Source of the DNA: an uncultured bacterium
GTDB taxonomy: Bacteria > Acidobacteriota > Thermoanaerobaculia > Multivoradales > JAHZIX01
Reading direction: 5' to 3'
Assembly: GCA_965368975.1 (NCBI GenBank)
Contig: CBDUPA010000003.1
Span: 192,001 to 256,000 of the forward strand
Length of the DNA: 64,000 nt
Shown: positions 1 through 64,000 of the stretch, one piece after another
Layout: every line of letters begins with the position of its first letter
How positions within the stretch are numbered: position 1 is the first letter of the stretch
The notes under the pieces: generated by a model
The model's database searches: none
Told to the model about the DNA's origin: nothing
Seen by the model: only the letters and a program-made list of their open reading frames with translations
Position numbers and translations under genes: made by a program

Positions 1-3000
1 GTTGCTGTGGTCGCTCGGACTGAAGAGGGTGTTCTCGAGTTGGGTTGCGAGGACGTAGTCGCCGTCGAACAGACCCTCGAAGACGTAGCGCCCGGCGCGG
101 TTGCTCACGACCTGGTAGGTGACGGTGCCACGCTCGCGAACCATCTGTAGCGGGACAAAGGGCAGAGGCTCGCCGCTCACCGCGTCGGTAACGAAGCCGG
201 TGACCACGCCGGCCGGGCGCAGGAAGAAGTCGACGCCGCTGGTGGTCTGGTTCGGGCGCACTCGCGCCGGGCGGCCGTTGGTGAGGGTGCAGCTGAACGG
301 CCGCGAGGGCACGTCGGCGTCGCGCGGGCAGGGGATGCGGCTGTAGTTCTGGGCTTCGAAGTTGCCACCATAGGCGGTGAGGAAGTAAGAACCGGGGGGC
401 AGAATCGGGGTGCTGAATGTGCCGTCGCTGGCGGTCTCGAGGAAGCCGTAGACGGAGAGATCGGCGTTCTCGAAGCGCACGGTGATCCCGGCGAGTGGGT
501 ATTCGCTGGCGGTTGACGCAGCGTCGCTGAGTACGCGGCCGGTGAGGATGCCGCCGGGGCGTAGTCGGAAGTCGATGCCGTCGATCTGCGCTCCTTCGGA
601 CACCGGCACCGGGGTACCGCCATGCCTCGTGTAGTCGAAGTCGTAACCCTGGTTGCACAGCCAAGCGCAGTCGGCGCCGTCGAAGACCTGGCGTACGAAC
701 AGAGTCTCGCCCGTCAACGAACGCGCTTCGAACAGGTAAATGCCGCTGTTGACGGCGGTGAAGTGATAGCTGCCGTCGGTTTCGGTGAGAGTGCTGGTCA
801 CTTCGTGACCGGAGAAGCCACGCTGGACTACCTGGATGCCTTTCAGGGGTTGGCCCGTGATGTCGGTCACGGTGCCGCTGATGGTTGCGGTGGCTTTGCT
901 GCTCGTTGGGTTGCTCGGTTCTTGGTGCGTCGGCAGCGGTAGCGCAGAGGGCAAAGCTGTGCCATCGTTGTGCGAGCCGCGGCCACGGGCGAGCGTGAGA
1001 GTGATCGATGGGAACCGGGCGCTGCCGACCTGCACCGGTGTGCCGAGCGCCGGATCACACCCTTCTTGCCGGGCCGAGCCAGCTGGGCAGCCCACGTTGT
1101 CGAACACCTCGTCGATCAAGCCCAGTTCGTTGTGCGTCGAGACGAAGTAGCCACCTGGTGGCAGCTCGAAGGAGAAGCGCGCCGAGGCGTCGGTCTCGCC
1201 CTGGGCGGTCAGGACGCCGGTGCGGGCGTCCCAGACGTCGATGCCGATAGTTCCCGGTAGTGGCCCGCCAGCGGTCTGGAACACGCGGCCGTTCAGGCCG
1301 GTGGTGCGCGGGCTGAGAGTGAAGTCGATCCCGGCGGTGGTGGTGGAGTCGCTTACCGTGACTGCGGCTGCTTGGGGTGGGATGCCGGCGCAGGTACCGC
1401 CTTCGAGGCCGTCAGGGCAGGCGACGCCGGGATGGAACTGCGGTATTTCCCCGGTCTCGCTCGCGGATGTTTGCCCGGCGCCGACGAAGTATTCGCCGTC
1501 CGGGAGTGGGTCAGTGGTGTAGGTGCCGTCCGCGGGCGAGGTCGATGTCCGCTCAACAACTCTTCCGTCAGGGCTGTACACCCTGACCGACACGCTGACC
1601 GGCTGGCCGGTGAGCGCCTCGGTCACCCGGCCGGCGATGGCGCCGTAGGGGGCGAGGTGGAAGTCGAGGCCGTCGATCTCCTGCTCCAGCGTCACCTCGA
1701 GTTGGGTACCGGCCGGCGTTTCGTCGCTGCAGGCCTCGACGCAGTCAGCGCCGCCGTAGAACTGGCCGTGATACCCGGTGTCGCTGGCCGAAAGGTAGTA
1801 GGTGCCAGGCGGCAGACCTTCGACTTCGAAGTTGCCTTGGAAGTCCGAGCTAATAGTGAGTTGGCTGACGCGCAGGCCGCTGTCGGCGTCCCAGACCTGG
1901 AGGTCCGGCTGGCTCACCGTCCTGCCCGATACCGCGTCCCATACGCGGCCTCTCAGCTTGCCGAGTGCTTCCAGTTCGATGTCGATGCCGGTCAGCGGGG
2001 TGACGCTGCCGTCCAGAACCAGGCTGGTTCCTTGCTGCCAGTCCGGACAGTCGGGCTGGCACAGCAGGCCGTCGTAGAGTTCGTCGCGCCGGGTCGAGAA
2101 GCGGGTGGCCAGCTTGTACTCGCCCGCCAGCAGGTGCGAGAAGTGGAAGGCGCCATCGTCTTGCGGAGACACGATCCGTTCGACCTCGCCCTCACGGACC
2201 GACCACAACACGACACTGTCGAGAAGGTCCGGCCCGTGGCCCTGGGTGTCGGTCACCCGGCCGCTGATGCTGCCCAACGCCCGGGCTCGCAGGTCGACGG
2301 TGAGATCCGCCGTGGTCACAGTGAAGACGGTGGCACCGTCGGTAGGGCAGAAGGAGCCAGGGTTGCACTCCGCGGCACCCGGAATGTGCGGGTGGATGCC
2401 GTTGCTGAAGCTGAGATAGTGATCGCCGGGCGGCACGGGCAGCGTGTAGGTGCCGTCAGTGGCGGTGGAAGTCACATTGGTCGCGGGGTAGAAGGCATCG
2501 AAAAGAGGTACTCGGGTCGCCGCGACGGAAACGTCCATCAGCGGAGTGCCAGCGACGTCGGTGACCGTGCCACGGATCATCGGGTGGGGGACGAGTTGGA
2601 AGTCGATGCCGGTCAGCGGTGCCGCCGGTGCCACCAGCGGGACCGCGTGCAGCGGATCGCAGCGGTCGTCGTCGATGAATTCGGCGTACCCGGGGCAGGG
2701 TTGTCCCCCGTACACCTGGTCTTCGTGACTGCGGCCGCTGTTGGTGTAGAGGTAGTAGGTGCGTCCGGCCTCGGTGGGTAGGCGATACGAGCCGTCCGTA
2801 CCGGTGGTGGAGGTCAAGGTACGGTCGGCTTCGGGCTCATACGCCTTGATCTGGCGGTCGGCTAGCGGGTTGCCGCCGCTTTCGGTCAAGCGGCCTTGGA
2901 GGCTCGAGGGATTGACGGGGCGGGGTAGCAGTTCGAAGTCGATCAGCGCGCTCGGATAGTGGCGTCCGGTGGGTTGCAGGTCGACCACCGCGGCGTCGAT

Positions 3001-4662
3001 CAGCTCACACTCGCTACCCGGTAGGCAGTTGTGGCTGTCGTAGTACTGGAAGAAGTGACTCTGTGCCGTGGCGTAGAGGAAGAAACCGTAGGCCGGCAGG
3101 TTGCGCAGCAAGTACTCGCCGTTGGCGTCGGTCTCGGTGCGCCGATCCATGAACGGCTGCTGCCGGAGGTCGGCTTGCCGGGCACCGACGGAGGCGCCGG
3201 TGAGCGGCTGGCCATCGGCGTCGGTGACGCGGCCACGGATCTCGACCCAGCTCTCAAGCACGATGTCTACGCCGCTGGTCTCGTGCCCCTGCTCGACGCG
3301 TACCGGCTGACCGGTCAGCGGGTCGCAGGGCCGGGGACAAGCGATGTCGCCATAGAGGAAATCCTTGCCGTCGGCCGGCAGCAAGCGCACGAAGTACTCA
3401 CCCGCAGGAAGGCCATCGAGCTGGTAGTCGCCTTCGAGGCGACTCTTGAGGCGGCCGAACTCGCGGCCGTCTTCGAAGTAGATGCGGATGTCGATTCCAC
3501 CGGCAGGCCGGCCGTCGGCGTAGTGGATCTGGCCGCTCAGGCTACCGCCGCGCGCCAGCGACAGGTCGAGGCCAGAGAGCACTTCGCCGGCCTGCAAGGG
3601 CAGCAGCGCACCGAGCTGCTCGCGGCCGCACGAGGCTTGCAGCCCGGAGGGGCGGGGGAGGTCGTCGTACAGCTCGTCGACATGGCCGGCGGTCTGCCAA
3701 GTGTGCAGATAGGCGGGGCCGGAATCGAGCTGCCTGCCGGGCAGCGCACCGACCCGGTACATGCCGGTGGCATCGCTACCGCCGCTGGCGAGATTGAAGC
3801 CGGTGTCGCGGCTGCACAGCTGAACCCTTGTTTGCAGCGGTGCGCCGTCGCTGTCGCGACTCACCCTGCCCTCGACCAGGGCGCGCTCACCGACGCGCAA
3901 CTGGTAGTTGCCGGTGCTCGTCGGGTCGAAGCCGGCCAGGCGAATGAAGACTTCTTGACCGGCGTCGAGGATGTAGTACGCGGCCGCTTGCAGGCCGTAG
4001 TCGTCGTCGCTGCAGGCGAGCTCGTTGGTAGTGAGACCGGGACAGCCGGAGTGGAGGGAGACCACGGTGTCGAAGCTCGATCCGGAGCTGTCGAAGCCGA
4101 GCGTGCCGCGGGTGTCCGCTCGGTAGCGAAACCAGACGTCGCGCGCGCCGGGTTGACCGCATGTGCCGTCGCCGTCCAAGCCACTCTCGTCCAAACTACC
4201 CGTCACAACCTGCCCGAGCACCAGCGGCTGAGCGGCGAGACAGGTGTCGTTGGCGGGCGCGGCTTTGGATGTCGCCCAGGACGCGATCGGCGCCTGGGCG
4301 CGCAGCTCGGCCAGGCTCGCGGTCTCGCCGCGCTCGTGCATCTCGAGGGCCAGCCGCAGGTTGTGCTGTAGAGCACGCAAGGCATCCAGCTTGCGCGCCG
4401 TGATCGGATCGTCCGTGCGAGTCACGCGCGTTTCTAGCGCTTCGAGTTGCCGCGTTAGCGCCTGGTGCCGGCTCTGCCAAGTACTGCGCAGTGACTTGTC
4501 CGGCGCAGCAGTGTCACGAACCTCGACCAGGAACTGGTGTAACTGCTGATCGAGCTGCTGCAGATCCTGGTGGGGCGTGGCTTGGGCCGCTACGAGCAGA
4601 GGCGCGAGCCCGACGAGCAGGCTACAGAGCAGACGGGCTGGATGGCGAACGGATGAAATCAC
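1..4662 (-). CDS. Large secreted repeat protein with carboxypeptidase-regulatory-like/prealbumin-like beta-sandwich repeats; 3' end lies outside the window; paralogue of 4726-9819
   Basis: Absent from the ORF track because its stop lies beyond position 1. By hand: GGAGG then GTG at 4662 gives (M)ISSVRHPARLLCSLLVGLAPLLVAAQA (signal peptide). The same frame at 1-60 reads DYVLATQLENTLFSPSDHSN. In-register antisense ORFs (622, 1372, 3031) are consistent with one continuous frame. It shares PANDTC...FDSSGSSFDT...SNELACSDDDYGLQ and repeated Y-x-x-x-x-C..C..GTPV..G(I/L/V)DF units with the next gene. Confidence 0.85.
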   Translation of the reverse strand, partial: MISSVRHPARLLCSLLVGLAPLLVAAQATPHQDLQQLDQQLHQFLVEVRDTAAPDKSLRSTWQSRHQALTRQLEALETRVTRTDDPITARKLDALRALQHNLRLALEMHERGETASLAELRAQAPIASWATSKAAPANDTCLAAQPLVLGQVVTGSLDESGLDGDGTCGQPGARDVWFRYRADTRGTLGFDSSGSSFDTVVSLHSGCPGLTTNELACSDDDYGLQAAAYYILDAGQEVFIRLAGFDPTSTGNYQLRVGERALVEGRVSRDSDGAPLQTRVQLCSRDTGFNLASGGSDATGMYRVGALPGRQLDSGPAYLHTWQTAGHVDELYDDLPRPSGLQASCGREQLGALLPLQAGEVLSGLDLSLARGGSLSGQIHYADGRPAGGIDIRIYFEDGREFGRLKSRLEGDYQLDGLPAGEYFVRLLPADGKDFLYGDIACPRPCDPLTGQPVRVEQGHETSGVDIVLESWVEIRGRVTDADGQPLTGASVGARQADLRQQPFMDRRTETDANGEYLLRNLPAYGFFLYATAQSHFFQYYDSHNCLPGSECELIDAAVVDLQPTGRHYPSALIDFELLPRPVNPSSLQGRLTESGGNPLADRQIKAYEPEADRTLTSTTGTDGSYRLPTEAGRTYYLYTNSGRSHEDQVYGGQPCPGYAEFIDDDRCDPLHAVPLVAPAAPLTGIDFQLVPHPMIRGTVTDVAGTPLMDVSVAATRVPLFDAFYPATNVTSTATDGTYTLPVPPGDHYLSFSNGIHPHIPGAAECNPGSFCPTDGATVFTVTTADLTVDLRARALGSISGRVTDTQGHGPDLLDSVVLWSVREGEVERIVSPQDDGAFHFSHLLAGEYKLATRFSTRRDELYDGLLCQPDCPDWQQGTSLVLDGSVTPLTGIDIELEALGKLRGRVWDAVSGRTVSQPDLQVWDADSGLRVSQLTISSDFQGNFEVEGLPPGTYYLSASDTGYHGQFYGGADCVEACSDETPAGTQLEVTLEQEIDGLDFHLAPYGAIAGRVTEALTGQPVSVSVRVYSPDGRVVERTSTSPADGTYTTDPLPDGEYFVGAGQTSASETGEIPQFHPGVACPDGLEGGTCAGIPPQAAAVTVSDSTTTAGIDFTLSPRTTGLNGRVFQTAGGPLPGTIGIDVWDARTGVLTAQGETDASARFSFELPPGGYFVSTHNELGLIDEVFDNVGCPAGSARQEGCDPALGTPVQVGSARFPSITLTLARGRGSHNDGTALPSALPLPTHQEPSNPTSSKATATISGTVTDITGQPLKGIQVVQRGFSGHEVTSTLTETDGSYHFTAVNSGIYLFEARSLTGETLFVRQVFDGADCAWLCNQGYDFDYTRHGGTPVPVSEGAQIDGIDFRLRPGGILTGRVLSDAASTASEYPLAGITVRFENADLSVYGFLETASDGTFSTPILPPGSYFLTAYGGNFEAQNYSRIPCPRDADVPSRPFSCTLTNGRPARVRPNQTTSGVDFFLRPAGVVTGFVTDAVSGEPLPFVPLQMVRERGTVTYQVVSNRAGRYVFEGLFDGDYVLATQLENTLFSPSDHSN

Positions 4663-4725
4663 GCAGACCTCCGCAAGGACATGGTGGACGTGTCGAGGTT
4701 GTTTCTCGCAGCAAGGGCTACGAGT

Positions 4726-7700
4726 CTACGGTTCAAGGACGCTGCGCAGTTCGAAGTCGGCGCGCTGGCCTGTCTCGAAGTCGAGAGTCAGCGGCGTGCC
4801 CGCCGTCGGTTCACAGCTGCCGGCACATTCCTGCCCCGGATACGCCTGGTCGAGGAAACCGAGGATGTTACGCGTCGAAACGCGGTACTGGCCAGGTGGC
4901 ACGTCGAGCCGGTAGCTGCCGTCCGGCAGCGTGGTGGTCGTGCCGGCGAACGCACCTGCGATGTCATGAACGTTGACTTCGATACCGGCCAGCGGAGCGC
5001 CGCTGGCGGCGTTGCGCACCGAGCCGAAGAGGCGCAGCGGCAGGTGAGGTAGGTGCAGGTCGATGCGGACGTCGCTCTGAACTTCGATCGGAATGGGACT
5101 GCCTTTGTCGAACTTGCAGAGCTCACGGCAGACGAGTCCGGCATGCAGGACGTTGGCATAGTCGCTCGCCAGCAGGTTGCGGTCGACGTCACTGCCCAGG
5201 TAGTAGGTACCGTTGGTCAGCCCGCTGAAGGAGAAGTGTCCTCCGCGACCACTGCGCACATGAATCGGGGCGTCGCCCGGTCGTTCCAGGCGCAGGAACT
5301 GCCAGGGCAGAGGTTGCCCCGTTTCGAGGTCGAAAATCTGCCCGTGGATACGTCCATTGGGACGGAGAGGGAAATCGACGGACCGCGTTGTCATCCCAGG
5401 GCGAACCCGCACCTGGGTGCCCGTGAAGACATTGCAGCTCAGACGGTTGGGGACGTCGGGGTCCACCGGACAGGGCTGGTTGTCGAAGAGCTGTGTTTCG
5501 TGGCCCTTGTTGTAGGTGGTCAGCTTGTACAAGCCTGGTGGAAGTGCCGGTGTCTCGTAGTGGCCCTGTGCATCGACGGCAAGTGCGCGCGACCAGGACC
5601 CATCGGCGGAATACAGGGTGACACTGGCGCTGCCGATGGAGTTGCCGGTGACAGCGTCGAAGACGCGGCCTGCGATGCGTCCACCCAGGAGGAGGCGGAA
5701 GTCGATGCCACCTATGCTGGCATCCGCGGTCACCGGCACCTGAGTGCCCCGGCGCTGATCAAAGCCGATGGAGCCGGTGCACCAGGGTTCGCAGTCGACA
5801 CCGTCGAAGCTCTGTTCGACATAAGGCGTACTGCCGGCAGGGGAGCGGGCGTCGAAGACGTAGATGCCGGCGTCGAGGCCCGAGAAGCGATATCGCCCGT
5901 CGGCGTCTGTGACGGTAGTGTCGATGAGGGAGCCCCTCTCATCGCCGCGCTCGACTTCGATGCCGGCCAGCGGTTGTCCCGTGCGGCTGCGCACCGTGCC
6001 TTCGACGCTGGCGCCCTGCTGCCTCGGTGAGCCGGGCCGGGCGCCGTCAGCGGTTGGAGTTCGAGAGGTTCGAGGTTGACCGAGAATGAAGTTCACGGAC
6101 GTGAAGTCGCGGCCCAGGGCTGCAACCGGTGTGCCCAGACGGGGTGCGCAGCGACCCTGCAAGGCCGAGCCATCCGGACACGCGACCCCCCGGTGCACCT
6201 CGTCGACGAGACCGAGCTGGTTGTGGGTCGTGACGAAGTAGCTGCTCGGCGGCAGGCTCAGGCTGAAGGAGCCGCCGGGCTGGGTGAAAGCGTGCCCGGC
6301 GTATGCTCCCGTATAAGCGTCCCACGCGTCGATGCGAACACCGACCAAAGACTGGCCTCCCGCAGCCTCGACGGAGCCCCAGATGCCGCTGGCGCGCGGA
6401 GGCAGCACGAAGTCGATGCCGGTCGTGGTCTCCCGAGCCTGGACGGTCACGGGAGTCGCTACGGAGGCAGGGTTCTCGCAGGGAGGTTGCCCGATGCCAT
6501 TGGGACAGCCGACGCCGTCATAGAACGTGGGCTCGTAGGCGCTGCTCGTGCTACCGGCGCTCACGAAGTAGGTGCCGGTCGGCAGCGCTCGCGAACGATA
6601 CTCGCCGTTGCTGAAGGCCGATGCGTTCACCGTATCCACTATCTGCCCGCTGGCGGCAAAGATACGGATCGTCGTCGAGATCCCTCGATCGGTCAGGGCT
6701 TCGCTCACCCGGCCGGTAATGGAACTGTTCGGGGTCAAGTCGAGATCCAGGCCTGTCAGGGTATCCCCGGTCGCGATTGCGAGCCGGTCGCCGCGCAGGA
6801 TCGCGGGTACGGAGCAGGAGTCGACTCCCTCGCAGCGATCGCCCCCATGAACTTGCCCGAAGAAGCCGTTGGCGGTGGCGGTCAAGAAGTAGGTTCCCGG
6901 CTCGACTCCCTCCAGCAGGAAGCGACCATCGTTGCCAGTGAACGCCGAGAAGTTGGTGAGGCTGGCCGTGGAATCCCAGAGGTTGACGGCGGCGCGGTCG
7001 ACCGGCTCACCGGACGCTGCGTCGAGGACCCGGCCGCTGAGGGCCGGCTGTTGCTGCAGGACGAACTCGACCCCGTCTTGCACGACGGCTTCGCCGCTGA
7101 AGGAGAAGATCGTCCCCCCGGTACCGGGACAGTTCCCCTCGCAGGCGATGCCATCGTAGACCTGGTCTTGCCAGTTGGGAGTCTCCGTGAAGACCTGGTA
7201 CTCATGATCGCCTGCCAGCAGGTGGCTGAAGCTGAAGGCGCCGGAGCCGTTGAGGAGAGCCCGCGCGAGCCGGCGCTGCTCGGACACGGACCACAGCCAG
7301 ACCTCACCTTGCGTGACGAGCCGCCCGGCCGCGTCCAGCACGCGTCCGCGCACCGCCCCGCGTGCCAGCGCCCGGATGTCGATGTTGTCGATGTCCGACG
7401 TCTCGACGTGCAACTGTTGGGCCCCGGCGGTCGAACAGGGCTCGCCGTCCTCGTCTGGGCACGGGGCGGCGCCATAGACGTGCAGATGAATCGGGCCGAA
7501 GAAGAGCACGAAGTGATCGCCGGGCGGCACGGGCAGCACATAGGCACCCAGCTCGTCGGTGGCGGCGCTGCCATTCGGGAAGGTGAGGCAGAAGTCGAGA
7601 TCCGTCTCATTGCATGCCACGACACTGACGTTCTCCATCGGCCGACCTGCGATATCGGTGACCCTGCCCTGGATTCGCGGCAACGACCGGAGCTGGAAGT

Positions 7701-9819
7701 CGAGGCTGGCGACCGATCCGGTTCCTGGAGAGACGGGAACGGCGCGCAAGGGATCACATCCATCGCGAGTGGGCCGCCCAGCGTTGTCATAGTGCGGGCA
7801 CACCTCGCCCCCGAGGACCTGGTTCTCATGTGTCGCCGGCGCCTTGGTGTACAGGTGGTACGTCCGGTTCGGTGCGACTGTCATCCGGAACGAACCATCG
7901 AGGCCGGTGAAGCTCGTGTATCCCTGGTCGTTCACCGGGTCGTAAGCGCGCACTTCGACACTATGGATCGGGGCGCCGGAGTTACGGTCAGAGATGGTGC
8001 CAGTCAGGGTCGGCTGGCTACCGGCAGCCAGGCCCAACTCGAAGTCGATCACCACGTCGTCGGCCTGGTGCAGGTCGACGACCCGGGCCTGCGTGAAGTC
8101 GCAGTTCGAGCCGCAAGCGAGGTCCTCGTAGATCTCCGTGACGTAGCGGGTCGCGCTCGCTTCGACGAAGTAGGCCACGGGGTCGAGGTCATGGAAGGCG
8201 TAGCTGCCGTCCTCGGCGGAACGGACCGCCCTGGGCGAGAGCAGGAGATCGCCGCGGTAAGCGCGCACGATTGCATCCTCGAGCGGGGTTCCGTCCTCGC
8301 GGGTCACGGTGCCGCGCAGGGTCGGGCCGCCGGGTGCCTGGAAATCGATGCCGGAGGTGGTCTGTCCCAGAGAGACCGCTACCGGGGTACCGTCCGTGGG
8401 CGAGCAGGAGAGGCCGCAGGGGATGGCATCGTAGATCACGCTGTCGATGGGATTGCGCGGGAAGGCCTGGAAGAAGAGGTCGCCGGCGGGAAGCCCGCCG
8501 AGGGTGTAGTAGCCGTGAACGTTGGAGACGGTCCAGCCTAGAGGCCGCCCGCTTGCATCGTAGGCGTGGATCCGGGCCGTTACGCCCCGGCCATCGACTT
8601 GGTGCACCCTGCCGGAGACGCTGCCGCCCCTAGAAAGCGCCATCTCGATGCCCTCGACGTGGTCTCCGCCACGTAATTCGATCTTGGTGCCTTCCGGCTC
8701 GTTGCACGCGATGTACGCGTCGTCGGGGCGTACGATGTCGTCGTAGACCTCGCCGACATAGCCGAGCCTCCGGCTATCGTAGGTGTGGACGTAGTAGCTG
8801 GCGGGGCCGATCAGATCTCTGAAAGGCCTGCCGAACCGGAACGTGCCGTCGTCGGCGGTCGTGGCCGTCTGCACGAGGAAACCACCCTCGCTCGAGCACA
8901 GCAAGGTCCCTACCCGTAGTGGCTGGCCACCGGGATCGCTGACGACGCGGCCGCTGATCGTCGGTGGGGCGCTGACGTGCAGCCGGTAGACGCCGTCGCC
9001 GACGTCGGGAGTGAAGCCCGAGAGCCGGACCCAGACCTCCTGACCGGGCCTCAGCCTGGTCATGGCAGCCCCCTGCAGGCCGTAGCTGTCGTCACTGCAC
9101 ACCAGTTCGTTGCTGGCCAGACCCGGGCAGCTGGTGTGTATCGAGACCGTCGTGTCGAAGCTGGATCCGCTGCTGTCGAAGACGACGTAGTCATCTTCGA
9201 GGGCGGTGTAGCGGAACCAGGCGTCCGGGCTTTCGGGGGACCCCGTGCACGAACTCTGACCGTCGGCGCTGGCCTCGGCGAGTGTGCCCTGCACCACGGT
9301 GCCGAGGGACAGCAGTAGAGCGTCTTTGCAGGTGTCATTGGCCGGGGCCTGGGCCTTGTCGGGCTGAGCCGAAAGGCTCGTGGGGAGTGCTACGTCCGCC
9401 TGGGCGGTCGAACGCAGGAAGCGCAGGGACTCGACATCACCGGCGGTGCTCAGGCGGACGGCACGTTGGAGGTTCTCCCGCAGCAGGCGGACGCTATCCA
9501 GCTTGCGCTGCCAGGTGCGGTCGGTGCCCCGTCGTTGCAGGCCGGCGGTCGCTAGTGCCTCGAGGCGTGCGTCGAAGTCCCGCAAAGCAGCCTGCCACGC
9601 CTCGAGGCGCTGCTCCGTCGCCGTACCGTCTGTAGTCGCGTTGTTTCGAACCTCGGTCAGCTGCTGTTGGATCTCCGCGTCGAAGCGTTGCAACTGCTCG
9701 TAGAGATTCGACTCGTCCTGCTGAGGTTCGGCCGCGCTCAGTGTCGGCGAAATCAGTGTTGGCGAAACGAGAGTGGCGGTGAGCAGCACGACAAGAAGCA
9801 GAAAGCGGCGGTAGGGCAT
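4726..9819 (-). CDS. Large secreted protein (~1700 aa): signal peptide, coiled-coil, PPC-like domain and about a dozen Cys-containing carboxypeptidase-regulatory-like repeats
   Basis: 1704-aa ORF; ATG at 9819 preceded by GGAG; hydrophobic N-terminus; repeats of the form I/LSGRV...G.Y...GL..G.Y.V...YD...C...C...GTPV.V...GIDF.L. Confidence 0.85.
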   Translation of the reverse strand: MPYRRFLLLVVLLTATLVSPTLISPTLSAAEPQQDESNLYEQLQRFDAEIQQQLTEVRNNATTDGTATEQRLEAWQAALRDFDARLEALATAGLQRRGTDRTWQRKLDSVRLLRENLQRAVRLSTAGDVESLRFLRSTAQADVALPTSLSAQPDKAQAPANDTCKDALLLSLGTVVQGTLAEASADGQSSCTGSPESPDAWFRYTALEDDYVVFDSSGSSFDTTVSIHTSCPGLASNELVCSDDSYGLQGAAMTRLRPGQEVWVRLSGFTPDVGDGVYRLHVSAPPTISGRVVSDPGGQPLRVGTLLCSSEGGFLVQTATTADDGTFRFGRPFRDLIGPASYYVHTYDSRRLGYVGEVYDDIVRPDDAYIACNEPEGTKIELRGGDHVEGIEMALSRGGSVSGRVHQVDGRGVTARIHAYDASGRPLGWTVSNVHGYYTLGGLPAGDLFFQAFPRNPIDSVIYDAIPCGLSCSPTDGTPVAVSLGQTTSGIDFQAPGGPTLRGTVTREDGTPLEDAIVRAYRGDLLLSPRAVRSAEDGSYAFHDLDPVAYFVEASATRYVTEIYEDLACGSNCDFTQARVVDLHQADDVVIDFELGLAAGSQPTLTGTISDRNSGAPIHSVEVRAYDPVNDQGYTSFTGLDGSFRMTVAPNRTYHLYTKAPATHENQVLGGEVCPHYDNAGRPTRDGCDPLRAVPVSPGTGSVASLDFQLRSLPRIQGRVTDIAGRPMENVSVVACNETDLDFCLTFPNGSAATDELGAYVLPVPPGDHFVLFFGPIHLHVYGAAPCPDEDGEPCSTAGAQQLHVETSDIDNIDIRALARGAVRGRVLDAAGRLVTQGEVWLWSVSEQRRLARALLNGSGAFSFSHLLAGDHEYQVFTETPNWQDQVYDGIACEGNCPGTGGTIFSFSGEAVVQDGVEFVLQQQPALSGRVLDAASGEPVDRAAVNLWDSTASLTNFSAFTGNDGRFLLEGVEPGTYFLTATANGFFGQVHGGDRCEGVDSCSVPAILRGDRLAIATGDTLTGLDLDLTPNSSITGRVSEALTDRGISTTIRIFAASGQIVDTVNASAFSNGEYRSRALPTGTYFVSAGSTSSAYEPTFYDGVGCPNGIGQPPCENPASVATPVTVQARETTTGIDFVLPPRASGIWGSVEAAGGQSLVGVRIDAWDAYTGAYAGHAFTQPGGSFSLSLPPSSYFVTTHNQLGLVDEVHRGVACPDGSALQGRCAPRLGTPVAALGRDFTSVNFILGQPRTSRTPTADGARPGSPRQQGASVEGTVRSRTGQPLAGIEVERGDERGSLIDTTVTDADGRYRFSGLDAGIYVFDARSPAGSTPYVEQSFDGVDCEPWCTGSIGFDQRRGTQVPVTADASIGGIDFRLLLGGRIAGRVFDAVTGNSIGSASVTLYSADGSWSRALAVDAQGHYETPALPPGLYKLTTYNKGHETQLFDNQPCPVDPDVPNRLSCNVFTGTQVRVRPGMTTRSVDFPLRPNGRIHGQIFDLETGQPLPWQFLRLERPGDAPIHVRSGRGGHFSFSGLTNGTYYLGSDVDRNLLASDYANVLHAGLVCRELCKFDKGSPIPIEVQSDVRIDLHLPHLPLRLFGSVRNAASGAPLAGIEVNVHDIAGAFAGTTTTLPDGSYRLDVPPGQYRVSTRNILGFLDQAYPGQECAGSCEPTAGTPLTLDFETGQRADFELRSVLEP

Positions 9820-10038
9820 GTGGCGCAACTCCGAGTGCAAGTATGAAGGGGCGTGGTTCCGTGGTTTCTTCTCGGCTCGAGATCTCGTTTATGGGACGGT
9901 CGTCCTCACGGAAATTCTCAATAAGAGGTTCGTAACGGCATGTTACAGTACGTGACAGTTCGCCTGGCCACCGCCGCGCGCCGCGATTCCTACCCCGGCT
10001 CCGCCACACCCCGACAACTCGCTGGAGACCTACTCGTT

Positions 10039-13413
<3,375 letters not shown>

Positions 13414-13486
13414 CGATCCCGGCCCCAGAGCAGAGCGTGCTCCGGTCCTTGCCGGGACTTCAATATGGGTGGTCTGAGACCGGCTC

Positions 13487-14398
13487 CTAAGTGCCCGGAC
13501 GGTACATCGGCGTGTCTGGCAACTCCGAACTCTGCCAACCCAGGGCCCGCGCCACTTCGCGCAACTTCATCTGCACCAGTCGCATGTTGCGTGGGCCCAT
13601 GCGCAGGAAGCTCTTCTGCGCCGGCGGTAGGCTCTCGAGCTGCGGGTCGAGGAACGAATAGGTCTGCACCTCGGGTCGCAGTTCGACCTCGCCTTCGAGG
13701 ATCGGCGTGCGCAGCAGGCGGCGCACGCTGCGGCGCAGGACGGACTCGAACTCACCTTCCGGATAGCCCAATTGCTGGTAGGCCTCGTCGGCCAGCGGGG
13801 CGAAGCGGCTGTAGAAGGTGACCAGATCGTCAGCGTCGAGACCGGCGACGGTTTCGGCCAGGTGGTCGAAACGGCGGTAGTTCTCGGCTGCCATGTAGAC
13901 CCGGCCTTCACTGCGTTCGACCTGGAAGGCGCTGCGCGGCGCCAGGAAGTTCAGGTGCTGGCGAGGGTTGCGCCCCTCGGCGATGTTGTCCAGCGCGGCG
14001 ACCCAGGTGCGGATGATCTCCGCGGTGCCGAGCAGCGGTCGGACGTCCTGGTCGAGCAAAGTCTCGGCTTGTTCTCGTACAGCATCGTCACTGGCATCGA
14101 GCGGTGGAGGCTCGAACGGTGGGGCGACTGGCTCGACGACGGTCGGAGCCGGTGGTGGGGTGGGCCGCGGATCGGTGGCCGAGTTGGGCCCTGTCGGGTC
14201 GCCGGGAGCCTGGCCGTCGCGGTCGAAGAAGAACAGCGCCGCTGCGATCAAGACGGCGACCACCGCAATGACGATCACCAGCTGGGCGCGGCGGTTGCGG
14301 CCGGGCAGCGGCGGCTGGGTGTTGGGTGGCGGACTCGACGAAGCTGGTGAACCGCCCGCGTCCGGGGTGTTCAGGGGTAGGTCGTTGAGTGAACTCAT
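13487..14398 (-). CDS. DUF3014-like membrane-anchored protein
   Basis: One TM helix, Pro-rich linker, then P.LDASD...NYRRFD...AYQQLGYP...DPQLESL..AQK..LRMGP.N; 4-bp overlap with the upstream tlpA-like gene. Confidence 0.75.
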   Translation of the reverse strand: MSSLNDLPLNTPDAGGSPASSSPPPNTQPPLPGRNRRAQLVIVIAVVAVLIAAALFFFDRDGQAPGDPTGPNSATDPRPTPPPAPTVVEPVAPPFEPPPLDASDDAVREQAETLLDQDVRPLLGTAEIIRTWVAALDNIAEGRNPRQHLNFLAPRSAFQVERSEGRVYMAAENYRRFDHLAETVAGLDADDLVTFYSRFAPLADEAYQQLGYPEGEFESVLRRSVRRLLRTPILEGEVELRPEVQTYSFLDPQLESLPPAQKSFLRMGPRNMRLVQMKLREVARALGWQSSELPDTPMYRPGT

Positions 14399-15804
14399 AC
14401 CGCACCTCCTGTCCGCGTTGCGGCAGCGGTCACAGCGCCGCCATCCGATGGTGGTTCGTCGAGCAAGGCTTCCAGCGTGCCTTCCAGCTCGGTGAGCAGA
14501 CGCGTGTAGTGCTCGCCGGTGCCGGGGCCGGAGAAGCCGCTGTGGATGCGCCGTACCCGACCGTCACGACCGACAAAGATAGTGGTGGGGAAGGCGACGA
14601 CGGCGGTCAGGTCGGGCAGGGTCTCGGCGGCGGCTTGCTTGTCGCTGGTGCCGGCCAGCAGCAACGGATAGTCGAGGTCGTAGCGATCGGCGAAGCGTCG
14701 CACCATCTCACGGTCCCGCTTCGGATCCCCGCGCAGTTCGTACGCCAGCCCGACAATCTCGAAGCCCCGGTCTTGGTATCGCTTGTGCCACGCGGCCAGT
14801 AGTGGCGCCTCATCGTTACAGTTCGGGCACCAGCTGCCGAAAATGTTGACCAGCACGACCTTGCCGTCGAAACGCGGATCGGAGAGTGAGACCGGCTGAT
14901 CGTCGAGGTCGGGGAACGTGAAGTCGAAGCGACCCTCGTCGTTGCGCAGACCGACCAGCTGCCAGGCGTCGGGCAGGTTCGCGGAAGCGGCCGCGTTGTT
15001 CTTGTCGTCACCGTTCGGCGGTTCGAGACGTTGAGCTGTCCAGGTGGCGTGGTAGCTGTCGCGCGACCAGAAGTCGCCCTGCAGGCTACCGTTCGCCTGC
15101 CGCCGTGCTTGAAAGAGGAAAGCGTGGGCACCGTCGAAGGTCGACAGGCGCAGCAGTCCACCGCGGTAGTCGCCTTCGAGGAAGCGGTAGTCGCCGGTGG
15201 GAGTCAGGAAGGTGCCGGTGACTACCGTGCCGTCTTGCTCGAACTCGCCGCGCGCCGGCTCGGTGCCGCTATCGTCGCTGAACTGGACGTGCCAGGTTCC
15301 CGCGATCGGTGTGGACTCGACGTCGTCCGTGGACGCCTCGTCGGCTGCACGGGTGCTGGCCGTCGTCTGTGCGGCTGGGCGGAAACGCTCCGTTGGGGGC
15401 GTGGCCCGCTCGGCAAGGAAGGGCAAGATGGAATTACCCTCGGGCACTGACTTGCGCCAGCGGCCTTCGAGTCGGGTACCTGACGTGTCGGCCGTGGCCT
15501 CGATCTCCGAGTCGTACCAGTCGAAGTGCAGCGTCAAGCGACCACCGTCGCCGGTGACGACACGGCTGGTGGGCACGCGTTCGTTGTCGTTGACCACGAC
15601 GGCTTGCAGGCCACCTTGATCGTCGCGCTCGATCTCGAGCAAGAAGGGCAGCTCGCCGCCGGGCGAGGCGAGGACGGCGCGCCAGACACCAGCGAACTCG
15701 AGGTGCTCGGTAGCGGGGGAGGCACAACCGGTCATCCAGAACGAGGTAAGAAGGAGAAAGCCGCTGATCAGGTCGGCTCGAAGAGACGTAGGCAAAGTCT
15801 TCAT
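14395..15804 (-). CDS. TlpA/ResA-family thiol-disulfide oxidoreductase lipoprotein
   Basis: Lipobox-like MTGC; C-terminal thioredoxin fold with GSWCPNC and the cis-Pro motif AFPTT. Confidence 0.85.
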   Translation of the reverse strand: MKTLPTSLRADLISGFLLLTSFWMTGCASPATEHLEFAGVWRAVLASPGGELPFLLEIERDDQGGLQAVVVNDNERVPTSRVVTGDGGRLTLHFDWYDSEIEATADTSGTRLEGRWRKSVPEGNSILPFLAERATPPTERFRPAAQTTASTRAADEASTDDVESTPIAGTWHVQFSDDSGTEPARGEFEQDGTVVTGTFLTPTGDYRFLEGDYRGGLLRLSTFDGAHAFLFQARRQANGSLQGDFWSRDSYHATWTAQRLEPPNGDDKNNAAASANLPDAWQLVGLRNDEGRFDFTFPDLDDQPVSLSDPRFDGKVVLVNIFGSWCPNCNDEAPLLAAWHKRYQDRGFEIVGLAYELRGDPKRDREMVRRFADRYDLDYPLLLAGTSDKQAAAETLPDLTAVVAFPTTIFVGRDGRVRRIHSGFSGPGTGEHYTRLLTELEGTLEALLDEPPSDGGAVTAAATRTGGAV

Positions 15805-15808
15805 GTCT

Positions 15809-15834
15809 GCATCCTATACGCAGAGTATGACGAA
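15809..15834 (+). promoter_or_regulatory. Putative ECF (SigK-type) autoregulatory promoter GCATCC-N15-ACGAA
   Basis: Close to the mycobacterial SigK consensus as I recall it (CCATCC-N15-CCGAA); lies about 60 bp upstream of a SigK-like sigma gene. Confidence 0.45.
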
Positions 15835-15893
15835 GTGTTGAGTACCTGGCCAGACTGCCCAGAGCACGCGCCGGACCGGCGCCAGAGCCAAGG

Positions 15894-16559
15894 ATGAGAC
15901 TGATGATGAACGCTGAAATTGCTACCAAAACCTCCTTTGCGCCGCCTCGGCAGGACCGTTGTCACGGATCTGCCAAGGTGCTAAGCTTCCCGGTAGTGAC
16001 GACTGCCAAAAAACCCGAACCCCTTCTCCCGAAGATTGCCGCCGGCGATACACAGGCCGTCGACGAGTGTCTGGCCCGCTACAAGGGTTTGGTGTGGTGG
16101 CTGGCTCGCCAGTATGCACCCCTCGAAGCCGAAGACGCCGTGCAAGAGATCTTCATCGAGCTGTGGTCCAACGCGGACCGATACAAGCCGGAGCTGTCTT
16201 CGGAATCCGCCTTCATTTCGATGGTGGCGCGAAGACGGCTGATCGACCGACGGCGCAAGGCCGGGCGACGGCCGACGGAAGAGTCGCTGGAACCTGTGCT
16301 GTGGGACGAGTCGATGAGCACAGATTCGGATACCGTGGAGGCCGGAGCCGAAGTCGCTCTGGCCACGCGGGCCATTCGTCAGTTGCGGCCGCAGGAGCAG
16401 AAAGTCCTGTGGCTCAACCTGCACCAGGGTTTGACCCACACGGAGATCGCGGAGTCGCTGACCATGCCCCTCGGGACGGTCAAGACTTACATCCGCCGTG
16501 GGTTGATCCAGGTGCGCGAAATGCTCGAGCGAGCCAACCTGCAGGAGGCACAGCCATGA
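15894..16559 (+). CDS. ECF RNA polymerase sigma factor (SigK-like); start codon uncertain
   Basis: Region 2 AEDAVQEIFIELW..ARRRLIDRRR; region 4 GLTHTEIAESLTMPLGTVKTYIRRGL. Confidence 0.92.
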   Translation: MRLMMNAEIATKTSFAPPRQDRCHGSAKVLSFPVVTTAKKPEPLLPKIAAGDTQAVDECLARYKGLVWWLARQYAPLEAEDAVQEIFIELWSNADRYKPELSSESAFISMVARRRLIDRRRKAGRRPTEESLEPVLWDESMSTDSDTVEAGAEVALATRAIRQLRPQEQKVLWLNLHQGLTHTEIAESLTMPLGTVKTYIRRGLIQVREMLERANLQEAQP

Positions 16560-17521
16560 GCTGGACTCCCATGCCCCCGATGCCGGCCAACGAGCGCTTC
16601 CAAGAACTTCTGGTCGACCGTGCGACCGAAGGCCTGAGCGGCCAGCAAGAGGAGCAGATGTGCCGTCTGTTGCTGGACAACCCGGAGATCTCGGCTGGCA
16701 TGCTCGAACTGCCCGCCGCTGCGGCGCAGCTGGCGTTTGCCCAGATGCACGCCGCTAGTCGCGACAGCATCAGCGCCGCGCAGCTGCCGGAAGGTGTCGA
16801 GACTGGCCTGGCGAGTGCTGCGGAAGCCTTCAAGGCCACGCTGGCGGCGAGTTCTGGACAGGCGACCGGTGCTTCTGAACCTACAACTGCTGCCAGCAGT
16901 GTCCTGGCATTCGACCGAGGCCAGAGACAGCAGCGAGACCTCGAAAGCCCTGCGCCCTCCCTGGCGCGCAAGGCAGCGGCGGTGCCTGCGCCGACGCCCC
17001 GTGCCGTCAGTTGGAGCGGCTGGGCCGCTGCCGCCGCTGCGGCACTGGTAGCCGCAATCGGCTGGTGGCGTCCGCTGCCCGAGCCGGAAGTTCGCATCGT
17101 AGAGATGCACGTAGAGGTGCCTGCGCGAGGTCCAGAGCTGGCCGACGTTCGTGCCGCCGCGGACCTGATCGAGGTGCCCTGGACGGCGCTCGAAGATCCC
17201 GCGGTCGGAGAAGCGACCGGCGGTGAGGTGCTGTGGAGCAACCAGCTGCAGGCGGGTTTCATGATTTTCGACGGATTGGCTGCCAATGATCCGCAGCAGT
17301 TCCAGTACCAGTTGTGGATCTTTGACAGCAATCAGGATGAAGCCCATCCGATCGACGGCGGCGTCTTCGACGTCAACGCCGACGGTACGGCGACGGTGCC
17401 GATCGATGCCAAGCTCGATGTCACGCAGCCGACGCTTTTCGCCATCACGGTCGAGAAGCCGGGCGGTGTCGTAGTGTCGAGCCGAGAGCGACTGGCGCTG
17501 ATTGCGCCGGTCGCCAGCTGA
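16556..17521 (+). CDS. Anti-sigma factor, RskA family
   Basis: ATG 16556 overlaps the sigma stop (ATGA) with a GGAGG RBS; one TM (AAAAAAALVAAIGWW); C-terminal YQLWI...FAITVEKPGGV. Confidence 0.88.
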   Translation: MSWTPMPPMPANERFQELLVDRATEGLSGQQEEQMCRLLLDNPEISAGMLELPAAAAQLAFAQMHAASRDSISAAQLPEGVETGLASAAEAFKATLAASSGQATGASEPTTAASSVLAFDRGQRQQRDLESPAPSLARKAAAVPAPTPRAVSWSGWAAAAAAALVAAIGWWRPLPEPEVRIVEMHVEVPARGPELADVRAAADLIEVPWTALEDPAVGEATGGEVLWSNQLQAGFMIFDGLAANDPQQFQYQLWIFDSNQDEAHPIDGGVFDVNADGTATVPIDAKLDVTQPTLFAITVEKPGGVVVSSRERLALIAPVAS

Positions 17522-17526
17522 TCCAT

Positions 17527-17581
17527 CCCTCATCGACGAAAGGCCCGATGCGCGCAGCATCGGGCCTTTCGTCGATGAGGG
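17527..17581. terminator. Perfect 25-bp stem hairpin between convergent genes (probable bidirectional terminator)
   Basis: CCCTCATCGACGAAAGGCCCGATGC-gcgca-GCATCGGGCCTTTCGTCGATGAGGG. Confidence 0.75.
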
Positions 17582-17623
17582 GGCTTTAAGGACGCAACGT
17601 CTTCCGTTGCACCGCAGCTTGTC

Positions 17624-19753
17624 TCAGAAGGTGGGCGGTGCTTCCTCTGCCTCCGTAGCTTCCGCCGCTTCTGCAGCTTCAGTGCGCGCCCGTCGCTCCT
17701 CTTCGCGTGCTTCCTGGCGCTGCTGCCGCCGCTGGTCGTGATGTTCTCGCAACTCGTGGCGTTGCTGCTCTCGCTGTTCGCGCAGCTGCTCGTGTTGCTG
17801 CCGCAATTGACGCCGCACCTCTTCCATTTCCTGGCGCTGGTGCTCGAGAGCCTCGCGGCGAGCTTGGTTTCCCTGCCGCAGCGCTTCTCGATGCTGCTCG
17901 CGTGCAGCTTCGATCTGCCGGCGTAGCTGCTCGCGTTGTTCGTCCGTCAGGCGCGCGGCTCGCCCTTGGCGCTCGGCCAACTCGCGAAGTTCCTGGATCT
18001 GTTCGTCCGAGAGCCGCACCTGGGCCGCCATGGCGCGGGCCTGTTCGGTTATGGCGCGCACCTCTTCCTCCGAGAACTGCATCTGGCTCGTCACCTCCGC
18101 GATGTGCGCTTCCAGCTCGGCTCGCTCGGCCTCGCTCAGCTGCGCGCTCTCCTCGGCCAGCCGCCGGGCGTTCGCTTCCAGCGCCTGCAGATCTTCCTCG
18201 GACAGCTGGACCCTGGCGGCCATGGCTTCGGCCTGGGCCTCGATGGCCGCTACCTGCTCTGCCGACAGAGTCGCGTGCTCCGCGATCTCGGCGGCCAACC
18301 GTTCGAGCCGCTGCATCTCCTCGGGAGACAGCTGGGCCTGGAGGGCAACGTCCAAGTCCGGGATGTCCGCGAGCACGGCCTCCAGTGCGCTCAGGTCGAT
18401 GTCGGGTAGCTCAGGCATGTCCGGCAGATCCGGCAGGACGACGACCGGTGCCGGGACGGATGGGCGTGGCAGCCGTGGGGGCGATGGTGGCGCCGGGGTG
18501 CTCGGCCGCGCGGTGCGTGCGGGAGGGGCTGGGGGTGCGGCGGTGGCTGGGGAGGCGTCCGGGGCTGCCGGCGTGTCTGGAGCGTCCGGGGCCGCTGGTG
18601 GTTCCGGGGTGTCGTCGCTGGCGGGAGCTTCGGCGGCGGGCGGTGCAGCAGGAGGCGGCTCGGCGGCGCCAATGGCGATCCGCGGTCCAACGACGGTCAC
18701 GGTGACCAAGGCTGCCAGTGCCATTGGCCGTAGCCAGCGGGAAGGATGCTCTGGAGCCGGCGCGGCGAGCAGACGGCGCACTCGCTGGCCCAGGCCCGAA
18801 CCCGCACCCGCCATGGCGGCGGCAGCCAGCGGCACCGCTTCGCCACCTTCCGCCAGGTGCCACTCGGCGACCTCGGTCAGGCAGCGTGCCAGCGACAACG
18901 GGCGTCCAGTGTTGCGCGCGGCCCATTCGTCGCAGCGGTACTCGGCGATACGCTGCAGGTGGCGGCTGGCGACGCGGTTGAGCGGCTGGAAGAAGAACAG
19001 ACGTTCGAGCACGCGGGTGGTCAGCAGCCAGGCGGGATCCTGGCGTTCGAGGTGAGCGAGCTCATGGGCCAGGATGGTCTCCTGCTGGTCGGCTGGCAAC
19101 TCGCGCACGGCGCGCTCCGGCAGGCAGATCTCGGGCCGCAGCCAGCCTTGCGCCAGCGGCACGGCGACGCGTCGAGACTCGCTGAGGCGTACGCGGCGAC
19201 GTAGCCGGGTCCGCTGGACCAGACGCTGCAGCGCTTGCGTCAGGGGGCCGTTCGCGACATCGCGCGACTGCAGGCCGGTGCGGAAGCGCAGGTACGACAC
19301 GACCAGGCCGGCGGCCAGCAACGTGGCGAGAGCCAGCCAGGTGATCCCGACGGCGCGCAGCGGCGTGCTGGCAGGAAGCGTGGTCAGGAGGGGCGAGAAG
19401 CTGCTGTCCGCGAGGCTGGCTGCCGCCGCGCCGGTAGAAAGTGAGCTGTCCGGCAGCGACGCCGCTGACGGCAAGCTGTTGCCCCGTGTCACGAACGGCG
19501 GTGCTGGCAGAGCCGCCACGGGCTCTGCGGCCATGGAGGCGGCCACCGGCTCGGCCGCCGGTAGCAGGTTCATCGGGGCCAGGCTCAGCTGCAGCGTGGC
19601 AGTGAACAAGCCACCGATCAGGGCGGCCTTCCAGGCGACCTCCTGCGTCGCCAAGCGGCGGTCGCGCAGAGTTGTGGAGAGCAGCCAGGCGGTGGCCAGC
19701 AACAGGGTGCTGTGCAAGGTATAAGTCAAGAGCCAAGACGTGAGAGTCATCAT
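17624..19753 (-). CDS. BlaR1/MecR1-type M56 metallopeptidase with Pro/Ala linker and C-terminal coiled coil
   Basis: TM helices; ILAHELAHLERQD zinc motif; FFFQPL..EYRCD; downstream of a BlaI gene with a 4-bp overlap. Confidence 0.9.
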   Translation of the reverse strand: MMTLTSWLLTYTLHSTLLLATAWLLSTTLRDRRLATQEVAWKAALIGGLFTATLQLSLAPMNLLPAAEPVAASMAAEPVAALPAPPFVTRGNSLPSAASLPDSSLSTGAAAASLADSSFSPLLTTLPASTPLRAVGITWLALATLLAAGLVVSYLRFRTGLQSRDVANGPLTQALQRLVQRTRLRRRVRLSESRRVAVPLAQGWLRPEICLPERAVRELPADQQETILAHELAHLERQDPAWLLTTRVLERLFFFQPLNRVASRHLQRIAEYRCDEWAARNTGRPLSLARCLTEVAEWHLAEGGEAVPLAAAAMAGAGSGLGQRVRRLLAAPAPEHPSRWLRPMALAALVTVTVVGPRIAIGAAEPPPAAPPAAEAPASDDTPEPPAAPDAPDTPAAPDASPATAAPPAPPARTARPSTPAPPSPPRLPRPSVPAPVVVLPDLPDMPELPDIDLSALEAVLADIPDLDVALQAQLSPEEMQRLERLAAEIAEHATLSAEQVAAIEAQAEAMAARVQLSEEDLQALEANARRLAEESAQLSEAERAELEAHIAEVTSQMQFSEEEVRAITEQARAMAAQVRLSDEQIQELRELAERQGRAARLTDEQREQLRRQIEAAREQHREALRQGNQARREALEHQRQEMEEVRRQLRQQHEQLREQREQQRHELREHHDQRRQQRQEAREEERRARTEAAEAAEATEAEEAPPTF

Positions 19754-20124
19754 TGATCCTCCTCCAGGCGCTCGAGCTGAGCGCGCAGGTGCCGCAATTC
19801 TTCGGGGTCGATCTCGTGCTCCGAGAGCAGGTGATTGACCAGCGCTGCTGGGTTGCCCTCGAACAGCTGGTTCATCAGCGTGCCAACCATGGATCGGCAG
19901 ACGGCGTCTTCGCTGACCGTTGGCTGGTACAGGAAGCGCCGGCCTTCGGTGCGGTGGCGAACGACGCCCTTGTCTTCCATTTTCTTGAGCATGGTGGCGA
20001 CAGTCGTGGGGGCGAGTTCACGCGGTAGTGCTGCTTGTACATCGGTCACCGCGGCCTCGCCGTGCTGCCAAAGAACCTGCATGATGTCGAGCTGCAGGTC
20101 GCCCAGGCGGTGTTTTTGTGCCAT
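19750..20124 (-). CDS. BlaI/MecI/CopY-family transcriptional repressor
   Basis: LGDLQLDIMQVLW...LAPTTVATMLKKMEDKGVV...GRRFLYQP. Confidence 0.93.
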   Translation of the reverse strand: MAQKHRLGDLQLDIMQVLWQHGEAAVTDVQAALPRELAPTTVATMLKKMEDKGVVRHRTEGRRFLYQPTVSEDAVCRSMVGTLMNQLFEGNPAALVNHLLSEHEIDPEELRHLRAQLERLEEDQ

Positions 20125-20264
20125 GAGAAGTTCCTTGTCGTGACGAGTGAAAGGAGGACTGCGAGGGAGCGGGCCCGCCGGTCGCTCGGATCTGTGTCTC
20201 TACTACGGACTACGACCTCGGTAGTTTCAGTCTCGAGGGGCGTGCCGCAAGGTCGACGACCCCA

Positions 20265-20292
20265 ATAGTACTACCTAGGTAGTTTTTGTCAA
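20265..20292 (-). promoter_or_regulatory. Sigma70 promoter TTGACA-N16-TACTAT with palindromic BlaI-type operator ACTACCTAGGTAGT (20270-20283) between the boxes
   Basis: Direct reading of the minus strand; the perfect 14-bp palindrome resembles the MecI/BlaI box ACTACA-N2-TGTAGT. Confidence 0.75.
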
Positions 20293-20330
20293 GCAATGAG
20301 GGTCGCCTGAGTTTGCAGCGCCCCTTGATC

Positions 20331-21791
20331 TCAGGCGGGGTCGCGCGCCAGACGAATGCCGGTGAACTGGAAGCGGGTGTCGGCTGGCCAGAAGTTGCGG
20401 TAGCTGACCCGGATGTGGTTGGCGGGCGTGGCGCACGAGCCGCCCCGCAGGACCCGCTGGTTGTCCATGAACTTGCCGTTGTATTCCATCAGCGCACCGT
20501 CGAAGGGACGGTAGCGTGGATACGGCTCGTAGTGGCTGGTGGTCCACTCCCACACATCTCCGAGCGCTTGGTGCATGTTTCTGGTATCCGCCTCCGGCGG
20601 CTGGTGGTTTCTGGCATCCGCCCCCGGCGGTTGGGGGTTTCTGGCATCCGCCTCCGGCGGTTGGGGGGCGCCGGCTGCCGCCGTGACGCCTCGTGGGTGC
20701 AGGTACAGGTCGTCGAGAAAGGTGCCGCTGGCTGGCGGGCTCGACTTCTGGCCATAGAGACGCGCTGCTTTTTCCCATTCGCGCTCGGTGGGAAGGCGCA
20801 CGCCGCGCCAGGTCTCGCCCTGTGCCGACAGCCAGCGAGCGTAGGCGTCGGCTTCGTAGAAACTGATGTGGCACACCGGCTCGTCGAGTTCGAGCGGACG
20901 ATCGCCCTGGAGCGTCCAGCAATGCCATGCGTCCCTGGTTGCACCGCCTTTCTGGTACCAGTAGAGCGGCGCCTGCCAGCCTTCGGCCTGCACGGCGGCC
21001 CAGCCGTTGGACAGCCAGAGCAGCGGGTCACGGTAGCCGCCGTCTTCGAGAAAGGCGAGGTACTCGCGGTTGGTCACCAGCCGGTCGGCGATGTGAACGT
21101 GATCCAAGTAGGCCTTGTGCACCGGCATCTCGTTGTCCCAACACCAGCCGCCCTCGAGGTTGCCGAAGTCGTAGAGCCCGGCGTCGATCGACAGAAAGTC
21201 CGGCCTACCAAGACTGGCCTGTGGACTCGAGACGCTCGAACTCGCGACGTCCGGGGTCGCGGAAGCCGGTATCCGCGCGGCGGCGTACGGCTCACGCAGT
21301 TCGCGCGGGTTGGTGCCGAGGATGTGCTTGAGTTCGGTGACCAGCAGTTCCTGGTGTTGCTGCTCGTGCTCGATGCCGGTGCGTACCAGGAAGGCGAGGC
21401 GGGCGAAGTCGGCTTGCGAAGCCTCCTCGAGCAGGGCTTCGAGCCGTGCGTCGACGCTCTGGCGAAAGTCGTAGATCTCGTCGGTGGTGGGGCGAGTGAC
21501 CAGGCCCCGTTGGTGGCGCGGTAGGCGTTCGCCCAGCGACTCGTAGTAGGAGTTCAACACGTACTCGAGGCGCGCGTCGGCGTCGCTATAGCGGCCGAAG
21601 GGTTCGAGGATGTTCTTGGCGAAGAACCAGGTGGTGTGCCCCAGGTTCCACCACGGTGGGCTGACGTCGGGCATGCTCTGAATGCGGTAGTCTTCAGGCT
21701 TCAACGGTGCGCACAACTCGGTGCTGAGATTGCGGGTGGCGCGCAAGCGGCGCAGCAGTATCTGGCGTTCGATCGAATCTTGTCGGTCCAT
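20331..21791 (-). CDS. egtB: Ergothioneine biosynthesis sulfoxide synthase EgtB (type II-like)
   Basis: DinB-like N-terminus QSMPDVSPPWWNLGHTTWFF, NSYY and EHEQQHQE iron ligands; FGE-sulfatase C-domain RLPTEREWEKA, GDVWEWT, EYNGKFM, VLRGGSCAT, YRNFW. Confidence 0.9.
   Translation of the reverse strand: MDRQDSIERQILLRRLRATRNLSTELCAPLKPEDYRIQSMPDVSPPWWNLGHTTWFFAKNILEPFGRYSDADARLEYVLNSYYESLGERLPRHQRGLVTRPTTDEIYDFRQSVDARLEALLEEASQADFARLAFLVRTGIEHEQQHQELLVTELKHILGTNPRELREPYAAARIPASATPDVASSSVSSPQASLGRPDFLSIDAGLYDFGNLEGGWCWDNEMPVHKAYLDHVHIADRLVTNREYLAFLEDGGYRDPLLWLSNGWAAVQAEGWQAPLYWYQKGGATRDAWHCWTLQGDRPLELDEPVCHISFYEADAYARWLSAQGETWRGVRLPTEREWEKAARLYGQKSSPPASGTFLDDLYLHPRGVTAAAGAPQPPEADARNPQPPGADARNHQPPEADTRNMHQALGDVWEWTTSHYEPYPRYRPFDGALMEYNGKFMDNQRVLRGGSCATPANHIRVSYRNFWPADTRFQFTGIRLARDPA
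20577..20666. repeat. Three tandem 30-bp repeats inside egtB (PQPPEADARN-like units)
   Basis: gtttctgg(t/c)atccgcc(t/c)ccggcgg(c/t)tgg(t/g)g x3. Confidence 0.9.
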
Positions 21792-21884
21792 CCGAGAATC
21801 GTATCAAGAGCCGCGACGAGAGTTGCGAGCGGAGCGGTGGGCCGAGCGCGAAAGATGACCACGAGAGAGGATTAGGAGGACGCC

Positions 21885-23168
21885 TTGGAATCAGCGCGGA
21901 CGACCCAGACAGAGGCCCCGTCACGACCAGCGCCGGCTCCTTTGGATTGGCGCCGCCAGTTCGATTGCGCGGGTGGCGGCGCCGATGTGCTGTGGGTGAT
22001 GCACTGCGCCGAGGGCCCTGTGCCACGTGCCTCGGCGCAGGCGGTGTGTGACTTTCTGGAGGTCGAGACCCGGCCCTGGTTGCTCGACTGGGAAGGCGAT
22101 TTCTTGGGGCGTCCGGCCGAGGTGCGGCGACAGGCGGCACGGTTGTTTGGCGGTGAGGCAGAGGCTTATACCTTGGTGCCGACGACGTCCGCTGGCTTGG
22201 CGCTGATCGCGCAGGGCCTGGACTGGCGGCCTGGTGACGACCTTGTCGTGCCGCTAGGGGAGTTTCCCTCCAATGCCTGGCCGTGGCGGACGCTGCAAGC
22301 GCGCGGTGTCGAGGTGCGCGAGGTCGAACTCTGGGACGGCCACCGCGCCGGTCGCGAAGCCTGGCGAAGTGTGCCGCCACCGGCGGATGTCGATCCCGAG
22401 GTACGCTTGCTGGAGGCTCTCGGCCCTTCGACGCGAGTGCTGTCGGTCAGCTGGGTGCGCTTTCAGGATGGTCTGCGTCTCGATCTGCTGCGTCTGGCCG
22501 CCGGCTGCGCCGAGCGCGGCGTCTTGCTGGTCGTCGACGGTATCCAAGGGGCGGGCACGCTGCCGCTGGAGTTGGGCAGTGAAGCCCTCGCGGGGGTTGC
22601 CGCCTTCGCCACCGGCGGTCACAAGGGCTTGCTGGCGCCCCAGGGGCTTGGCGTGCTGTGGACGGCAGCGGACCTGCGCCAGCACTTGACGCCGCCGGGC
22701 GGCTGGCTGTCGGTCGAGGGTGCCACCGACTTCAGCCGTCCGTCGACTGACTTCGACCGCGGCTGGCTGGCTGGCGGCGAGCGACTGGAGCTGGGGGTGC
22801 CGAACTTGGTCGGCTGTGCCGCGCTGGCGCCGTCCTTGCAGCTGCTCGCTGACGCCGACCCGACACGCATCGCCGAACACGTCAGCACGTTGCAGGGCGC
22901 GCTCCTGCAGGCGCTCGCCGGGTCACCCTGGCAGGCGGAAGCCGAACGTCTCGACGCCTTGCGCCGGCGTGACCGCTTGGGCTCGATCTTGTCGTTCCAC
23001 CATGGTGCCAGAGGTGAGCCGGCGCTGCAGGACCTGCTACAGCGCGGTTTCGATCAGCGCCTCTATGCCTCCGTGCGCGAGGGGTACCTGCGGATTGCCC
23101 TGCACGGTTGGCATCTTGGCTCGGACATCTCCCGATTGGTAGAATGGTTGGTTGACACCCCTACTTGA
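21885..23168 (+). CDS. Class V PLP-dependent enzyme, probable C-S lyase (EgtE/C-DES-like)
   Basis: EFPSN, VVDGIQGAG and GGHKGLLAPQGLG (PLP Lys); no C-terminal persulfide Cys; divergent from egtB. Confidence 0.75.
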   Translation: MESARTTQTEAPSRPAPAPLDWRRQFDCAGGGADVLWVMHCAEGPVPRASAQAVCDFLEVETRPWLLDWEGDFLGRPAEVRRQAARLFGGEAEAYTLVPTTSAGLALIAQGLDWRPGDDLVVPLGEFPSNAWPWRTLQARGVEVREVELWDGHRAGREAWRSVPPPADVDPEVRLLEALGPSTRVLSVSWVRFQDGLRLDLLRLAAGCAERGVLLVVDGIQGAGTLPLELGSEALAGVAAFATGGHKGLLAPQGLGVLWTAADLRQHLTPPGGWLSVEGATDFSRPSTDFDRGWLAGGERLELGVPNLVGCAALAPSLQLLADADPTRIAEHVSTLQGALLQALAGSPWQAEAERLDALRRRDRLGSILSFHHGARGEPALQDLLQRGFDQRLYASVREGYLRIALHGWHLGSDISRLVEWLVDTPT

Positions 23169-23180
23169 GGCCCCTATACT
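23152..23180 (+). promoter_or_regulatory. Near-consensus sigma70 promoter for rpsA: TTGACA-N17-TATACT
   Basis: TTGACA at 23152-23157 and TATACT at 23175-23180. Confidence 0.8.
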
Positions 23181-23303
23181 CGCCGTCCCGAGTTCAAATC
23201 TACCCCCGGGCTCGGCCCCCCCTCTCAGACGCCTATTTGCAAGCTTCTTGCAAGAAGACATCGGCCGGCGTCTGAAATCCAAGCCAAGGAGGTTTCCAGA
23301 CCG

Positions 23304-25280
23304 ATGCAAACTAGTGAAGAAAATCACCAGGAGGTGGCTGTGCCAATGGGCACAGACGACTTCGGTGACATGCCCATGGAGGGCGGCGAAGCCGGAATGA
23401 GCTTCGAAGAATTGGTCCGCATGTATGACGACAGCATGCGGAATCTCGTCGAAGGCGAGGTGGTGCCCGGCACCGTGATTGGAGTCACCAGCGACGAGGT
23501 TATCGTCGATGTTGGGTACAAGTCGGAAGGCATCATTCCGATCGCCGAGTTCCGCGACCGTGATGGCCAAGTGACCATCGAGGTAGGAGATGAAGTCGAA
23601 GTCCTGCTGGAGAAGACCGAGGACGTCGAAGGTCATGTTCTGCTCTCGCGTCAGAAGGCCGAGCGGATGCGGCGCTGGAACGAGGTCGAGAAGGCCTACA
23701 AGGAAAGTCAGACGGTCACCGGCCGGATTCTGGACCGCATCAAGGGCGGTCTGACGGTCGATGTCGGTCTACGGGCGTTCCTGCCTGGCTCTCTGATCGA
23801 CATCAAGCCGGTCAAGCACCTCGAGTCCCTGAAGGGCGAAGAGTTCGAGTTCAAGGTGATCAGTCTGGATCGCCGGCGCAACAACATCGTGCTGTCGCGC
23901 AAGGCCGTGCTCGAGAAGGAACTGGAGAAGAAGAAGGCAGAGACGATTACCAAGCTCACGGAAGGCGTCCGCATGCCGGGCGTGGTCAAGAACATTACCG
24001 ACTATGGTGTGTTCATCGACCTGGGCGGAATCGACGGTCTGCTGCACATCACCGACATTTCCTGGGGCCGCGTCAACCACCCGTCCGAGCACTTCGGTGT
24101 TGGCGACGAGGTGGAAGTGGTCATCCTCAAGTTCGACCCGGAGACCGAGCGTGTGTCCCTGGGCTACAAGCAGAAGAGCGAGGATCCCTGGACCTTGGTC
24201 GACAAGAAGTACCCGATCGGCTCGCGTGTGCATGGCCGCGTGGTCAGCCTGGTCGATTACGGTGCCTTCGTGGAGATCGAGGAAGGTGTCGAGGGTCTGA
24301 TCCACGTCAGCGAGATGTCCTGGACCAAGAAAGTGGTCAACCCGTCGAAGTTGCTCAACGTCGACGACCAGGTCGAGGCGATCGTTTCCGAGCTGGACAT
24401 GGACCAGCGGCGTATCAGCCTGTCGTTGCGTCAGACCGAGCGCAATCCTTGGGAGGAGCTGGCCGACACCCTGCCGGTGGGCTCGATCATCGAGGGTCGC
24501 GTACGCAACCTGACCGAGTTCGGTGCCTTCGTCGAGATCACGGACGACATCGATGGTCTGATTCACGTCTCCGACATGAGCTGGACCAAGCGCATCAAGC
24601 ATCCTAGCGAGGTGCTCAAGAAGGGCGATGTCGTCAAGGCGCGGATCACCAACATCGACGTCGACAACCAGCGCGTTTCGCTGTCGATCAAGGAGTTCAT
24701 GCCCAACGCGTGGCAGGACTTCGTGGACAGCCATCGCACCGGTGACACCGTCGAGGGGCAGGTGGTCAACGTCACTGATTTCGGCTTGTTCATCGACATC
24801 TACGAGGGCCTGGAAGGCCTGGCTCACATCAGTGAGGTGGATGCTCCGACCAACAAACTGGACGCCTACTTCAAGAACGGTGACTGGGTGCGCGCGCGCA
24901 TTCTGCGCATCGAAGAAGGCGACAAGAAGGTCGGGCTCACCATGCGTGGTGTGCCTCAGCCCACGGCCGAGGAGATCGAGGAGTTGGAGGCCGAGGCCGC
25001 CAACGACAGCGAATCCAGCCTGCGGGACGCCATTGTGACCTCCTCCGCCGAGGACGAAGAAGCCCAGGCTGCCGCTGCCGCAGCGGAAGCTGCAGCATCG
25101 GAAGCTGAAGCACCGGCTGAAGACGCCCCTGCCGAGGATGGTGCTGAAGAGACCCCCGAGGTCGAGGCTGCAGCCGACGACGCCGAGGAAACCACCGAAG
25201 CCGACGACGCTTCTGGGGCTGAAGAGGCTTCCGAAGACGAGGCAGAGGCGGCCGACGAAGCGGAAGACAAGGCGGACTGA
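23304..25280 (+). CDS. rpsA: 30S ribosomal protein S1 with a long acidic Ala/Glu C-terminal tail
   Basis: Six S1 repeats (VDVGYKSEG, AFLPGS, DGLLHITDISW, EGLIHVSEMSW, DGLIHVSDMSW, EGLAHISE). Confidence 0.97.
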   Translation: MQTSEENHQEVAVPMGTDDFGDMPMEGGEAGMSFEELVRMYDDSMRNLVEGEVVPGTVIGVTSDEVIVDVGYKSEGIIPIAEFRDRDGQVTIEVGDEVEVLLEKTEDVEGHVLLSRQKAERMRRWNEVEKAYKESQTVTGRILDRIKGGLTVDVGLRAFLPGSLIDIKPVKHLESLKGEEFEFKVISLDRRRNNIVLSRKAVLEKELEKKKAETITKLTEGVRMPGVVKNITDYGVFIDLGGIDGLLHITDISWGRVNHPSEHFGVGDEVEVVILKFDPETERVSLGYKQKSEDPWTLVDKKYPIGSRVHGRVVSLVDYGAFVEIEEGVEGLIHVSEMSWTKKVVNPSKLLNVDDQVEAIVSELDMDQRRISLSLRQTERNPWEELADTLPVGSIIEGRVRNLTEFGAFVEITDDIDGLIHVSDMSWTKRIKHPSEVLKKGDVVKARITNIDVDNQRVSLSIKEFMPNAWQDFVDSHRTGDTVEGQVVNVTDFGLFIDIYEGLEGLAHISEVDAPTNKLDAYFKNGDWVRARILRIEEGDKKVGLTMRGVPQPTAEEIEELEAEAANDSESSLRDAIVTSSAEDEEAQAAAAAAEAAASEAEAPAEDAPAEDGAEETPEVEAAADDAEETTEADDASGAEEASEDEAEAADEAEDKAD

Positions 25281-25303
25281 GCCCGTAGCCAGGAGCCAAG
25301 CTC

Positions 25304-25594
25304 ATGACCAAGGCTGAGTTGGTAGACGAGGTGGCCCGCAACGTGGAGCTGCCGAAGAAACACGCGGAAGACATTGTCAGCACGGTGTTCGAAAGCATCG
25401 TGTCCTCGCTCCAGCGAGGGGACAAGGTCGAACTGCGTGGCTTCGGCAGCTTCCGTATCCGCGAGCGTAGCGAGCGGATGGGCCGCAATCCCAAGACGGG
25501 CGAGCCGGTTCCTGTGCCGGCCAAGCGTATTCCCTACTTCAAGCCTGGTAAGCAGCTGCGAGAGCTGCTCAACGGCTCCGAGGCTGACGGGTGA
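25304..25594 (+). CDS. ihfB: Integration host factor beta / HU-family DNA-binding protein
   Basis: MTKAELV...KVELRGFGSF...GRNPKTGE...FKPGK; follows rpsA. Confidence 0.88.
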   Translation: MTKAELVDEVARNVELPKKHAEDIVSTVFESIVSSLQRGDKVELRGFGSFRIRERSERMGRNPKTGEPVPVPAKRIPYFKPGKQLRELLNGSEADG

Positions 25595-26052
25595 CCTCAG
25601 AGGGTTCGACAGCGAATCCCTTGCCGACCACGGATCCCGAGGCACAAGGCCCACAACCGCCCGTGCCGGGTGTCGTCAAGCCGGCGCTGCCACCCTTCGC
25701 GGTGGCGGTGCTGGCCTGGCTGATCCCTGGTGCCGGGCATTGGTTGCTCGGGCGGCGTGCGCGGGCCGTGGTTTTCTGCGTTCTCATCCTGACGTCTTTC
25801 GTGCTAGGGGCCGTCCTGCAGGGTAACTTGCACCGATTCCACGCTGGCCAGCCCGTGCTCGCCATTCTCGGCACACTCGGCACGATGGGCGTGGGCCTCC
25901 CGTACTTCGTCTTGCGATACCTCTTTGGCTACCAAGGGGAGGTCGAGGCGCCGACGTTCGAGTACGGCACAGCCTTCCTGATCAGCGCTGGCTTGATGAA
26001 CCTGCTGTTGTTGCTGAATCTGTGGGATATCGCCAAAGGCTACGAGGAATGA
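25591..26052 (+). CDS. Membrane protein (DUF6677-like)
   Basis: LAWLIPGAGH motif, EYGTAFLISAGLMNLL, several TM helices; 4-bp overlap with ihfB. Confidence 0.7.
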   Translation: MTSEGSTANPLPTTDPEAQGPQPPVPGVVKPALPPFAVAVLAWLIPGAGHWLLGRRARAVVFCVLILTSFVLGAVLQGNLHRFHAGQPVLAILGTLGTMGVGLPYFVLRYLFGYQGEVEAPTFEYGTAFLISAGLMNLLLLLNLWDIAKGYEE

Positions 26053-26092
26053 GGCGGGGGAGGAGCGCGGCGCGCGCGCGCCGAGTGGTGCG

Positions 26093-26284
26093 ATGAGTCA
26101 CTTCCTGTTGATGGTCGTGTATGCCTTCCTGGTCAGCACCTTCTTGGCGTTGCTCTGGCGGCGCCAGCCAAAGGCCCAGCTGAAGCTCTTTCTGCAGTTA
26201 TTTCTGGGCATGGTGGGTGGTGGCCTGCTACTAGCCTATCTGATGTATCCCTTCCCTTCGGGGCCGCCTGCCCCGATCCCTTGA
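26093..26284 (+). CDS. Small two-TM membrane protein
   Basis: 63 aa with two hydrophobic helices, co-oriented within the operon. Confidence 0.65.
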   Translation: MSHFLLMVVYAFLVSTFLALLWRRQPKAQLKLFLQLFLGMVGGGLLLAYLMYPFPSGPPAPIP

Positions 26285-26336
26285 CGCGCTCGCGACAGGG
26301 GTCCAATCGCGAACCCGCCGAGGACGCACTGCATCC

Positions 26337-27521
26337 ATGGAATCTCGCACGCTGATGCTGGTGGCCGGTGAGGCCTCCGGCGATCTGCACGCGGCACGCT
26401 TGTTGACCGAGGTGCGCCGACAGCTGCCTGACGTCGAGCTGCAAGCCTTCGGCTTCGGCGGTGACGAACTGCGCGCGAACGGCCTTGAGATCATCGAGGA
26501 CGGTTCCCGCATCGCGGTGGTCGGCATTGTAGAAGTGCTCAAGATTCTGCCGTTGGCCCGGCAGGTCTTCCGGCGCCTGCTGGAGGAAGCCGAAGCGCGG
26601 CGTCCCGACGTCGCCGTGCTGGTCGACTTTCCCGAGTTCAATCTGCGTCTGGCGCGCGAGCTCGAGCGCCGTGGTATCCCCGTGGTCTACTACATCAGCC
26701 CGCAGGTGTGGGCCTGGCGCCGTCGACGCGTGCGGGAGATTGCGCGTGTGGTCGACGAGATGCTGGTGCTCTTTCCCTTCGAAGCCGATTTCTACCGCGG
26801 TCACGATGTGCCTGTCACGCACGTCGGTCATCCGCTGGTGGACGAGGTGCCGCAACTGCGGCAAGCGTGGGCCGAGGGGCCACCGGCCGACAAGGTCTAC
26901 CGCCTGGCATTGTTGCCGGGCTCGCGGCCGAGTGAGGTGGAGCGGAACCTGCTGCCCATGCTGCAGGCGGCAGCCTTGCTTCGTCGCGAGGTACCGCTGG
27001 CGGTGCGCCTGATCAAGGCACGGACCGTCGAGCAGAGCCAGGTGGACGAGGTCATCGAGCGCGCGGAGTTGCCGTCCGAGCTGCAGCTGGAGGTGATCGA
27101 TAGCGACCGCTTCCACGTTGTCGCCGATAGCCACCTGGCGCTGTGCGCGTCCGGCACCGCGACGCTCGAGACGGGTCTGCTCGGTACGCCGATGATCGTC
27201 GTGTACCGGTTGAGCCGTTGGACCTACCTGCTGGGACGGCTTCTGGTACGATTACCTTTCATCAGTCTGGTCAACCTGGTTCTAGACCGCAAGGTCGTTC
27301 CGGAGTTGCTGCAAGCGCAGGCCGCCCCGGCGAACATCGCGCGCCAGGCCCTGCAGTTGCTCACCCGAAACGGCGAAGTCGAGCGCATGCGGGAAGGCTT
27401 GTCCGGACTGCGCCAGGCGCTCGGTGAGAGCGGTGCCAGCCGTCGTGCTGCCGCCGCTGTCGTCGCCTGGCTGCAGCGCCAGCGCCAGCGCTCGGTCCCT
27501 GCTTCCGGAGTCTCAGCTTGA
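26337..27521 (+). CDS. lpxB: Lipid-A-disaccharide synthase
   Basis: AGEASGD, VDFPEFN, YYISPQVWAWR, VGHPL, LLPGSR, ASGTATLE. Confidence 0.96.
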   Translation: MESRTLMLVAGEASGDLHAARLLTEVRRQLPDVELQAFGFGGDELRANGLEIIEDGSRIAVVGIVEVLKILPLARQVFRRLLEEAEARRPDVAVLVDFPEFNLRLARELERRGIPVVYYISPQVWAWRRRRVREIARVVDEMLVLFPFEADFYRGHDVPVTHVGHPLVDEVPQLRQAWAEGPPADKVYRLALLPGSRPSEVERNLLPMLQAAALLRREVPLAVRLIKARTVEQSQVDEVIERAELPSELQLEVIDSDRFHVVADSHLALCASGTATLETGLLGTPMIVVYRLSRWTYLLGRLLVRLPFISLVNLVLDRKVVPELLQAQAAPANIARQALQLLTRNGEVERMREGLSGLRQALGESGASRRAAAAVVAWLQRQRQRSVPASGVSA

Positions 27522-29461
27522 GCCAAACACCCGAACACCTGGCATCCGACCAGAAGCCCTCCAGATATCCCCTGATCCAGTTCTTCTGGCAGTACATCCG
27601 GCGCTATGCGCCGTGGGCCGGTGTCGCCGTGGCCGCGATCCTGACCATCGCTGCTGCGACGGCGGTGATGATCTCCCTGATCGAGCCGATTTTCGGCGAG
27701 GTCTTGCTGGCCGACGAAGCCGAACGCCAGGAATTGCTTGGCGGTATTCCGTTTGCCGGTGGCGGTAGCGACGAGGACGACGAGAAACCCGCGTGGATGC
27801 CTGAGCAGGTGCATGCACTGCTGCAGAAGCTCGACCTGGCGGAGCATCTGCGCGCCGGCTACCAGGGGCTCAAACAGCGTTTCGACATCGGTCCGAACGA
27901 GGTCGTGTACTTCGCTCCGATCTTGTTTGTGTTCACCTATTTCGTGCGCAGCTTGGCCTTCTTTGTCAGCGGTTTCAGCTTCCAGCGCATCGGCCTGGGT
28001 GTCACTACGGACATTCGTAACGATCTCTACCGCCTGATTCTGCGCCAATCCAGCCGCTTCCATGCCGAGCACACTTCGGGCGAGTTGATGAGTCGGGTGA
28101 TCAACGACGTCACCATCATGCAGGCGGCCGTCTCCAACCGCTTGCTCGACTTGCTGCAGCAGAGCGTCACGCTCCTGGTCATGCTGGTGATGCTGCTGTC
28201 GATCCACTTCCAGCTGGCCATCATCTCGCTGGTCGTGACGCCGGTGATCCTGTACCCGATCATTCGCTTCGGCAAAGGCATCCGCGGCACCAGCCATCGG
28301 AGCCAGGAACGTATGGCCGATCTGGCGCAACTGCTCAGCGAAGGCGTGCGCGGTCACCGGGTGGTCAAGGCCTTCGGGATGGAGAACTTCGAGTTCCAGC
28401 GTTTCTTCCAAGCCACGCGCCGTCATTTGCGGGTCAACCTGCGGGCGCAAATCCTGGCCAACTTGTCGAGTCCGGTGATCGAGACCATGGCGGCGATCGG
28501 TTCGGCGGCGTTGCTGATCTATGCCGGCAAGAGCATCCGCGCGGGCACGCTGGAAGTCTCGGTCCTGGTCACCTTCCTGACCACGCTGATGCTGATGTAT
28601 GACCCGATCCGCAAGCTCAACAAGGCGAACCTGATTTTGCAGGAAGCCGTGGCGGCGTCGCAGCGCATCGCGGGGCTGATGGCGATCCCGAACGAGATCG
28701 AAGACGGTACCGGTGCCGAGCCCTTGACGACGGTGGAGCAGGGCGTGCACTTCGAGAACGTGGTGTTCGGCTACGAGAACGAGGTCATTCTCAAGGGTAT
28801 CGATCTGCGGTTGCATTCAGGACAGATCATCGCGCTGGTGGGCGCCTCGGGTGCCGGCAAGTCGACTCTGGCCAACCTGCTACCGCGCTTCTTCGATCCC
28901 GATGAGGGCCGAGTGACCATCGACGGCGTCGACATTCGGAAGCTGCCGCTGGACAACCTGCGGTCGCTGATCGGCCTGGTGACCCAGGAGACGATGCTGT
29001 TCAACGACTCGCTGCGCAACAACATCGCCTACGGACGCTCGGATCTACCGCTCGAACGCGTCCAGGAGGCCGCCGCCGCCGCCTACGCGGACGAGTTCAT
29101 CGAGACGCTGCCGAAGGGGTACGATACGGTGATCGGCGAGGCCGGTCTGAAGCTCTCTGGCGGCCAGCGTCAGCGCATCGCGATCGCGCGCGCGCTGCTC
29201 AAGAACGCCCCGATTCTGATCCTCGACGAGGCGACCTCGCATCTCGACTCGGAGTCCGAGGCGCTGGTGCAGAAAGCGCTCTACAACCTGATGCAGGGGC
29301 GTACAACGCTCGTTATCGCGCACCGCTTGGCGACGGTCACGCGCGCCGACCGCATCGTCGTCATGGCGAGCGGTCGCATTATCGAGGAAGGCACCCACGA
29401 TGAGCTGCTGCAGCAAGAGGGGGCCTACAAGCGTCTCTATGATCTGCAGTTCCGGGTGTGA
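27518..29461 (+). CDS. msbA: Lipid A export ABC transporter (MsbA-like)
   Basis: TM domain plus GASGAGKST, LSGGQRQR and ILILDEATS; coupled to lpxB. Confidence 0.85.
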   Translation: MSQTPEHLASDQKPSRYPLIQFFWQYIRRYAPWAGVAVAAILTIAAATAVMISLIEPIFGEVLLADEAERQELLGGIPFAGGGSDEDDEKPAWMPEQVHALLQKLDLAEHLRAGYQGLKQRFDIGPNEVVYFAPILFVFTYFVRSLAFFVSGFSFQRIGLGVTTDIRNDLYRLILRQSSRFHAEHTSGELMSRVINDVTIMQAAVSNRLLDLLQQSVTLLVMLVMLLSIHFQLAIISLVVTPVILYPIIRFGKGIRGTSHRSQERMADLAQLLSEGVRGHRVVKAFGMENFEFQRFFQATRRHLRVNLRAQILANLSSPVIETMAAIGSAALLIYAGKSIRAGTLEVSVLVTFLTTLMLMYDPIRKLNKANLILQEAVAASQRIAGLMAIPNEIEDGTGAEPLTTVEQGVHFENVVFGYENEVILKGIDLRLHSGQIIALVGASGAGKSTLANLLPRFFDPDEGRVTIDGVDIRKLPLDNLRSLIGLVTQETMLFNDSLRNNIAYGRSDLPLERVQEAAAAAYADEFIETLPKGYDTVIGEAGLKLSGGQRQRIAIARALLKNAPILILDEATSHLDSESEALVQKALYNLMQGRTTLVIAHRLATVTRADRIVVMASGRIIEEGTHDELLQQEGAYKRLYDLQFRV

Positions 29462-29488
29462 CGAGCAGGTGATGAACAGAGGAGCGCT

Positions 29489-30382
29489 ATGCGCAGCATG
29501 ACCGGCTTCGGCCAAGCCGCCGACAGCAACGAGCAGTACCAGGTGACGGTGACGATCCGCACCGTCAATCACCGTCACCTCGACCTCAACGTGCGCCTCG
29601 ACGACAGCTATCAGCGCGCCGAGACGCCGCTGCGCGAGCTGATCGGCAGCGAGCTGCTGCGCGGTCGCGTTGACGTGACCATCGACGTGCGGGCTCTGCA
29701 ACCGGCGACGCCACGCGTGCGCTTGAACCGGTCGCTGCTGGCGGCGTTGCAGGGTGAGCTGCGACAGTTGCAGTCGGATGATCTCGTCAGGGGCGAGCTC
29801 CAGGCCGGAGATGCCTTGCAGCTGCCGGAAGTGTTGGAGGTCCAGGTACAGGCAGCCGCCTGGACGGAGGGCGACCAGGAGTTGCTGCTGGGCGCCGCCG
29901 CCACGGCACTGGCTCAAGTGGTCGAGACGCGCCAGCGCGAGGGTTCGGCGCTGCGCGACCTCTTGGAGGCTCGCCAGCAAGGATTGCTCGACGTGCACGC
30001 ACGCCTGGTCGAGCTGCGACCGCAGGCAGTGGAGGAGATTCACCGCAACCTCCTGCGGCGCCTGCAAGACATGCTCGACGGGCCCGGCTCGGAGCGTCGC
30101 GCCCTCGACGAACAACGCCTGGCGCAGGAAGTCGCCTTGCTGGCTGATCGCTCCGACGTGGCCGAGGAGCTCGACCGCCTCAGCTCGCACTTGGGCCACC
30201 TGCAAGAGATGTTGGAGTCCGAAGGTAGCATCGGCAAGCGACTCGATTTCCTGGCTCAAGAGATCTTCCGCGAGCTCAACACCGTTGGTTCGAAGTGCCG
30301 GCACAAGGACATGACGCGCACCATGCTGGATGGCAAGGTTCTGTGCGAGCAGCTGCGCGAACAAATCCAGAACGTCGAATGA
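29489..30382 (+). CDS. yicC: YicC/YloC-family endoribonuclease
   Basis: MRSMTGFG, VNHR, EELDRL, GKRLDFLAQE..RE.NT.GSK, REQIQNVE. Confidence 0.95.
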   Translation: MRSMTGFGQAADSNEQYQVTVTIRTVNHRHLDLNVRLDDSYQRAETPLRELIGSELLRGRVDVTIDVRALQPATPRVRLNRSLLAALQGELRQLQSDDLVRGELQAGDALQLPEVLEVQVQAAAWTEGDQELLLGAAATALAQVVETRQREGSALRDLLEARQQGLLDVHARLVELRPQAVEEIHRNLLRRLQDMLDGPGSERRALDEQRLAQEVALLADRSDVAEELDRLSSHLGHLQEMLESEGSIGKRLDFLAQEIFRELNTVGSKCRHKDMTRTMLDGKVLCEQLREQIQNVE

Positions 30383-31053
30383 GTGACCCCGTGGCCCACG
30401 AACCTGCGCATCGGCCGCGCGGCACGCTGCTGATCGTGTCTGGTCCCTCCGGTGCTGGCAAAGGGACCTTGATCAACAAACTGCCCGAGGCTGGCGTTCC
30501 CGACATCGCCTTTTCCGTCAGCCATACGACTCGCGCCGCGCGGGCGGGCGAGGTCGAGGGGGACCACTACCACTTCGTCAGTGTCGATTCGTTCAAGCAG
30601 ATGATCGAAGCTGGCGAATTCCTGGAGTGGGCCGAGGTCTATGGCAACTTCTACGGCACCAGCCGGCAAGCCGTTGCCAGCCTGCTCGACGCTGGCCGCG
30701 ACGTGGTGCTGGATATCGATGTCCAGGGTGCGGCGCAGGTGCGAGCGCTGTTTCCGGAGGCTGTCAGCGTGCTGGTGGTGCCACCGAGCTATGACGAGCT
30801 ATGCCAGCGTCTGCACGGTCGCGGGCTGGATGATCCGCAGGTGATTGCGCGCCGCCTGGCCGCGGCACCGCAGGAGATCGGGCGCTACGAAGAGTACGAT
30901 CATGTTATCCTCAACGACCATGTCGAGTCGGCGAGTGGCCTGCTGGCAGCCATCCTCCTCGCCCGCCGTAGCCGTCTCGATCGCATGCATGGACGGGTCC
31001 GGGACGTCTTGAACGCCTTTCCCGACAACGAACCACAACCTCAGAATAGCTAG
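30379..31053 (+). CDS. gmk: Guanylate kinase
   Basis: SGPSGAGKGT, SVSHTTR, EWAEVYGNFYGT, LDIDVQG; ATG 30379 overlaps the yicC stop. Confidence 0.96.
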   Translation: MSDPVAHEPAHRPRGTLLIVSGPSGAGKGTLINKLPEAGVPDIAFSVSHTTRAARAGEVEGDHYHFVSVDSFKQMIEAGEFLEWAEVYGNFYGTSRQAVASLLDAGRDVVLDIDVQGAAQVRALFPEAVSVLVVPPSYDELCQRLHGRGLDDPQVIARRLAAAPQEIGRYEEYDHVILNDHVESASGLLAAILLARRSRLDRMHGRVRDVLNAFPDNEPQPQNS

Positions 31054-31086
31054 CTCACCGAGCAACGGCTCGAAGGAGACCGTTCT

Positions 31087-31350
31087 ATGGATCGATTGCC
31101 CGAAGATGTCCACAGTAAGTTTCGCTTTGTCCTGCTGGCGGCCAACCGTGCCGAACAGTTGATGCGAGGCGCACCGCCACGGGTGGACCCGAAAGACCGC
31201 AAGCTGACTAGCGTGGCTGTCGACGAGATCTCGCAGGGTGCTGTCGACTGGTCGCTGACCGATGGCAAGCCGGCGTCCGCCGAAGCTGCCGAGGTGGTCG
31301 AGGTGGCCGAAGAGGCGGCCGAGCCGGCGGCTGACGAAGCCGACGCCTGA
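31087..31350 (+). CDS. rpoZ: RNA polymerase omega subunit
   Basis: SKFRFVLLAANRAEQL..GA; conserved position between gmk and coaBC. Confidence 0.9.
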   Translation: MDRLPEDVHSKFRFVLLAANRAEQLMRGAPPRVDPKDRKLTSVAVDEISQGAVDWSLTDGKPASAEAAEVVEVAEEAAEPAADEADA

Positions 31351-31364
31351 CGAGAATCCCGGCT

Positions 31365-32720
31365 GTGAGCGCGACCCCCCCTCTGCGCGTCTTGCTGGGA
31401 GTCGGTGGTGGAATCGCTGCGTTCAAGGCGGCGCAGATCACACGCCGCTTGCGCGAGCGTGGTCACCAGGTGCGCTGTGCCATGACCGAGCACGCCACCG
31501 CCTTTCTGACGCCGCTGACGCTGGAAGTGCTGAGCACCGAGCCGGTGTATCGGCAGGAGTATCTGCGACCGACCGACAGCGGCGAGGAGTTGCACATCAC
31601 TGCAGCTCTGTGGGCGGACGTGCTGTGCGTCGCGCCGACCACGTGCAACTTGTTGGCCAAGCTTGCTCAAGGGCTGGCCGACGACTTCTTGACTACGACC
31701 GCACTGGCGTGCACCGCGCCGTTGGTGTTGGCGCCGGCCATGCACCACCACATGTGGAATCACTCGGCGGTGCGTGCCAACGTCGACCTACTGCGCCGTC
31801 GTGACGTCGTTTTCGCCGGTCCGGTCGAGGGGCTGCTGGCGTCCGGGGAGCAGGGGCAGGGGCGCCTGGCCGACCCGGAAGATATCGTGCTGGCCATTGA
31901 AGCCGCGGCCTACGCTCGGCAGGCTGGTCGTGGTGTGGAGGACGGCAGCTCGTCCGCAGGCGCCAGTCTTGCAGCAGGCAGCAGTCTTGCCACAAGCAGC
32001 AGTCTTGCGACAGGGAGGACCTTGATCGACAAGAATGTCGTGATCAGTGCCGGTCCGACCCACGAACCGGTCGACTCGGTACGCTATCTGGGCAACCACT
32101 CGAGCGGCAAGATGGGCTTTGCGCTCGCCGCGGAAGCCGCCCGCCGTGGTGCGCGTGTGCAACTCGTGGCCGGACCTACGGCACTGCCGACTCCCGAGGG
32201 GGTCGAGCGCATCGACGTCACCACCGCGCTGCAGATGCAGCAGGCCGTGCACGATGCGGTCGAGGCCGCCGACCTGGTGATCATGTCGGCGGCCGTGGCC
32301 GACTTCCGCCCTGCACGACCGGCTGATCGTAAGCTGAAGAAGGAAGAGGGCGTGCCGCAGATCGAGCTGCAGCAGAACCCGGACATCCTGGCGGGGCTGG
32401 CGGATGTCGCGCCGCAGGCCGTGCGCGTCGGCTTCGCCGCGGAAACGAACGACCTGGAGTCCAATGCGCTCAGCAAGCTGGAGCGCAAGCGGGCTCACAT
32501 GGTGGTGGCCAACGACGTTTCCCGCCAGGACATCGGCTTCAGTCACGACTCCAACGAAGTGATCGTCTATCGCCGCGATGGCGAGCCGGTGTTTCTTTCC
32601 CGGCGTCCCAAGACCGAACTCGCCGAGGCCTTGCTGGACCTGTTCGCCGAGGTCCTCGAAGCTCATCAAACCGGGGCCCGAGACCCGGGCGCCTCGGCAG
32701 AGGCCGGTCGGGAGGCCTGA
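31365..32720 (+). CDS. coaBC: Bifunctional phosphopantothenoylcysteine decarboxylase/ligase
   Basis: GGIAAFKA, APAM...MW, SAGPT.E..D.VRY..N.SSGKMG, AAVADF, GFAAET. Confidence 0.95.
   Translation: MSATPPLRVLLGVGGGIAAFKAAQITRRLRERGHQVRCAMTEHATAFLTPLTLEVLSTEPVYRQEYLRPTDSGEELHITAALWADVLCVAPTTCNLLAKLAQGLADDFLTTTALACTAPLVLAPAMHHHMWNHSAVRANVDLLRRRDVVFAGPVEGLLASGEQGQGRLADPEDIVLAIEAAAYARQAGRGVEDGSSSAGASLAAGSSLATSSSLATGRTLIDKNVVISAGPTHEPVDSVRYLGNHSSGKMGFALAAEAARRGARVQLVAGPTALPTPEGVERIDVTTALQMQQAVHDAVEAADLVIMSAAVADFRPARPADRKLKKEEGVPQIELQQNPDILAGLADVAPQAVRVGFAAETNDLESNALSKLERKRAHMVVANDVSRQDIGFSHDSNEVIVYRRDGEPVFLSRRPKTELAEALLDLFAEVLEAHQTGARDPGASAEAGREA
31964..32014. repeat. Three 18-bp in-frame tandem repeats in the CoaC-CoaB linker
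   Basis: cagtcttgc at 31964, 31982 and 32000 (SLAAGS/SLATSS/SLATG). Confidence 0.8.
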
Positions 32721-32724
32721 GTCG

Positions 32725-33579
32725 ATGCCGGATCCTCGGCAAGCTGTGAAGCTGGATAGGGCACAAGCCGAGCTGACGCTCTACCTGCGAGATCTGGGTT
32801 TCGGCGAGCTGTACTTGCGTGGTGGAGATCCGGGCGCGGGGCCTGCTCGTGCAGAGGCTGCTGCGTCAGAGTTCACCCCATCCAGGCCGACCCTATCGAA
32901 GCCGAGATCCTCGCATCCTGGAAGCCCTGAGCCTATCCACATCGAACCTGTCCATCCTGGCTCCGTCAACTCTGAGCCGGTCCACGCGGAATCACCACGA
33001 CCGGTCGCCTCGACGCCGGCGCAGCGCGCCGAACAGCTCCTCGTCTGCGCTGCGGAGGCCGGTGGTTGCACGCGTTGCCGTCTGGCCGAGGGACGTAACC
33101 GGGTGGTCTTCGGTGTCGGGGATCCGAATGCCGATCTCATGTTCATCGGCGAAGGCCCCGGAGCTGACGAGGACCGCCAGGGCGAGCCGTTCGTCGGCCG
33201 TGCTGGCCAGTTGCTCGACCGCATCATCCAGGCGATCGAGATGCAGCGCGAGCAGGTTTACATTGCCAACATCGTCAAATGCCGGCCACCACGCAACCGT
33301 GACCCGCAGGCCGACGAGGTCGAAGCCTGCATAGGCTATCTGCAGCGCCAGATCGACCTGGTGCGGCCGAAGGTCCTTGTGCTGCTCGGTAAGGTGGCTG
33401 CGCAGACGCTGCTCGGCACGGACTTGACGCTCGGCCGCATGCGCGGCCGCTGGTGGCAGGTGCGCGGCGTCGAGACCCGTGTCACGTACCACCCGGCGGC
33501 GCTGCTGCGCAACGACCAGTTCAAGCGCCCGACCTGGGAAGACATGCAATTGGTGCGCGATCGCCTGAGGACTGAGTAG
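32725..33579 (+). CDS. Uracil-DNA glycosylase, family 4 (Fe-S)
   Basis: [34 protein letters not shown]. Confidence 0.93.
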
Positions 33580-33608
33580 GGCGGGGCCTCCTGCCAGGAC
33601 GCAACGTC

Positions 33609-35129
33609 ATGGCCTGGCCGGCCTCGTTTCTGGATCGTCTCGAGCGCCGTTTGGCAGGTCTCGACGGGCCTTTGATTCAGGTGTGGAGTCGACCCGGTTC
33701 GGGTGCCCGCCTGCTGCTCGATGCGCTGCAGCCGCGCGTCCACGAGATCCCTCCCGCCGTGCTCACGCGTCCCGACGCCTTCGCGGCTGCCCTGACCGAG
33801 GCAGAGGCGCTGGAGCGACCCTGGCTACTGTGTACGGGCATTCCCGCTGCTGGCGATGTGGCACCCGCGATGGCACAGTTGACCAGCCGGCAGCGCTTGG
33901 TGCTCTTCACCCACCGGCGCCTGGAACTCGACCTCCCGCCTTCGAGCGGCATGAGTTGGTTGACGCCTCGAGACTGGCACCTGACGCCGGCCGAGGTGGT
34001 GGAGTTCTGGCGCGCGGCACGGGGTGTCGAGCTGAGTGAATCCGCGGCTCTGTCGCTGGCGCACGCCAGTGACGGCTGGCTACGCCTCCTGGAGCTGGCC
34101 GCCGACGGCAACTTCGACGTCTCGGCGGATCAGGCCCGTGACACAGAGCGTTTGCGCGCCCTGCCCGCGGTCCGAGCCTTTCTCGAGGTCACGGCTTCTC
34201 TGGGCTCGGACCTGCCGGACGAACCTGGCTCTCTGAGCGATGCCGGCGAGAGTGCGGGGTATGGCAGCAACGCTTGGGAGGCTGTGGAGCTGGCTGTGGA
34301 ACTGGCCGTGGACGTTCAGGGCTCGGGGGAGCCGGATTACCGAGTCCGCTTGTTTGGTCTGCCCACCGTCGAGCGCCGCGTCGCTCCCGGACGCTACACC
34401 GAGGTCGATTTCACCCTGCGCCGCTGTTTCAAGCTCCTGCTCTACCTGGCGGCAGCGCCCGACCACCGCGTGGGCAAGGAAGAACTGGTCGAGGTGCTGT
34501 GGTCGGAGGACGAAGCCGAGTCGGTGCAACGCAACTTTCATCCCACGCTCAGTCACCTGCGCCGGGATCTCGGTGGCACCGGTTCGAGTTCTCCGGGGGC
34601 GGCGCGCAATCCGATTGTCTTCCGAAATCGCTCGTACCAGCTCAACCCGGACTTACACTGGGAGATCGACGTCGACCTCTTCGAAGCCCAGGCGCTGGAG
34701 GCGGCGCGCTGCCTACAGGAGGCGAACCTGCCGGGGCGCCGCGACAGCGATCTGCAGGCTGCCGTGGCAGCCGGGCAGCGAGCCTGGAAGCTCTACCGCG
34801 GGCCCTTTCTCGATGGTCAATACGACGCTTGGACCCACAGCCGCCGGGACGATCTGCAGCGCACCCACCTGCGTTTGCTGCGTGATCTGGGCGATATGTA
34901 CGTGCGTCTCGGCCGTCCCGTCGATGCCCTCGATGCGTACCGCGCGGTGATCACCGAAGACCCGATGGAAGAGAGCGTCCAGGTCGCCATCCTGCGTCTC
35001 TACGCGGCGCAGGGTCGCCGTGACCTGGTGCGGCGGCAGTACGACAAGCTCTGCACCCTGTTGCTCAACGAGCTGGGCGTCGAGCCCCTGCCGGAGACCA
35101 CGGCCGAATACCATCGCCTGATGGCGTGA
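33609..35129 (+). CDS. Transcriptional regulator with a truncated MalT-like N-terminus and a SARP-type wHTH-BTAD module
   Basis: SDGW; LLLYLA..ELVEVLW..FH.TLSHLRR; LYRGPFL; DPMEES..LYA..GRR..YDKL...ELGVEPLPET. Confidence 0.85.
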   Translation: MAWPASFLDRLERRLAGLDGPLIQVWSRPGSGARLLLDALQPRVHEIPPAVLTRPDAFAAALTEAEALERPWLLCTGIPAAGDVAPAMAQLTSRQRLVLFTHRRLELDLPPSSGMSWLTPRDWHLTPAEVVEFWRAARGVELSESAALSLAHASDGWLRLLELAADGNFDVSADQARDTERLRALPAVRAFLEVTASLGSDLPDEPGSLSDAGESAGYGSNAWEAVELAVELAVDVQGSGEPDYRVRLFGLPTVERRVAPGRYTEVDFTLRRCFKLLLYLAAAPDHRVGKEELVEVLWSEDEAESVQRNFHPTLSHLRRDLGGTGSSSPGAARNPIVFRNRSYQLNPDLHWEIDVDLFEAQALEAARCLQEANLPGRRDSDLQAAVAAGQRAWKLYRGPFLDGQYDAWTHSRRDDLQRTHLRLLRDLGDMYVRLGRPVDALDAYRAVITEDPMEESVQVAILRLYAAQGRRDLVRRQYDKLCTLLLNELGVEPLPETTAEYHRLMA

Positions 35130-35145
35130 GCGGTGCTCTCGACGG

Positions 35146-36216
35146 GTGGGCGGGGCCTTCTTCTGGATGGCGTCCATCGTGCCAGCGGGGTACAATCTCC
35201 TCGTTGTGAGTTCGACCGCCGTCGCCCCCGCGCCCTCCCCAGCTGCTCTTCCGTCCTCGCAGGCGAACACGCCGGAGCCGGAGGTGTCTGTGCTGGTCCC
35301 TGTCCTCGACGAAGAAGGAACCGTCGAGGACCTGGCACAGCGCGTGGCGGCGGTGCTGGACGGCCTCGGGCACAGCTTCGAAGTCCTGTTCATTGATGAT
35401 GGTTCGCGGGACGCCACCGTGGCACGGATCCACGCCGCGCATGAGCGCGACGAACGCGTCAAGCTGGTGCAGCTGCGCCGCAACTTCGGCAAGGCCGCGG
35501 CGCTGTCAGCCGGCTTCGAGCACAGCCGTGGACGCCTGATCTTCACCATGGACGGCGATCTGCAGGACGATCCGGACGAGATCCCACGTTTCCTCGAGAC
35601 GCTGGAGGAGCAGGATCTGGACCTGGTTTCCGGCTGGAAGCACCAGCGCCGCGACCCGATCTCCAAGCGGTATCCGTCCAAGGTCTTCAATTTCGTCACC
35701 CGCCGGCTGGCGGGCGTCGATCTGCACGACTTCAACTGCGGCTTCAAGCTCTATCGGCGCGAAGTACTGGAGCAGATCGCCATCTACGGTGAGCTGCACC
35801 GTTACATTCCCGTGTTGGCCAGCCACAAGGGTTTCCGCGTCGGCGAGCTGGCCGTCAACCACCATCCGCGCCGGCACGGCGTCAGCAAGTACGGCTGGGA
35901 TCGTTTCCTGAAGGGGCCGCTCGACCTGCTGACCGTCCTCTTTGTCACCCGCTACATGCGCCGGCCGCTGCATCTCTTCGGTGCCGTCGGTGGCCTGTGC
36001 CTGGGGCTTGGTTTCCTGGTCAACGCCTACCTGGCGGTGCTCTGGTTGTTCGGCGAGTCGCTGTCCAACCGGCCGTTGCTGCTCTTCGGCGTCTTGCTGA
36101 TGGTGATCGGCCTGCAGATCCTGACGACCGGTCTGCTCGGCGAGATGATCACGCACAAGGGCTTTCGCCGGGCGGATAGCTACTCGATCAAAGACACGGT
36201 CGGTCTCGCGGACTGA
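35146..36216 (+). CDS. Glycosyltransferase family 2 (ArnC/DPM-synthase-like); start uncertain
   Basis: VLVPVLDEE, IDDGSRD, RNFGKAAAL, MDGDLQDDP, GELHRYIP; two C-terminal TM helices. Confidence 0.92.
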   Translation: MGGAFFWMASIVPAGYNLLVVSSTAVAPAPSPAALPSSQANTPEPEVSVLVPVLDEEGTVEDLAQRVAAVLDGLGHSFEVLFIDDGSRDATVARIHAAHERDERVKLVQLRRNFGKAAALSAGFEHSRGRLIFTMDGDLQDDPDEIPRFLETLEEQDLDLVSGWKHQRRDPISKRYPSKVFNFVTRRLAGVDLHDFNCGFKLYRREVLEQIAIYGELHRYIPVLASHKGFRVGELAVNHHPRRHGVSKYGWDRFLKGPLDLLTVLFVTRYMRRPLHLFGAVGGLCLGLGFLVNAYLAVLWLFGESLSNRPLLLFGVLLMVIGLQILTTGLLGEMITHKGFRRADSYSIKDTVGLAD

Positions 36217-36228
36217 AGCCGTGCGACC

Positions 36229-37515
36229 TTGCGACTGAGGACGGACGTTCCCCTGAAGCTTCTCTTCCTGACCCAGACCTTCCCGCGCTTTCCCGAGGAC
36301 ACCGCTGGCCCGTTCATCCAAGAACTGGCGCGTGGCTTGGTGCGCGGCGGCGACGAGGTCTGCGTGCTGGCGCCGCATGCGCCAGAGGTGCCGGCTGCTT
36401 GGGAGGTCGATGGCGTGGAGGTACGCACCTTTCGCTATGCGCCCGAGTCGCTGGAACTGGTCGGCTACAGCCGCAGCCTGGATCGCGACGAGAGCCTCAA
36501 GTTCGGCGCCGTGCTGTCGACGCCGCTCTACTTCCTGGGCGCCCTGCGGGCGGTGCGCCGCCTGTGCAAGCAGCGACACTTCGACCTGGTGCAAGCGCAC
36601 TGGGTCGTGCCCAACGCCCTGATCACCGCGCCGCTGCTCGGTTCCTGGTTTGGGGGGCGCGATGCCCGAGCCCGCAATGTACCCGCCTTGGCTGTCGGCC
36701 TGCACGGTAGCGACGTCTTCTTGGCCGAGAAGCCCGGCGTGCGCACGGCCGTCGGTTGGGCGCTGCGCCGCTCGCAGGTGCTCACCGGCTGCTCACCAGA
36801 ACTCGTCGACCGCGTCGCGGCACTCGGCTTCCCGCGCGACGCCGCCGCGGTGATCCCCTACGGTGTCGATGTCGAGGTCTTTCGTCCGAACGCCGGAGAC
36901 GCAGGTGCGGCAGAGTGGCGGCGCAAGCTGGGCATCGACGACGGCGCGCCGTTGGTGCTGACCGTCGGCCGCATGGCAACCAAGAAGGGCTTCCAAGTGC
37001 TGCTGCCGCAGCTCGAAGCCTTGCTGCGGGCGCACCCGGCGGCCCACTGCGTGTTCGCCGGAGCCGGCGACCGGCTGCGAGAGTTCCAGGACATCGCCGG
37101 CCGGCTCGACGCCTCGGAGCGCGTCCATTTCCCCGGCGCCGTCTACCGCGACACTCTGCCCGACCTGTACCGCGCTGCCGACCTCTTTGTCCTACCCGCC
37201 GTGCACGATGTTGCCAGCAATGTCGACGGCCTGCCCAACGTGATTCTCGAAGCCATGGCCAGCGGCCTACCGGTCATCGCCTCGCGTCTCTCGGGCATCC
37301 CCTTGGCGGTGGAGGATGGGGTCACGGGCCGGCTGGTGCCCGAGCAAAACGGTGAAGCCTTGCGCCAGGCGCTCGACGACCTGCTCGGCGACCTCCAGCG
37401 TTGCCGCCTCTGGGGCGCCGCCGGTCGGCGCAAGGCCGAAGCCGAACTCACTTGGGACGCTGTCGCGGCGCACTACCGCGCGGCCTACCGGCGGGGAATC
37501 GAGATGCGATCTTGA
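36229..37515 (+). CDS. Glycosyltransferase family 4
   Basis: VGRMATKKGF, DGLPNVILEAMASGLPV, G.TG.LV. Confidence 0.92.
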   Translation: MRLRTDVPLKLLFLTQTFPRFPEDTAGPFIQELARGLVRGGDEVCVLAPHAPEVPAAWEVDGVEVRTFRYAPESLELVGYSRSLDRDESLKFGAVLSTPLYFLGALRAVRRLCKQRHFDLVQAHWVVPNALITAPLLGSWFGGRDARARNVPALAVGLHGSDVFLAEKPGVRTAVGWALRRSQVLTGCSPELVDRVAALGFPRDAAAVIPYGVDVEVFRPNAGDAGAAEWRRKLGIDDGAPLVLTVGRMATKKGFQVLLPQLEALLRAHPAAHCVFAGAGDRLREFQDIAGRLDASERVHFPGAVYRDTLPDLYRAADLFVLPAVHDVASNVDGLPNVILEAMASGLPVIASRLSGIPLAVEDGVTGRLVPEQNGEALRQALDDLLGDLQRCRLWGAAGRRKAEAELTWDAVAAHYRAAYRRGIEMRS

Positions 37516-38708
37516 TGTCCGCCGAGACGGCTGCTCACGGGAACTGGGTGCACGACCTGGAATGCTCGCGCACCGGCACCCGGGCGCCCATCGATCAACC
37601 TGCCTTCTTGTCGCCCGCCGGCGCGCCGTGGCTGGTGCGCTACCTGCTCGATGCCGAGCGGGGTCGTCAGCTGCGCCGGGCGCTGGTCCAGGACAACCGC
37701 CCGTGGACCCTGTGGCGCTACCGGGAGCTCCTGCCGCTAGGTGACTTCGATGCGCGCGTCGATCTCGGCGAGGGAGGCACGCCGCTGGTTGCCTTGCGCC
37801 GCGTTGCGCCGGCGGGCGTACAGGCCTGGTGGAAGCAGGAGGGCAACAATCCCACCGGCTCGTTCAAGGCGCGCGGCCTGAGCCTGGCAGTCAACCGGGC
37901 GCGCGAGCTGGGCGCACCAGGCGTTGAGCTGGCAAGCGCCGGAAATGCTGCGCTGGCGCTGTGTGCCTATGCCGTCAGTGCCGGCTTGCCGAGCCGCGTA
38001 GCCTTACCCGAGGACACGCCGCGTACCGTCTTCGAGCGCTGTAAGGCGCTCGGGGCCGAAGTACTGAGCGGTCACGGGACCTTGGTCGAGGCCGCCGCTC
38101 GCCTCCAGGAGCGAGATCTCGGCTACTGGAACCTGTCGACGTTGCGCGAGCCCTACCGTGTCGAAGGCAAGAAGACCATGGGGTTAGAACTCTTCGAGCA
38201 GTTCGGCTGCCTGCAGCCTGGGGGGCAGCTGCCGGACTGGATTGTCTACCCGACCGGTGGAGGCACCGGCATTGTCGGCATGCACAAAGCTTTCGACGAA
38301 CTCGAAGCGCTCGGCTTGCTCGACCCCGGGCGTCCGCGGCCACGCTTTGCCGTCGTCCAGACGGCTGGCTGCGCACCGTTGGTCGAGGCATGGAAGGCTG
38401 GGCGAGAGAGCGCCGAGCCATGGCCGGACCCGCGGCGTACCGACGCCTGGGGTCTGCGCGTGCCCAAAGCCTCGGGCGACTTCCTGGTGCTCCGAGCCCT
38501 GCGCGATACCGATGGTGTCGCGATCGCGATCGAAGAAGCTCGGATGCGCGAAACGATGCAGCGGGTCGCCCGCGCGGAAGGTCTGTTCGTCAGCCCCGAA
38601 GGCGCGGCCTGCCTGGCCGCCCTGGAGGACCTGGTCGCCAGCGGCGAAATCCGCCCCGACCACCGCGTGGTGCTTTTTCAAACTGGGGATCCGGCGAACT
38701 ATCGCTGA
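37515..38708 (+). CDS. thrC: Threonine synthase-like PLP enzyme
   Basis: LWRYRELLP, LGEGGTPL, NPTGSFKARG (PLP Lys), SAGNA, EGKKTMG, YPTGGG. Confidence 0.8.
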   Translation: MSAETAAHGNWVHDLECSRTGTRAPIDQPAFLSPAGAPWLVRYLLDAERGRQLRRALVQDNRPWTLWRYRELLPLGDFDARVDLGEGGTPLVALRRVAPAGVQAWWKQEGNNPTGSFKARGLSLAVNRARELGAPGVELASAGNAALALCAYAVSAGLPSRVALPEDTPRTVFERCKALGAEVLSGHGTLVEAAARLQERDLGYWNLSTLREPYRVEGKKTMGLELFEQFGCLQPGGQLPDWIVYPTGGGTGIVGMHKAFDELEALGLLDPGRPRPRFAVVQTAGCAPLVEAWKAGRESAEPWPDPRRTDAWGLRVPKASGDFLVLRALRDTDGVAIAIEEARMRETMQRVARAEGLFVSPEGAACLAALEDLVASGEIRPDHRVVLFQTGDPANYR

Positions 38709-38778
38709 CGCGTCCGTCTCACATCAGAACCGGTCGTTCGAGCCGGACCCTACGCTGACCTGCTGGGAGGAGAAGGAA

Positions 38779-40068
38779 ATGATTCGACGCTCGCTGTCCT
38801 GGTGCTGTCTGTCCGCGTTAGCTGTTCTGCTGTTGCCGACCGCCGGCCACGCGCAGCTGTCCAAGCGAGACATCCTGGAGATGGCTGCTGCCGGCGAGCC
38901 GACCGCCCGCATCGTGGCGCGTGTCCAAGAAGAGTGCGTCGACTTCGAAGTCGATGCGTTGACCATCGCTGACCTGTCTGATGCTCTGCCCCGCGAGGTG
39001 CTGGAGGTGGTCGCCAGCTGTCGCGAGACCAAGCAGAGCAGTTTGCATTGCCGTCTCTATCGTGCTGCCTCTGTCGACGACGAGCTTCAGGGTTTCCCGT
39101 TCGTCATTCGCAAGATCCGCCACGGCGAAGTCACGGTGGATGTCATGGATCGCCGACCGTGGATTGAGGAGCGGACTAGCGGCCCCTTCGACATCCGCGG
39201 CATCGCCCGCGAGATGCAGAATTGGGATGCGCACGAGGTCTTGCTGCGGGAGCGACTGGAAGCGGTGAGCGGTCTGCGTGATCTCTATATCGAGTTCGAA
39301 AGCCTCCTCGACACCGAAGAGCTAACCGCTCGCCAATTGCGCGCTGTGCTCGACGTGTGCGCCGAAGACAGCGGCGAGCCCGCCGGCGTTCCGTTGCTGG
39401 TGGACAGTACACCCGAAGGCGCCGCCGTCGTCGTCGACGGGATTCCGTTCGGCCAGACGCCGCTGCAAGCTTCGGTGCCAGAGAAGGAAGTTGAGATCGA
39501 GATCCTGCTTCCCGGTTACAGCGCCTACCGTACGGTTGCCGAGGGTGTCCTGAACCAGCAATTGCGTCTCGACGTCGAACTGGAGGGCAGTGCGCAGAGC
39601 TGCCTGAGTTTCGGCCTCAGCGGTGATGTCGACGGCCAGCTACGTGCACTCAAGGGCAAACTGGAAGGCCAGCGCATCGAACTGGTGGTGCCGCTGGTCG
39701 AGGTGCTGAGTAGCAAGACTAACCTGCGCGTCCCGTCCACCCACGTGGTCGAGGGTCGGCGCATTCTCTTCGAGCCGAGCTCCGGTGACGAATACGTCGA
39801 CCATCCGCACCTGCTGCTGGGCCAGGATCTCGGTGGTTGGGCCTTCGGCGAGACGGCACGGCGTCTGGAGATCCTGGTGCCTGGTCCGGTGACCGTGATC
39901 GAGGTCGACGATGGTCGTCACGGCCTCGAGATCGAGCTGCTGCACGAGAGCGGGGAGAAGACCAAGGTCTACTTCGACTTCGTGCGCGATTTGGACGAGG
40001 TACCAGTGTCCGAGCTGGAAGCCGGGGTGTGCCGGATCTTCGCGGCCCGAGAGGCGCTTGGGCCTTAG
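38779..40068 (+). CDS. Secreted PEGA-domain protein
   Basis: ATG 38779 after an AG-rich RBS; signal peptide; VDSTPEGAAVVVDG..GQTP..GY PEGA motif. Confidence 0.75.
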   Translation: MIRRSLSWCCLSALAVLLLPTAGHAQLSKRDILEMAAAGEPTARIVARVQEECVDFEVDALTIADLSDALPREVLEVVASCRETKQSSLHCRLYRAASVDDELQGFPFVIRKIRHGEVTVDVMDRRPWIEERTSGPFDIRGIAREMQNWDAHEVLLRERLEAVSGLRDLYIEFESLLDTEELTARQLRAVLDVCAEDSGEPAGVPLLVDSTPEGAAVVVDGIPFGQTPLQASVPEKEVEIEILLPGYSAYRTVAEGVLNQQLRLDVELEGSAQSCLSFGLSGDVDGQLRALKGKLEGQRIELVVPLVEVLSSKTNLRVPSTHVVEGRRILFEPSSGDEYVDHPHLLLGQDLGGWAFGETARRLEILVPGPVTVIEVDDGRHGLEIELLHESGEKTKVYFDFVRDLDEVPVSELEAGVCRIFAAREALGP

Positions 40069-40085
40069 GCGCTCAGCCCTGGTAG

Positions 40086-40634
40086 TCAGCCTGCGGTGAA
40101 CAGCGGAACGAAGCAGCGCGGCTGGTGGAAGTCCGGCCGCGCACCCGGCACTGGCTGCCAGGCTAGATAGCAGCGCTTGGAACCTGTGCCGTGGATGGCG
40201 TAGACGTTCAAGTGGTGGGGAAGGGGCGGTAGGTAGCTGGCGGGAATCTGTGCGCGGCCGCGCCAGCGGCGAGCTTTGAAGTCGATCTCGGCGTCGAATT
40301 CGAGGGGGAAGCCCTGCGTTGCGACCTTGCGGATGTCCGAGAGCTGCAGCACCAGATAGTGCCCGTGCGGTCCTAGCTCGACTTCCAGGTATGGGATCGC
40401 ACCGTCGCGCTGCGGTGGTCCCGCGATGAAGAGTTCGACGACTTCGAAGTTCCACAGGCCGTCGACGGAGCCAGGAGGATGATCTGGGGCGGGGTCGTTG
40501 TGGAAGGGAGCATCGATCTGGATGTGAAGTCCAGCACCAGGAGCCTGCCTGATGAGGCGCACTATGACCTGCTCCGTAGGTGGAATCGGTTTCCCGTTCC
40601 AGGTAGCAGTGATGACCAGATGAGACTCGTGCAC
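40086..40634 (-). CDS. UPF0462/C4orf33-like protein
   Basis: TWNG, APF..DP, LW.(F/Y)EVVE.F, YLEVEL.PHG..LVL.L, N..AIHG and PDFH, in the same order as I recall for human C4orf33. Confidence 0.75.
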   Translation of the reverse strand: MHESHLVITATWNGKPIPPTEQVIVRLIRQAPGAGLHIQIDAPFHNDPAPDHPPGSVDGLWNFEVVELFIAGPPQRDGAIPYLEVELGPHGHYLVLQLSDIRKVATQGFPLEFDAEIDFKARRWRGRAQIPASYLPPLPHHLNVYAIHGTGSKRCYLAWQPVPGARPDFHQPRCFVPLFTAG

Positions 40635-40676
40635 ATTGGGTAGCCTAGCAGATGCTATACTCCGACCACTCTAGCC

Positions 40677-41909
40677 ATGGACCCTCATCTATCCCTCTAT
40701 CTTCCTATCGCCGCGGCTCCCGGCCTGGATGGTTTGCCGGCGCTGCTGTTCACGGTCTTCGTCGCTCTGTCGATCTCGTTTCTGTGCTCGATCTTGGAGG
40801 CGACGCTGCTCAGCAGCCGCATCCCGAGCCTCACCGCGCGGCGCGACGAAGGTGACGTCGGCGCAGAGATCTTGCTCGGACTCAAGCAAGAGAACGTCGA
40901 CGACGCGATCAGCGCCATCCTGACGCTCAACACCATCGCTCACACCATCGGTGCGGCAGTCGCGGGTGCCCAGGCGGCCGTGGTCTTCGGTGACGCCTGG
41001 GTGGGCGTCTTTTCCGGGATCTTGACCGTCCTCGTGCTGGTGGTCACGGAGATCATTCCGAAGACCATCGGAACCGTCTACGCGTCGGCCCTGGTGGGTT
41101 TCGTAGGACGCACGATCCGTGTGTTGATCGTGCTGCTGAAGCCGATTCTCTTCCTCACGGGGCTGGTCACGCGCGCGGTCGCCCATGGTGCCGAGGCGCG
41201 CGGAGTCTCGCGCTCGGAGGTGGCGGCTCTGGTGACGTTGGCGGCGGAGGAGGGGGCGCTGCAGTCGCACGAGACTCGGATGTTGGAGAGCGTGCTCAGC
41301 TACGAGTCGATCCTGGTGCAGGACGTCATGACGCCGCGGACGGTGGTGACCATGCTGGCCGCGGACACGCCGATCGGCGAATTGCTACAGGCGGACAAGC
41401 CGCTGCCGTTCTCGCGTCTGCCGCTGTTCGAGAGTACGCGCGACAATGTGATCGGCTACGTTCTGCAACGCGAGGTGCTCTGGCACGCCGCCTGTGATCT
41501 CGATCCTCAAACACCGGTGCGCGAGCTGATGCGTCCGCTGGGCTACATTCCGGAGACCGACTCAGTAGCCCGTGTGTTGCGCTCGTTGATCGAGGCCAAG
41601 GCGCACATGGCCGTGGTCGGCGACGAGTTCGGCGGTGCGGTGGGAGTTGTGACGCTGGAGGATCTGGTCGAGACGGTACTGGGGATCGAGATCATCGACG
41701 AGAGTGATGAGGTGGTCGATCTGCGCGAGGTGGCGAAGCAGTTGCGGGTGAAGCGTCTGCAGGAGCGTGGCCTGCAGTGGCAGGCGGACGAGGCGGCTCG
41801 GGTGGCGCAGGAGAAGGCTGACTTGTTGGAGAGCTCTCAAGAGGAAGAGCGGAAGTCGGAGCCGGCTGTTGTACAGACGGGCGCTCCGGAGCCAAGGCCG
41901 GAAGAGTAA
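40677..41909 (+). CDS. CNNM/DUF21-CBS (HlyC/CorC-family) membrane protein
   Basis: SFLCSILEA, ILTLNTIA, EIIPKT, VMTPR, FSRLP, DEFGG..G.VTLED..E..G.EI.DE.D; extended -10 TGCTATACT upstream. Confidence 0.92.
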   Translation: MDPHLSLYLPIAAAPGLDGLPALLFTVFVALSISFLCSILEATLLSSRIPSLTARRDEGDVGAEILLGLKQENVDDAISAILTLNTIAHTIGAAVAGAQAAVVFGDAWVGVFSGILTVLVLVVTEIIPKTIGTVYASALVGFVGRTIRVLIVLLKPILFLTGLVTRAVAHGAEARGVSRSEVAALVTLAAEEGALQSHETRMLESVLSYESILVQDVMTPRTVVTMLAADTPIGELLQADKPLPFSRLPLFESTRDNVIGYVLQREVLWHAACDLDPQTPVRELMRPLGYIPETDSVARVLRSLIEAKAHMAVVGDEFGGAVGVVTLEDLVETVLGIEIIDESDEVVDLREVAKQLRVKRLQERGLQWQADEAARVAQEKADLLESSQEEERKSEPAVVQTGAPEPRPEE

Positions 41910-44900
41910 AGCAGAAGGCGGTGCCGGTGGCGCCGGACTGGAACCACAGTTCACCGCCAAGTCGGTAGACGAGACTCTGAGCGTAGGCCAGGCTGACGGC
42001 ACCGGCGCCGGGGCTCGCACCGAGTCGGCCAAAGAGGCGGAAGACACGGGACATGTCGTCACGCTCCAGGCGGCGGCCATCGTGCCACACCTCGAAATGC
42101 CAGGTGGGCCCGTATTGGTGCAGCTCTCCAGTGTCTTCCGGCATGCGGGGGAGCTCTCTCGCGCTGATGCTGATGCAACCGCCTTGGTCGGGCAGCTGAT
42201 GCAGGGCGTGGCGCAGCAGGTTGTCGAAGATGATGCGCACGAAGTCGCGATCGGTCGACAGGCGCGGCAGCCCTGAAACGCGCACCTCGACGTGGCGTGC
42301 TGCGAGTTCCTGCTGCAGATCGTTGAGCGGCTGGCGTACGAGATCGCGCAGATCGACCTCGCGCGCCCGTGGCTGGCGGCGACTGAGGCGGGTGAAGTGC
42401 AGGAAGGAGTCGAGGAGCTGGTCGAGGCGTGCGGCGGCTTGATCGATGAAGTTCAGTGCTTCCCACACCTCGGGGTCGAGCTGGTCTGACCGCGGCGTTG
42501 CACCACTTGCATCCGTCTCGACTTGCGTCCTGGCTGGAAGGGAGCGGCGCAGCTCTCCGGCAAAGCCGCGCAAGTTGACCAAGGGAGCGCGCAGGTCGTG
42601 CGCGGCGAGGGCGATGATTTCGTCTTTCTCGCGGTCCAGCGCCTGCAAGCGCCGGTTGGCGGCGGCCAGGCGTTCCGATTGTAGGCTGACCTCGGCGGTT
42701 CTTGCGGCGACGCGCTGCTCGAGGGATCGGGTGTGCCCTTTGAGCTTGCGGATGCGCAGGTGGTGAATCGTGAGGGTGCTCAAGCCGACGACTGCACCCA
42801 GGATTGCGTAGAACCACCAGCTGAGGTGGTAGGGGCGTTGGCGCTGGAAGTCGAGGCTGGCGATACCCCCACTGGCAGCTCCGAGGAATGTCGCCTCGAG
42901 AGTGAGGACGTGGTGGCCGGGTTCCAGGTTGGTCAAGAAGAGATGGCGGTCCGTGCCGAGGTCGCTCCACGTTCCGTCGCGGTCGAGACGGTAGCGATAG
43001 CGCAGACGCTCGGCGCGGCCGGGACTGATGCCGGTGAAACGCAACTCGAGATCATCCTCGTGGCTGTGTAGGCGTAGTTCTTCGCCGCCCGTGAGGTCGA
43101 CCCGGCGCGTCGAATTGACGACGGCGCTGACGAAGCGCGGCGGCGGCAGCGGGACGGAGGGGGCCAGTTGGCTGGGATCGATGCGTACGGCGCCACCGAG
43201 GGTAGGGAACCAGAGAAAGCCATCGCGATCCCGCAGGCCGGCGGGTTGGTGACCGCCGGTGCAGCCGCTGGCGGGCAGGCCGTCGTTCAAGCTGAAGTGA
43301 TCGGCCTGCAGCCGGCTGCGCTGACCCGTGACGAGTTCGGTCAGCTGTTCGCGGTCGAGGCTGTAGATGCCACGGTTGTGACTGATCCAGAGCTGACCCT
43401 TGTCACCACGCAAGACGCGAAACACGAAGTCGTCGGGCAGACCCTCGGCTTCGGTGAAATGGTGGACGGGGCCGGTGTTCTGCTGAACCTGGGGGTTGCG
43501 GGGGAACCAGAAGAGGCCGTCGCCGTAGGTGCCAACCCAGAGGTCGTCGAAGCCATCGCGGTGCAGGTCGAAGACCATGGCCTGGCGGAGGACGTCAGGC
43601 CGATACGGGGTCAGGGTGCCGCCGGGCGCGAGCCGAGTCAGGCCAGCCCGAGTGCCGAACCAGAGATTGCCGTCGGCATCCTCGTCGATGACGTGAACCC
43701 AGGGGTGGGTGAGGCCGTCTTCGAGGCCGAAACTCCTCCAGGATTGCCCGTCAAAGCGGCTGAGGCCGCCGCGCGTACCGACCCACAGCACGCCGTTGCG
43801 GTCCCGTAGCAGCGACATGACGAAGCCGTGGACGGGGCCTACTGCCGGTCCGGCCTCCGGGCCGTAGCGCAGGAAACGGCCGCCCTGGCGATGAAACAGG
43901 CCGTCACGGGTTCCTACCCAGAGGCTATCGTCCGTGTCGACCAGCAACGAAACGACGAAGTCGTTGCTCAGCCCTTGGGCAGGTCCGTAGGTGGAGATGG
44001 TGCCGTCCGGTGACAAGCGGTTGAGACCTTGCTGCGTTCCGATCCACAGCCCACCTTCGGAGTCTTGGGCAAGGGAAGAGGTGACGGAGGCCGACAACCC
44101 TTCGGCCGGCGTCCACGGCGTGAAGGTCGGCTGACGCAGGTGCACGAGACCCAGGAAGGTGCCGACCCAGAGGTTCTCGGCCGGGTCCAGGTACAAGCAG
44201 CGGATGCTGTCGGTCGGCAGCCGGTGGGCCTGGCCGAGAACCTGGCGACTTCCACCCAGACGTGGCTCAGAGCTGCCTGGCAGGCGCCAGAGGCCGGTGT
44301 CGGCGGCGATCCAGAGGACCCCCTGGGGGTCTTGCAGGAGCTGGTTGATGGTGCCGCTAGGGAGGGCATGGGCAGCTCCCTCGACAGCTGAGTGGAACTC
44401 TGGGTCCGGAGGCTGTGGCGACGCGGGCTGCCACGCGTCGTCGGCGAAGATCGCCAGACCGTTGGCTGTGCCAACCCAGAGGGTGCCGGTGTCGTCGTAG
44501 AGCAGGGCACGGATGTCCGCCGAAGCCGCCGTCGGACCGCCTGTTGCGGGACCCCCGTGATCGAGCAGGGTCTCACCGTCCCAGGAGCGCAGTCCGCCAC
44601 GGGTGCCGATCCACAGCGTCGAGCCGACGTGGAGTAGAGCGTTGACGTAGGCTGTGTCCTGCACGGTCGAGGGAGTTACGGCTCGGTCTCGTGCGAGCTG
44701 CTCGCCGGCTGGTGGGCCGTCCAGCGGCAGCGGGGTGAAGCGGTCCCCTTGCTGCACGAACAGGCCGCGCGGCGTCCCTATCCACAGACGGCCGCGCTCG
44801 TCGTGAACCAAGGCGTGAATGGCTGTTGCTGGCAGCCCGACCTCGGCTCCGAGTGCCGAGAAGCTGCCGCTGCCGTGCTGGGGGTCGTCGCCGGTCGGGC

Positions 44901-45357
44901 GATAGCGTCCCAGGCCGCGCGGCGTGCCGAGCCAGAAGCCACCCGCGCCGTCCGCCAACAGCACATCGACCTGATCGTGCAGCAGGCCATGACGCATCGG
45001 CCGGAAGGTCTCGAAGGACGTGCCGTCGAAGCGTGCCAGTCCTTGCTGTGTTCCGATCCACAGGTAGCCGTCACGGGTCTGGGTGATGCTGGAAATAACG
45101 GACTGCGGTAGTCCGTTGCGCGTGTCCCAGGTAGTGATGTCGAGCTGACTGAGGTGGAGTCCCGGGGCGAGGGCGTTCGCGGCAGATGCGAAGAGGAGCA
45201 GCAGAGTGGAGGCGGCGCGGTAGGCGCTGGCGAGGCGACGGCTGGTGCCTTGGTCCCAGGCTCGCTGGATGCGCGGCAGGCGAAAGCTCGACAGCGCCAG
45301 GCTGCAAGGAGCAAACCGGCTCGATCGGCGGGGCTTAGCCTTCGCCTGCGGCATCAT
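41692..45357 (-). CDS. Sensor histidine-kinase-like protein (Reg_prop beta-propellers, Y_Y_Y, TM, HisKA, degenerate HATPase)
   Basis: Many D..G.LW.GT..GL repeats; H-box AAHDLRAPL; N and G boxes degenerate; ATG 45357 preferred over 45447. Confidence 0.85.
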   Translation of the reverse strand: MMPQAKAKPRRSSRFAPCSLALSSFRLPRIQRAWDQGTSRRLASAYRAASTLLLLFASAANALAPGLHLSQLDITTWDTRNGLPQSVISSITQTRDGYLWIGTQQGLARFDGTSFETFRPMRHGLLHDQVDVLLADGAGGFWLGTPRGLGRYRPTGDDPQHGSGSFSALGAEVGLPATAIHALVHDERGRLWIGTPRGLFVQQGDRFTPLPLDGPPAGEQLARDRAVTPSTVQDTAYVNALLHVGSTLWIGTRGGLRSWDGETLLDHGGPATGGPTAASADIRALLYDDTGTLWVGTANGLAIFADDAWQPASPQPPDPEFHSAVEGAAHALPSGTINQLLQDPQGVLWIAADTGLWRLPGSSEPRLGGSRQVLGQAHRLPTDSIRCLYLDPAENLWVGTFLGLVHLRQPTFTPWTPAEGLSASVTSSLAQDSEGGLWIGTQQGLNRLSPDGTISTYGPAQGLSNDFVVSLLVDTDDSLWVGTRDGLFHRQGGRFLRYGPEAGPAVGPVHGFVMSLLRDRNGVLWVGTRGGLSRFDGQSWRSFGLEDGLTHPWVHVIDEDADGNLWFGTRAGLTRLAPGGTLTPYRPDVLRQAMVFDLHRDGFDDLWVGTYGDGLFWFPRNPQVQQNTGPVHHFTEAEGLPDDFVFRVLRGDKGQLWISHNRGIYSLDREQLTELVTGQRSRLQADHFSLNDGLPASGCTGGHQPAGLRDRDGFLWFPTLGGAVRIDPSQLAPSVPLPPPRFVSAVVNSTRRVDLTGGEELRLHSHEDDLELRFTGISPGRAERLRYRYRLDRDGTWSDLGTDRHLFLTNLEPGHHVLTLEATFLGAASGGIASLDFQRQRPYHLSWWFYAILGAVVGLSTLTIHHLRIRKLKGHTRSLEQRVAARTAEVSLQSERLAAANRRLQALDREKDEIIALAAHDLRAPLVNLRGFAGELRRSLPARTQVETDASGATPRSDQLDPEVWEALNFIDQAAARLDQLLDSFLHFTRLSRRQPRAREVDLRDLVRQPLNDLQQELAARHVEVRVSGLPRLSTDRDFVRIIFDNLLRHALHQLPDQGGCISISARELPRMPEDTGELHQYGPTWHFEVWHDGRRLERDDMSRVFRLFGRLGASPGAGAVSLAYAQSLVYRLGGELWFQSGATGTAFCFTLPALAPERPSVQQPAPTSALPLESSPTSQPSPAPPEPPRPPATAGHAPADASPATASPPRADRPPHHSRR

Positions 45358-45585
45358 GCTTCTCCACAAGAGATCTCGACGAAATGGTTTTAGCGGGTTT
45401 TTGTCGCCAGGGACGAGCAAGCCCGCGTTCTGCGGGAACCAAGCCATCTGTCAAGAGATTGCCCGCTGGAGGAGGGGCTCCGAGGGGCGAAAACAACCAA
45501 TGAGAGATGAGGGTATCGTGGGGAAGGCTATGGTGTCCAGCTCGGGTCGGCGCCGCCAGACCTAGGGCTCAGCAAGACCTCAGGC

Positions 45586-46911
45586 TCAGCGACCGACCGC
45601 CGCTAGATGGACTCGGTTGCGGCCCCCACGCTTGGCTCGGTAGAGCGACGTGTCGGCGAGTTCTAGGACGTCCGGCGCTTTGCGCTGCGCCGGCCCGCGC
45701 TGGGCCGCGCCGATCGAGACGGTCACGCGCAGTTGATTCTGACGTCTGGCAGGCGCCTGGCCCCGGTTCTTGCGGTCGTTCGCCTTGGGGGTCTTGCGTG
45801 CTGGCCGGGGTGCTCGGCGCACCATGAAAGCTGTGTCGGCAATGCGCTGGCGCAGAGCCTCCAGGTGTTCTCCGGCTTCGACCAGGTTACGGCCTGGAAA
45901 GACGATCGTGAACTCCTCGCCGCCGTACCGGTACGCGTGTCCGCCGCCGCCGACCGTGTGCAGCTGTGCCGCGACCATGCGCAAAACCTGGTCGCCGACG
46001 TCGTGGCCGTGGCGGTCGTTGAGTTTCTTGAAGTGGTCGATGTCGACCATCGCCAGAGAGTAGCGGCCGGACAGCTGGCGTAAGCGATCTTGGAGGGCCC
46101 GCCGCCCGGGCAGTCCCGTCAGCTCGTCGCGGTAGGCGAGGGCGTAGCTGACCTCCAGCGTCGTCAGACCGAGCAAGAGGGTGCCGAGGCCGAGCAAGAG
46201 ATGCGCGCGTGGCTGCAAGGCCAAGGTTTCGAGGCTGTGGTGAGGCGGCCAGACGAGGAGCGGGACGGCGAGCGAGACCCAGGCGAAGGCGCGCGGCACT
46301 GGGTCGCGGGTGGGCAGGTAGCGGCCCAACTGCACGCAGGCGAGCAAGCCGAAGAAGGCCAAGTGCGGCCACGGTACGCCTGCCTCCGGCAGGCCCAAGT
46401 GCTGGTCGATCCAGCCTCCGGCGTCACCGACGAGCCAGCGGACCAGGGGCGAGGCCAGGGCATCCTCGATCTGCCCGTCTGCCGCCGCCGTCCGTCGTAC
46501 CACCCAGGCGATGAGCGCGGCGGGTAGCAGGAAGAGGGTCAGTTGCAGACCACCTTTGAGGGTCAGCAGACCGCGCTCCGGTAGCAGGGACGCGGCCAAC
46601 AAGGCCAGGCCGGCGAGGAAGGGCAGCAGGGTCAGCAGGCGTGCGAGGAGTTCCTCCAAGGGCGCGCTCGTGCTCGAGGTGACGAACAAGTGGACGGCCT
46701 GATCGCTCAGAGCCAGGACCACGATGCCGAAGATCAGCCGGCTGCGGTGGAAGCGAGCGGCGAGCAAGGCTAGGACCAGGCACAGTGGCCACAAGGGCCA
46801 AGCCAAGAGCGTCGTGATGCCGGCTCCGGCTTCGAGCTGCCGCAGAGCCAGCCAGAGAAGCGCCAGGGCCGCGGCGCCGGGCCACAGGCAGGAAAACAGG
46901 CTGCGTATCAC
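45586..46911 (-). CDS. Membrane-bound diguanylate cyclase (GGEEF)
   Basis: Multiple TMs; DELTGL, DIDHFKKLND..GH..GD, RYGGEEF, VTVSIG; GTG 46911 overlaps the ppk1 stop. Confidence 0.92.
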   Translation of the reverse strand: MIRSLFSCLWPGAAALALLWLALRQLEAGAGITTLLAWPLWPLCLVLALLAARFHRSRLIFGIVVLALSDQAVHLFVTSSTSAPLEELLARLLTLLPFLAGLALLAASLLPERGLLTLKGGLQLTLFLLPAALIAWVVRRTAAADGQIEDALASPLVRWLVGDAGGWIDQHLGLPEAGVPWPHLAFFGLLACVQLGRYLPTRDPVPRAFAWVSLAVPLLVWPPHHSLETLALQPRAHLLLGLGTLLLGLTTLEVSYALAYRDELTGLPGRRALQDRLRQLSGRYSLAMVDIDHFKKLNDRHGHDVGDQVLRMVAAQLHTVGGGGHAYRYGGEEFTIVFPGRNLVEAGEHLEALRQRIADTAFMVRRAPRPARKTPKANDRKNRGQAPARRQNQLRVTVSIGAAQRGPAQRKAPDVLELADTSLYRAKRGGRNRVHLAAVGR

Positions 46912-49055
46912 TCCTGGCGCCACCTGCCACCGTTTTCGAGCAGCCACTCCTGCGAGTTCAGCGGTGCTTCACCCTCAGCAGGTTGTACACGCTCGTAGGT
47001 GCCATCGGGCAGCAGTCGCCGTGCCTTGACGGTGTCGCGAAGATGCAGGAAGAGGATGTCGTCGCGGATGGCGCGGCGCAGCGTCGGATCCTCGACAGGG
47101 AACAGCGTCTCGACGCGGCCGTCCAGGTTGCGCGGCATCAGGTCGGCGCTGCCCAGCAGGATGTCTTCTTCGCCGTGGTTGAAGAAGTAGTAGATACGGC
47201 TGTGTTCCAGGAAGCGGCCGACGATCGAAGTGACGCTGATCGTCTCACTGAGCCCCGGCACGCCGGGAACCAGACCGCAGATACCGCGCACTTGCAGGTC
47301 GATCTTGACGCCCGCTTGCGACGCTTTATAGAGCGCATCGATGCAGGCTTTGTCGACCAGCGCATTGCACTTGAAGGTGATGTGACCGTCGCCATGCTGG
47401 CGGTGCATGTCGATCTCGCGTCGGATGCGTCGCAGCAGTTCCGTGCGCATGCGTCGCGGAGCGACCAGCAGGTTGCGGTAGTGCTCCTTGAGCGAGTAGC
47501 CCGTCAGGGCATTGAACAGGTCCGAGCCGTCTTCGCCGATGCTGGGTTCGCAGGTGAACAGGCCGACATCGGTATAGATGCGGGCGGTGATCGGGTTGTA
47601 GTTGCCGGTCGACAGGTGCACGTAGCGGCGAATGCCATCGTGCTCTCGGCGCACGACCAGACAGATCTTGGCGTGTGTCTTGAGCCCCATCACGCCGTAG
47701 ACCACGTGCACGCCGGCTTGTTCCAGCGCGCGTGCCCAGACGATGTTGTTCTCTTCGTCAAAGCGAGCCTTGAGCTCGACCAGCACGGACACCTGTTTGC
47801 CGTTCTCGCGTGCCTCGCGCAAGGCCTGCACGATGGGCGAGTCGGGTCCGACGCGGTAGAGCGTCTGCTTGATCGCCAGTACGTGCTCGTCGCGAGCGGC
47901 AGCGCGCAGGAAGTCGACTACCAGGTGGAAGCTGTCGAAGGGGTGGTAGAGCAGGATATGCCGGTGGCGCCGCAGCATCGAGAAGATGCTCTCGTCTCGA
48001 TGTGGCTGCGGCCGCATCATCGGCTGAAAGGGCGGAAACTTGAGCGCAGGTCGTTCCAGACTGGGCAGTTGCGAGAGATCGGAAAAGCCGATCGGCGCAC
48101 GTGTTGTGTACACCTGGTAGGGCTCGAGTCCCAGGTTCTGGACCAGCAGGTCGCGGATGTTCGCTGGCATTGCCTCGTCGACTTCCAGGCGCACAGCGGA
48201 ACCGAACTGACGCTGGCCGACGACCTCGGTCATGGCGTCGAGCAGGTCGGCGGCCTCGTCTTCTTCGATGTCCAGGTCGGCGTCGCGCGTGACGCGGAAG
48301 GGATGGGCGTCGGTCACGGTGCAGCCAGGAAATAGTAGATCCAGGTTGGCGGCTACCAGCTCTTCCATCCAGATAAAGTTCGGGGCCTTCTCCTCTTCTA
48401 GCCCCAGCCGTTCGTAGTCGTCGGCGCGTTCTTCGTCCGGCACGCGCAGCAGGCGCGGCAAGATCGCCGGGACTTTGAGGCGCGCGAACCGCCGTCCCTG
48501 CTCCGGGTGCTCGACGATCACCGCCAGGTTGATGCTCAGGTTGGAGATGTGGGGGAAAGGATGGCTGGGATCGGTGGCCAGCGGTGTCAGCACGGGGAAG
48601 ATGCGTTCCTTGAACAGGCGTCGTAGTAGCTTGCGTTGTTTGCCCTTGAGCTGGTCGAAGTGCAGCACACGGATGTTGACTTGGGTGAGCTTCGGTAGAA
48701 GGTCGTCATGCCACAGAGCACTGCTGGTATCGAGCATGGGCAGCACCCGCTCGCGGATCGCGCTCAGTTGTTCCCGCGGCGTCATGCCGTCGGGTGGTGC
48801 TTCGAGTACCTCACCTTCGAGCTGCCGGCGCAAACCCGAAACGCGGATCATGAAGAACTCGTCGAGGTTGCTGGCGAAGATCGACAGGAAGCGCACGCGT
48901 TCGAGCAGCGGGTTACCGGTGTCCAGTGCCTCTTCGAGTACGCGGCGATTGAACTCCAGCCAGGACAGCTCGCGGTTGAAGTAGCGGACGGTCGAGGTGT
49001 GCTTCGGGCCTGGCGTCCGCTTGCGGGGACGTTTGGCGGTGTCGACTTCGGTCAT
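46908..49055 (-). CDS. ppk1: Polyphosphate kinase 1
   Basis: NRELSWLEFN.RVL, NLDEFFMIRV, HPFP, ELKARFDE, LKTHAK, GRFLEHSR, SADLM.RN. Confidence 0.97.
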   Translation of the reverse strand: MTEVDTAKRPRKRTPGPKHTSTVRYFNRELSWLEFNRRVLEEALDTGNPLLERVRFLSIFASNLDEFFMIRVSGLRRQLEGEVLEAPPDGMTPREQLSAIRERVLPMLDTSSALWHDDLLPKLTQVNIRVLHFDQLKGKQRKLLRRLFKERIFPVLTPLATDPSHPFPHISNLSINLAVIVEHPEQGRRFARLKVPAILPRLLRVPDEERADDYERLGLEEEKAPNFIWMEELVAANLDLLFPGCTVTDAHPFRVTRDADLDIEEDEAADLLDAMTEVVGQRQFGSAVRLEVDEAMPANIRDLLVQNLGLEPYQVYTTRAPIGFSDLSQLPSLERPALKFPPFQPMMRPQPHRDESIFSMLRRHRHILLYHPFDSFHLVVDFLRAAARDEHVLAIKQTLYRVGPDSPIVQALREARENGKQVSVLVELKARFDEENNIVWARALEQAGVHVVYGVMGLKTHAKICLVVRREHDGIRRYVHLSTGNYNPITARIYTDVGLFTCEPSIGEDGSDLFNALTGYSLKEHYRNLLVAPRRMRTELLRRIRREIDMHRQHGDGHITFKCNALVDKACIDALYKASQAGVKIDLQVRGICGLVPGVPGLSETISVTSIVGRFLEHSRIYYFFNHGEEDILLGSADLMPRNLDGRVETLFPVEDPTLRRAIRDDILFLHLRDTVKARRLLPDGTYERVQPAEGEAPLNSQEWLLENGGRWRQE

Positions 49056-49117
49056 GTGGCTGGCTCCCTGGCGGATGGGCTCGGCACGCGAGCACGGAGA
49101 AACGGTTAGATGAGGGT

Positions 49118-49657
49118 ATGCTACCGGATATGAGCCGGACTCTGATGTTACTCCGTCATGGCAAATCGGATTGGGCGGCCGATTTCGGCCACGATCGCGA
49201 CCGTCCGCTGGCTCCCCGAGGGCGGCGCGCGGCGCACCGAATAGGCCAGTTCGTGACTGCTGCCGGCTGGCTGCCGCAGCGCGTGCTCACGTCACCTGCC
49301 CGTCGGGCTGCAGGTACCGTCGAGCGTGCCGCCGAGGCCGGGGGATGGCTGCAGGTCCAGGATGATGGCAGTCGCTGCCCGGTGGTGATCGAGGAAGCCT
49401 TGTACGAGTCGACGCCCGAGCGTGTGCTCGAGGTGCTCAAGGCGCAGCCGCGCGAGGCCGAGCGCCTACTGCTGGCGGGCCACGAGCCGACATGGTCGCA
49501 GCTGGCGTCAAGGCTGATCGGAGGTGGTCGCCTGCGTGTCCCGACCGCGGCCCTGATCGGAGTTCGCTTCGATGCCGAGAGCTGGGCCGATGTGGCCTTC
49601 GCTGGTGGAGAGCTTCTTTTCTTGCTGCCAGCCCGTTGGCTCGATACAGAAGGGTAG
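49118..49657 (+). CDS. sixA: SixA-like histidine phosphatase
   Basis: LLRHGKS (RHG motif), RPL..RG, SPA.RA, GHEP. Confidence 0.88.
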   Translation: MLPDMSRTLMLLRHGKSDWAADFGHDRDRPLAPRGRRAAHRIGQFVTAAGWLPQRVLTSPARRAAGTVERAAEAGGWLQVQDDGSRCPVVIEEALYESTPERVLEVLKAQPREAERLLLAGHEPTWSQLASRLIGGGRLRVPTAALIGVRFDAESWADVAFAGGELLFLLPARWLDTEG

Positions 49658-49787
49658 CGCTGGCGGCCAGGCGAGGGCGGTAGGGTAGGGAAGGTAGGGA
49701 ACAGGGAAGAGCTTGCCGGCCTGGAGCCCCTCTGTTAGCCTCGGGCGCCCTCGGTTGCCTTGGGGGTTTGGCAAAGGAACTAGACGC

Positions 49788-51131
49788 ATGAGCAATCTTC
49801 TGATCGTAGGTATGCAGTGGGGTGATGAGGGCAAGGGCAAGATCGTGGATCTCTTGTGCCCGGCCTTCGACGCCGCTGTTCGCTATCAGGGTGGACACAA
49901 CGCCGGTCATACGGTGAAGTTCGCGGATCGACACTTTTCGCTCCACCTGATCCCCTCGGGCATCGTCCACGGCGGCAAGCAAGCGGTGCTCGGCAACGGC
50001 ATGGTGATTGCGCCCGAAGCTTTCCTGAAGGAGCTCGACGGCCTGCGCCAGCAGGGGATCGACGTCGAGGGACGCCTGTTCGTCTCGGACCGTGCTCACG
50101 CCGTGCTGCCGTACGCCGTCGATCTCGACCAGGCGCGCGAAGCGGCGCGCGGTGACGACAAGATTGGCACCACGGCGCGCGGTATCGGCCCGGCCTACGA
50201 AAGCAAGACATCGCGTTTCGGTTTCCGGCTCGGCGACCTCGGCACAGCTGCGATGGAAGCTCGGCTGGGGGCCCAGCTGGCGCGCGTCCAGGCCGAGCTA
50301 CAGTCGTTGGGTGCCGCCCCTGCACTGTCGCAAGCCGAGCTCGTGGAACGCTGCGGACGGTGGGCTGAAGAGCTGGCGCCGTACGTCTGCGATACGGTTC
50401 AACTGCTGCACGGCTGGCTGCGCGAGGGGCGTTCGTTGCTGCTGGAAGGTGCCCAGGGCACGCTGCTCGACATCGACCACGGAACCTATCCCTTCGTCAC
50501 GAGCTCCAACTCGACCGCTGGCGGTGCTTGCACCGGTACCGGTCTGCCGCCGCGCGCGATCGACGGCGCGCTCGGCGTGCTCAAGGCCTACACGACACGC
50601 GTTGGCGAGGGGCCGTTCGTCACCCAGGCGGAGGCCGAAGCGGCCGAGCGTCTGCGGGCTCGCGGCAACGAATTCGGCACCACGACCGGGCGCCCGCGCC
50701 GCTGTGGCTGGCTCGACCTGCCGGCGGTGCGCTACGCCTGCCAGGTCAACGGGTTGGATGCCATTGCCCTGACCAAGCTCGACGTGCTCGACGACCTGGC
50801 CGAGATTCCGGTCTGCGTGGGCTACCGTTTGCCTGACGGCCGCCGCGTCGACGACTATACGCGCGCCGTCGAGAGCACGGCGGGCGGTACGGTAGAACCG
50901 ATCTATGAGACGCTGCCCGGCTGGCAGCAGGACACCGTCGGCGTGCTCGACTTCGACGCGCTACCGCAAAGGGCCCGGGAGTACGTCCGCTTCGTCGAGG
51001 AGCAGGCCGGAGCGCCGGTTGCGTTGATTTCGAGTGGGCCTCGGCGGGAGGAAACGGTGGTGCGCGAGTTGCCGATCGTCGAGCAGATGTTGGGGGATGG
51101 GGTGGAGGTGGTGCGGAGGCAGTTGCGGTAG
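49788..51131 (+). CDS. purA: Adenylosuccinate synthetase
   Basis: GMQWGDEGKGK, GGHNAGHT, EGAQG, GTYPFVTSS, EFGTTTGRPRRCGW. Confidence 0.97.
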   Translation: MSNLLIVGMQWGDEGKGKIVDLLCPAFDAAVRYQGGHNAGHTVKFADRHFSLHLIPSGIVHGGKQAVLGNGMVIAPEAFLKELDGLRQQGIDVEGRLFVSDRAHAVLPYAVDLDQAREAARGDDKIGTTARGIGPAYESKTSRFGFRLGDLGTAAMEARLGAQLARVQAELQSLGAAPALSQAELVERCGRWAEELAPYVCDTVQLLHGWLREGRSLLLEGAQGTLLDIDHGTYPFVTSSNSTAGGACTGTGLPPRAIDGALGVLKAYTTRVGEGPFVTQAEAEAAERLRARGNEFGTTTGRPRRCGWLDLPAVRYACQVNGLDAIALTKLDVLDDLAEIPVCVGYRLPDGRRVDDYTRAVESTAGGTVEPIYETLPGWQQDTVGVLDFDALPQRAREYVRFVEEQAGAPVALISSGPRREETVVRELPIVEQMLGDGVEVVRRQLR

Positions 51132-51182
51132 GGGGAGAAAGGCTAGTTCAGCGCTTAAGCACACCTGTCCGAGGAGTAGAGA

Positions 51183-51551
51183 ATGGCTATCATGTCGGCG
51201 GCTGAACGTGCGGCGCAGATCTGGGCGGTTCTCGGACTTGCTGCACGGAATCGGCAGATCCTTACCTACAAGATGGTCGGTCGTCTGATAGGTGTACCGG
51301 CACATGGCCTAGGACAGCTTCTTGAGCCGATTCAATCGTTCTGTCTGCTCAACCAACTTCCGCCGCTCACAATTTTGGTAGTCTTAGAAAAGACAGGGTT
51401 GCCGAGTACCGGATTTAGTGGAGCGCCCGCTGATGAGTTGGCGAGGCAACAGCTCGATGTATTCGCTTTCGATTGGATTGAGCATGGAGCTCCGACGCCC
51501 GATGAACTGGCGCAGGCGGCGGATGAGATGAAGCATCGACAGAACTCTTGA
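51183..51551 (+). CDS. Hypothetical protein (possible winged-helix: LTY....LIG..LPPLT.LVV....G.P..GF)
   Basis: GAGGAG RBS; 122-aa ORF at the start of the AT-richer islet. Confidence 0.65.
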   Translation: MAIMSAAERAAQIWAVLGLAARNRQILTYKMVGRLIGVPAHGLGQLLEPIQSFCLLNQLPPLTILVVLEKTGLPSTGFSGAPADELARQQLDVFAFDWIEHGAPTPDELAQAADEMKHRQNS

Positions 51552-51760
51552 GTATTAGGAGCACTGGAGAGAGTATGAATTTTCAGCTAGATGGCAAGGA
51601 CTTGGAGCTTATTCTAGAGTCTCTGAGATACACGAAGGAGAGGTTCTCGACCTACGATGGCTACCCATCCGAGGACTTCAGGAAGGAAAGGATTGAGCAG
51701 GTTGAACGCACGCTAGCAAAGCTGCGTTCTGCCAAGTCTACGACTGAGGGTGCAGCATAG
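51548..51760 (+). CDS. Small hypothetical protein (start possibly the internal ATG giving MNFQL)
   Basis: GGAGAG upstream of the internal ATG; protein-like charged helical composition. Confidence 0.5.
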   Translation: MSIRSTGESMNFQLDGKDLELILESLRYTKERFSTYDGYPSEDFRKERIEQVERTLAKLRSAKSTTEGAA

Positions 51761-51826
51761 AGCTTCTGAGCTAGCTGCCGAGAGTGGCGGAGGAGAGGAG
51801 CTAGTTCTTTCCCTTAAGGAGTTATC

Positions 51827-52573
51827 TTGCAAAAGACTGTGAAGCACGATTATCAAGCCTGGCTTCTTCCCGAGAACGTACTAGGCGCCATTCAGACACT
51901 AGCGTTAATCTTTGCTGGGATGTGGGGTATTTTTATTTTCGTGAAGTTCGAAGAGGCGGAAAGATCTCTTCAGGCGGAGTTACTGAAAAGTCAAAATTCT
52001 CAGGCAGAACTCTCTCAGCAGATCGCGTCGTTGGAACTCCTGCAGCAGGAGAATCAGGTGCGCACAATGCAAAGTGCACGGCATGCCATAGATCAGAGTA
52101 TCGAGATTCAAACCATTGAGAGTGAAGAAGAGCGGAATACCTATCTTGTGACATATGAGTATGCAGTCTACAATACGGGGGACTCAGCCATTGAAGTTAC
52201 CTATATAGTTGTTTATGCATACATCTTTGATAACTTCTTTTTGGCGCCTATGCGGGCGATGGAGGTGCCTAGATTTGGTACTGAACTAGGGTCTGGATGG
52301 GAGCCGATTCTCGATAAGGGGTATTACTATGGTCCTCACTGGAAAGAAGGAATGACCTTTGTCTCGAAGCAGGGAGGAAGAGCAGAATTTCTGAAGGGTG
52401 GCGGAGGTACCTCAGAACTTGACCCTTCAGAACGGTCTGTGGGTGATGTTCAGCTGCTGATTAGGGCTGAGCCTGGTAGTATCATCGGATTCGAAGCAGT
52501 GATCGGTATCAATGGAGGGAAGGACCCCGTTGACCGATTGCATTTGAGAGATAAGGCGCTCCTCTTGGAGTGA
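51827..52573 (+). CDS. Hypothetical protein: TM helix, coiled coil and beta-rich C-domain
   Basis: TAAGGAG RBS before TTG; 248 aa; codon usage richer in A/T than the flanking genes. Confidence 0.7.
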   Translation: MQKTVKHDYQAWLLPENVLGAIQTLALIFAGMWGIFIFVKFEEAERSLQAELLKSQNSQAELSQQIASLELLQQENQVRTMQSARHAIDQSIEIQTIESEEERNTYLVTYEYAVYNTGDSAIEVTYIVVYAYIFDNFFLAPMRAMEVPRFGTELGSGWEPILDKGYYYGPHWKEGMTFVSKQGGRAEFLKGGGGTSELDPSERSVGDVQLLIRAEPGSIIGFEAVIGINGGKDPVDRLHLRDKALLLE

Positions 52574-52629
52574 GGAGATCACTGCCATTTTGAAGGGAGA
52601 ATGTGTTGTTAAAACCACCTTGGCGACCA

Positions 52630-52899
52630 GTGAAGCTGACTCTTGGGCTTGTCTTCGTGGGATTGTGTGCGGGTTGCGGAGGGAGCACACTAGAACAGGG
52701 AACGAGTTCAGGTGAAGCAGTTGAAGTGACATCAGAGTCAATTGAAGAAGCAGCGGAAGACACTGCAGATGAGGCAGTGGGCGCTGCAGATGAGGTAGAG
52801 GACGCTGCAGATGAGGCAGAGGACGCTGCAGATGAGGCAGAGGACGCCTCTACGGATGCAGAGGAAGGCACTGGAGGACCCGATCCAATAGGTAGCTGA
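52630..52899 (+). CDS. Small putative lipoprotein with acidic heptad repeats
   Basis: (M)KLTLGLVFVGLCAGC lipobox-like signal followed by EDAADEA repeats. Confidence 0.55.
   Translation: MKLTLGLVFVGLCAGCGGSTLEQGTSSGEAVEVTSESIEEAAEDTADEAVGAADEVEDAADEAEDAADEAEDASTDAEEGTGGPDPIGS
52756..52860. repeat. About five tandem 21-bp repeats (gaggacgctgcagatgaggca)
   Basis: EDTADEA/VGAADEV/EDAADEA/EDAADEA/EDASTDA. Confidence 0.85.
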
Positions 52900-52999
52900 T
52901 GCGGACGTGCACTGACTCGAGGTTGAGCTTCAGGCTTGTGCCATTGGAATTGCTGTTCGTTCTTCGCCGAGTTGCGTGACCTGTGCATACTGAAGTCAT

Positions 53000-54508
53000 T
53001 TAGGCCGGTTCGAAGCAGGCGTGGAATCCTAGCCGCACCGGCTTCGGTAGCGGCAAGCGTGCTACTGGCCCGGCCGCGACGTCGAAGGCGTCGAACAGCA
53101 GGAAAGCACCCGTACCTGTCTCGGCGGCGAATTCTTGGATCAAGATCAGGCCTTCGTCCGTCTTCTCGGGATGCGGCAGGAACGTCGGTTCACCGCCCAG
53201 GTAGCACTTGGGCGGAGCTTGCCAGAAGCCAGCGGCGCCGCCGCTCGACTTGAGCTTGGGCGTGTCCTTCCAGCTCAGGTGCACGAGACGATCAAAGAAC
53301 TTCCGTCCCGGCTTCGCTGTGTGCGACAGGGCGAGGACCCAGAAGTCGTCATAGGGTTGTTCCAGACGCCGTGGATCGATGTGCGGGAAGTCGCACATCA
53401 GGTCGTGGCCCAGTTCTCGACGCTCGACCAGCTCACCGGCTCTGGGATCGAGTACGAAGCGCACCGGCCGTGCATGGCGGACGTCTTCGAACAGGTGATC
53501 GGGGACGCCGTACTGGTCGTAGACGGGGCGTTCGAGTTCGATCACGTCGACCACCAGGTAGGTCTTCTCTCCATCGCGACGCTCGAAGCTGTTGACCAGG
53601 TGCAGGCAGTAGCGGTCGCCCAGTTCGACCTCGCAAAGGGCGCTACCGTCGTCGCGGCGGGCGATCAGTAGCTTGCTGCCGAGCGGTTGGGTTTGACCTT
53701 CGAGCGTGGGCCGCCAAGTCAGGGCATCCATCAGCGTCGCCTGGCTGCCCATCAGCGCGTCCATGTCGAGCACGTAGGGACTCAGATAGATCACCAGGTG
53801 GTGCGGCGCCAGGGCGAAGTCGTGCACCGAGCGCGGAGCATCGAGAGGCAAGCGCTGACGGTAGATCGACGCGCCCTGGGCATCGAAACGGTAGACATGC
53901 ACGCACGGTCGGCGAGCGGCGAAAGAAACGCCGAAGTTGAACAGCTCGCCGCTCTGGCCGTCGATCTTCGGGTGCGCCGAGAAGGGGCTGATGGCGTTCA
54001 GGCGGCCGTCGAAGGTGAAGACCTCTTTGGTCTCGAGGGTCTCTGGATCCAGTTCCCAGGGTAGGCCTTGTTCGCCAAAGGCCAGCAGCGTGCCGGCTGC
54101 CGGGTAGATGCTGACGTTGAGCGGGGACTCGAGACCGATCCCGTGCTTGAGCTGGTCGTCCTCGAAGGCGGTGCCGAAGGTGCGGTACAGCGCGTGTCCG
54201 GCGGCGTCTTCGTCGCGCACCTTGGTGCCGTGGACGAAGCGGTGGGTGAAGCGGACACGATCCTGCGTTCCGTTGCCGGTACCGGCGCTGCCGCCAAAAC
54301 GCAAACGGCTGACCTGGCCGTCACCATCCAGCCAATGTCCATAGCGCTGGGTGCCACGGCGAAACCGCGCAGGGCCGTTGAGGTAGTAGTTCCCGCGCAG
54401 CCAGGACGGAATGTCTCCTTCGATCTCGGTCAACTCCAGGTCGCCTTCCCACAATTCGAGGTCGAAGGCGCGTTCGAGCAGGGGAGCGTGGTCGGCGTTG
54501 GGCATCAT
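53000..54508 (-). CDS. Carotenoid oxygenase / lignostilbene dioxygenase / RPE65-family non-heme iron enzyme
   Basis: EGDIP..LRG.YY.NGP, HWLDGDG, E.G.P...DP.TLET; four Fe-ligand His in FSAHPK, SVHDF, CLHLVNSFE and GFHACF; DFP and EP.F. Confidence 0.93.
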   Translation of the reverse strand: MMPNADHAPLLERAFDLELWEGDLELTEIEGDIPSWLRGNYYLNGPARFRRGTQRYGHWLDGDGQVSRLRFGGSAGTGNGTQDRVRFTHRFVHGTKVRDEDAAGHALYRTFGTAFEDDQLKHGIGLESPLNVSIYPAAGTLLAFGEQGLPWELDPETLETKEVFTFDGRLNAISPFSAHPKIDGQSGELFNFGVSFAARRPCVHVYRFDAQGASIYRQRLPLDAPRSVHDFALAPHHLVIYLSPYVLDMDALMGSQATLMDALTWRPTLEGQTQPLGSKLLIARRDDGSALCEVELGDRYCLHLVNSFERRDGEKTYLVVDVIELERPVYDQYGVPDHLFEDVRHARPVRFVLDPRAGELVERRELGHDLMCDFPHIDPRRLEQPYDDFWVLALSHTAKPGRKFFDRLVHLSWKDTPKLKSSGGAAGFWQAPPKCYLGGEPTFLPHPEKTDEGLILIQEFAAETGTGAFLLFDAFDVAAGPVARLPLPKPVRLGFHACFEPA

Positions 54509-54516
54509 CGTTCTCC

Positions 54517-56382
54517 TCAGGTGGAGCGGAAGCGGTCGAGGACGGTCGGGTCGAGTTGCCAGGCATGAGCCCGGCCATCGGCGTGGTCGACAGCCAGAGC
54601 CGCCCAGGTCTCGGGCATGAAGTCCAGCGCGTCGAGATCGAGGGATGCGACGAAGCCGGCGTCGCTGCGCAGCTCGGGTCGTTCGAGCACCACCGAGGCC
54701 ACGTGGGCGGCGAGAAAGCGGGCGAACTCTTCGAGGCTGGTGAGCTGGGCATCGAGCACCCGGCGGGCCTCATCCGCGTCGACGCCGACCTCATAGAAGG
54801 TCGTTTCGGCGCGGCGCAGCGGTGCCAGGTCCATGAAATCGAAAAAACACGGCTCCCCGCGACCGGCGCCCGGGTGTGCGCGCTCGCTCTTCCATTGGAA
54901 GAAGCCGCTGAGCAGGCGCTGGACGCCGTGGTTGGTCGGGCCCAGGCGGGCGAAGCGGCGCAGCCAGCCGAGCGCGAAGCGGCGGTCGGTGAGCAGGTCG
55001 TTGATGAAGGGGAAGACGTAGTAGGCGAAGTAGACGGTCAGCTCCCAGGTGTACTTGAGGCTGAAGGCTTCCTGGTCGCCGAGGGCGTCATAGCTGACGG
55101 TGTACGTCGGTTCGTAGGCGGCGTAGACGCCGCGCATCAACTGCTCCGAGAGCGAGCACTTGTCAGCCAGGCGCTGGCGGCCGGCTTGGTCCGTCGTGTC
55201 GGTCTCAATGGCATCGACGATCAACGTGTTGTAGACGGAGATCAGGTCACTGCCGGGACTATAGAGCGGGTCGCTGAAGCGCCCGGCCTCACCCGCCAGC
55301 GCCCAGCGTCGCGGGTGGAGGGTCTGCTCGCAGTCGTAGGAGAAGTCCTTGTAGCCACCGAAATCGACCACGTTCCGCCGCGGTAGATCGTGGGCGAAAC
55401 AGGGGAAGCGCTCGCACACCCAGGCGGTTGCCTTGTCGACGGTGAAGACGTCGCGGTAGTCGACCACCGCCTTGTCGAAGACCAGGCCGAGGCTGGTCTT
55501 GCCCTGCAGCGGGATGACCCAGAACCACAGCCCCTCGTCCATGAAGTGGTTGGTCGCTAGCCACGCAGGAAGGTGGCCTTGGTGGCGTCGCTGAGGTTTC
55601 TTGCGGATCTCGTCGCTGCTGGCGTCGGTGAGGCGATCGACGTCGACCAGACCGTCGACCCACCAGAAGAAGGCGGCGTGGTCGATCGAATTGTCTCGCG
55701 TCAGCTTTTCCTGCTTGGCCAGCAGCTTCCGGCGGCCGGTGGTGTCGACCACCCAGCCGGCGGCGACCTCGTACTCCGGTGCGTCCGTCTCGGGCCCACC
55801 TGAGTAGGTCTTCTGCGGGTCGCCGAGACGGAAACGCAGCTCATGGTCCTGGTCGGGGTCAGCCGGCGAGGAGCCGCGGTCGAGGTCGACCTGCAACTGC
55901 TGTACGCCCAGGCGAGCCGTGAAGCGTGGATTCTGCAGATTCCGCCGGAGCAGTTCGGCCTCGAAGGTATTGCGATCGAGCTGGTAGCTGGCGATGTTGG
56001 AGAACGGCCGAATGTAGGACTGGCTGTATTCCTCGAAGCGCTGGTTGCCGGCGCCGGGTGTCTTCCAGTAGAAGCGGAGGTTGTACTTCATGAAGTGGTG
56101 CAGGAAGAGATACTCTTCCAGCTCCAGGACGCGCGAGAAGTAGTAACCGGCGAGTTGCACGCTCGACTCTCCGACTTTCTGCCGCTTTTGCGGCAGCAGG
56201 TCTCGACGCTCCAACAACAGTACGCTCTTGTTGGTCTTGAGTAGCAGGTGGCGCGCGAGGCTGAGGCCGGCCAGGCCGCCACCGAGGATCACGACGTCGT
56301 AGCGCGCCGCAAGTGCCGTGCCGTCGGCGCTCGCGTTCACCTGCTCGGCAGTGAAATCCACGACGGGTTGAGGGGAGTTCAT
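54517..56382 (-). CDS. Flavin-dependent halogenase-like enzyme
   Basis: GGGLAG FAD motif, KVGES, candidate catalytic Lys in HFMKYNLRF, YQLDR..FE, WFWVIP (WxWxIP), GEAGRFSDPLYSPG; ATG 56382 overlaps the upstream stop. Confidence 0.85.
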   Translation of the reverse strand: MNSPQPVVDFTAEQVNASADGTALAARYDVVILGGGLAGLSLARHLLLKTNKSVLLLERRDLLPQKRQKVGESSVQLAGYYFSRVLELEEYLFLHHFMKYNLRFYWKTPGAGNQRFEEYSQSYIRPFSNIASYQLDRNTFEAELLRRNLQNPRFTARLGVQQLQVDLDRGSSPADPDQDHELRFRLGDPQKTYSGGPETDAPEYEVAAGWVVDTTGRRKLLAKQEKLTRDNSIDHAAFFWWVDGLVDVDRLTDASSDEIRKKPQRRHQGHLPAWLATNHFMDEGLWFWVIPLQGKTSLGLVFDKAVVDYRDVFTVDKATAWVCERFPCFAHDLPRRNVVDFGGYKDFSYDCEQTLHPRRWALAGEAGRFSDPLYSPGSDLISVYNTLIVDAIETDTTDQAGRQRLADKCSLSEQLMRGVYAAYEPTYTVSYDALGDQEAFSLKYTWELTVYFAYYVFPFINDLLTDRRFALGWLRRFARLGPTNHGVQRLLSGFFQWKSERAHPGAGRGEPCFFDFMDLAPLRRAETTFYEVGVDADEARRVLDAQLTSLEEFARFLAAHVASVVLERPELRSDAGFVASLDLDALDFMPETWAALAVDHADGRAHAWQLDPTVLDRFRST

Positions 56383-57659
56383 GATGGACCTCGAGTTGCG
56401 GACGACGTCTCCGGCGAAGCCTGGCTCTCTGCAGCAGACAGCTCTTCCGCCGCGGATAGTGGCCGGTTGCGGCCGTAGGTCTCGTGCGCGTCGACGAGTT
56501 CCGAGCTGGCGATGGCACCACCCATGGACAGCTCCCCCGCCAGCGCCATGGCGACCGCGATTTCGGCGAATTTGCGTGCCTTGCCACTGCCGACGCAGTC
56601 GAGCATGCGCAGGCACTCTTGGCTGGTACCGAGCGCGGTGCCGCCGCCGACCGTGGCGATGGTGAGCGCGGGGAGGGTGACGCTGGCGTAGAGGTCACCG
56701 TCGTCGGTCAGCTCGAACACCGTGATGCCGACCGCCGCGTTGGCGATGTTGGCGACGTCCTGTCCTGTGGCGAGAAACAGCGCCGTCAGACCGTTGGCCA
56801 AGTGTCCGTTGTAGCCCAGGGCAGCCGTCTGCAAGTGCCCGATCACCGTGTGCTGCCACATGCGCACCAAGGCCTCGGGGCTTGCGTGCAGAAGGCTACG
56901 GCAGATATCCGCCGGGATGCGAGCCCCGGCGACGGCGCGCTTTCCCTTGCCTCCGGCGAACAGAGAGCCGGCAGCACGTTTCTCGGCGCTGTAGCCACTG
57001 AAGATGTAGAACTCGGGTGCGTCCAGATGGTCGCGCAGCCAGGCGCACACCGCCTCGGTGGCTTTCACCGCCATGTTCATGCCCTGCGCATCGCCGGTAG
57101 AGAACACCAGGTTGAGAATCAGCTTGCGGCCCACGGGCTGCAGCTCGATGCGTAGCAGGGCACCGTGCTGGGTGGTGGTGGCGGCGGCGGCGCGCAGTTG
57201 CTCGAGGTGCGGTGGTAAGCGCTGGGCGAAGGCGTGAGCCCGCATGGCGGTGTCGAACAGGAAGACGGGAGAGACGCGATTCTCGTCGCTGTAGAGGCGC
57301 GCTTCGGCACCGCCAGCCCGTGTCAAGGCGACCATGCCGCGCTCGTAGGAGCGCACCAGGGTACCTTCGCTGGTCGCCATGGGGACGTAGAAGACACCGT
57401 CGGCATGCTCGCCGCGCACGTGCAACGGACCGGCGACGCCGAGTGGCGTTTGTACCGAGCCGATCGGGTTCTCGATGTTGCCGCGCAGGCTCTCGCCCGC
57501 CAGCGAGCAGCGCCCGACGTGCTCCAGGCTGGCGCCTGTCTGCGCCTCGACCCACTGGCGTCGACGCTCGATGTCGGCGTCGCTGTAGCCCTGCTTGCGC
57601 AGGCGTGGGACCAACCGCGGTGCGCGCTGAGTGGGCTCTTCTCTCGTGTCGCTCGTCAT
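56379..57659 (-). CDS. HMG-CoA reductase (class I)-like thioester reductase
   Basis: NIENPIG, PLGVAGPL, PMATSEGTLV, TGDAQGMNM, ATGQD.AN, TVGGGT, AGELS and C-terminal His (DAH). Confidence 0.9.
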   Translation of the reverse strand: MTSDTREEPTQRAPRLVPRLRKQGYSDADIERRRQWVEAQTGASLEHVGRCSLAGESLRGNIENPIGSVQTPLGVAGPLHVRGEHADGVFYVPMATSEGTLVRSYERGMVALTRAGGAEARLYSDENRVSPVFLFDTAMRAHAFAQRLPPHLEQLRAAAATTTQHGALLRIELQPVGRKLILNLVFSTGDAQGMNMAVKATEAVCAWLRDHLDAPEFYIFSGYSAEKRAAGSLFAGGKGKRAVAGARIPADICRSLLHASPEALVRMWQHTVIGHLQTAALGYNGHLANGLTALFLATGQDVANIANAAVGITVFELTDDGDLYASVTLPALTIATVGGGTALGTSQECLRMLDCVGSGKARKFAEIAVAMALAGELSMGGAIASSELVDAHETYGRNRPLSAAEELSAAESQASPETSSATRGPS

Positions 57660-59044
57660 GATGCCTCGTCCTCACGCTGCAGAATCAGCGCACATGCGTT
57701 GCCGTCTAGGCCGAGAGCCGTGACCAAGCCTCGGCGCACGGACGTGGAGCCGGCCGGACGCTGCCGCAGGGGTTGGCAGGTCGCCTGGACCGGCAGTGGG
57801 AAGGCGTCGGGAAGCTGCTCGAGTCCATGAACGCCCGGTAGCTCTCCCTGCGCCAACGCGGTGATCAGCGCTACCGTTTGCAGGGCTGGACCGGCGCCCA
57901 AGGCTTCGCCGAGCATCGACTTGACGGCGGTCACCGGCGGTAGGGACGTGCAGGAGCGGAAGGCGAGGGCCAGCCCGGCGGCTTCGTGCTGATCGCCTGC
58001 CGGACTGCCGTTGGCCGAGCAGCTGACAGCGTCGATGTCGTCGATCTGCACTTGTGCGTCGTCGAGGGCGATGGCGATAGCACGAGCGACGGCGTCGGCG
58101 GCCGACTCGGCGTCCCGCCCGCGCGACGGATCGAAGGCGTTCCCGTGACCGACCAGTTCAGCGTGGATCTGGGCGTCGCGCTCGCGTGCCGCGGCCAGAG
58201 GTTCGAGCATCAGCAGCGCCGCTCCTTCGCCGAGTGCGAAGCCGTCCCGGCCGGTGTCGAAGGGTACCGGTCGCTGCGTCTGCGTTGCTGCTCTCTCGGC
58301 GCCTGGACCGTTCGAGGCTGATCCGCTGAGATCCGGCCCACCCGTCATGCGTCCGGTGCGCAGAAAGCCGAAGAAGGAAGGCAGGCTCAACTCCTCGGCG
58401 CCGCCTGCGAGCACGGGGCCACTGCGGCCGGAGCGCACCATTTCGGTAGCGTAGGCCAAGGCTTGCAGGCCGGACGTGCTACCGGCGCACAGCGTCGAGT
58501 TGAGGCCGCGCAGGTCGTGCCAGATGGCCGCCTGGCCGGCGGCGGCGTTGATCACGGTATTGGCGAAGTCGAGGGGCTTGGCATACTGCGGCCCGAGTTC
58601 CAACGCCCGTTTGTCGAACTGCACGATCGTGCGCACGCTGCCGAACATGGTGCCGAGGACCAGGCCGACTTCGTCCTCGGCGCGGCGCTCTGGAGTCCAG
58701 CCCGCTTGCTCGAGCGCCAGGTGTGCCGCCACCGTCGTCAGGCGTCCGGTTCGGTCGAGTGGGCGGAAGTTACGCTTGCCCAGGTAGTCGAAAGGAGAGA
58801 AGCCTTCGATCGGGGCGCCCAGTCGACCTTCGATCGCTGGGCGCAGGGCCTCCGGTAGTTCGCCGTCGTCGGGCATCTCGTGCAGCGGACGCAGCGCGCT
58901 GTTGCCGCGGCACAACGCTGCGTGGAGGGTCTCGGCGGCGTCGCCCAGCGGGCTCAGCAGGCCGATTCCGGTCACCGCCACGCGTGCGGCAGTCGGGTGG
59001 TGGACGGTGCCCGTGGTGTGCCCGTGTCGTGTGCCTTTTGACAT
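57656..59044 (-). CDS. Catalytically inactive ketosynthase / chain-length-factor-like subunit
   Basis: KS fold, but the triad is lost: ACAAG becomes GSTSG, HGTGT becomes SANGS, GHTMG becomes GEALG. Confidence 0.88.
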   Translation of the reverse strand: MSKGTRHGHTTGTVHHPTAARVAVTGIGLLSPLGDAAETLHAALCRGNSALRPLHEMPDDGELPEALRPAIEGRLGAPIEGFSPFDYLGKRNFRPLDRTGRLTTVAAHLALEQAGWTPERRAEDEVGLVLGTMFGSVRTIVQFDKRALELGPQYAKPLDFANTVINAAAGQAAIWHDLRGLNSTLCAGSTSGLQALAYATEMVRSGRSGPVLAGGAEELSLPSFFGFLRTGRMTGGPDLSGSASNGPGAERAATQTQRPVPFDTGRDGFALGEGAALLMLEPLAAARERDAQIHAELVGHGNAFDPSRGRDAESAADAVARAIAIALDDAQVQIDDIDAVSCSANGSPAGDQHEAAGLALAFRSCTSLPPVTAVKSMLGEALGAGPALQTVALITALAQGELPGVHGLEQLPDAFPLPVQATCQPLRQRPAGSTSVRRGLVTALGLDGNACALILQREDEAS

Positions 59045-59055
59045 CGTGGGTCCCC

Positions 59056-60294
59056 TCAGGCGGTCTTCCGAAAGAGTACGGAGGCGTTGTTGCCGCCGAA
59101 GGCGTAGGCGTTGTTCATCGCCACCTGGACGGTCACGTCGCGGGCCTCGTTGGGTACGCAGTCGAGCGGCATACAGTCTGGATCCTCCTCCTCGAAGTTC
59201 ATCGTCGGCGGGACCCGATCTTCATATGTCGCCAGGGCACAGACCGCAGCCTCGATCGCCGACGCGGCGCCCATGGTGTGCCCGAGCATGGACTTGATCG
59301 AACTCATCGGCGTCCTGCCCGCAGCGTCTCCGAAGACACGCCGTACCGCTGCACTTTCCAGGCGGTCGTTGGTCGGTGTGCCGGTGCCGTGGGCGCTGAT
59401 GTAGTCCACTTGCTCAGGACGAAGGCCGCATTCGGCGAGTGCCTTGCTCATCGCCCGTGCCGCCCCTCGACCCTCCGGGTGCGCTCCGGTCATGTGATGC
59501 GCGTCACAGGACAGGCCGTAGCCAGCAACCTCACTGTAAATCGTGGCGTCCCGTGCTACGGCACGCTCCCAGGGCTCGAGCACCAGCATGGCGGCTCCTT
59601 CACCTGGAATCATGCCCTTACGGTTGCGGTCGAAGGGTTGAACGCGCTCGGGGGCGATGGCTCCGACGCGCCAGAAGCCGGTGTAGGTGATGCGTGAGAA
59701 CGAGTCCGCACCACCTGCCAGCATGATGTCGGCGCGGCCGCTGCGCAGCACGTCGAAGGCGTGGGCGATGGCGTAGTTGCCGGCCGCGCAGGCTGCCGGG
59801 ATCATGGTGTTGACGCCCGAGAAGCCGAACTCCGCGGCCACGTAGCCCGGCACCACGTGGCAGGGGTAGAGGTTCATGAACTCCGGTCCCAACTCGGGTA
59901 GGGCCTGCGCAGCTTGGCGGTCATTGTAGTGCTCGACCTGCAGCGGTTCGCCGGAGGTCGTGCCGAGTGCCACGCCGATACGTTCGCTGCGGACGCCGTC
60001 ACCGAGATCGAGCCCGGCATCCTCGAGCGCTTGTCGCGTCGCCGCAATCGCCATCTGGGATGTGCGACCAATGTCGGCCGGATCGAGGTTGCGGACGTGC
60101 TGCGCGGCATCGAAGTCGCTGACTTCGGCGCCGCGGTCAGCGGTAAAGTTCGTGGTATCGAAGGAACGAACTGCGTGAATGCCGGAATCTCCGGCGAGCA
60201 AACGTTGCCATACCAACTGCCGACCGCTTCCCAGAGGGGTGACGAGGCCGATGCCGGTGATAGCGACGCGAGAGCAAGCGCTGCGCGTGGCCAT
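59056..60294 (-). CDS. Beta-ketoacyl-ACP synthase II (FabF-like / type II PKS KS), intact Cys-His-His
   Basis: PAACAAG, SAHGTGT, KSMLGHTMG, NAYAFGGNNA. Confidence 0.93.
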   Translation of the reverse strand: MATRSACSRVAITGIGLVTPLGSGRQLVWQRLLAGDSGIHAVRSFDTTNFTADRGAEVSDFDAAQHVRNLDPADIGRTSQMAIAATRQALEDAGLDLGDGVRSERIGVALGTTSGEPLQVEHYNDRQAAQALPELGPEFMNLYPCHVVPGYVAAEFGFSGVNTMIPAACAAGNYAIAHAFDVLRSGRADIMLAGGADSFSRITYTGFWRVGAIAPERVQPFDRNRKGMIPGEGAAMLVLEPWERAVARDATIYSEVAGYGLSCDAHHMTGAHPEGRGAARAMSKALAECGLRPEQVDYISAHGTGTPTNDRLESAAVRRVFGDAAGRTPMSSIKSMLGHTMGAASAIEAAVCALATYEDRVPPTMNFEEEDPDCMPLDCVPNEARDVTVQVAMNNAYAFGGNNASVLFRKTA

Positions 60295-60310
60295 GAGAAG
60301 CGAACTCGTG

Positions 60311-60583
60311 CTACGCGGCTTGCGTGTCGTCGAGGTGCTGCCGGCGAAGGGTTCCTTGCACCAGGTCGACGGCTTCTTGGACGTTCTTCAAACTCTGGAG
60401 CCGCTCTTCCGGCAAGCCGAGCTTGAACTCATAGTCGACGTCGACGGCGATCTCCAGAAGGGACAGGGAGTCGAGGTCCAGTTCGTCCTGGAACGAGGCG
60501 TTGTCCCCGATCTCTTCCGCCGGGATACCGGTGACGTTGGTGATGATCTGCTTGATTCTGCCGCGAAGTTCAGAGGCTTCCAT
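60311..60583 (-). CDS. Acyl carrier protein
   Basis: Acidic 90-aa protein with LDLDSLSLLEI (phosphopantetheine Ser); GGAGG RBS. Confidence 0.93.
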   Translation of the reverse strand: MEASELRGRIKQIITNVTGIPAEEIGDNASFQDELDLDSLSLLEIAVDVDYEFKLGLPEERLQSLKNVQEAVDLVQGTLRRQHLDDTQAA

Positions 60584-60701
60584 GACTTACGTTCCTCCCT
60601 GGAGGTTCAATGGATCAGGCGCTGATTTAGAAGGCATCGAAGAACTGCGGAAATTCCCGCATTGCCAGAACAGTAAGTCCAACTGACGATATCTCAACCG
60701 A

Positions 60702-60741
60702 TTGTCGTTCGACAAGGGTCTCCAGCTGCCGTTCGACAAGG
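60702..60741. promoter_or_regulatory. Candidate operator upstream of the ACP operon: inverted repeat TTGTCG-TT-CGACAA and direct repeat CGTTCGACAAGG x2
   Basis: Inverted repeat at 60702-60715; direct repeats at 60706-60717 and 60730-60741. Confidence 0.45.
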
Positions 60742-60755
60742 AGCAGGGTCTACGC

Positions 60756-61481
60756 TCAAATGCTATCAGAAGTCGTCAGCCAGCCGCGTTCCTGCGCGAG
60801 GTGCACGGCCTCGTGGCGGTTCTCGACCTCCAGCTTGTCGAGGATGTGGTGGACGTGATTCTTCACCGTATGCACCGACAAGTGCAGTTCCTGAGCGATG
60901 CGTTTGTTGGAGGCACCGTGCGCGATCAGCTGCAGGACCTCCATCTCGCGCGCTGTCAGCGCCAGGGCCTCCGCCCTCAGCCGTTTGCGATGACGTGCTT
61001 CCAGCTGTTCAAGGTGCTTGAGCAGAGCGCGGGTGATTGCCGGCGAGCTGACGGCCTCACCGGCGGCGAGCCGGCGCACGGCGTCCGCAAGTTCCACCAG
61101 CGACGTGTCGCGCGACAGGTAGCCGCGCACACCGGCACGTACGCTCGGAAGTAGCAGCGTGTCGACATCGAACGGACCCAGCAGCAGCAAGCGCGCTCCA
61201 TCCAGCTCGCGTGCCAGGTCGCGGATCAACGACAAGTCCTCGGCGTCGGAGCGGGCCGGCGCAATCAGCACCACGTCCGGTTGCTGCTCGCGACCCAGTT
61301 CGAGAGCCTCTGCGGCGTCGCCGGTGGCACCAGCGACCTCGAGATCCTCGCCATCCAAGGCCAGGATCAGGCAGTCACGCAGCACCTTGTGCGGTGTGAC
61401 CACCAGCAGGCGGATTTTCGGTCTCAACGGTACGTCTCCCTGCAGCTTCGCTCCCACCAGCGAACCTGCTCTGCGTTCCAC
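60756..61481 (-). CDS. NarL/LuxR-family regulator with atypical receiver domain
   Basis: LTAREMEVL..G.SNK.IA..L..S..TVKNHVHHIL; receiver has VVTPH (no DD), VVLIAP (no phospho-Asp) and GYLSR (no Lys). Confidence 0.88.
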   Translation of the reverse strand: MERRAGSLVGAKLQGDVPLRPKIRLLVVTPHKVLRDCLILALDGEDLEVAGATGDAAEALELGREQQPDVVLIAPARSDAEDLSLIRDLARELDGARLLLLGPFDVDTLLLPSVRAGVRGYLSRDTSLVELADAVRRLAAGEAVSSPAITRALLKHLEQLEARHRKRLRAEALALTAREMEVLQLIAHGASNKRIAQELHLSVHTVKNHVHHILDKLEVENRHEAVHLAQERGWLTTSDSI

Positions 61482-61602
61482 GGCTGACCTCGTCCCGCCA
61501 GCGACGAGCCGTGGATTGCAGGACCGCCTGAGGATACCCGAAACGCTGTGCTTGTCAAAGCACCTGTTCCAGGGCGGTCACTGCCGGCATCGGCTTCGCG
61601 AT

Positions 61603-62367
61603 TCACCCGTCGAGTTCCTCATGGCGCTGCGTCTGCGACGATCGCGGTGCAGTCTCCTCTGCCCTTGAAGCTGGTGCCTCTGAAGCGGCTGCCTCTGAGG
61701 GGGGTGGCAGCCAACCACGGCGCTGTGCTTCGTCGACGGCTTGGGCGCGTCTGCGAGCGTTGAGTTTGTCCAGGATGTTGTGCACGTGGTTCTTGATCGT
61801 GTGGATCGACAGGCCGAGGCGCTCGGCCACGGCCTGATTGCCTAGCCCTTCCTGGATCAGCGTCAGGACATCCAGTTCGCGCGCCGTCACTCGTGGTTGC
61901 TGGTCCGAGGTGGTGGCCTGACGGTAGCGGGCTTGCAGCCGTCGGAGCAGAGCTGGCAACTCCTGTGGTGGGCAGCCTGCCTTGCCGCGCAGCGCTGGCC
62001 GCAGGATGTCGAGCAGCTCCCGGAAGCTGCATTCGCGCGACACGTAGGCGGGGGTCTTGTCCGCCAGTTCTGGCGGCACCATCAGCAACAGGCGGCAGTG
62101 ACTGGGCAGAGTACGCGCTACCTGGTTCAGTCGCAGCAGTTCCGTGGGGCGCCGTCCGTCGGTCTCTATGATCACCAGGGCTGGAGCCTCGGGCAGCAAC
62201 GGGGCAGTGTCGATGCGTAGGTCTGCCTGCACGACGGCGTGGTCTGGGAAGGCTCGCTCCAGGCGCGCGGCGAGGCCTTCACGCCAGACACCGAAATTAC
62301 TGAGCACGAGAAGTGTCGGACTGTCGAGCATGGTCTGGACCCGTTGGGAACGGCCCCTCGGTTGCAC
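61603..62367 (-). CDS. NarL/LuxR-family regulator with degenerate receiver domain (start possibly 62331)
   Basis: VTARELDVL..GLGN..VA..TIKNHVHNIL; receiver has LVIIE and appears shortened. Confidence 0.85.
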   Translation of the reverse strand: MQPRGRSQRVQTMLDSPTLLVLSNFGVWREGLAARLERAFPDHAVVQADLRIDTAPLLPEAPALVIIETDGRRPTELLRLNQVARTLPSHCRLLLMVPPELADKTPAYVSRECSFRELLDILRPALRGKAGCPPQELPALLRRLQARYRQATTSDQQPRVTARELDVLTLIQEGLGNQAVAERLGLSIHTIKNHVHNILDKLNARRRAQAVDEAQRRGWLPPPSEAAASEAPASRAEETAPRSSQTQRHEELDG

Positions 62368-62452
62368 AAGCCGTCTCAGCTGCCGAAGAAGAGGAGCCGA
62401 AGAAGAAATGGAGAGCTGCGCGGCGTCTACCGTGCTTCAGGAGGCCGCGTCT

Positions 62453-63157
62453 TCAGACTGGAGAGCGGAGCGTCGAGCGCCACGGAGACTCGCCTTCCAA
62501 GATGCCGCTTTCGTAGGCACAGCGAATGGCATCGCGCCGACGGCGAACCTGGAACTTCGTGAGGATGTTGTGCACGTGGTTCTTGATCGTGGGCACGGTG
62601 ATTTCCAGGCGAGACGCGATTTCTTTGTTGCGCAGGCCACCCGCCATGTGCTGCAGCACTTGCAGTTCGCGCCGCGTCATGGCCACTCTCGCCGGTGCGC
62701 CGGACTCTGGCTCGGCAGTGAGGAGGCAGCGTAGCCGTTGGAGGGCGGCATCGAGCACTGGTTGCCCGAGATTGGGTTGCCGGCGGTGAACTTGACGGAT
62801 GTTGCCCAGGAGCTCCGGGATGGAGGCCTGTTTCAGACTGACGCTGGCAGCACCGGCTGCCAGGAGCTGTACGACCTGCGCTACGTTGTCGGCATCCAGA
62901 CCGAAGGGCAGAATCTCGGCGGCGGAGCCGACGGTGCGCAACTGCCGGGTGATGTCCAAAGCACGGCGCGTCCCGAGTCCGGTGTCGAGCAGGACCACAT
63001 CCGCCTGGCTGCGTTGCAGACGCTGCTGCGCCTCGCCATCGAAATCCTGACTCTCGCCGGCTAGCTGCAACTCGGCCTGGTCCTCGAGACAGTCACCCAG
63101 GACTTCTCGCATCAGGCGGTGGCGGCAGATCAGGAAGACGCGAATGGGGTCGTTCAT
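62453..63157 (-). CDS. NarL/LuxR-family regulator
   Basis: MTRRELQVL..G..NKEIA..TIKNHVHNIL; VVLLD and Lys retained, but the acidic pair is replaced (LICRH). Confidence 0.88.
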   Translation of the reverse strand: MNDPIRVFLICRHRLMREVLGDCLEDQAELQLAGESQDFDGEAQQRLQRSQADVVLLDTGLGTRRALDITRQLRTVGSAAEILPFGLDADNVAQVVQLLAAGAASVSLKQASIPELLGNIRQVHRRQPNLGQPVLDAALQRLRCLLTAEPESGAPARVAMTRRELQVLQHMAGGLRNKEIASRLEITVPTIKNHVHNILTKFQVRRRRDAIRCAYESGILEGESPWRSTLRSPV

Positions 63158-63637
63158 GGCCAAGAAGGGGGTCCGACTGCACAAAGTTTTGCGCTACACG
63201 ACCCTTTGTCGATACTCATCAGATGTAAGATTCAATCGTTCGTGGGATTTCGAACGCTCCTGTGTTGCGATCATCGGTAACCCTACGTTTCAGGTCGAGC
63301 CGCGGCAATGAGTCGCAGGTCCTAAAAAGGATGCTGGCTCCTTAATGGTCGATCATAGATCTATGAATCAGTTCCCATTGTTGTATCCGACAGAGTAAAA
63401 AAGAACGATCGAGGAACGCTTGGGCGGTCGCGTCACGGCCTGTGGAAGAGAAATCGCCTGGGAGAGGTGGCTAAGTGGCACCGTGGGCGAAGCCGCAGGG
63501 GTTCAGGGTCGGTTGGCGGTGATGACAGGAATGCCTGTGCGAGCCGGACGGGGAGTTGCTGAAACAGCCCCCGAGAGCCAGGTCGTGCGCGCTGCTGCGG
63601 CTGCAGGAGAAAGCGGCCCGGCTCGTCCCGCAGGTGG

Positions 63638-63666
63638 TTGACCTTGAGCACATGCCGTCATAGCAT
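63638..63666 (+). promoter_or_regulatory. Sigma70-like promoter TTGACC-N17-TAGCAT, likely giving a leaderless mRNA
   Basis: The -10 box ends 6 nt before ATG 63673 and no SD sequence is present. Confidence 0.55.
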
Positions 63667-63672
63667 AGGCGC

Positions 63673-64000
63673 ATGGACGTGCCCCAGCCCCTGCAGCAAG
63701 CTCAACTGGTGGGTCGGAAGTTGCGTCAGCTGCGGAAGGAGCGCAAGCTTACTCAGAGTCAGCTGGCCAAGCGCATTGGTATCCAGCAGTCGGATCTGTC
63801 GCGCATGGAGCAAGGGCGCTATCGAGTGAGTTTGGACACGCTTTTCCGCATCCTGGCGGAATTCGATATTAGCCTCGCCGAGTTCTTCGACGAGGGACAG
63901 GCGGAGTCCTTCACGCCGCGGGATGTGCTGCTGATCCGGCAGTTTCGCGGTCTGCCGGAAGATGCCAAGGCGGAAGTCGAATCGTTCATCGGCTTCAAGC
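63673..64000 (+). CDS. XRE-family helix-turn-helix regulator (3' end outside the window)
   Basis: Hand translation: MDVPQ...VGRKLRQLRKERKLTQSQLAKRIGIQQSDLSRMEQGRYRVSLDTLFRILAEF; absent from the ORF track because it has no stop in the window. Confidence 0.9.
   Translation, partial: MDVPQPLQQAQLVGRKLRQLRKERKLTQSQLAKRIGIQQSDLSRMEQGRYRVSLDTLFRILAEFDISLAEFFDEGQAESFTPRDVLLIRQFRGLPEDAKAEVESFIGFK

Follow-up and report, generated by a model that had tools for sequence, protein, structure and literature searches.

A Six-Gene Operon of an Uncultured Acidobacterium as a Candidate Arm of a Modular, Uncharacterized Lipid-Type Pathway

Introduction

Cluster I of the anammox bacteria (KustE3603-3608) encodes the acyl carrier protein amxACP, the dehydratase amxFabZ, the ketosynthase-type proteins amxFabF2 and amxFabFmut (PDB 9s5h, 9s5i), a phytoene-dehydrogenase homologue, and a B12 radical SAM protein; according to the report describing it, it is a ladderane candidate cluster whose own function is unproven (10.64898/2026.05.19.726425). 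That source also describes heterodimer formation of amxFabF2/amxFabFmut, decarboxylation of malonyl-ACP, and a preference for C6-C8 probes, and assigns to the triad-less anammox proteins Val/Thr and Asn/Glu/Cys at the triad positions (10.64898/2026.05.19.726425).

The operon dealt with here lies in a window of 64,000 nucleotides, the whole stretch of DNA that was analyzed, from an uncultured soil-type acidobacterium. It resembles Cluster I, the host of which is an anammox planctomycete, in that an active FabF-like ketosynthase is encoded beside a triad-less partner and is accompanied by a dedicated acyl carrier protein (ACP). As to a phytoene-desaturase-like flavoenzyme, in relatives of the operon its gene follows the reductase gene and precedes the halogenase gene (10 of 12 reductase-bearing loci), whereas in the present host it is encoded in trans. 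The operon differs from Cluster I by the addition of an HMG-CoA reductase (HMGR) homologue, a flavin halogenase, and a carotenoid-cleavage-oxygenase-family enzyme, none of which is listed for Cluster I in that report, and by a Ser residue in the triad-less partner where the anammox proteins are described there as having Val or Thr (10.64898/2026.05.19.726425). Neither FabZ nor a B12 radical SAM protein was detected when the six genes and 10 selected flanking ORFs (45.6-64 kb) were scanned with Pfam, and neither occurs among 20 annotated neighbor families.

A further point of comparison is the ketosynthase/chain-length-factor (KS/CLF) heterodimer Iga11/Iga12 of the ishigamide system (PDB 6kxd), which uses a discrete ACP to build a nonaromatic, unsaturated acyl chain. 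Among solved proteins, Iga11 ranks second as a match to the ketosynthase (323 bits), but this score is much lower than that obtained with the anammox pair, and the triad-less partner reaches 122 bits against Iga11. The Iga cluster presumably includes dedicated ketoreductase and dehydratase genes, for which there is no counterpart in the window. Literature searches yielded no description of the present gene set and no characterized cluster with this combination of enzymes, in agreement with an earlier note on this DNA.

We give an even chance to the reading that the six genes serve chain building and tailoring, as one arm of an uncharacterized lipid-type pathway that is modular and widely distributed.

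Organization of the Operon

Six co-oriented genes occupy positions 53000-60583 of the window (Table 1), as seen from the ORF list and Pfam. The intergenic gaps calculated from the ORF coordinates are 16, 11, -4, -4, and 8 bp, so that 4-bp overlaps join the genes of the ketosynthase partner, the reductase, and the halogenase. The six genes form a real operon, which is tightly coupled and conserved. Both the gaps and the domain calls of the earlier note, including the triad-less ketosynthase and the four-His oxygenase, were borne out, the former by the coordinates and the latter by Pfam, motifs, and alignments. The length of the halogenase is counted from the ATG overlapping the upstream stop codon; a longer GTG frame extends to 56616.

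Table 1: Features of the operon region, with positions in the window.
Feature	Position	Strand	Evidence
Dedicated acyl carrier protein, 90 aa	60311..60583	-	PF00550 PP-binding 3.8e-11; DSL serine motif
Active ketosynthase, amxFabF2-like, 412 aa	59056..60294	-	ketoacyl-synt N/C 9.2e-42, 1.6e-36
Triad-less KS partner, chain-length-factor-like, 462 aa	57656..59044	-	ketoacyl-synt N/C 2.4e-31, 3.6e-16
Class I HMG-CoA-reductase homologue, 426 aa	56379..57659	-	PF00368 HMG-CoA_red 1.7e-103
Flavin-dependent halogenase (predicted), distinct long subfamily, 621 aa	54517..56382	-	PF04820 Trp_halogenase 7.1e-11
Carotenoid-cleavage-oxygenase-family non-heme iron dioxygenase, 502 aa	53000..54508	-	PF03055 RPE65 2.6e-91
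Three LuxR-type (GerE) regulators	60756..63184	-	Pfam; co-oriented, directly upstream of ACP gene

The three LuxR-type proteins, two of which show receiver-domain matches below the Pfam cut-off, are possible regulators of the operon. The link is uncertain, the association being weak, with such genes preceding the ACP gene in 1 of 80 related loci (L064).

Chain-Building Enzymes

The Cys-His-His triad is kept in the ketosynthase, and the motifs ACAAGN, SAHGTGTP, and GHTMGAAS are conserved in the alignment to 9s5h_B. This chain is also its best solved relative (E 3.4e-141, 474 bits); lower scores were obtained with the best FabF (303 bits) and the actinorhodin ketosynthase (234 bits). The partner carries Ser, Asn, and Glu at the positions of the ketosynthase Cys, His, and His, and matches 9s5h_C (amxFabFmut) best (7e-60, 207 bits), followed by a FabF (157 bits), with 87 bits against the actinorhodin chain-length factor. 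Judged by these sequence scores, ketosynthase and partner match the anammox amxFabF2/amxFabFmut pair best, in a ranking that covers solved structures. The ACP shows no special closeness to amxACP (33 bits, versus 48 bits to ordinary ACPs); of the 80 related loci, 25 have an orthologue of it (45-75% identity) at the head of their ketosynthase genes. The combination of a ketosynthase, a dead partner, and an own ACP supports a KS/CLF-type pair. The earlier note had proposed a minimal type II polyketide synthase of the fatty-acid-synthase-like or polyene kind; by the ketosynthase and partner scores, the pair belongs to the anammox fatty-acid type and not to an aromatic or aryl-polyene system. An aromatic minimal polyketide synthase was also rejected because of the Ser at the Gln position of the chain-length factor, and no cyclase or aromatase appeared in the Pfam scans of the window.

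Halogenase and Oxygenase

The predicted halogenase matches PF04820 with 42 bits (cut-off 21). Across 15 orthologues, its motifs GGGLAG, WFWVIP, and FSDPLYSPG show little or no variation, and K99, which is invariant, occupies the position of Lys76 of CndH, which we take to be the catalytic residue of that enzyme. CndH, CtcP, Bmp2, PltA, and CmlS are the closest solved proteins (E 2e-9 to 5e-5, partial-length matches); the elements GxGxxG, WxWxIP, and Fx.Px.Sx.G and the Lys position are common to all of them, and several of these enzymes use carrier-tethered substrates. The present protein differs from them by an additional, conserved C-terminal region of about 200 residues and by a signature of its own, H[FYL][ML]KYNLRF. 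It is on the kept motifs that halogenating activity is predicted.

The oxygenase matches PF03055 (RPE65) over its full length (307.5 bits), comprising a seven-bladed propeller domain, and its four iron-binding His residues have aligned counterparts in ACO and LsdA. It is related at about 1e-30 to ACO (2biw), NdCCD (6vcf), and LsdA (6ojw), with which it shares the fold match and the four His, and does not fall into a clear subfamily. In the alignment, Phe and Gly are found at the positions of Tyr101 and Lys134 of LsdA, which presumably are the residues binding the 4-hydroxyl group of the substrate. With both residues replaced, and with a score of 152.5 for the NCBIfam model LigStilDioxAlpha versus a cut-off of 800, a lignostilbene-type dioxygenase was rejected. 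What further sets the enzyme apart from the three solved proteins is its pairing with a halogenase and a genome in which a carotenoid pathway was not detected. Because no match to the phytoene/squalene synthase family (SQS_PSY) was found in the host genome, which is 99.3% complete, a carotenoid is an improbable substrate of the oxygenase.

HMG-CoA Reductase Homologue

The best PDB match of the reductase is 6hr7 of Methanothermococcus (1.6e-77). With this protein and the human enzyme (1dq8), both class I reductases, it shares the fold family and the residues Glu, Lys, Asp, and His (E63, K227, D301, and H392), which are nearly invariant and to which we assign the customary catalytic roles. The DKK motif is EKR in the present protein, and the position aligned with the statin-carboxylate Lys of the human enzyme is variable, the roles of motif and position being assumed here. 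The reductase differs from the two solved enzymes in belonging to a separate clade, placed within lipid clusters with ketosynthase, desaturase, and UbiB genes; in the tree, a single branch (100/100 support) separates the cluster-type from the other class I reductases.

Of 201 genomes sampled evenly from the phylum, 16 have a class I HMGR at E <= 1e-80. Cluster-type copies (53-57% identity) are carried by three genomes (G139, G072, and G216), in the gene order c7 - START-like c3 - (c6) - reductase - desaturase - acyltransferase - UbiB. All three possess IspH, a marker of the MEP pathway (about 1e-96), and have no second class I HMGR at E <= 1e-80; their mevalonate-kinase-like matches are weak (64-89 bits), absence of the kinase being a matter of score comparison. 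Since the clade thus sits in a lipid system in genomes that possess IspH but show no convincing mevalonate kinase, the role of the reductase is probably a nonmevalonate one, which lends support to the repurposed HMGR suggested earlier. The protein is likely an NAD(P)H-dependent thioester reductase of a cluster-specific clade.

On the other side, every catalytic residue of true class I HMGR is kept. The score with the NCBIfam HMGR equivalog TIGR00533 is near that of the other class I copy of the host genome (315.6 versus 352 bits), in a test that discriminates poorly, both being below the cut-off of 441.8. No match to IspG or IspH was found in the host genome, and mevalonate is therefore probably its isoprenoid route. 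Together with another HMGR paralogue of the host, located in a menaquinone/polyprenyl operon, this leaves room for a real HMG-CoA role here. A true HMGR might then boost the mevalonate supply, the oxygenase and the desaturase-like enzyme would act on a carotenoid or another isoprenoid to give a halogenated apocarotenoid, and ketosynthase, partner, and ACP would make a separate acyl part. Such a route would accord with the closeness of the reductase to archaeal HMGR, with the presence, some 10 kb beyond the window, of a mevalonate-kinase-like gene (149.8 bits), with the paralogue just mentioned as a sign that HMGR copies beside isoprenoid users occur in this genome, and with the apocarotenoid oxygenase ACO among the best solved oxygenase matches. 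We nevertheless regard it as unlikely, given the missing phytoene/squalene synthase family, the IspH-containing genomes in which the reductase sits inside the lipid cluster, the 4-bp overlap of the reductase start with the stop codon of the partner gene, and the annotated neighbor families, among which no prenyltransferase or terpene synthase is found.

Distribution and Modular Neighborhoods

The halogenase-oxygenase pair has relatives at no fewer than 577 confirmed, halogenase-centered loci in species genomes of several phyla, with labels including Acidobacteriota, Gemmataceae, Pirellulaceae, Singulisphaera, Latescibacterota, Zixiibacteriota, and Poribacteria. Of 40 relatives belonging to the same order, 29 have a halogenase orthologue (E <= 1e-85). 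The neighborhoods were compared in the best 80 of these at least 577 loci, a halogenase-centered set with many members from related genomes, for which reason all locus fractions are descriptive and not independent. The oxygenase gene lies directly downstream of the halogenase gene in 58 of the 69 related loci with at least 1.7 kb of downstream sequence, an arrangement which is thereby far beyond chance. Among the 46 fully flanked loci, ACP, ketosynthase, and partner genes adjoin the pair in 21, a desaturase-like gene in 11, and the reductase gene in 6, and the complete set of six is found together in only 5. What stays constant is the core formed by halogenase and oxygenase.

In many genomes the pair is embedded between a patatin gene and the c7 family of a UbiB/acyltransferase cluster, c7 being a protein of about 1,150 amino acids with a weak GDSL-lipase match. 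This lipid-handling cluster comprises a PlsC/DAGAT-type acyltransferase, two UbiB-type kinases, the patatin lipase, a START-like protein, paired AOC/dirigent-like barrel proteins, and a DinB-fold protein. The present host carries it at C12:68-89 kb without the halogenase-oxygenase pair and with a second ACP gene at its head. The phytoene-desaturase-like copy of the host is found on contig C8 and is absent from the window; it belongs to PF01593 and is 68% identical to the desaturase of the relatives. The operon is not self-contained; it is one movable arm of a system of roughly 20 genes, the other arm of which is on C12, and the same modules recombine with the lipid-handling cluster in other genomes.

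The pair might instead be catabolic or serve in remodeling, with the halogenase-like flavoenzyme and the oxygenase modifying or breaking down, instead of the ketosynthase product, an unsaturated lipid already present or an aromatic or alkene compound from outside, and the ketosynthase genes being mere neighbors. Stilbenoid degradation is common among bacterial enzymes of the oxygenase family, patatin and GDSL-type hydrolases neighbor the pair elsewhere, and about half of the loci have no ketosynthase gene next to it. This is, however, very unlikely. The phenol-binding Tyr and Lys of lignostilbene dioxygenase are replaced, the overlapping reading frames tie ketosynthase partner, reductase, and halogenase together, and in those genomes in which the pair is embedded in the UbiB/acyltransferase cluster and lacks an adjacent ketosynthase, a specific ketosynthase orthologue (59-75% identical) was found elsewhere in 5 of 5 tested, in 3 of them on the same contig.

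Rather unlikely, too, is a specialized metabolite, in which case the product of the operon alone would be a halogenated aldehyde or alcohol derived from a polyene, small and diffusible, such as a signal or an antibiotic, and the adjacency to UbiB and patatin genes would be incidental. A compact operon with its own ACP and three LuxR-type regulators upstream would suit such a product, as would the provenance of some solved halogenase relatives (tetracycline 7-halogenase, CmlS) from antibiotic pathways and the 21 of 46 loci at which the cassette stands without the large cluster alongside. Against this stands the recurrence of the pair, in different phyla, inside the lipid-handling cluster, which reductase and desaturase-like genes enter as well; no exporter or resistance gene is present in the six-gene operon. 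In addition, the broad, vertical-looking conservation within the order fits a physiological lipid better than an accessory antibiotic.

Proposed Pathway

For the lipid-type pathway preferred here, we infer the following scheme, in which the order of the steps and the product are purely conjectural. The ketosynthase/partner heterodimer would prime itself by decarboxylation of malonyl-ACP and would elongate an acyl chain of short or medium length that is carried by the dedicated ACP, with ketoreductase and dehydratase being borrowed from housekeeping fatty acid synthesis. Double bonds would be added by the phytoene-desaturase-like enzyme, supplied in trans from contig C8. An electron-rich enol or alkene carbon might be the target of the halogenase, which has enzymes of carrier-tethered substrates among its nearest solved relatives; a flavin reductase is not encoded within the six-gene operon. 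The oxygenase would cut or rearrange a C=C bond of the nonisoprenoid chain, and the HMGR homologue would convert a thioester into an aldehyde or alcohol. Overall, the earlier interpretation is partly supported, its small, halogenated, apocarotenoid-like aldehyde or alcohol and its order of steps being likewise pure conjecture. Eventually, the hydrophobic product would be esterified, bound, and moved by the proteins of the second locus on contig C12, the ACP of which is a paralogue 60% identical to that of the operon.

Organization of the operon

The gaps between the six co-oriented genes (16, 11, -4, -4, and 8 bp in operon order), as reported in the earlier note, match the ORF coordinates exactly. 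The genes encode an ACP, an active ketosynthase (KS), a triad-less KS partner, a homologue of HMG-CoA reductase (HMGR), a halogenase, and a carotenoid-type oxygenase. No description of this enzyme combination was found in searches of the freely accessible literature, which agrees with the earlier note, where no characterized cluster of this kind was known.

Features of the operon, its flanks, and related loci of the same genome (positions in the window unless a contig, C, is named; L, numbered locus; c, neighbour protein family)
Feature	Position	Strand	Remarks
ACP	60311-60583	-	90 aa; Pfam PP-binding 3.8e-11
Active KS	59056-60294	-	412 aa; Pfam ketoacyl-synt N 9.2e-42, C 1.6e-36
KS partner	57656-59044	-	462 aa; Pfam ketoacyl-synt N 2.4e-31, C 3.6e-16
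HMGR homologue	56379-57659	-	426 aa; Pfam HMG-CoA_red 1.7e-103
Halogenase	54517-56382	-	621 aa from an ATG overlapping the preceding stop; Trp_halogenase 7.1e-11, 42 bits vs cut-off 21
Oxygenase	53000-54508	-	502 aa; Pfam RPE65 2.6e-91
Three consecutive LuxR-type (GerE) regulators	60756-63184	-	Upstream of ACP gene, co-oriented; Pfam
Low-G+C stretch	51000-53000		
ORFs of low-G+C stretch	51183-51551, 51548-51760, 51827-52573	+	No NCBIfam match
ORF of low-G+C stretch	52509-52988	-	No NCBIfam match
21-nt tandem repeat	52722-52865		
Long ORF	41692-45447	-	1,251 aa
GGDEF protein	45586-46947		
Second cluster	C12:68000-89200 (L112, L113)	-	Second ACP, PlsC/DAGAT-type acyltransferase, UbiB kinase, c6, degenerate UbiB, c16, three c14 paralogues, c6, patatin lipase, 1,186-aa c7 protein, START-like c3, DinB-fold protein
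Second class I HMGR	C3:308000-312000 (L109)		At 309.9 kb; 518 aa, with HMG-CoA_red_N; adjoins UbiB/ABC1 kinase
Menaquinone-type operon	C16:96000-114000 (L110)		Polyprenyl synthase, HMGR (class II), UbiE-type methyltransferase, chorismate-binding enzyme, MenD-like TPP enzyme, UbiA prenyltransferase
Region with halogenase-like genes	C5:125000-141500		KS and KS-partner-like genes at 130.5-132.7 kb

Distribution and modularity

A full-length halogenase orthologue (E ≤ 1e-85, 49-63% identity) is present in 29 of 40 relatives from the same order. Scanning of one genome per species, covering 185,579 species, with the halogenase profile yielded at least 598 stretches, at least 577 of which were confirmed. 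The best 80 of these, which were kept, are labelled Thermoanaerobaculia, Blastocatellia, Pyrinomonadaceae, and Candidatus Angelobacter within the Acidobacteriota, and further Gemmataceae, Pirellulaceae, Pirellula, Singulisphaera, Latescibacterota, Zixiibacteriota, and Poribacteria. In 20 loci taken from relatives, a set not independent of these 80 because many contigs are common to both, the oxygenase gene follows that of the halogenase in 19, KS and partner are located upstream in 13, and the reductase is found in five.

Of the best 80 of at least 577 loci, 69 have 1.7 kb or more of downstream sequence; in 58 of these 69, the halogenase gene is followed by the oxygenase gene within 400 bp. 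Forty-six of the 80 are fully flanked, having 7 kb or more of sequence upstream and 3 kb or more downstream; these contain the oxygenase in 41 cases, ACP together with KS and partner in 21, a phytoene-desaturase-like gene (PF01593) in 11, and the reductase in six. All six window genes occur together in five of the 46, so that the complete set of the window is the form of a minority. As the desaturase-like gene comes next after the reductase gene in 10 of the 12 reductase-bearing loci (again among the best 80 of at least 577), the commonest full form includes it and reads ACP-KS-partner-reductase-desaturase-halogenase-oxygenase. The desaturase is missing from the window; the copy of this genome stands alone on contig C8 and is 68% identical to that of the relatives.

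The partner cluster

The ORFs of the 80 loci were clustered with GC3 weighting, and the commonest neighbour families were annotated, a few residual antisense calls being ignored. In many genomes of this set (best 80 of at least 577 loci), the halogenase and oxygenase genes lie as a pair inside a larger cluster of uniform orientation. The usual order is an acyltransferase (PF01553), a UbiB/ABC1 kinase, c6, a second, weaker ABC1 protein, c16, c14, c3, a patatin lipase, the halogenase, the oxygenase, c7 (1,150 aa, matching GDSL weakly), a DinB-fold protein, and often a Na+/H+ exchanger. The genome of the window holds this whole cluster without the pair on contig C12, with a second ACP at its head that shares 60% identity with the window ACP; a 1,358-aa ORF comes next after the DinB-fold gene. 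In five genomes with an embedded pair and no adjacent KS, a KS orthologue of 59-75% identity is encoded elsewhere in every case, in three of them on the halogenase contig, with ordinary FabF-like copies at 38-44%; hence, the modules travel together at the genome level with their positions shuffled. This gene-neighbourhood evidence points to the cassette and the second cluster forming one functional system of about 20 genes. What had been regarded as a complete orphan cluster would instead be one arm of this modular system, the C12 cluster being the other.

The model of c14 (pLDDT 78, pTM 0.82) consists of two beta-barrels. In structural alignments of its N-terminal barrel, pyocyanin demethylase (Z 12.4), the Diels-Alderases PloI4 (11.9), Cyc15 (11.7), AbnU (10.9), and PyrI4 (10.0), dirigent proteins (11.5 and 11.1), and allene oxide cyclase (AOC; 10.8) were matched, and Foldseek gave a probability of 1.0 for dirigent and AOC chains. 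The c3 model (pLDDT 77) adopts a START/Bet v 1 fold, with Z 10.6 for a carotenoid-binding START domain and 10.4 for MLN64. A shared fold does not equal a shared function; the predicted folds would fit binding, and perhaps cyclization, of a hydrophobic unsaturated chain. Comparison of the c14 and c3 profiles gave no relation, the c3 and c6 profiles had no match among PDB sequences at E ≤ 1, and ESM Atlas look-ups for c14 and c3 returned only unnamed clusters and sub-threshold leads.

Ketosynthase, partner, and ACP

In alignments to solved ketosynthases, the Cys-His-His triad is intact in the active KS, and the corresponding residues of the partner are Ser, Asn, and Glu. The best match of the KS in a PDB sequence search is 9s5h_B (E 3.4e-141, 474 bits), followed by the ishigamide KS 6kxd (323 bits), the best FabF (303 bits), and the actinorhodin KS (234 bits); that of the partner is 9s5h_C (7e-60, 207 bits), with FabF next (157 bits). 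According to a preprint, these chains come from the anammox "Cluster I", where they are named amxFabF2 and amxFabFmut; the cluster further comprises amxACP, amxFabZ, a B12 radical SAM enzyme, and a homologue of phytoene dehydrogenase. Together, the two chains assemble into a KS/CLF-like heterodimer that decarboxylates malonyl-ACP and favours C6-C8 probes over C16, and the link between Cluster I and ladderanes is, as stressed there, still without experiment (10.64898/2026.05.19.726425). In an older proposal, such FabF paralogues and phytoene-desaturase-like enzymes would lead to polyunsaturated chains (PMC2649909). By these similarities, the window KS/CLF is classed as being of the anammox fatty-acid type. 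In contrast to Cluster I, the window contains neither a FabZ nor a radical SAM gene, and its ACP shows no particular closeness to amxACP, with which it scores 33 bits, as against 48 bits with ordinary ACPs.

A reading as an aromatic or aryl-polyene PKS was rejected, given the similarity of KS and CLF to solved proteins and the lack of cyclase, KR, and DH genes among the scanned ORFs of the window. Contig C5 of the same genome carries, in an unrelated region with KS and KS-partner-like genes, two halogenase-like genes with 29-33% identity to that of the window; this region may be an aryl-polyene-type cluster.

The reductase and the mevalonate question

The window reductase belongs to class I by sequence, its best solved match being 6hr7 (1.6e-77), followed by plant and human HMGR. 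In alignments to 6hr7, human HMGR, and ten orthologues, E63, K227, D301, and H392 fall on the catalytic positions, and we take them to have the respective catalytic roles. Three HMGR genes are found in this genome, namely the window copy, a class I copy on C3, and a class II copy on C16, the last of which scores above its NCBIfam cut-off; the NCBIfam cut-off applied to the window reductase is uninformative, since the other class I paralogue fails it too.

Judged on this genome alone, which is 99.3% complete, a true HMG-CoA role of the window reductase is possible. Neither IspH nor IspG nor a phytoene/squalene synthase family match was found in it, a mevalonate-kinase-like gene scores 149.8 bits, and HMG-CoA synthase gave no Pfam N- or C-domain match and only 22 bits with NCBIfam. 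The missing HMG-CoA synthase domain prompted the idea that the KS pair might supply an HMG-thioester; it was dropped because no cassette encodes an HMG-CoA synthase-like enzyme and because most loci lack the reductase.

In an even sample of the phylum, class I HMGR at E ≤ 1e-80 occurs in 16 of 201 genomes and falls into identity bands of 53-57% and 40-44%, the latter representing the C3 type (12 of 201). Three genomes of another family (G139, G072, and G216) possess the high-identity type only, in the order c7-c3-(c6)-reductase-desaturase-acyltransferase-UbiB; they have IspH at about 1e-96 and mevalonate-kinase-like hits of 64-89 bits, compared with 141-161 bits for G021 and G014, which are genomes of the mevalonate type. 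In a tree built from 14 cluster-type and 15 other class I sequences, a single branch with 100/100 support divides the two groups, the root of the tree being unsafe owing to the very long branch of the class II outgroup. From the IspH-containing genomes with weak mevalonate-kinase-like hits, the cluster context, and the tree it was concluded that the cluster-type clade would be part of the lipid system and not of mevalonate synthesis. It would most likely catalyze the reduction of an acyl thioester, a substrate that we infer.

Halogenase and oxygenase

The motifs GGGLAG, WxWxIP, and FxDPxYSPG and an invariant K99, which aligns with residue 76 of CndH, are common to 15 halogenase orthologues. 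The nearest solved relatives are CndH, the halogenase 8zop, CtcP, Bmp2, PltA, ChlB4, CmlS, and PltM (E 2e-9 to 1e-4), and the family forms a long and distant branch within the flavin halogenases. The oxygenase, with its four His residues intact, is about equally similar to ACO, NdCCD, and LsdA (near 1e-30). In place of Tyr101 and Lys134, by which LsdA binds the phenol, the alignment shows Phe and Gly, and on this ground a lignostilbene-type role was rejected. The substrate of the oxygenase would probably be neither a hydroxystilbene nor, given the lack of a phytoene/squalene synthase in this genome, a carotenoid made by the cell.

Proposed pathway

The general idea of the earlier note, that an ACP-bound chain is elongated, reductively released, halogenated, and oxidatively cleaved, was right in part, and the finding itself is real. 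A far-reaching extension, which we regard as rather improbable, is that cassette and partner cluster together produce a new class of polyunsaturated lipids, cyclized and possibly also transiently halogenated, in members of the Acidobacteriota, the Planctomycetota, and allied phyla, following a logic related to that of ladderane synthesis. Here, the amxFabF-like KS/CLF would act with the desaturase to give an ACP-bound conjugated polyene, which would be activated by the halogenase and trimmed by the oxygenase. Cyclization of the chain would fall to the triplicated proteins with their paired AOC/dirigent-like barrels, and the HMGR clade, as a new family of acyl-thioester reductases, would release it as an alcohol.

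Should the reading as a lipid system be true, the product would be an undescribed lipid or lipid-like compound common to hundreds of soil, sediment, and marine species and a candidate biomarker lipid for Acidobacteriota, and the chemistry known for three well-studied families of enzymes would be widened. The toolset would be unusual: a chain-length-factor pair of the fatty-acid type, studied to date in anammox bacteria alone, would be united with a relative of HMGR that works outside mevalonate synthesis, with a flavin halogenase, and with an oxygenase of the carotenoid type in a genome in which a carotenoid pathway was not found. As some carriers belong to cultivated genera, a tractable model of the anammox KS/CLF would be at hand; relatives labelled Singulisphaera, Pirellula, and Pyrinomonadaceae suggest that it could perhaps be studied in organisms that are growable and possibly amenable to genetic manipulation.

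Flanking sequences

Two of the three LuxR-type regulators have receiver-domain matches below the Pfam cut-off, the third being without any. A LuxR-type pair ahead of the ACP gene was seen in only one related locus (L064) among the best 80 of at least 577. Promoter and terminator scanning of 51-64 kb gave counts not exceeding the shuffle level and nothing of weight between the six genes, and tRNA and Rfam scans of 45-64 kb were without a match.

Directly after the oxygenase gene, the G+C content drops to 51-53% over 2 kb, compared with about 65% in the surroundings; no gene is recognizable in this stretch, and purA and ppk follow. Pfam gave no match for its two longest ORFs, nor do these two have a counterpart at related loci. 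The plus strand of the tandem repeat would encode an acidic Ala/Asp/Glu heptad; the minus-strand ORF across it, which is of low complexity (Ser/Ala), is probably not a gene. Elsewhere in the window, the 1,251-aa ORF is located just upstream of the GGDEF protein.

Follow-up and report, generated by a model that had tools for sequence, protein, structure and literature searches.

The product of the gene studied here is a putative thioester reductase with the fold of class I HMG-CoA reductase (HMGR). [quoted passage not shown] Fold and catalytic residues of HMGR are retained, while the contacts to the HMG moiety are lost throughout the clade. The reductase is placed off the canonical HMGRs, and its gene is coupled to its neighbours and syntenic with them. 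We think it probable that the enzyme is neofunctionalised and, like FcrA, reduces acyl thioesters with NAD(P)H, off-loading or reducing the chain that the KS/CLF heterodimer builds on the dedicated ACP. [quoted passage not shown] That the window enzyme still functions as an HMG-CoA reductase is very unlikely.

Gene cluster

The genes of the cluster are listed in Table 1. ATGA overlaps were found at both junctions of the reductase gene, CLF stop with reductase start and reductase stop with halogenase start, so the coupling to the CLF and halogenase genes claimed in the initial annotation was confirmed on both sides. The halogenase-like protein contains the stretches WFWVIP and KVGES, which we take to be halogenase signatures. 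A promoter and terminator scan of positions 51500-61800 detected three terminator-like sites, compared with 5.9 expected, and was uninformative. For positions 53000-60600 no RNA or DNA sequencing runs were listed.

Table 1 Genes of the cluster and their positions in the window
Feature	Position	Strand	Remarks
HMGR-fold thioester reductase (putative)	56379..57659	-	426 aa; E98, K227, D301, H392 kept; HMG contacts V129, E226, R228, H270
Chain-length-factor-like KS partner (CLF)	57656..59044	-	462 aa; stop overlaps reductase start (ATGA)
FabF-like ketosynthase (KS)	59056..60294	-	412 aa; Cys-His-His triad
Acyl carrier protein (ACP)	60311..60583	-	90 aa; invariant DSL serine motif
FAD-dependent halogenase-like protein	54517..56382	-	621 aa from ATG overlapping reductase stop
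RPE65 / carotenoid-stilbene cleavage oxygenase family protein	53000..54508	-	502 aa
Three LuxR-type (GerE) regulator genes	60756..63184	-	60756-61481, 61603-62367, 62453-63184; upstream of ACP

Fold and pocket residues of the reductase

Structure prediction and superposition on human or archaeal HMGR had been proposed as a check. The AF2 model (mean pLDDT 93.9) was matched by Foldseek to archaeal 6hr7 and to human 1dqa, both with TM 0.82/0.88, and the class I HMGR fold was thereby established. Pfam family PF00368 matched residues 30-397 with 346.9 bits. For the NCBIfam HMGR equivalog TIGR00533 a score of 315.6 was obtained, which is under the cut-off of 441.8.

All catalytic and cofactor motifs quoted earlier (ATSEG, AEKR, GQD, DAH, DAQGMN and TVGGGT) are present. 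ATSEG is located at residue 95, NRVSP at 127, DAQGMN at 190, SGYSAEKR at 221, MWQHTVIG at 267, TGQDVAN at 298, TVGGGT at 336 and LVDAHE at 388. Residue equivalences were derived from HMMER alignments to the solved HMGRs 1dq8 (human), 7uli/8ecg (Arabidopsis) and 6hr7 (M. thermolithotrophicus). E559, K691, D767, H866 and N755 are kept as E98, K227, D301, H392 and N289, respectively.

Contacts to the HMG moiety are described for Arg590, Ser684, Asp690, Lys692 and Lys735, with Lys735 salt-bridged to the carboxylate of HMG (Haywood 2022; PMC9500038). In the reductase R590 is replaced by V129, D690 by E226, K692 by R228 and K735 by H270. The by-eye reading of the initial annotation thus holds against solved structures: MTRGP reads NRVSP with the Arg displaced (R128, one position before the R590 equivalent) or lost, SGNYCTDKK reads SG-YSAEKR with both exchanges and a shortened loop, and NKNLVG reads QHTVIG without the Lys. 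The pocket is remodelled in the sense claimed, as the alignment does not show the conserved HMG-binding Arg, Asp and Lys. The cis loop has one residue fewer between SG and EKR, and the placement of this gap is ambiguous: HMMER pairs S684 with S221, while MAFFT sets no gap there and places F220 at S684. Polar residues are kept or gained in the pocket (E226, K227, R228, H270, R103 and E106), so a plain long alkyl chain has no obvious fit.

Conservation, phylogeny and distribution

The clade was examined in an alignment of 81 rows, the window reductase and 80 related loci. The catalytic Glu, Lys and Asp occur in 81/81 rows and the His in 80/81, the exception being a row with incomplete sequence. 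At the R590 position Val (32), Ile (28) and Thr (21) were found and Arg in 0/81. At the D690 position all 81 rows have Glu. At the K735 position Lys is likewise absent (0/81), with Ser in 43 rows, His in 23, Arg in 8, Ala in 3, Asp in 2 and Thr and Gln in one each. The two candidate columns for S684 hold Phe in 78/81 (F220) and Ser in 80/81 (S221). The L862 position is Leu388 in the window protein; in the clade it is Phe in 75/81 and Trp in 0/81. R103, E106 and N127 are invariant and specific to the clade. Seen across the 81 rows, the changes in the pocket are not drift.

In a tree of 96 rows (IQ-TREE, quick), composed of sequences other than characterised FcrA (N. pharaonis, Ca. Promineifilum breve) and named canonical HMGRs and with "canonical" denoting a residue signature only, a branch with SH-aLRT 100 divides the seven rows that carry the complete canonical signature from the remaining 89. 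The clade of the window reductase (support 100; sister P0123, support 97) is inside a 37-row group, all without Arg590 (support 92). The clade falls on the non-canonical side, which it shares with FcrA-like rows from the group with the PF25653 N-domain. The tree supports an assignment of the reductase to a non-canonical branch of the class I HMGRs.

Occurrence of the clade is patchy; matches with at least 53% identity were detected in 7/301 sampled genomes of the phylum. The relative P0141 is a fusion of AMP-binding, PP-binding and HMGR domains. An FcrA-like paralogue of the reductase is also encoded in the genome, with Glu at S684, Trp at L862 and an N-terminal extension of 150 residues; P0139, 67% identical to it, matches Pfam PF25653. 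An HMM of the N-terminal domain of this paralogue matched in only 3/150 representatives, and other N-extensions among the representatives are different domains (PilZ, 4HBT, AMP-binding).

Mevalonate route and further HMGRs

The strong PF00368 match and the intact catalytic tetrad would also fit a genuine, divergent HMG-CoA reductase that feeds a mevalonate pathway on which the genome depends. The genome is reported to be 99.3% complete. Neither Dxr nor IspH was detected in it, no Dxs reached the cut-off, and it encodes diphosphomevalonate decarboxylase. Going by these genes, the genome depends on the mevalonate route. HMG-CoA synthase was not found in the genome with three models, so the isoprenoid entry steps are not fully accounted for. 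The absence of mevalonate genes nearby, as stated in the initial annotation, is correct within the window; about 16 kb away and outside it, however, there is a mevalonate-kinase-like gene below the cut-off, which adds to the case for a genuine HMGR but stands beside ABC-transporter genes and not beside pathway genes. Elsewhere in the genome a class II HMGR adjoins polyprenyl synthase and men genes. The comparison of MEP and mevalonate genes proposed earlier therefore has two sides and brings the refuting condition of the initial annotation partly into play: the mevalonate route is used, but the class II enzyme is available for the HMGR role. Because of this enzyme beside polyprenyl synthase, the window reductase is not needed as housekeeping HMGR. 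In addition, a genuine HMGR is hard to reconcile with the lack of Lys735 and Arg590 equivalents in 81/81 rows, the score under the TIGR00533 cut-off, the branching away from the rows with canonical signature, the presence of the clade in so few genomes of the phylum and the translational coupling to CLF and halogenase. We regard it as a most improbable explanation. An ACP-based route to mevalonate was considered as well and rejected, since the cluster encodes nothing of the HMG-synthase type and only 7/301 sampled genomes have the clade.

KS, CLF, ACP and conservation of gene order

The KS carries its catalytic triad; the CLF has Ser at the position of the KS Cys, replacements of both catalytic His and a 21-residue insertion. 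In the ACP, D38-S39-L40 is invariant in 40/40 rows. By these features the three proteins constitute a minimal cassette of type II PKS/FAS-like kind. No KR, DH or ER and no cyclase/aromatase or ketoreductase was found among the Pfam matches of the window operon, so the cluster does not look like an aromatic type II PKS, for which cyclase/aromatase and ketoreductase genes would be expected.

Among the 68 reductase-anchored loci whose flank reaches at least 3.2 kb, 49 have KS and CLF directly upstream of the reductase, in 44 cases together with the ACP; in the remaining 19/68 KS/CLF are not directly upstream. When the search was anchored on the KS, the reductase was present in 46/78 loci. At least 13 KS-anchored loci have the order ACP-KS-CLF-halogenase(-RPE65) with no reductase between, and thus such KS/CLF systems can work without an adjacent reductase copy. 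In many related loci one or two LuxR-type (GerE) genes lie ahead of the ACP. Overall, operon structure and synteny support that the reductase is tied to the ACP-KS-CLF genes.

In relatives, the clusters contain a CrtI-like FAD oxidoreductase and a fusion of an epimerase-like protein with a PlsC-type acyltransferase. This fusion recalls the FAR-like/acyltransferase proteins of myxobacterial ether-lipid operons (PMC9131029) and the PlsC-like genes noted beside fcrA (PMC11948995). Together with the position on the FcrA-containing side of the tree it could point to an ordinary fatty acyl-CoA reductase of the FcrA type, which would turn free acyl-CoA into fatty alcohols destined for wax esters or ether lipids and to which KS, CLF and ACP would supply fatty acids only indirectly. 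In the conserved cluster core, however, no acyl-CoA ligase or thioesterase was found. The genome already has its FcrA-like paralogue, the window clade is without N-domain, S684E and L862W, and the ATGA coupling to CLF suggests a stoichiometric partner. We consider this explanation unlikely.

A FabG-like SDR comes next after the reductase in 31/77 loci with a called reductase gene. This observation, the lack of KR, DH and ER in the window operon, and the polar, charged pocket with the gain of the invariant R103 and E106 would be compatible with a thioester that does not terminate a chain, e.g. a short 3-oxo- or 3-hydroxyacyl group reduced to a diol or hydroxy-aldehyde, or with an enzyme that runs oxidatively. 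However, no relative on this side of the family other than FcrA is characterised, and FcrA requires chains of at least C14 in vitro (PMC11948995). We assign only a low probability to this third reading.

A complex prediction with two reductase copies and the ACP scored 0.53 (best control 0.00) and was graded as weak support; among the reference cases that passed, a score of 0.60 or lower was obtained for only 7 of 80 solved complexes and for both mismatches. The runs agree in at least 92% of contacts, and the pLDDT of the partners is at least 82. The mark applied was reached by 58/80 solved complexes and 2/110 mismatched pairs, counts that apply only roughly here, as the prediction was run with our own alignments. 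We count this result neither for nor against an ACP-bound substrate.

Proposed function

For the favoured reading as an acyl-thioester reductase the following course is conceivable. KS/CLF would decarboxylate and condense malonyl-ACP, and an acyl or polyketide chain would grow on the ACP. The retained Glu, Lys, Asp and His of the HMGR-fold enzyme would then direct hydride to the thioester carbonyl, giving the aldehyde and probably the primary alcohol, as in HMGR and FcrA. Subsequently, the halogenase-like flavoprotein and the RPE65-type oxygenase would tailor the product; in relatives the CrtI-like oxidoreductase and the epimerase-like/PlsC-type fusion may also contribute. This reaction, its cofactor, a four-electron as opposed to a two-electron reduction, an ACP-bound as opposed to a CoA-bound substrate and the product are what we infer from the data above.

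The initial annotation had proposed an acyl-ACP thioester reductase as a new release mechanism. A thioester reductase is supported in kind, because the clade is on the non-canonical side with FcrA-like proteins, but the principle of deriving a thioester reductase from HMGR has been published before (FcrA, PMC11948995). The novelty is the distinct subclade tied to ACP, KS and CLF. More tentatively, and with some reserve, we suggest that the substrate might be taken straight from the dedicated ACP. HMGR-fold reduction would then be a new form of chain release for KS/CLF systems of type II PKS/FAS-like kind and the exit step of a lipid or pigment pathway that is widespread among Acidobacteriota and also present in a few candidate phyla, with a core homologous to the anammox ladderane "Cluster I", i.e. 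ACP, KS, a KS partner with dead triad and a phytoene-dehydrogenase-like enzyme.

The HMGR fold was shown to act as a thioester reductase only in 2025, for free fatty acyl-CoA (PMC11948995). The clade would extend this reduction to KS/CLF assembly lines that work on a carrier protein, for which it is often not known how the chain is released. More than 120 related loci are annotated plainly as hydroxymethylglutaryl-CoA reductase, and these annotations would mislead reconstructions of mevalonate versus MEP routes in Acidobacteriota. The cluster itself is a tightly coupled, testable cassette of six genes.

Comparison with known systems

The following statements on FcrA refer to PMC11948995, in which the pocket Lys is printed as Lys795, taken here as Lys735. 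Both FcrA and the window clade have the class I HMGR fold with its catalytic Glu, Lys, Asp and His, have lost Lys735 (H270 in the window protein), lie outside the canonical group and occur in genomes that encode a true HMGR separately. Several bacterial FcrA carry fused ACP domains. FcrA was unaffected by 10 µM simvastatin. In contrast to FcrA, the N-terminal "Lad" domain is missing in the window clade. S684 is Glu in FcrA and Ser (or Phe) in the clade, and L862 is Trp in FcrA and Leu in the window protein; hence two of the three substitutions given for FcrA (S684, L862) are absent from the window protein. The clade further differs by the loss of Arg590, Glu for Asp690, a shorter cis loop and its own invariant R103, E106 and N127. 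The window reductase is encoded in an ACP-KS-CLF operon, whereas fcrA is found beside WS/DGAT or fadD. The myxobacterial elb ether-lipid operon was rejected as identity of the cluster, as no HMGR-like gene is described for elb in the available part of the report (PMC9131029).

Canonical class I HMGRs (1dq8/1dqa, 7uli, 6hr7) share fold, catalytic tetrad and the DAxGMN and GGGT loops with the window reductase. They differ in R590, D690, K692 and K735, all replaced in the latter, which also remains under the TIGR00533 cut-off and is not linked to pathway genes.

Terminal thioester reductase (R/TR) domains of the SDR type in NRPS/PKS, as well as FAR/AcrB, release thioesters reductively with NAD(P)H to aldehydes or alcohols. 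The proposed action of the window reductase is similar, but the folds are unrelated (HMGR versus Rossmann SDR) and it is not a member of this group.

The window KS is FabF-like and nearest to the KS of 9s5h and of ishigamide biosynthesis. The ishigamide KS/CLF (6kxd), from a highly reducing type II PKS, was the top structural match of the KS model (TM 0.94/0.96, 42% identity). The ishigamide pathway reportedly ends in amide formation and not in reduction.

With the KS/CLF-like heterodimer 9s5h/9s5i, the window KS gave 474 bits (chain B) and the window CLF 207 bits (chain C). This heterodimer is probably amxFabF2/amxFabFmut of anammox bacteria (preprint 10.64898/2026.05.19.726425), because Ser296, Ala297 and Asn390 quoted there correspond to residues of chain B when the numbering is shifted uniformly by 5. 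The words "reductase" and "HMG" are absent from the main text of this preprint. Unlike the window cluster, anammox Cluster I contains FabZ and a B12-radical-SAM enzyme. In both the anammox and the window system an active FabF-like KS is paired with a dead-triad partner and served by its own dedicated ACP, and relatives of the window cluster share a phytoene-dehydrogenase-like FAD enzyme with Cluster I. The window KS/CLF is the closest relative found of this solved heterodimer, for which the anammox ladderane cluster is the probable source, so that a comparison of the two systems might inform the ladderane problem.

HMGR fold and catalytic residues

The predicted reductase of the window was assigned to the HMGR family by its Pfam match to PF00368 (see table). 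The cut-off of the NCBIfam HMGR equivalog TIGR00533 (441.8) was missed with a score of 315.6. An AlphaFold2 model, computed with a 117-row alignment as input, reached a mean pLDDT of 93.9. Its top Foldseek match was the archaeal HMGR 6hr7 (TM 0.82/0.88, rmsd 2.5 Å), and human HMGR 1dqa was also among the best matches (TM 0.82/0.88). Residue equivalences were taken from HMMER alignments of the window protein to the solved HMGRs of human, Arabidopsis and Methanothermococcus. Glu559, Lys691, Asp767 and His866 correspond to E98, K227, D301 and H392, i.e. the catalytic set is intact. The initial annotation had described an HMGR homologue retaining these four residues. The PF00368 match and the HMMER alignments uphold this description, all motifs quoted for it were located in the ORF, and the alignment made by eye agrees with those to the solved enzymes.

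Features of the window and of the genome containing it (G000, contigs C3 to C16)
Feature	Position	Strand	Remarks
Reductase ORF	window, 56379-57659	-	426 aa; PF00368 at residues 30-397, 346.9 bits (Pfam)
ORF next to the RPE65 gene, downstream side	window, 52509-52988	-	159 aa
FcrA-like class I HMGR-fold paralogue	G000:C3:309893-311449	-	518 aa
Class II HMGR	G000:C16:104499-105779		
Diphosphomevalonate decarboxylase	G000:C13:68459-69538		
Mevalonate-kinase-like gene	G000:C3:265519-266775		149.8, cut-off 163
Gene run with second ACP	G000:C12:68146-89179		
Further KS/CLF-like pair	G000:C5:125142-132653		

Residues contacting the HMG moiety

According to the part of Haywood et al. (2022, PMC9500038) cited here, polar contacts to the HMG moiety are made by residues of the Arg590, Ser684, Asp690, Lys692 and Lys735 type, Lys735 forming a salt bridge to the HMG carboxylate. 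In the HMMER alignments V129 stands in place of Arg590, with an Arg one position earlier, and Asp690, Lys692 and Lys735 are replaced by E226, R228 and H270. Compared with the solved HMGRs, one residue is missing from the cis loop. At the level of sequence, the initially noted changes in residues binding HMG were thus confirmed. The only ambiguous contact is Ser684, aligned with S221 by HMMER and with F220 by MAFFT (ungapped).

One genome per species was scanned for relatives; 96 were found and 80 loci retained, nearly all from MAGs labelled Acidobacteriota, with identities of 50-67%. Together with the window protein they gave an alignment of 81 rows. Catalytic Glu, Lys and Asp are present in all 81 rows and His in 80, the remaining row being truncated. 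The Arg590 column is occupied by Val (32), Ile (28) and Thr (21), the Asp690 column by Glu throughout (81/81) and the Lys692 column by Arg (74), Lys (4) and His (3). No Lys occurs in the Lys735 column (S43, H23, R8, A3, D2, T1, Q1). Phe is found at Leu862 in 75 of the 81 rows. R103, E106 and N127 are invariant in the clade; the corresponding residues of canonical-signature rows are Ala, Asn and Met, respectively. The sister sequence P0123 is the one protein beyond the clade that also has R103 and E106. Judged from the aligned sequences, the changed HMG contacts are a character of the whole clade.

Position in the HMGR family

When 1.84 billion cluster representatives were searched, 3300 proteins passed a threshold of E ≤ 0.001 and 770 passed E ≤ 1e-30. 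Those more than 50% identical to the window protein were P0121, which is full-length, and seven fragments; the next-best representatives had at most 47%. Outside the clade, 135 representatives could be aligned along the entire domain, and only 7 of these have the full canonical signature (Arg590, Asp690, Lys692, Lys735, Leu862). For a 'quick' IQ-TREE tree, 96 rows covering all FastTree groups were picked from 152 aligned; 'canonical' rows were set by residue signature in place of named reference enzymes. The branch separating the 7 canonical-signature rows from the other 89 had an SH-aLRT support of 100. The window clade (100) and its sister P0123 (97) lie within a group of 37 rows, all lacking Arg590 (support 92, not starred).

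Pfam scans of selected relatives from the non-canonical part of the family showed varied domain architectures. An N-terminal PilZ domain precedes an HMGR domain without Arg590 in P0127, P0131, P0134 and P0145; these fusions suggest that some members of the Arg590-lacking branch may be under c-di-GMP control. Further HMGR domains are fused to a 4HBT thioesterase-like domain (P0125), an AMP-binding domain (P0163), AMP-binding and PP-binding domains (P0141) or a kinase-like (EcKL/APH) C-terminus (P0160), and P0139 has an N-domain of the PF25653 type.

Other PF00368 genes and the isoprenoid route

G000, with a reported completeness of 99.3%, has three PF00368 genes: the window gene, a paralogue on C3 and a class II HMGR on C16. 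The C3 paralogue resembles FcrA, a class I HMGR homologue converting fatty acyl-CoA to the alcohol, for which the cited part of Grossi et al. (2025, PMC11948995) reports no reduction of HMG-CoA. It was classified as FcrA-like because of Glu, Val and Trp at Ser684, Lys735 and Leu862 and an N-terminal extension of 150 residues; P0139 is 67% identical to it. An ORF for an ABC1/UbiB-type kinase, named from its translation, adjoins this paralogue.

Neither Dxr nor IspH was found in G000, and no Dxs reached the cut-off. A diphosphomevalonate decarboxylase is present, and together these results indicate that G000 appears to use the mevalonate route. The mevalonate-kinase-like gene adjoins ABC-transporter genes, and HMG-CoA synthase was not found with three models. 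A reductase making mevalonate efficiently, in a genome with the remaining mevalonate pathway, had been named beforehand as contradicting a role other than HMGR. One half of this, use of the route, apparently applies, and the class II HMGR is available for housekeeping. Located directly beside polyprenyl-synthase-like and menaquinone-type genes (names read from translations), it is the obvious candidate for this function, and the window gene would not be needed as HMGR. Matches with at least 53% identity to the reductase occurred in 7 of 301 sampled genomes of the phylum, G000 included; thus the distribution of the clade is accessory.

Operon and related loci

The minus-strand operon comprises three LuxR-type regulators, ACP, KS, CLF, reductase, a halogenase-like flavoprotein and an RPE65-family oxygenase. 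The coupling of the reductase to CLF and halogenase noted in the initial annotation holds: ATGA overlaps join the CLF stop to the reductase start and the reductase stop to the halogenase start. The KS has a Cys-His-His triad; the CLF has Ser in place of Cys and has lost both His. The DSL motif of the ACP is invariant. The 159-aa ORF that follows the RPE65 gene matched no Pfam family, and tblastn gave no hit for it in the first 83 related loci (L001-L083).

Genes in related loci were called with our own ORF picker and BLAST clustering. Of the reductase-anchored loci, 68 extend 3.2 kb or more upstream; KS and CLF lie directly upstream on the same strand in 49 of them (44 of the 49 also with ACP) and are missing there in 19. 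The reductase is present in 46 of 78 new KS-anchored loci, and at least 13 KS-anchored loci have ACP-KS-CLF-halogenase(-RPE65) without intervening reductase. Three contigs carry two tandem sets (L195, L229, L239). Neighbours in the 77 loci with a called reductase gene were a CrtI/amine-oxidase-like FAD enzyme (65), a fusion of an epimerase-like domain and a PlsC-type acyltransferase (38), a FabG-like SDR (31), a TetR regulator named from its sequence (23) and an ABC1/UbiB-type kinase (16). MAGs with the labels Poribacteria, Latescibacterota, Zixiibacteriota, Nitrospinota and Pirellulaceae carry the cluster as well. Judged by its PurA, G000 is nearest to MAGs of Thermoanaerobaculia (62%).

Two cluster types were recognized, in tandem on some contigs (loci L174, L176, L181, L190, L220, L224, L227, L240, L244, L248 and others, and L195, L229 and L239). 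The first is ACP-KS-CLF-reductase-CrtI-like-acyltransferase; the second, without reductase, is (LuxR, LuxR) ACP-KS-CLF-halogenase-RPE65. The window operon corresponds to this second type plus an inserted reductase gene. In G000 a CrtI-like gene is located on C8, and acyltransferase, kinase and a second ACP on C12. This ACP, 60% identical to that of the window, heads a run of genes that follow the reductase in relatives (epimerase-like/PlsC acyltransferase fusion, ABC1 kinase, several unknown families, a GDSL-lipase-like and a DinB-like gene). The KS/CLF-like pair on C5 (42% and 30% identity to that of the window), with a halogenase-like gene (29%) nearby, is possibly a separate aryl-polyene-type cluster.

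Proposed reaction

Three lines of evidence favour direct action of the reductase on acyl-ACP: its coupling to CLF; a conserved core in which no CoA ligase or thioesterase was seen; and relatives with an in-line carrier domain, such as P0141 and, according to the cited part of PMC11948995, several bacterial FcrA, whose N-terminus is otherwise often an alkyl-binding domain. A complex prediction with two reductase copies and ACP (0.53; best control 0.00) was rated 'weak support' and not counted as evidence. The chain would be assembled on the dedicated ACP by KS/CLF. The HMGR-fold enzyme, using its conserved catalytic residues, would then carry out an NAD(P)H-dependent reduction of the thioester, yielding the aldehyde and probably, in a further step, the alcohol. 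Flavoprotein(s), oxygenase and, in relatives, acyltransferase may act on the reduced product or on the ACP-bound precursor. Since polar residues are retained in the pocket (E226, K227, R228, H270, and the new R103 and E106) and KR, DH and ER genes are absent from the window operon, the substrate need not be a plain long alkyl chain and could be β-oxygenated or short.

Comparison with known systems

The KS and CLF matched chains B (474 bits) and C (207 bits) of PDB 9s5h, and the ACP matched chain E of 9s5i (33 bits). These entries are probably the amxFabF2/amxFabFmut heterodimer of Brocadia fulgida in ACP-bound and ACP-free form (preprint 10.64898/2026.05.19.726425), since the residue numbers given in the preprint (Ser296, Ala297 and Asn390) fit chain B of 9s5h at a constant offset of 5. 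The KS, CLF and ACP of the window are the closest relatives found of a solved KS/CLF-like heterodimer, itself probably of anammox ladderane Cluster I. The structure closest to the window KS model is the ishigamide KS, as stated for amxFabF2 in the cited part of the preprint. Cluster I is described there with ACP, FabZ, two FabF homologues, a phytoene-dehydrogenase homologue and a B12-radical-SAM enzyme. The acidobacterial clusters share ACP, two FabF homologues and a phytoene-dehydrogenase-like gene; in contrast to Cluster I, they lack a radical SAM gene and carry the HMGR-fold reductase in addition. In the open-access papers and bioRxiv preprints searched, we found no report of an HMGR-fold gene linked to a KS/CLF operon.

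For FcrA, the cited part of PMC11948995 reports four retained catalytic residues and no inhibition by 10 µM simvastatin. Compared with HMGR, Ser684 is replaced by Glu and the conserved pocket Lys by small residues; at Leu862 the side chain is bulky, with Trp in N. pharaonis. The same paper describes FcrA-type sequences as one large clade, monophyletic and separate from characterised HMGRs. Like FcrA, the window protein retains the catalytic residues and lacks the pocket Lys. In our tree it branches apart from the canonical-signature rows, in keeping with this general picture. Unlike FcrA, it has no Glu at 684, keeps Leu at 862 and has no N-domain. It has additional changes: Arg590 is lost, Glu replaces Asp690, the loop is shorter, and R103, E106 and N127 are invariant in its clade. 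Because the specific FcrA signature is not matched, the window protein was not classed as an FcrA member. On these residues, it is best described as a variant of the HMGR-derived reductase kind, distinct from FcrA proper.
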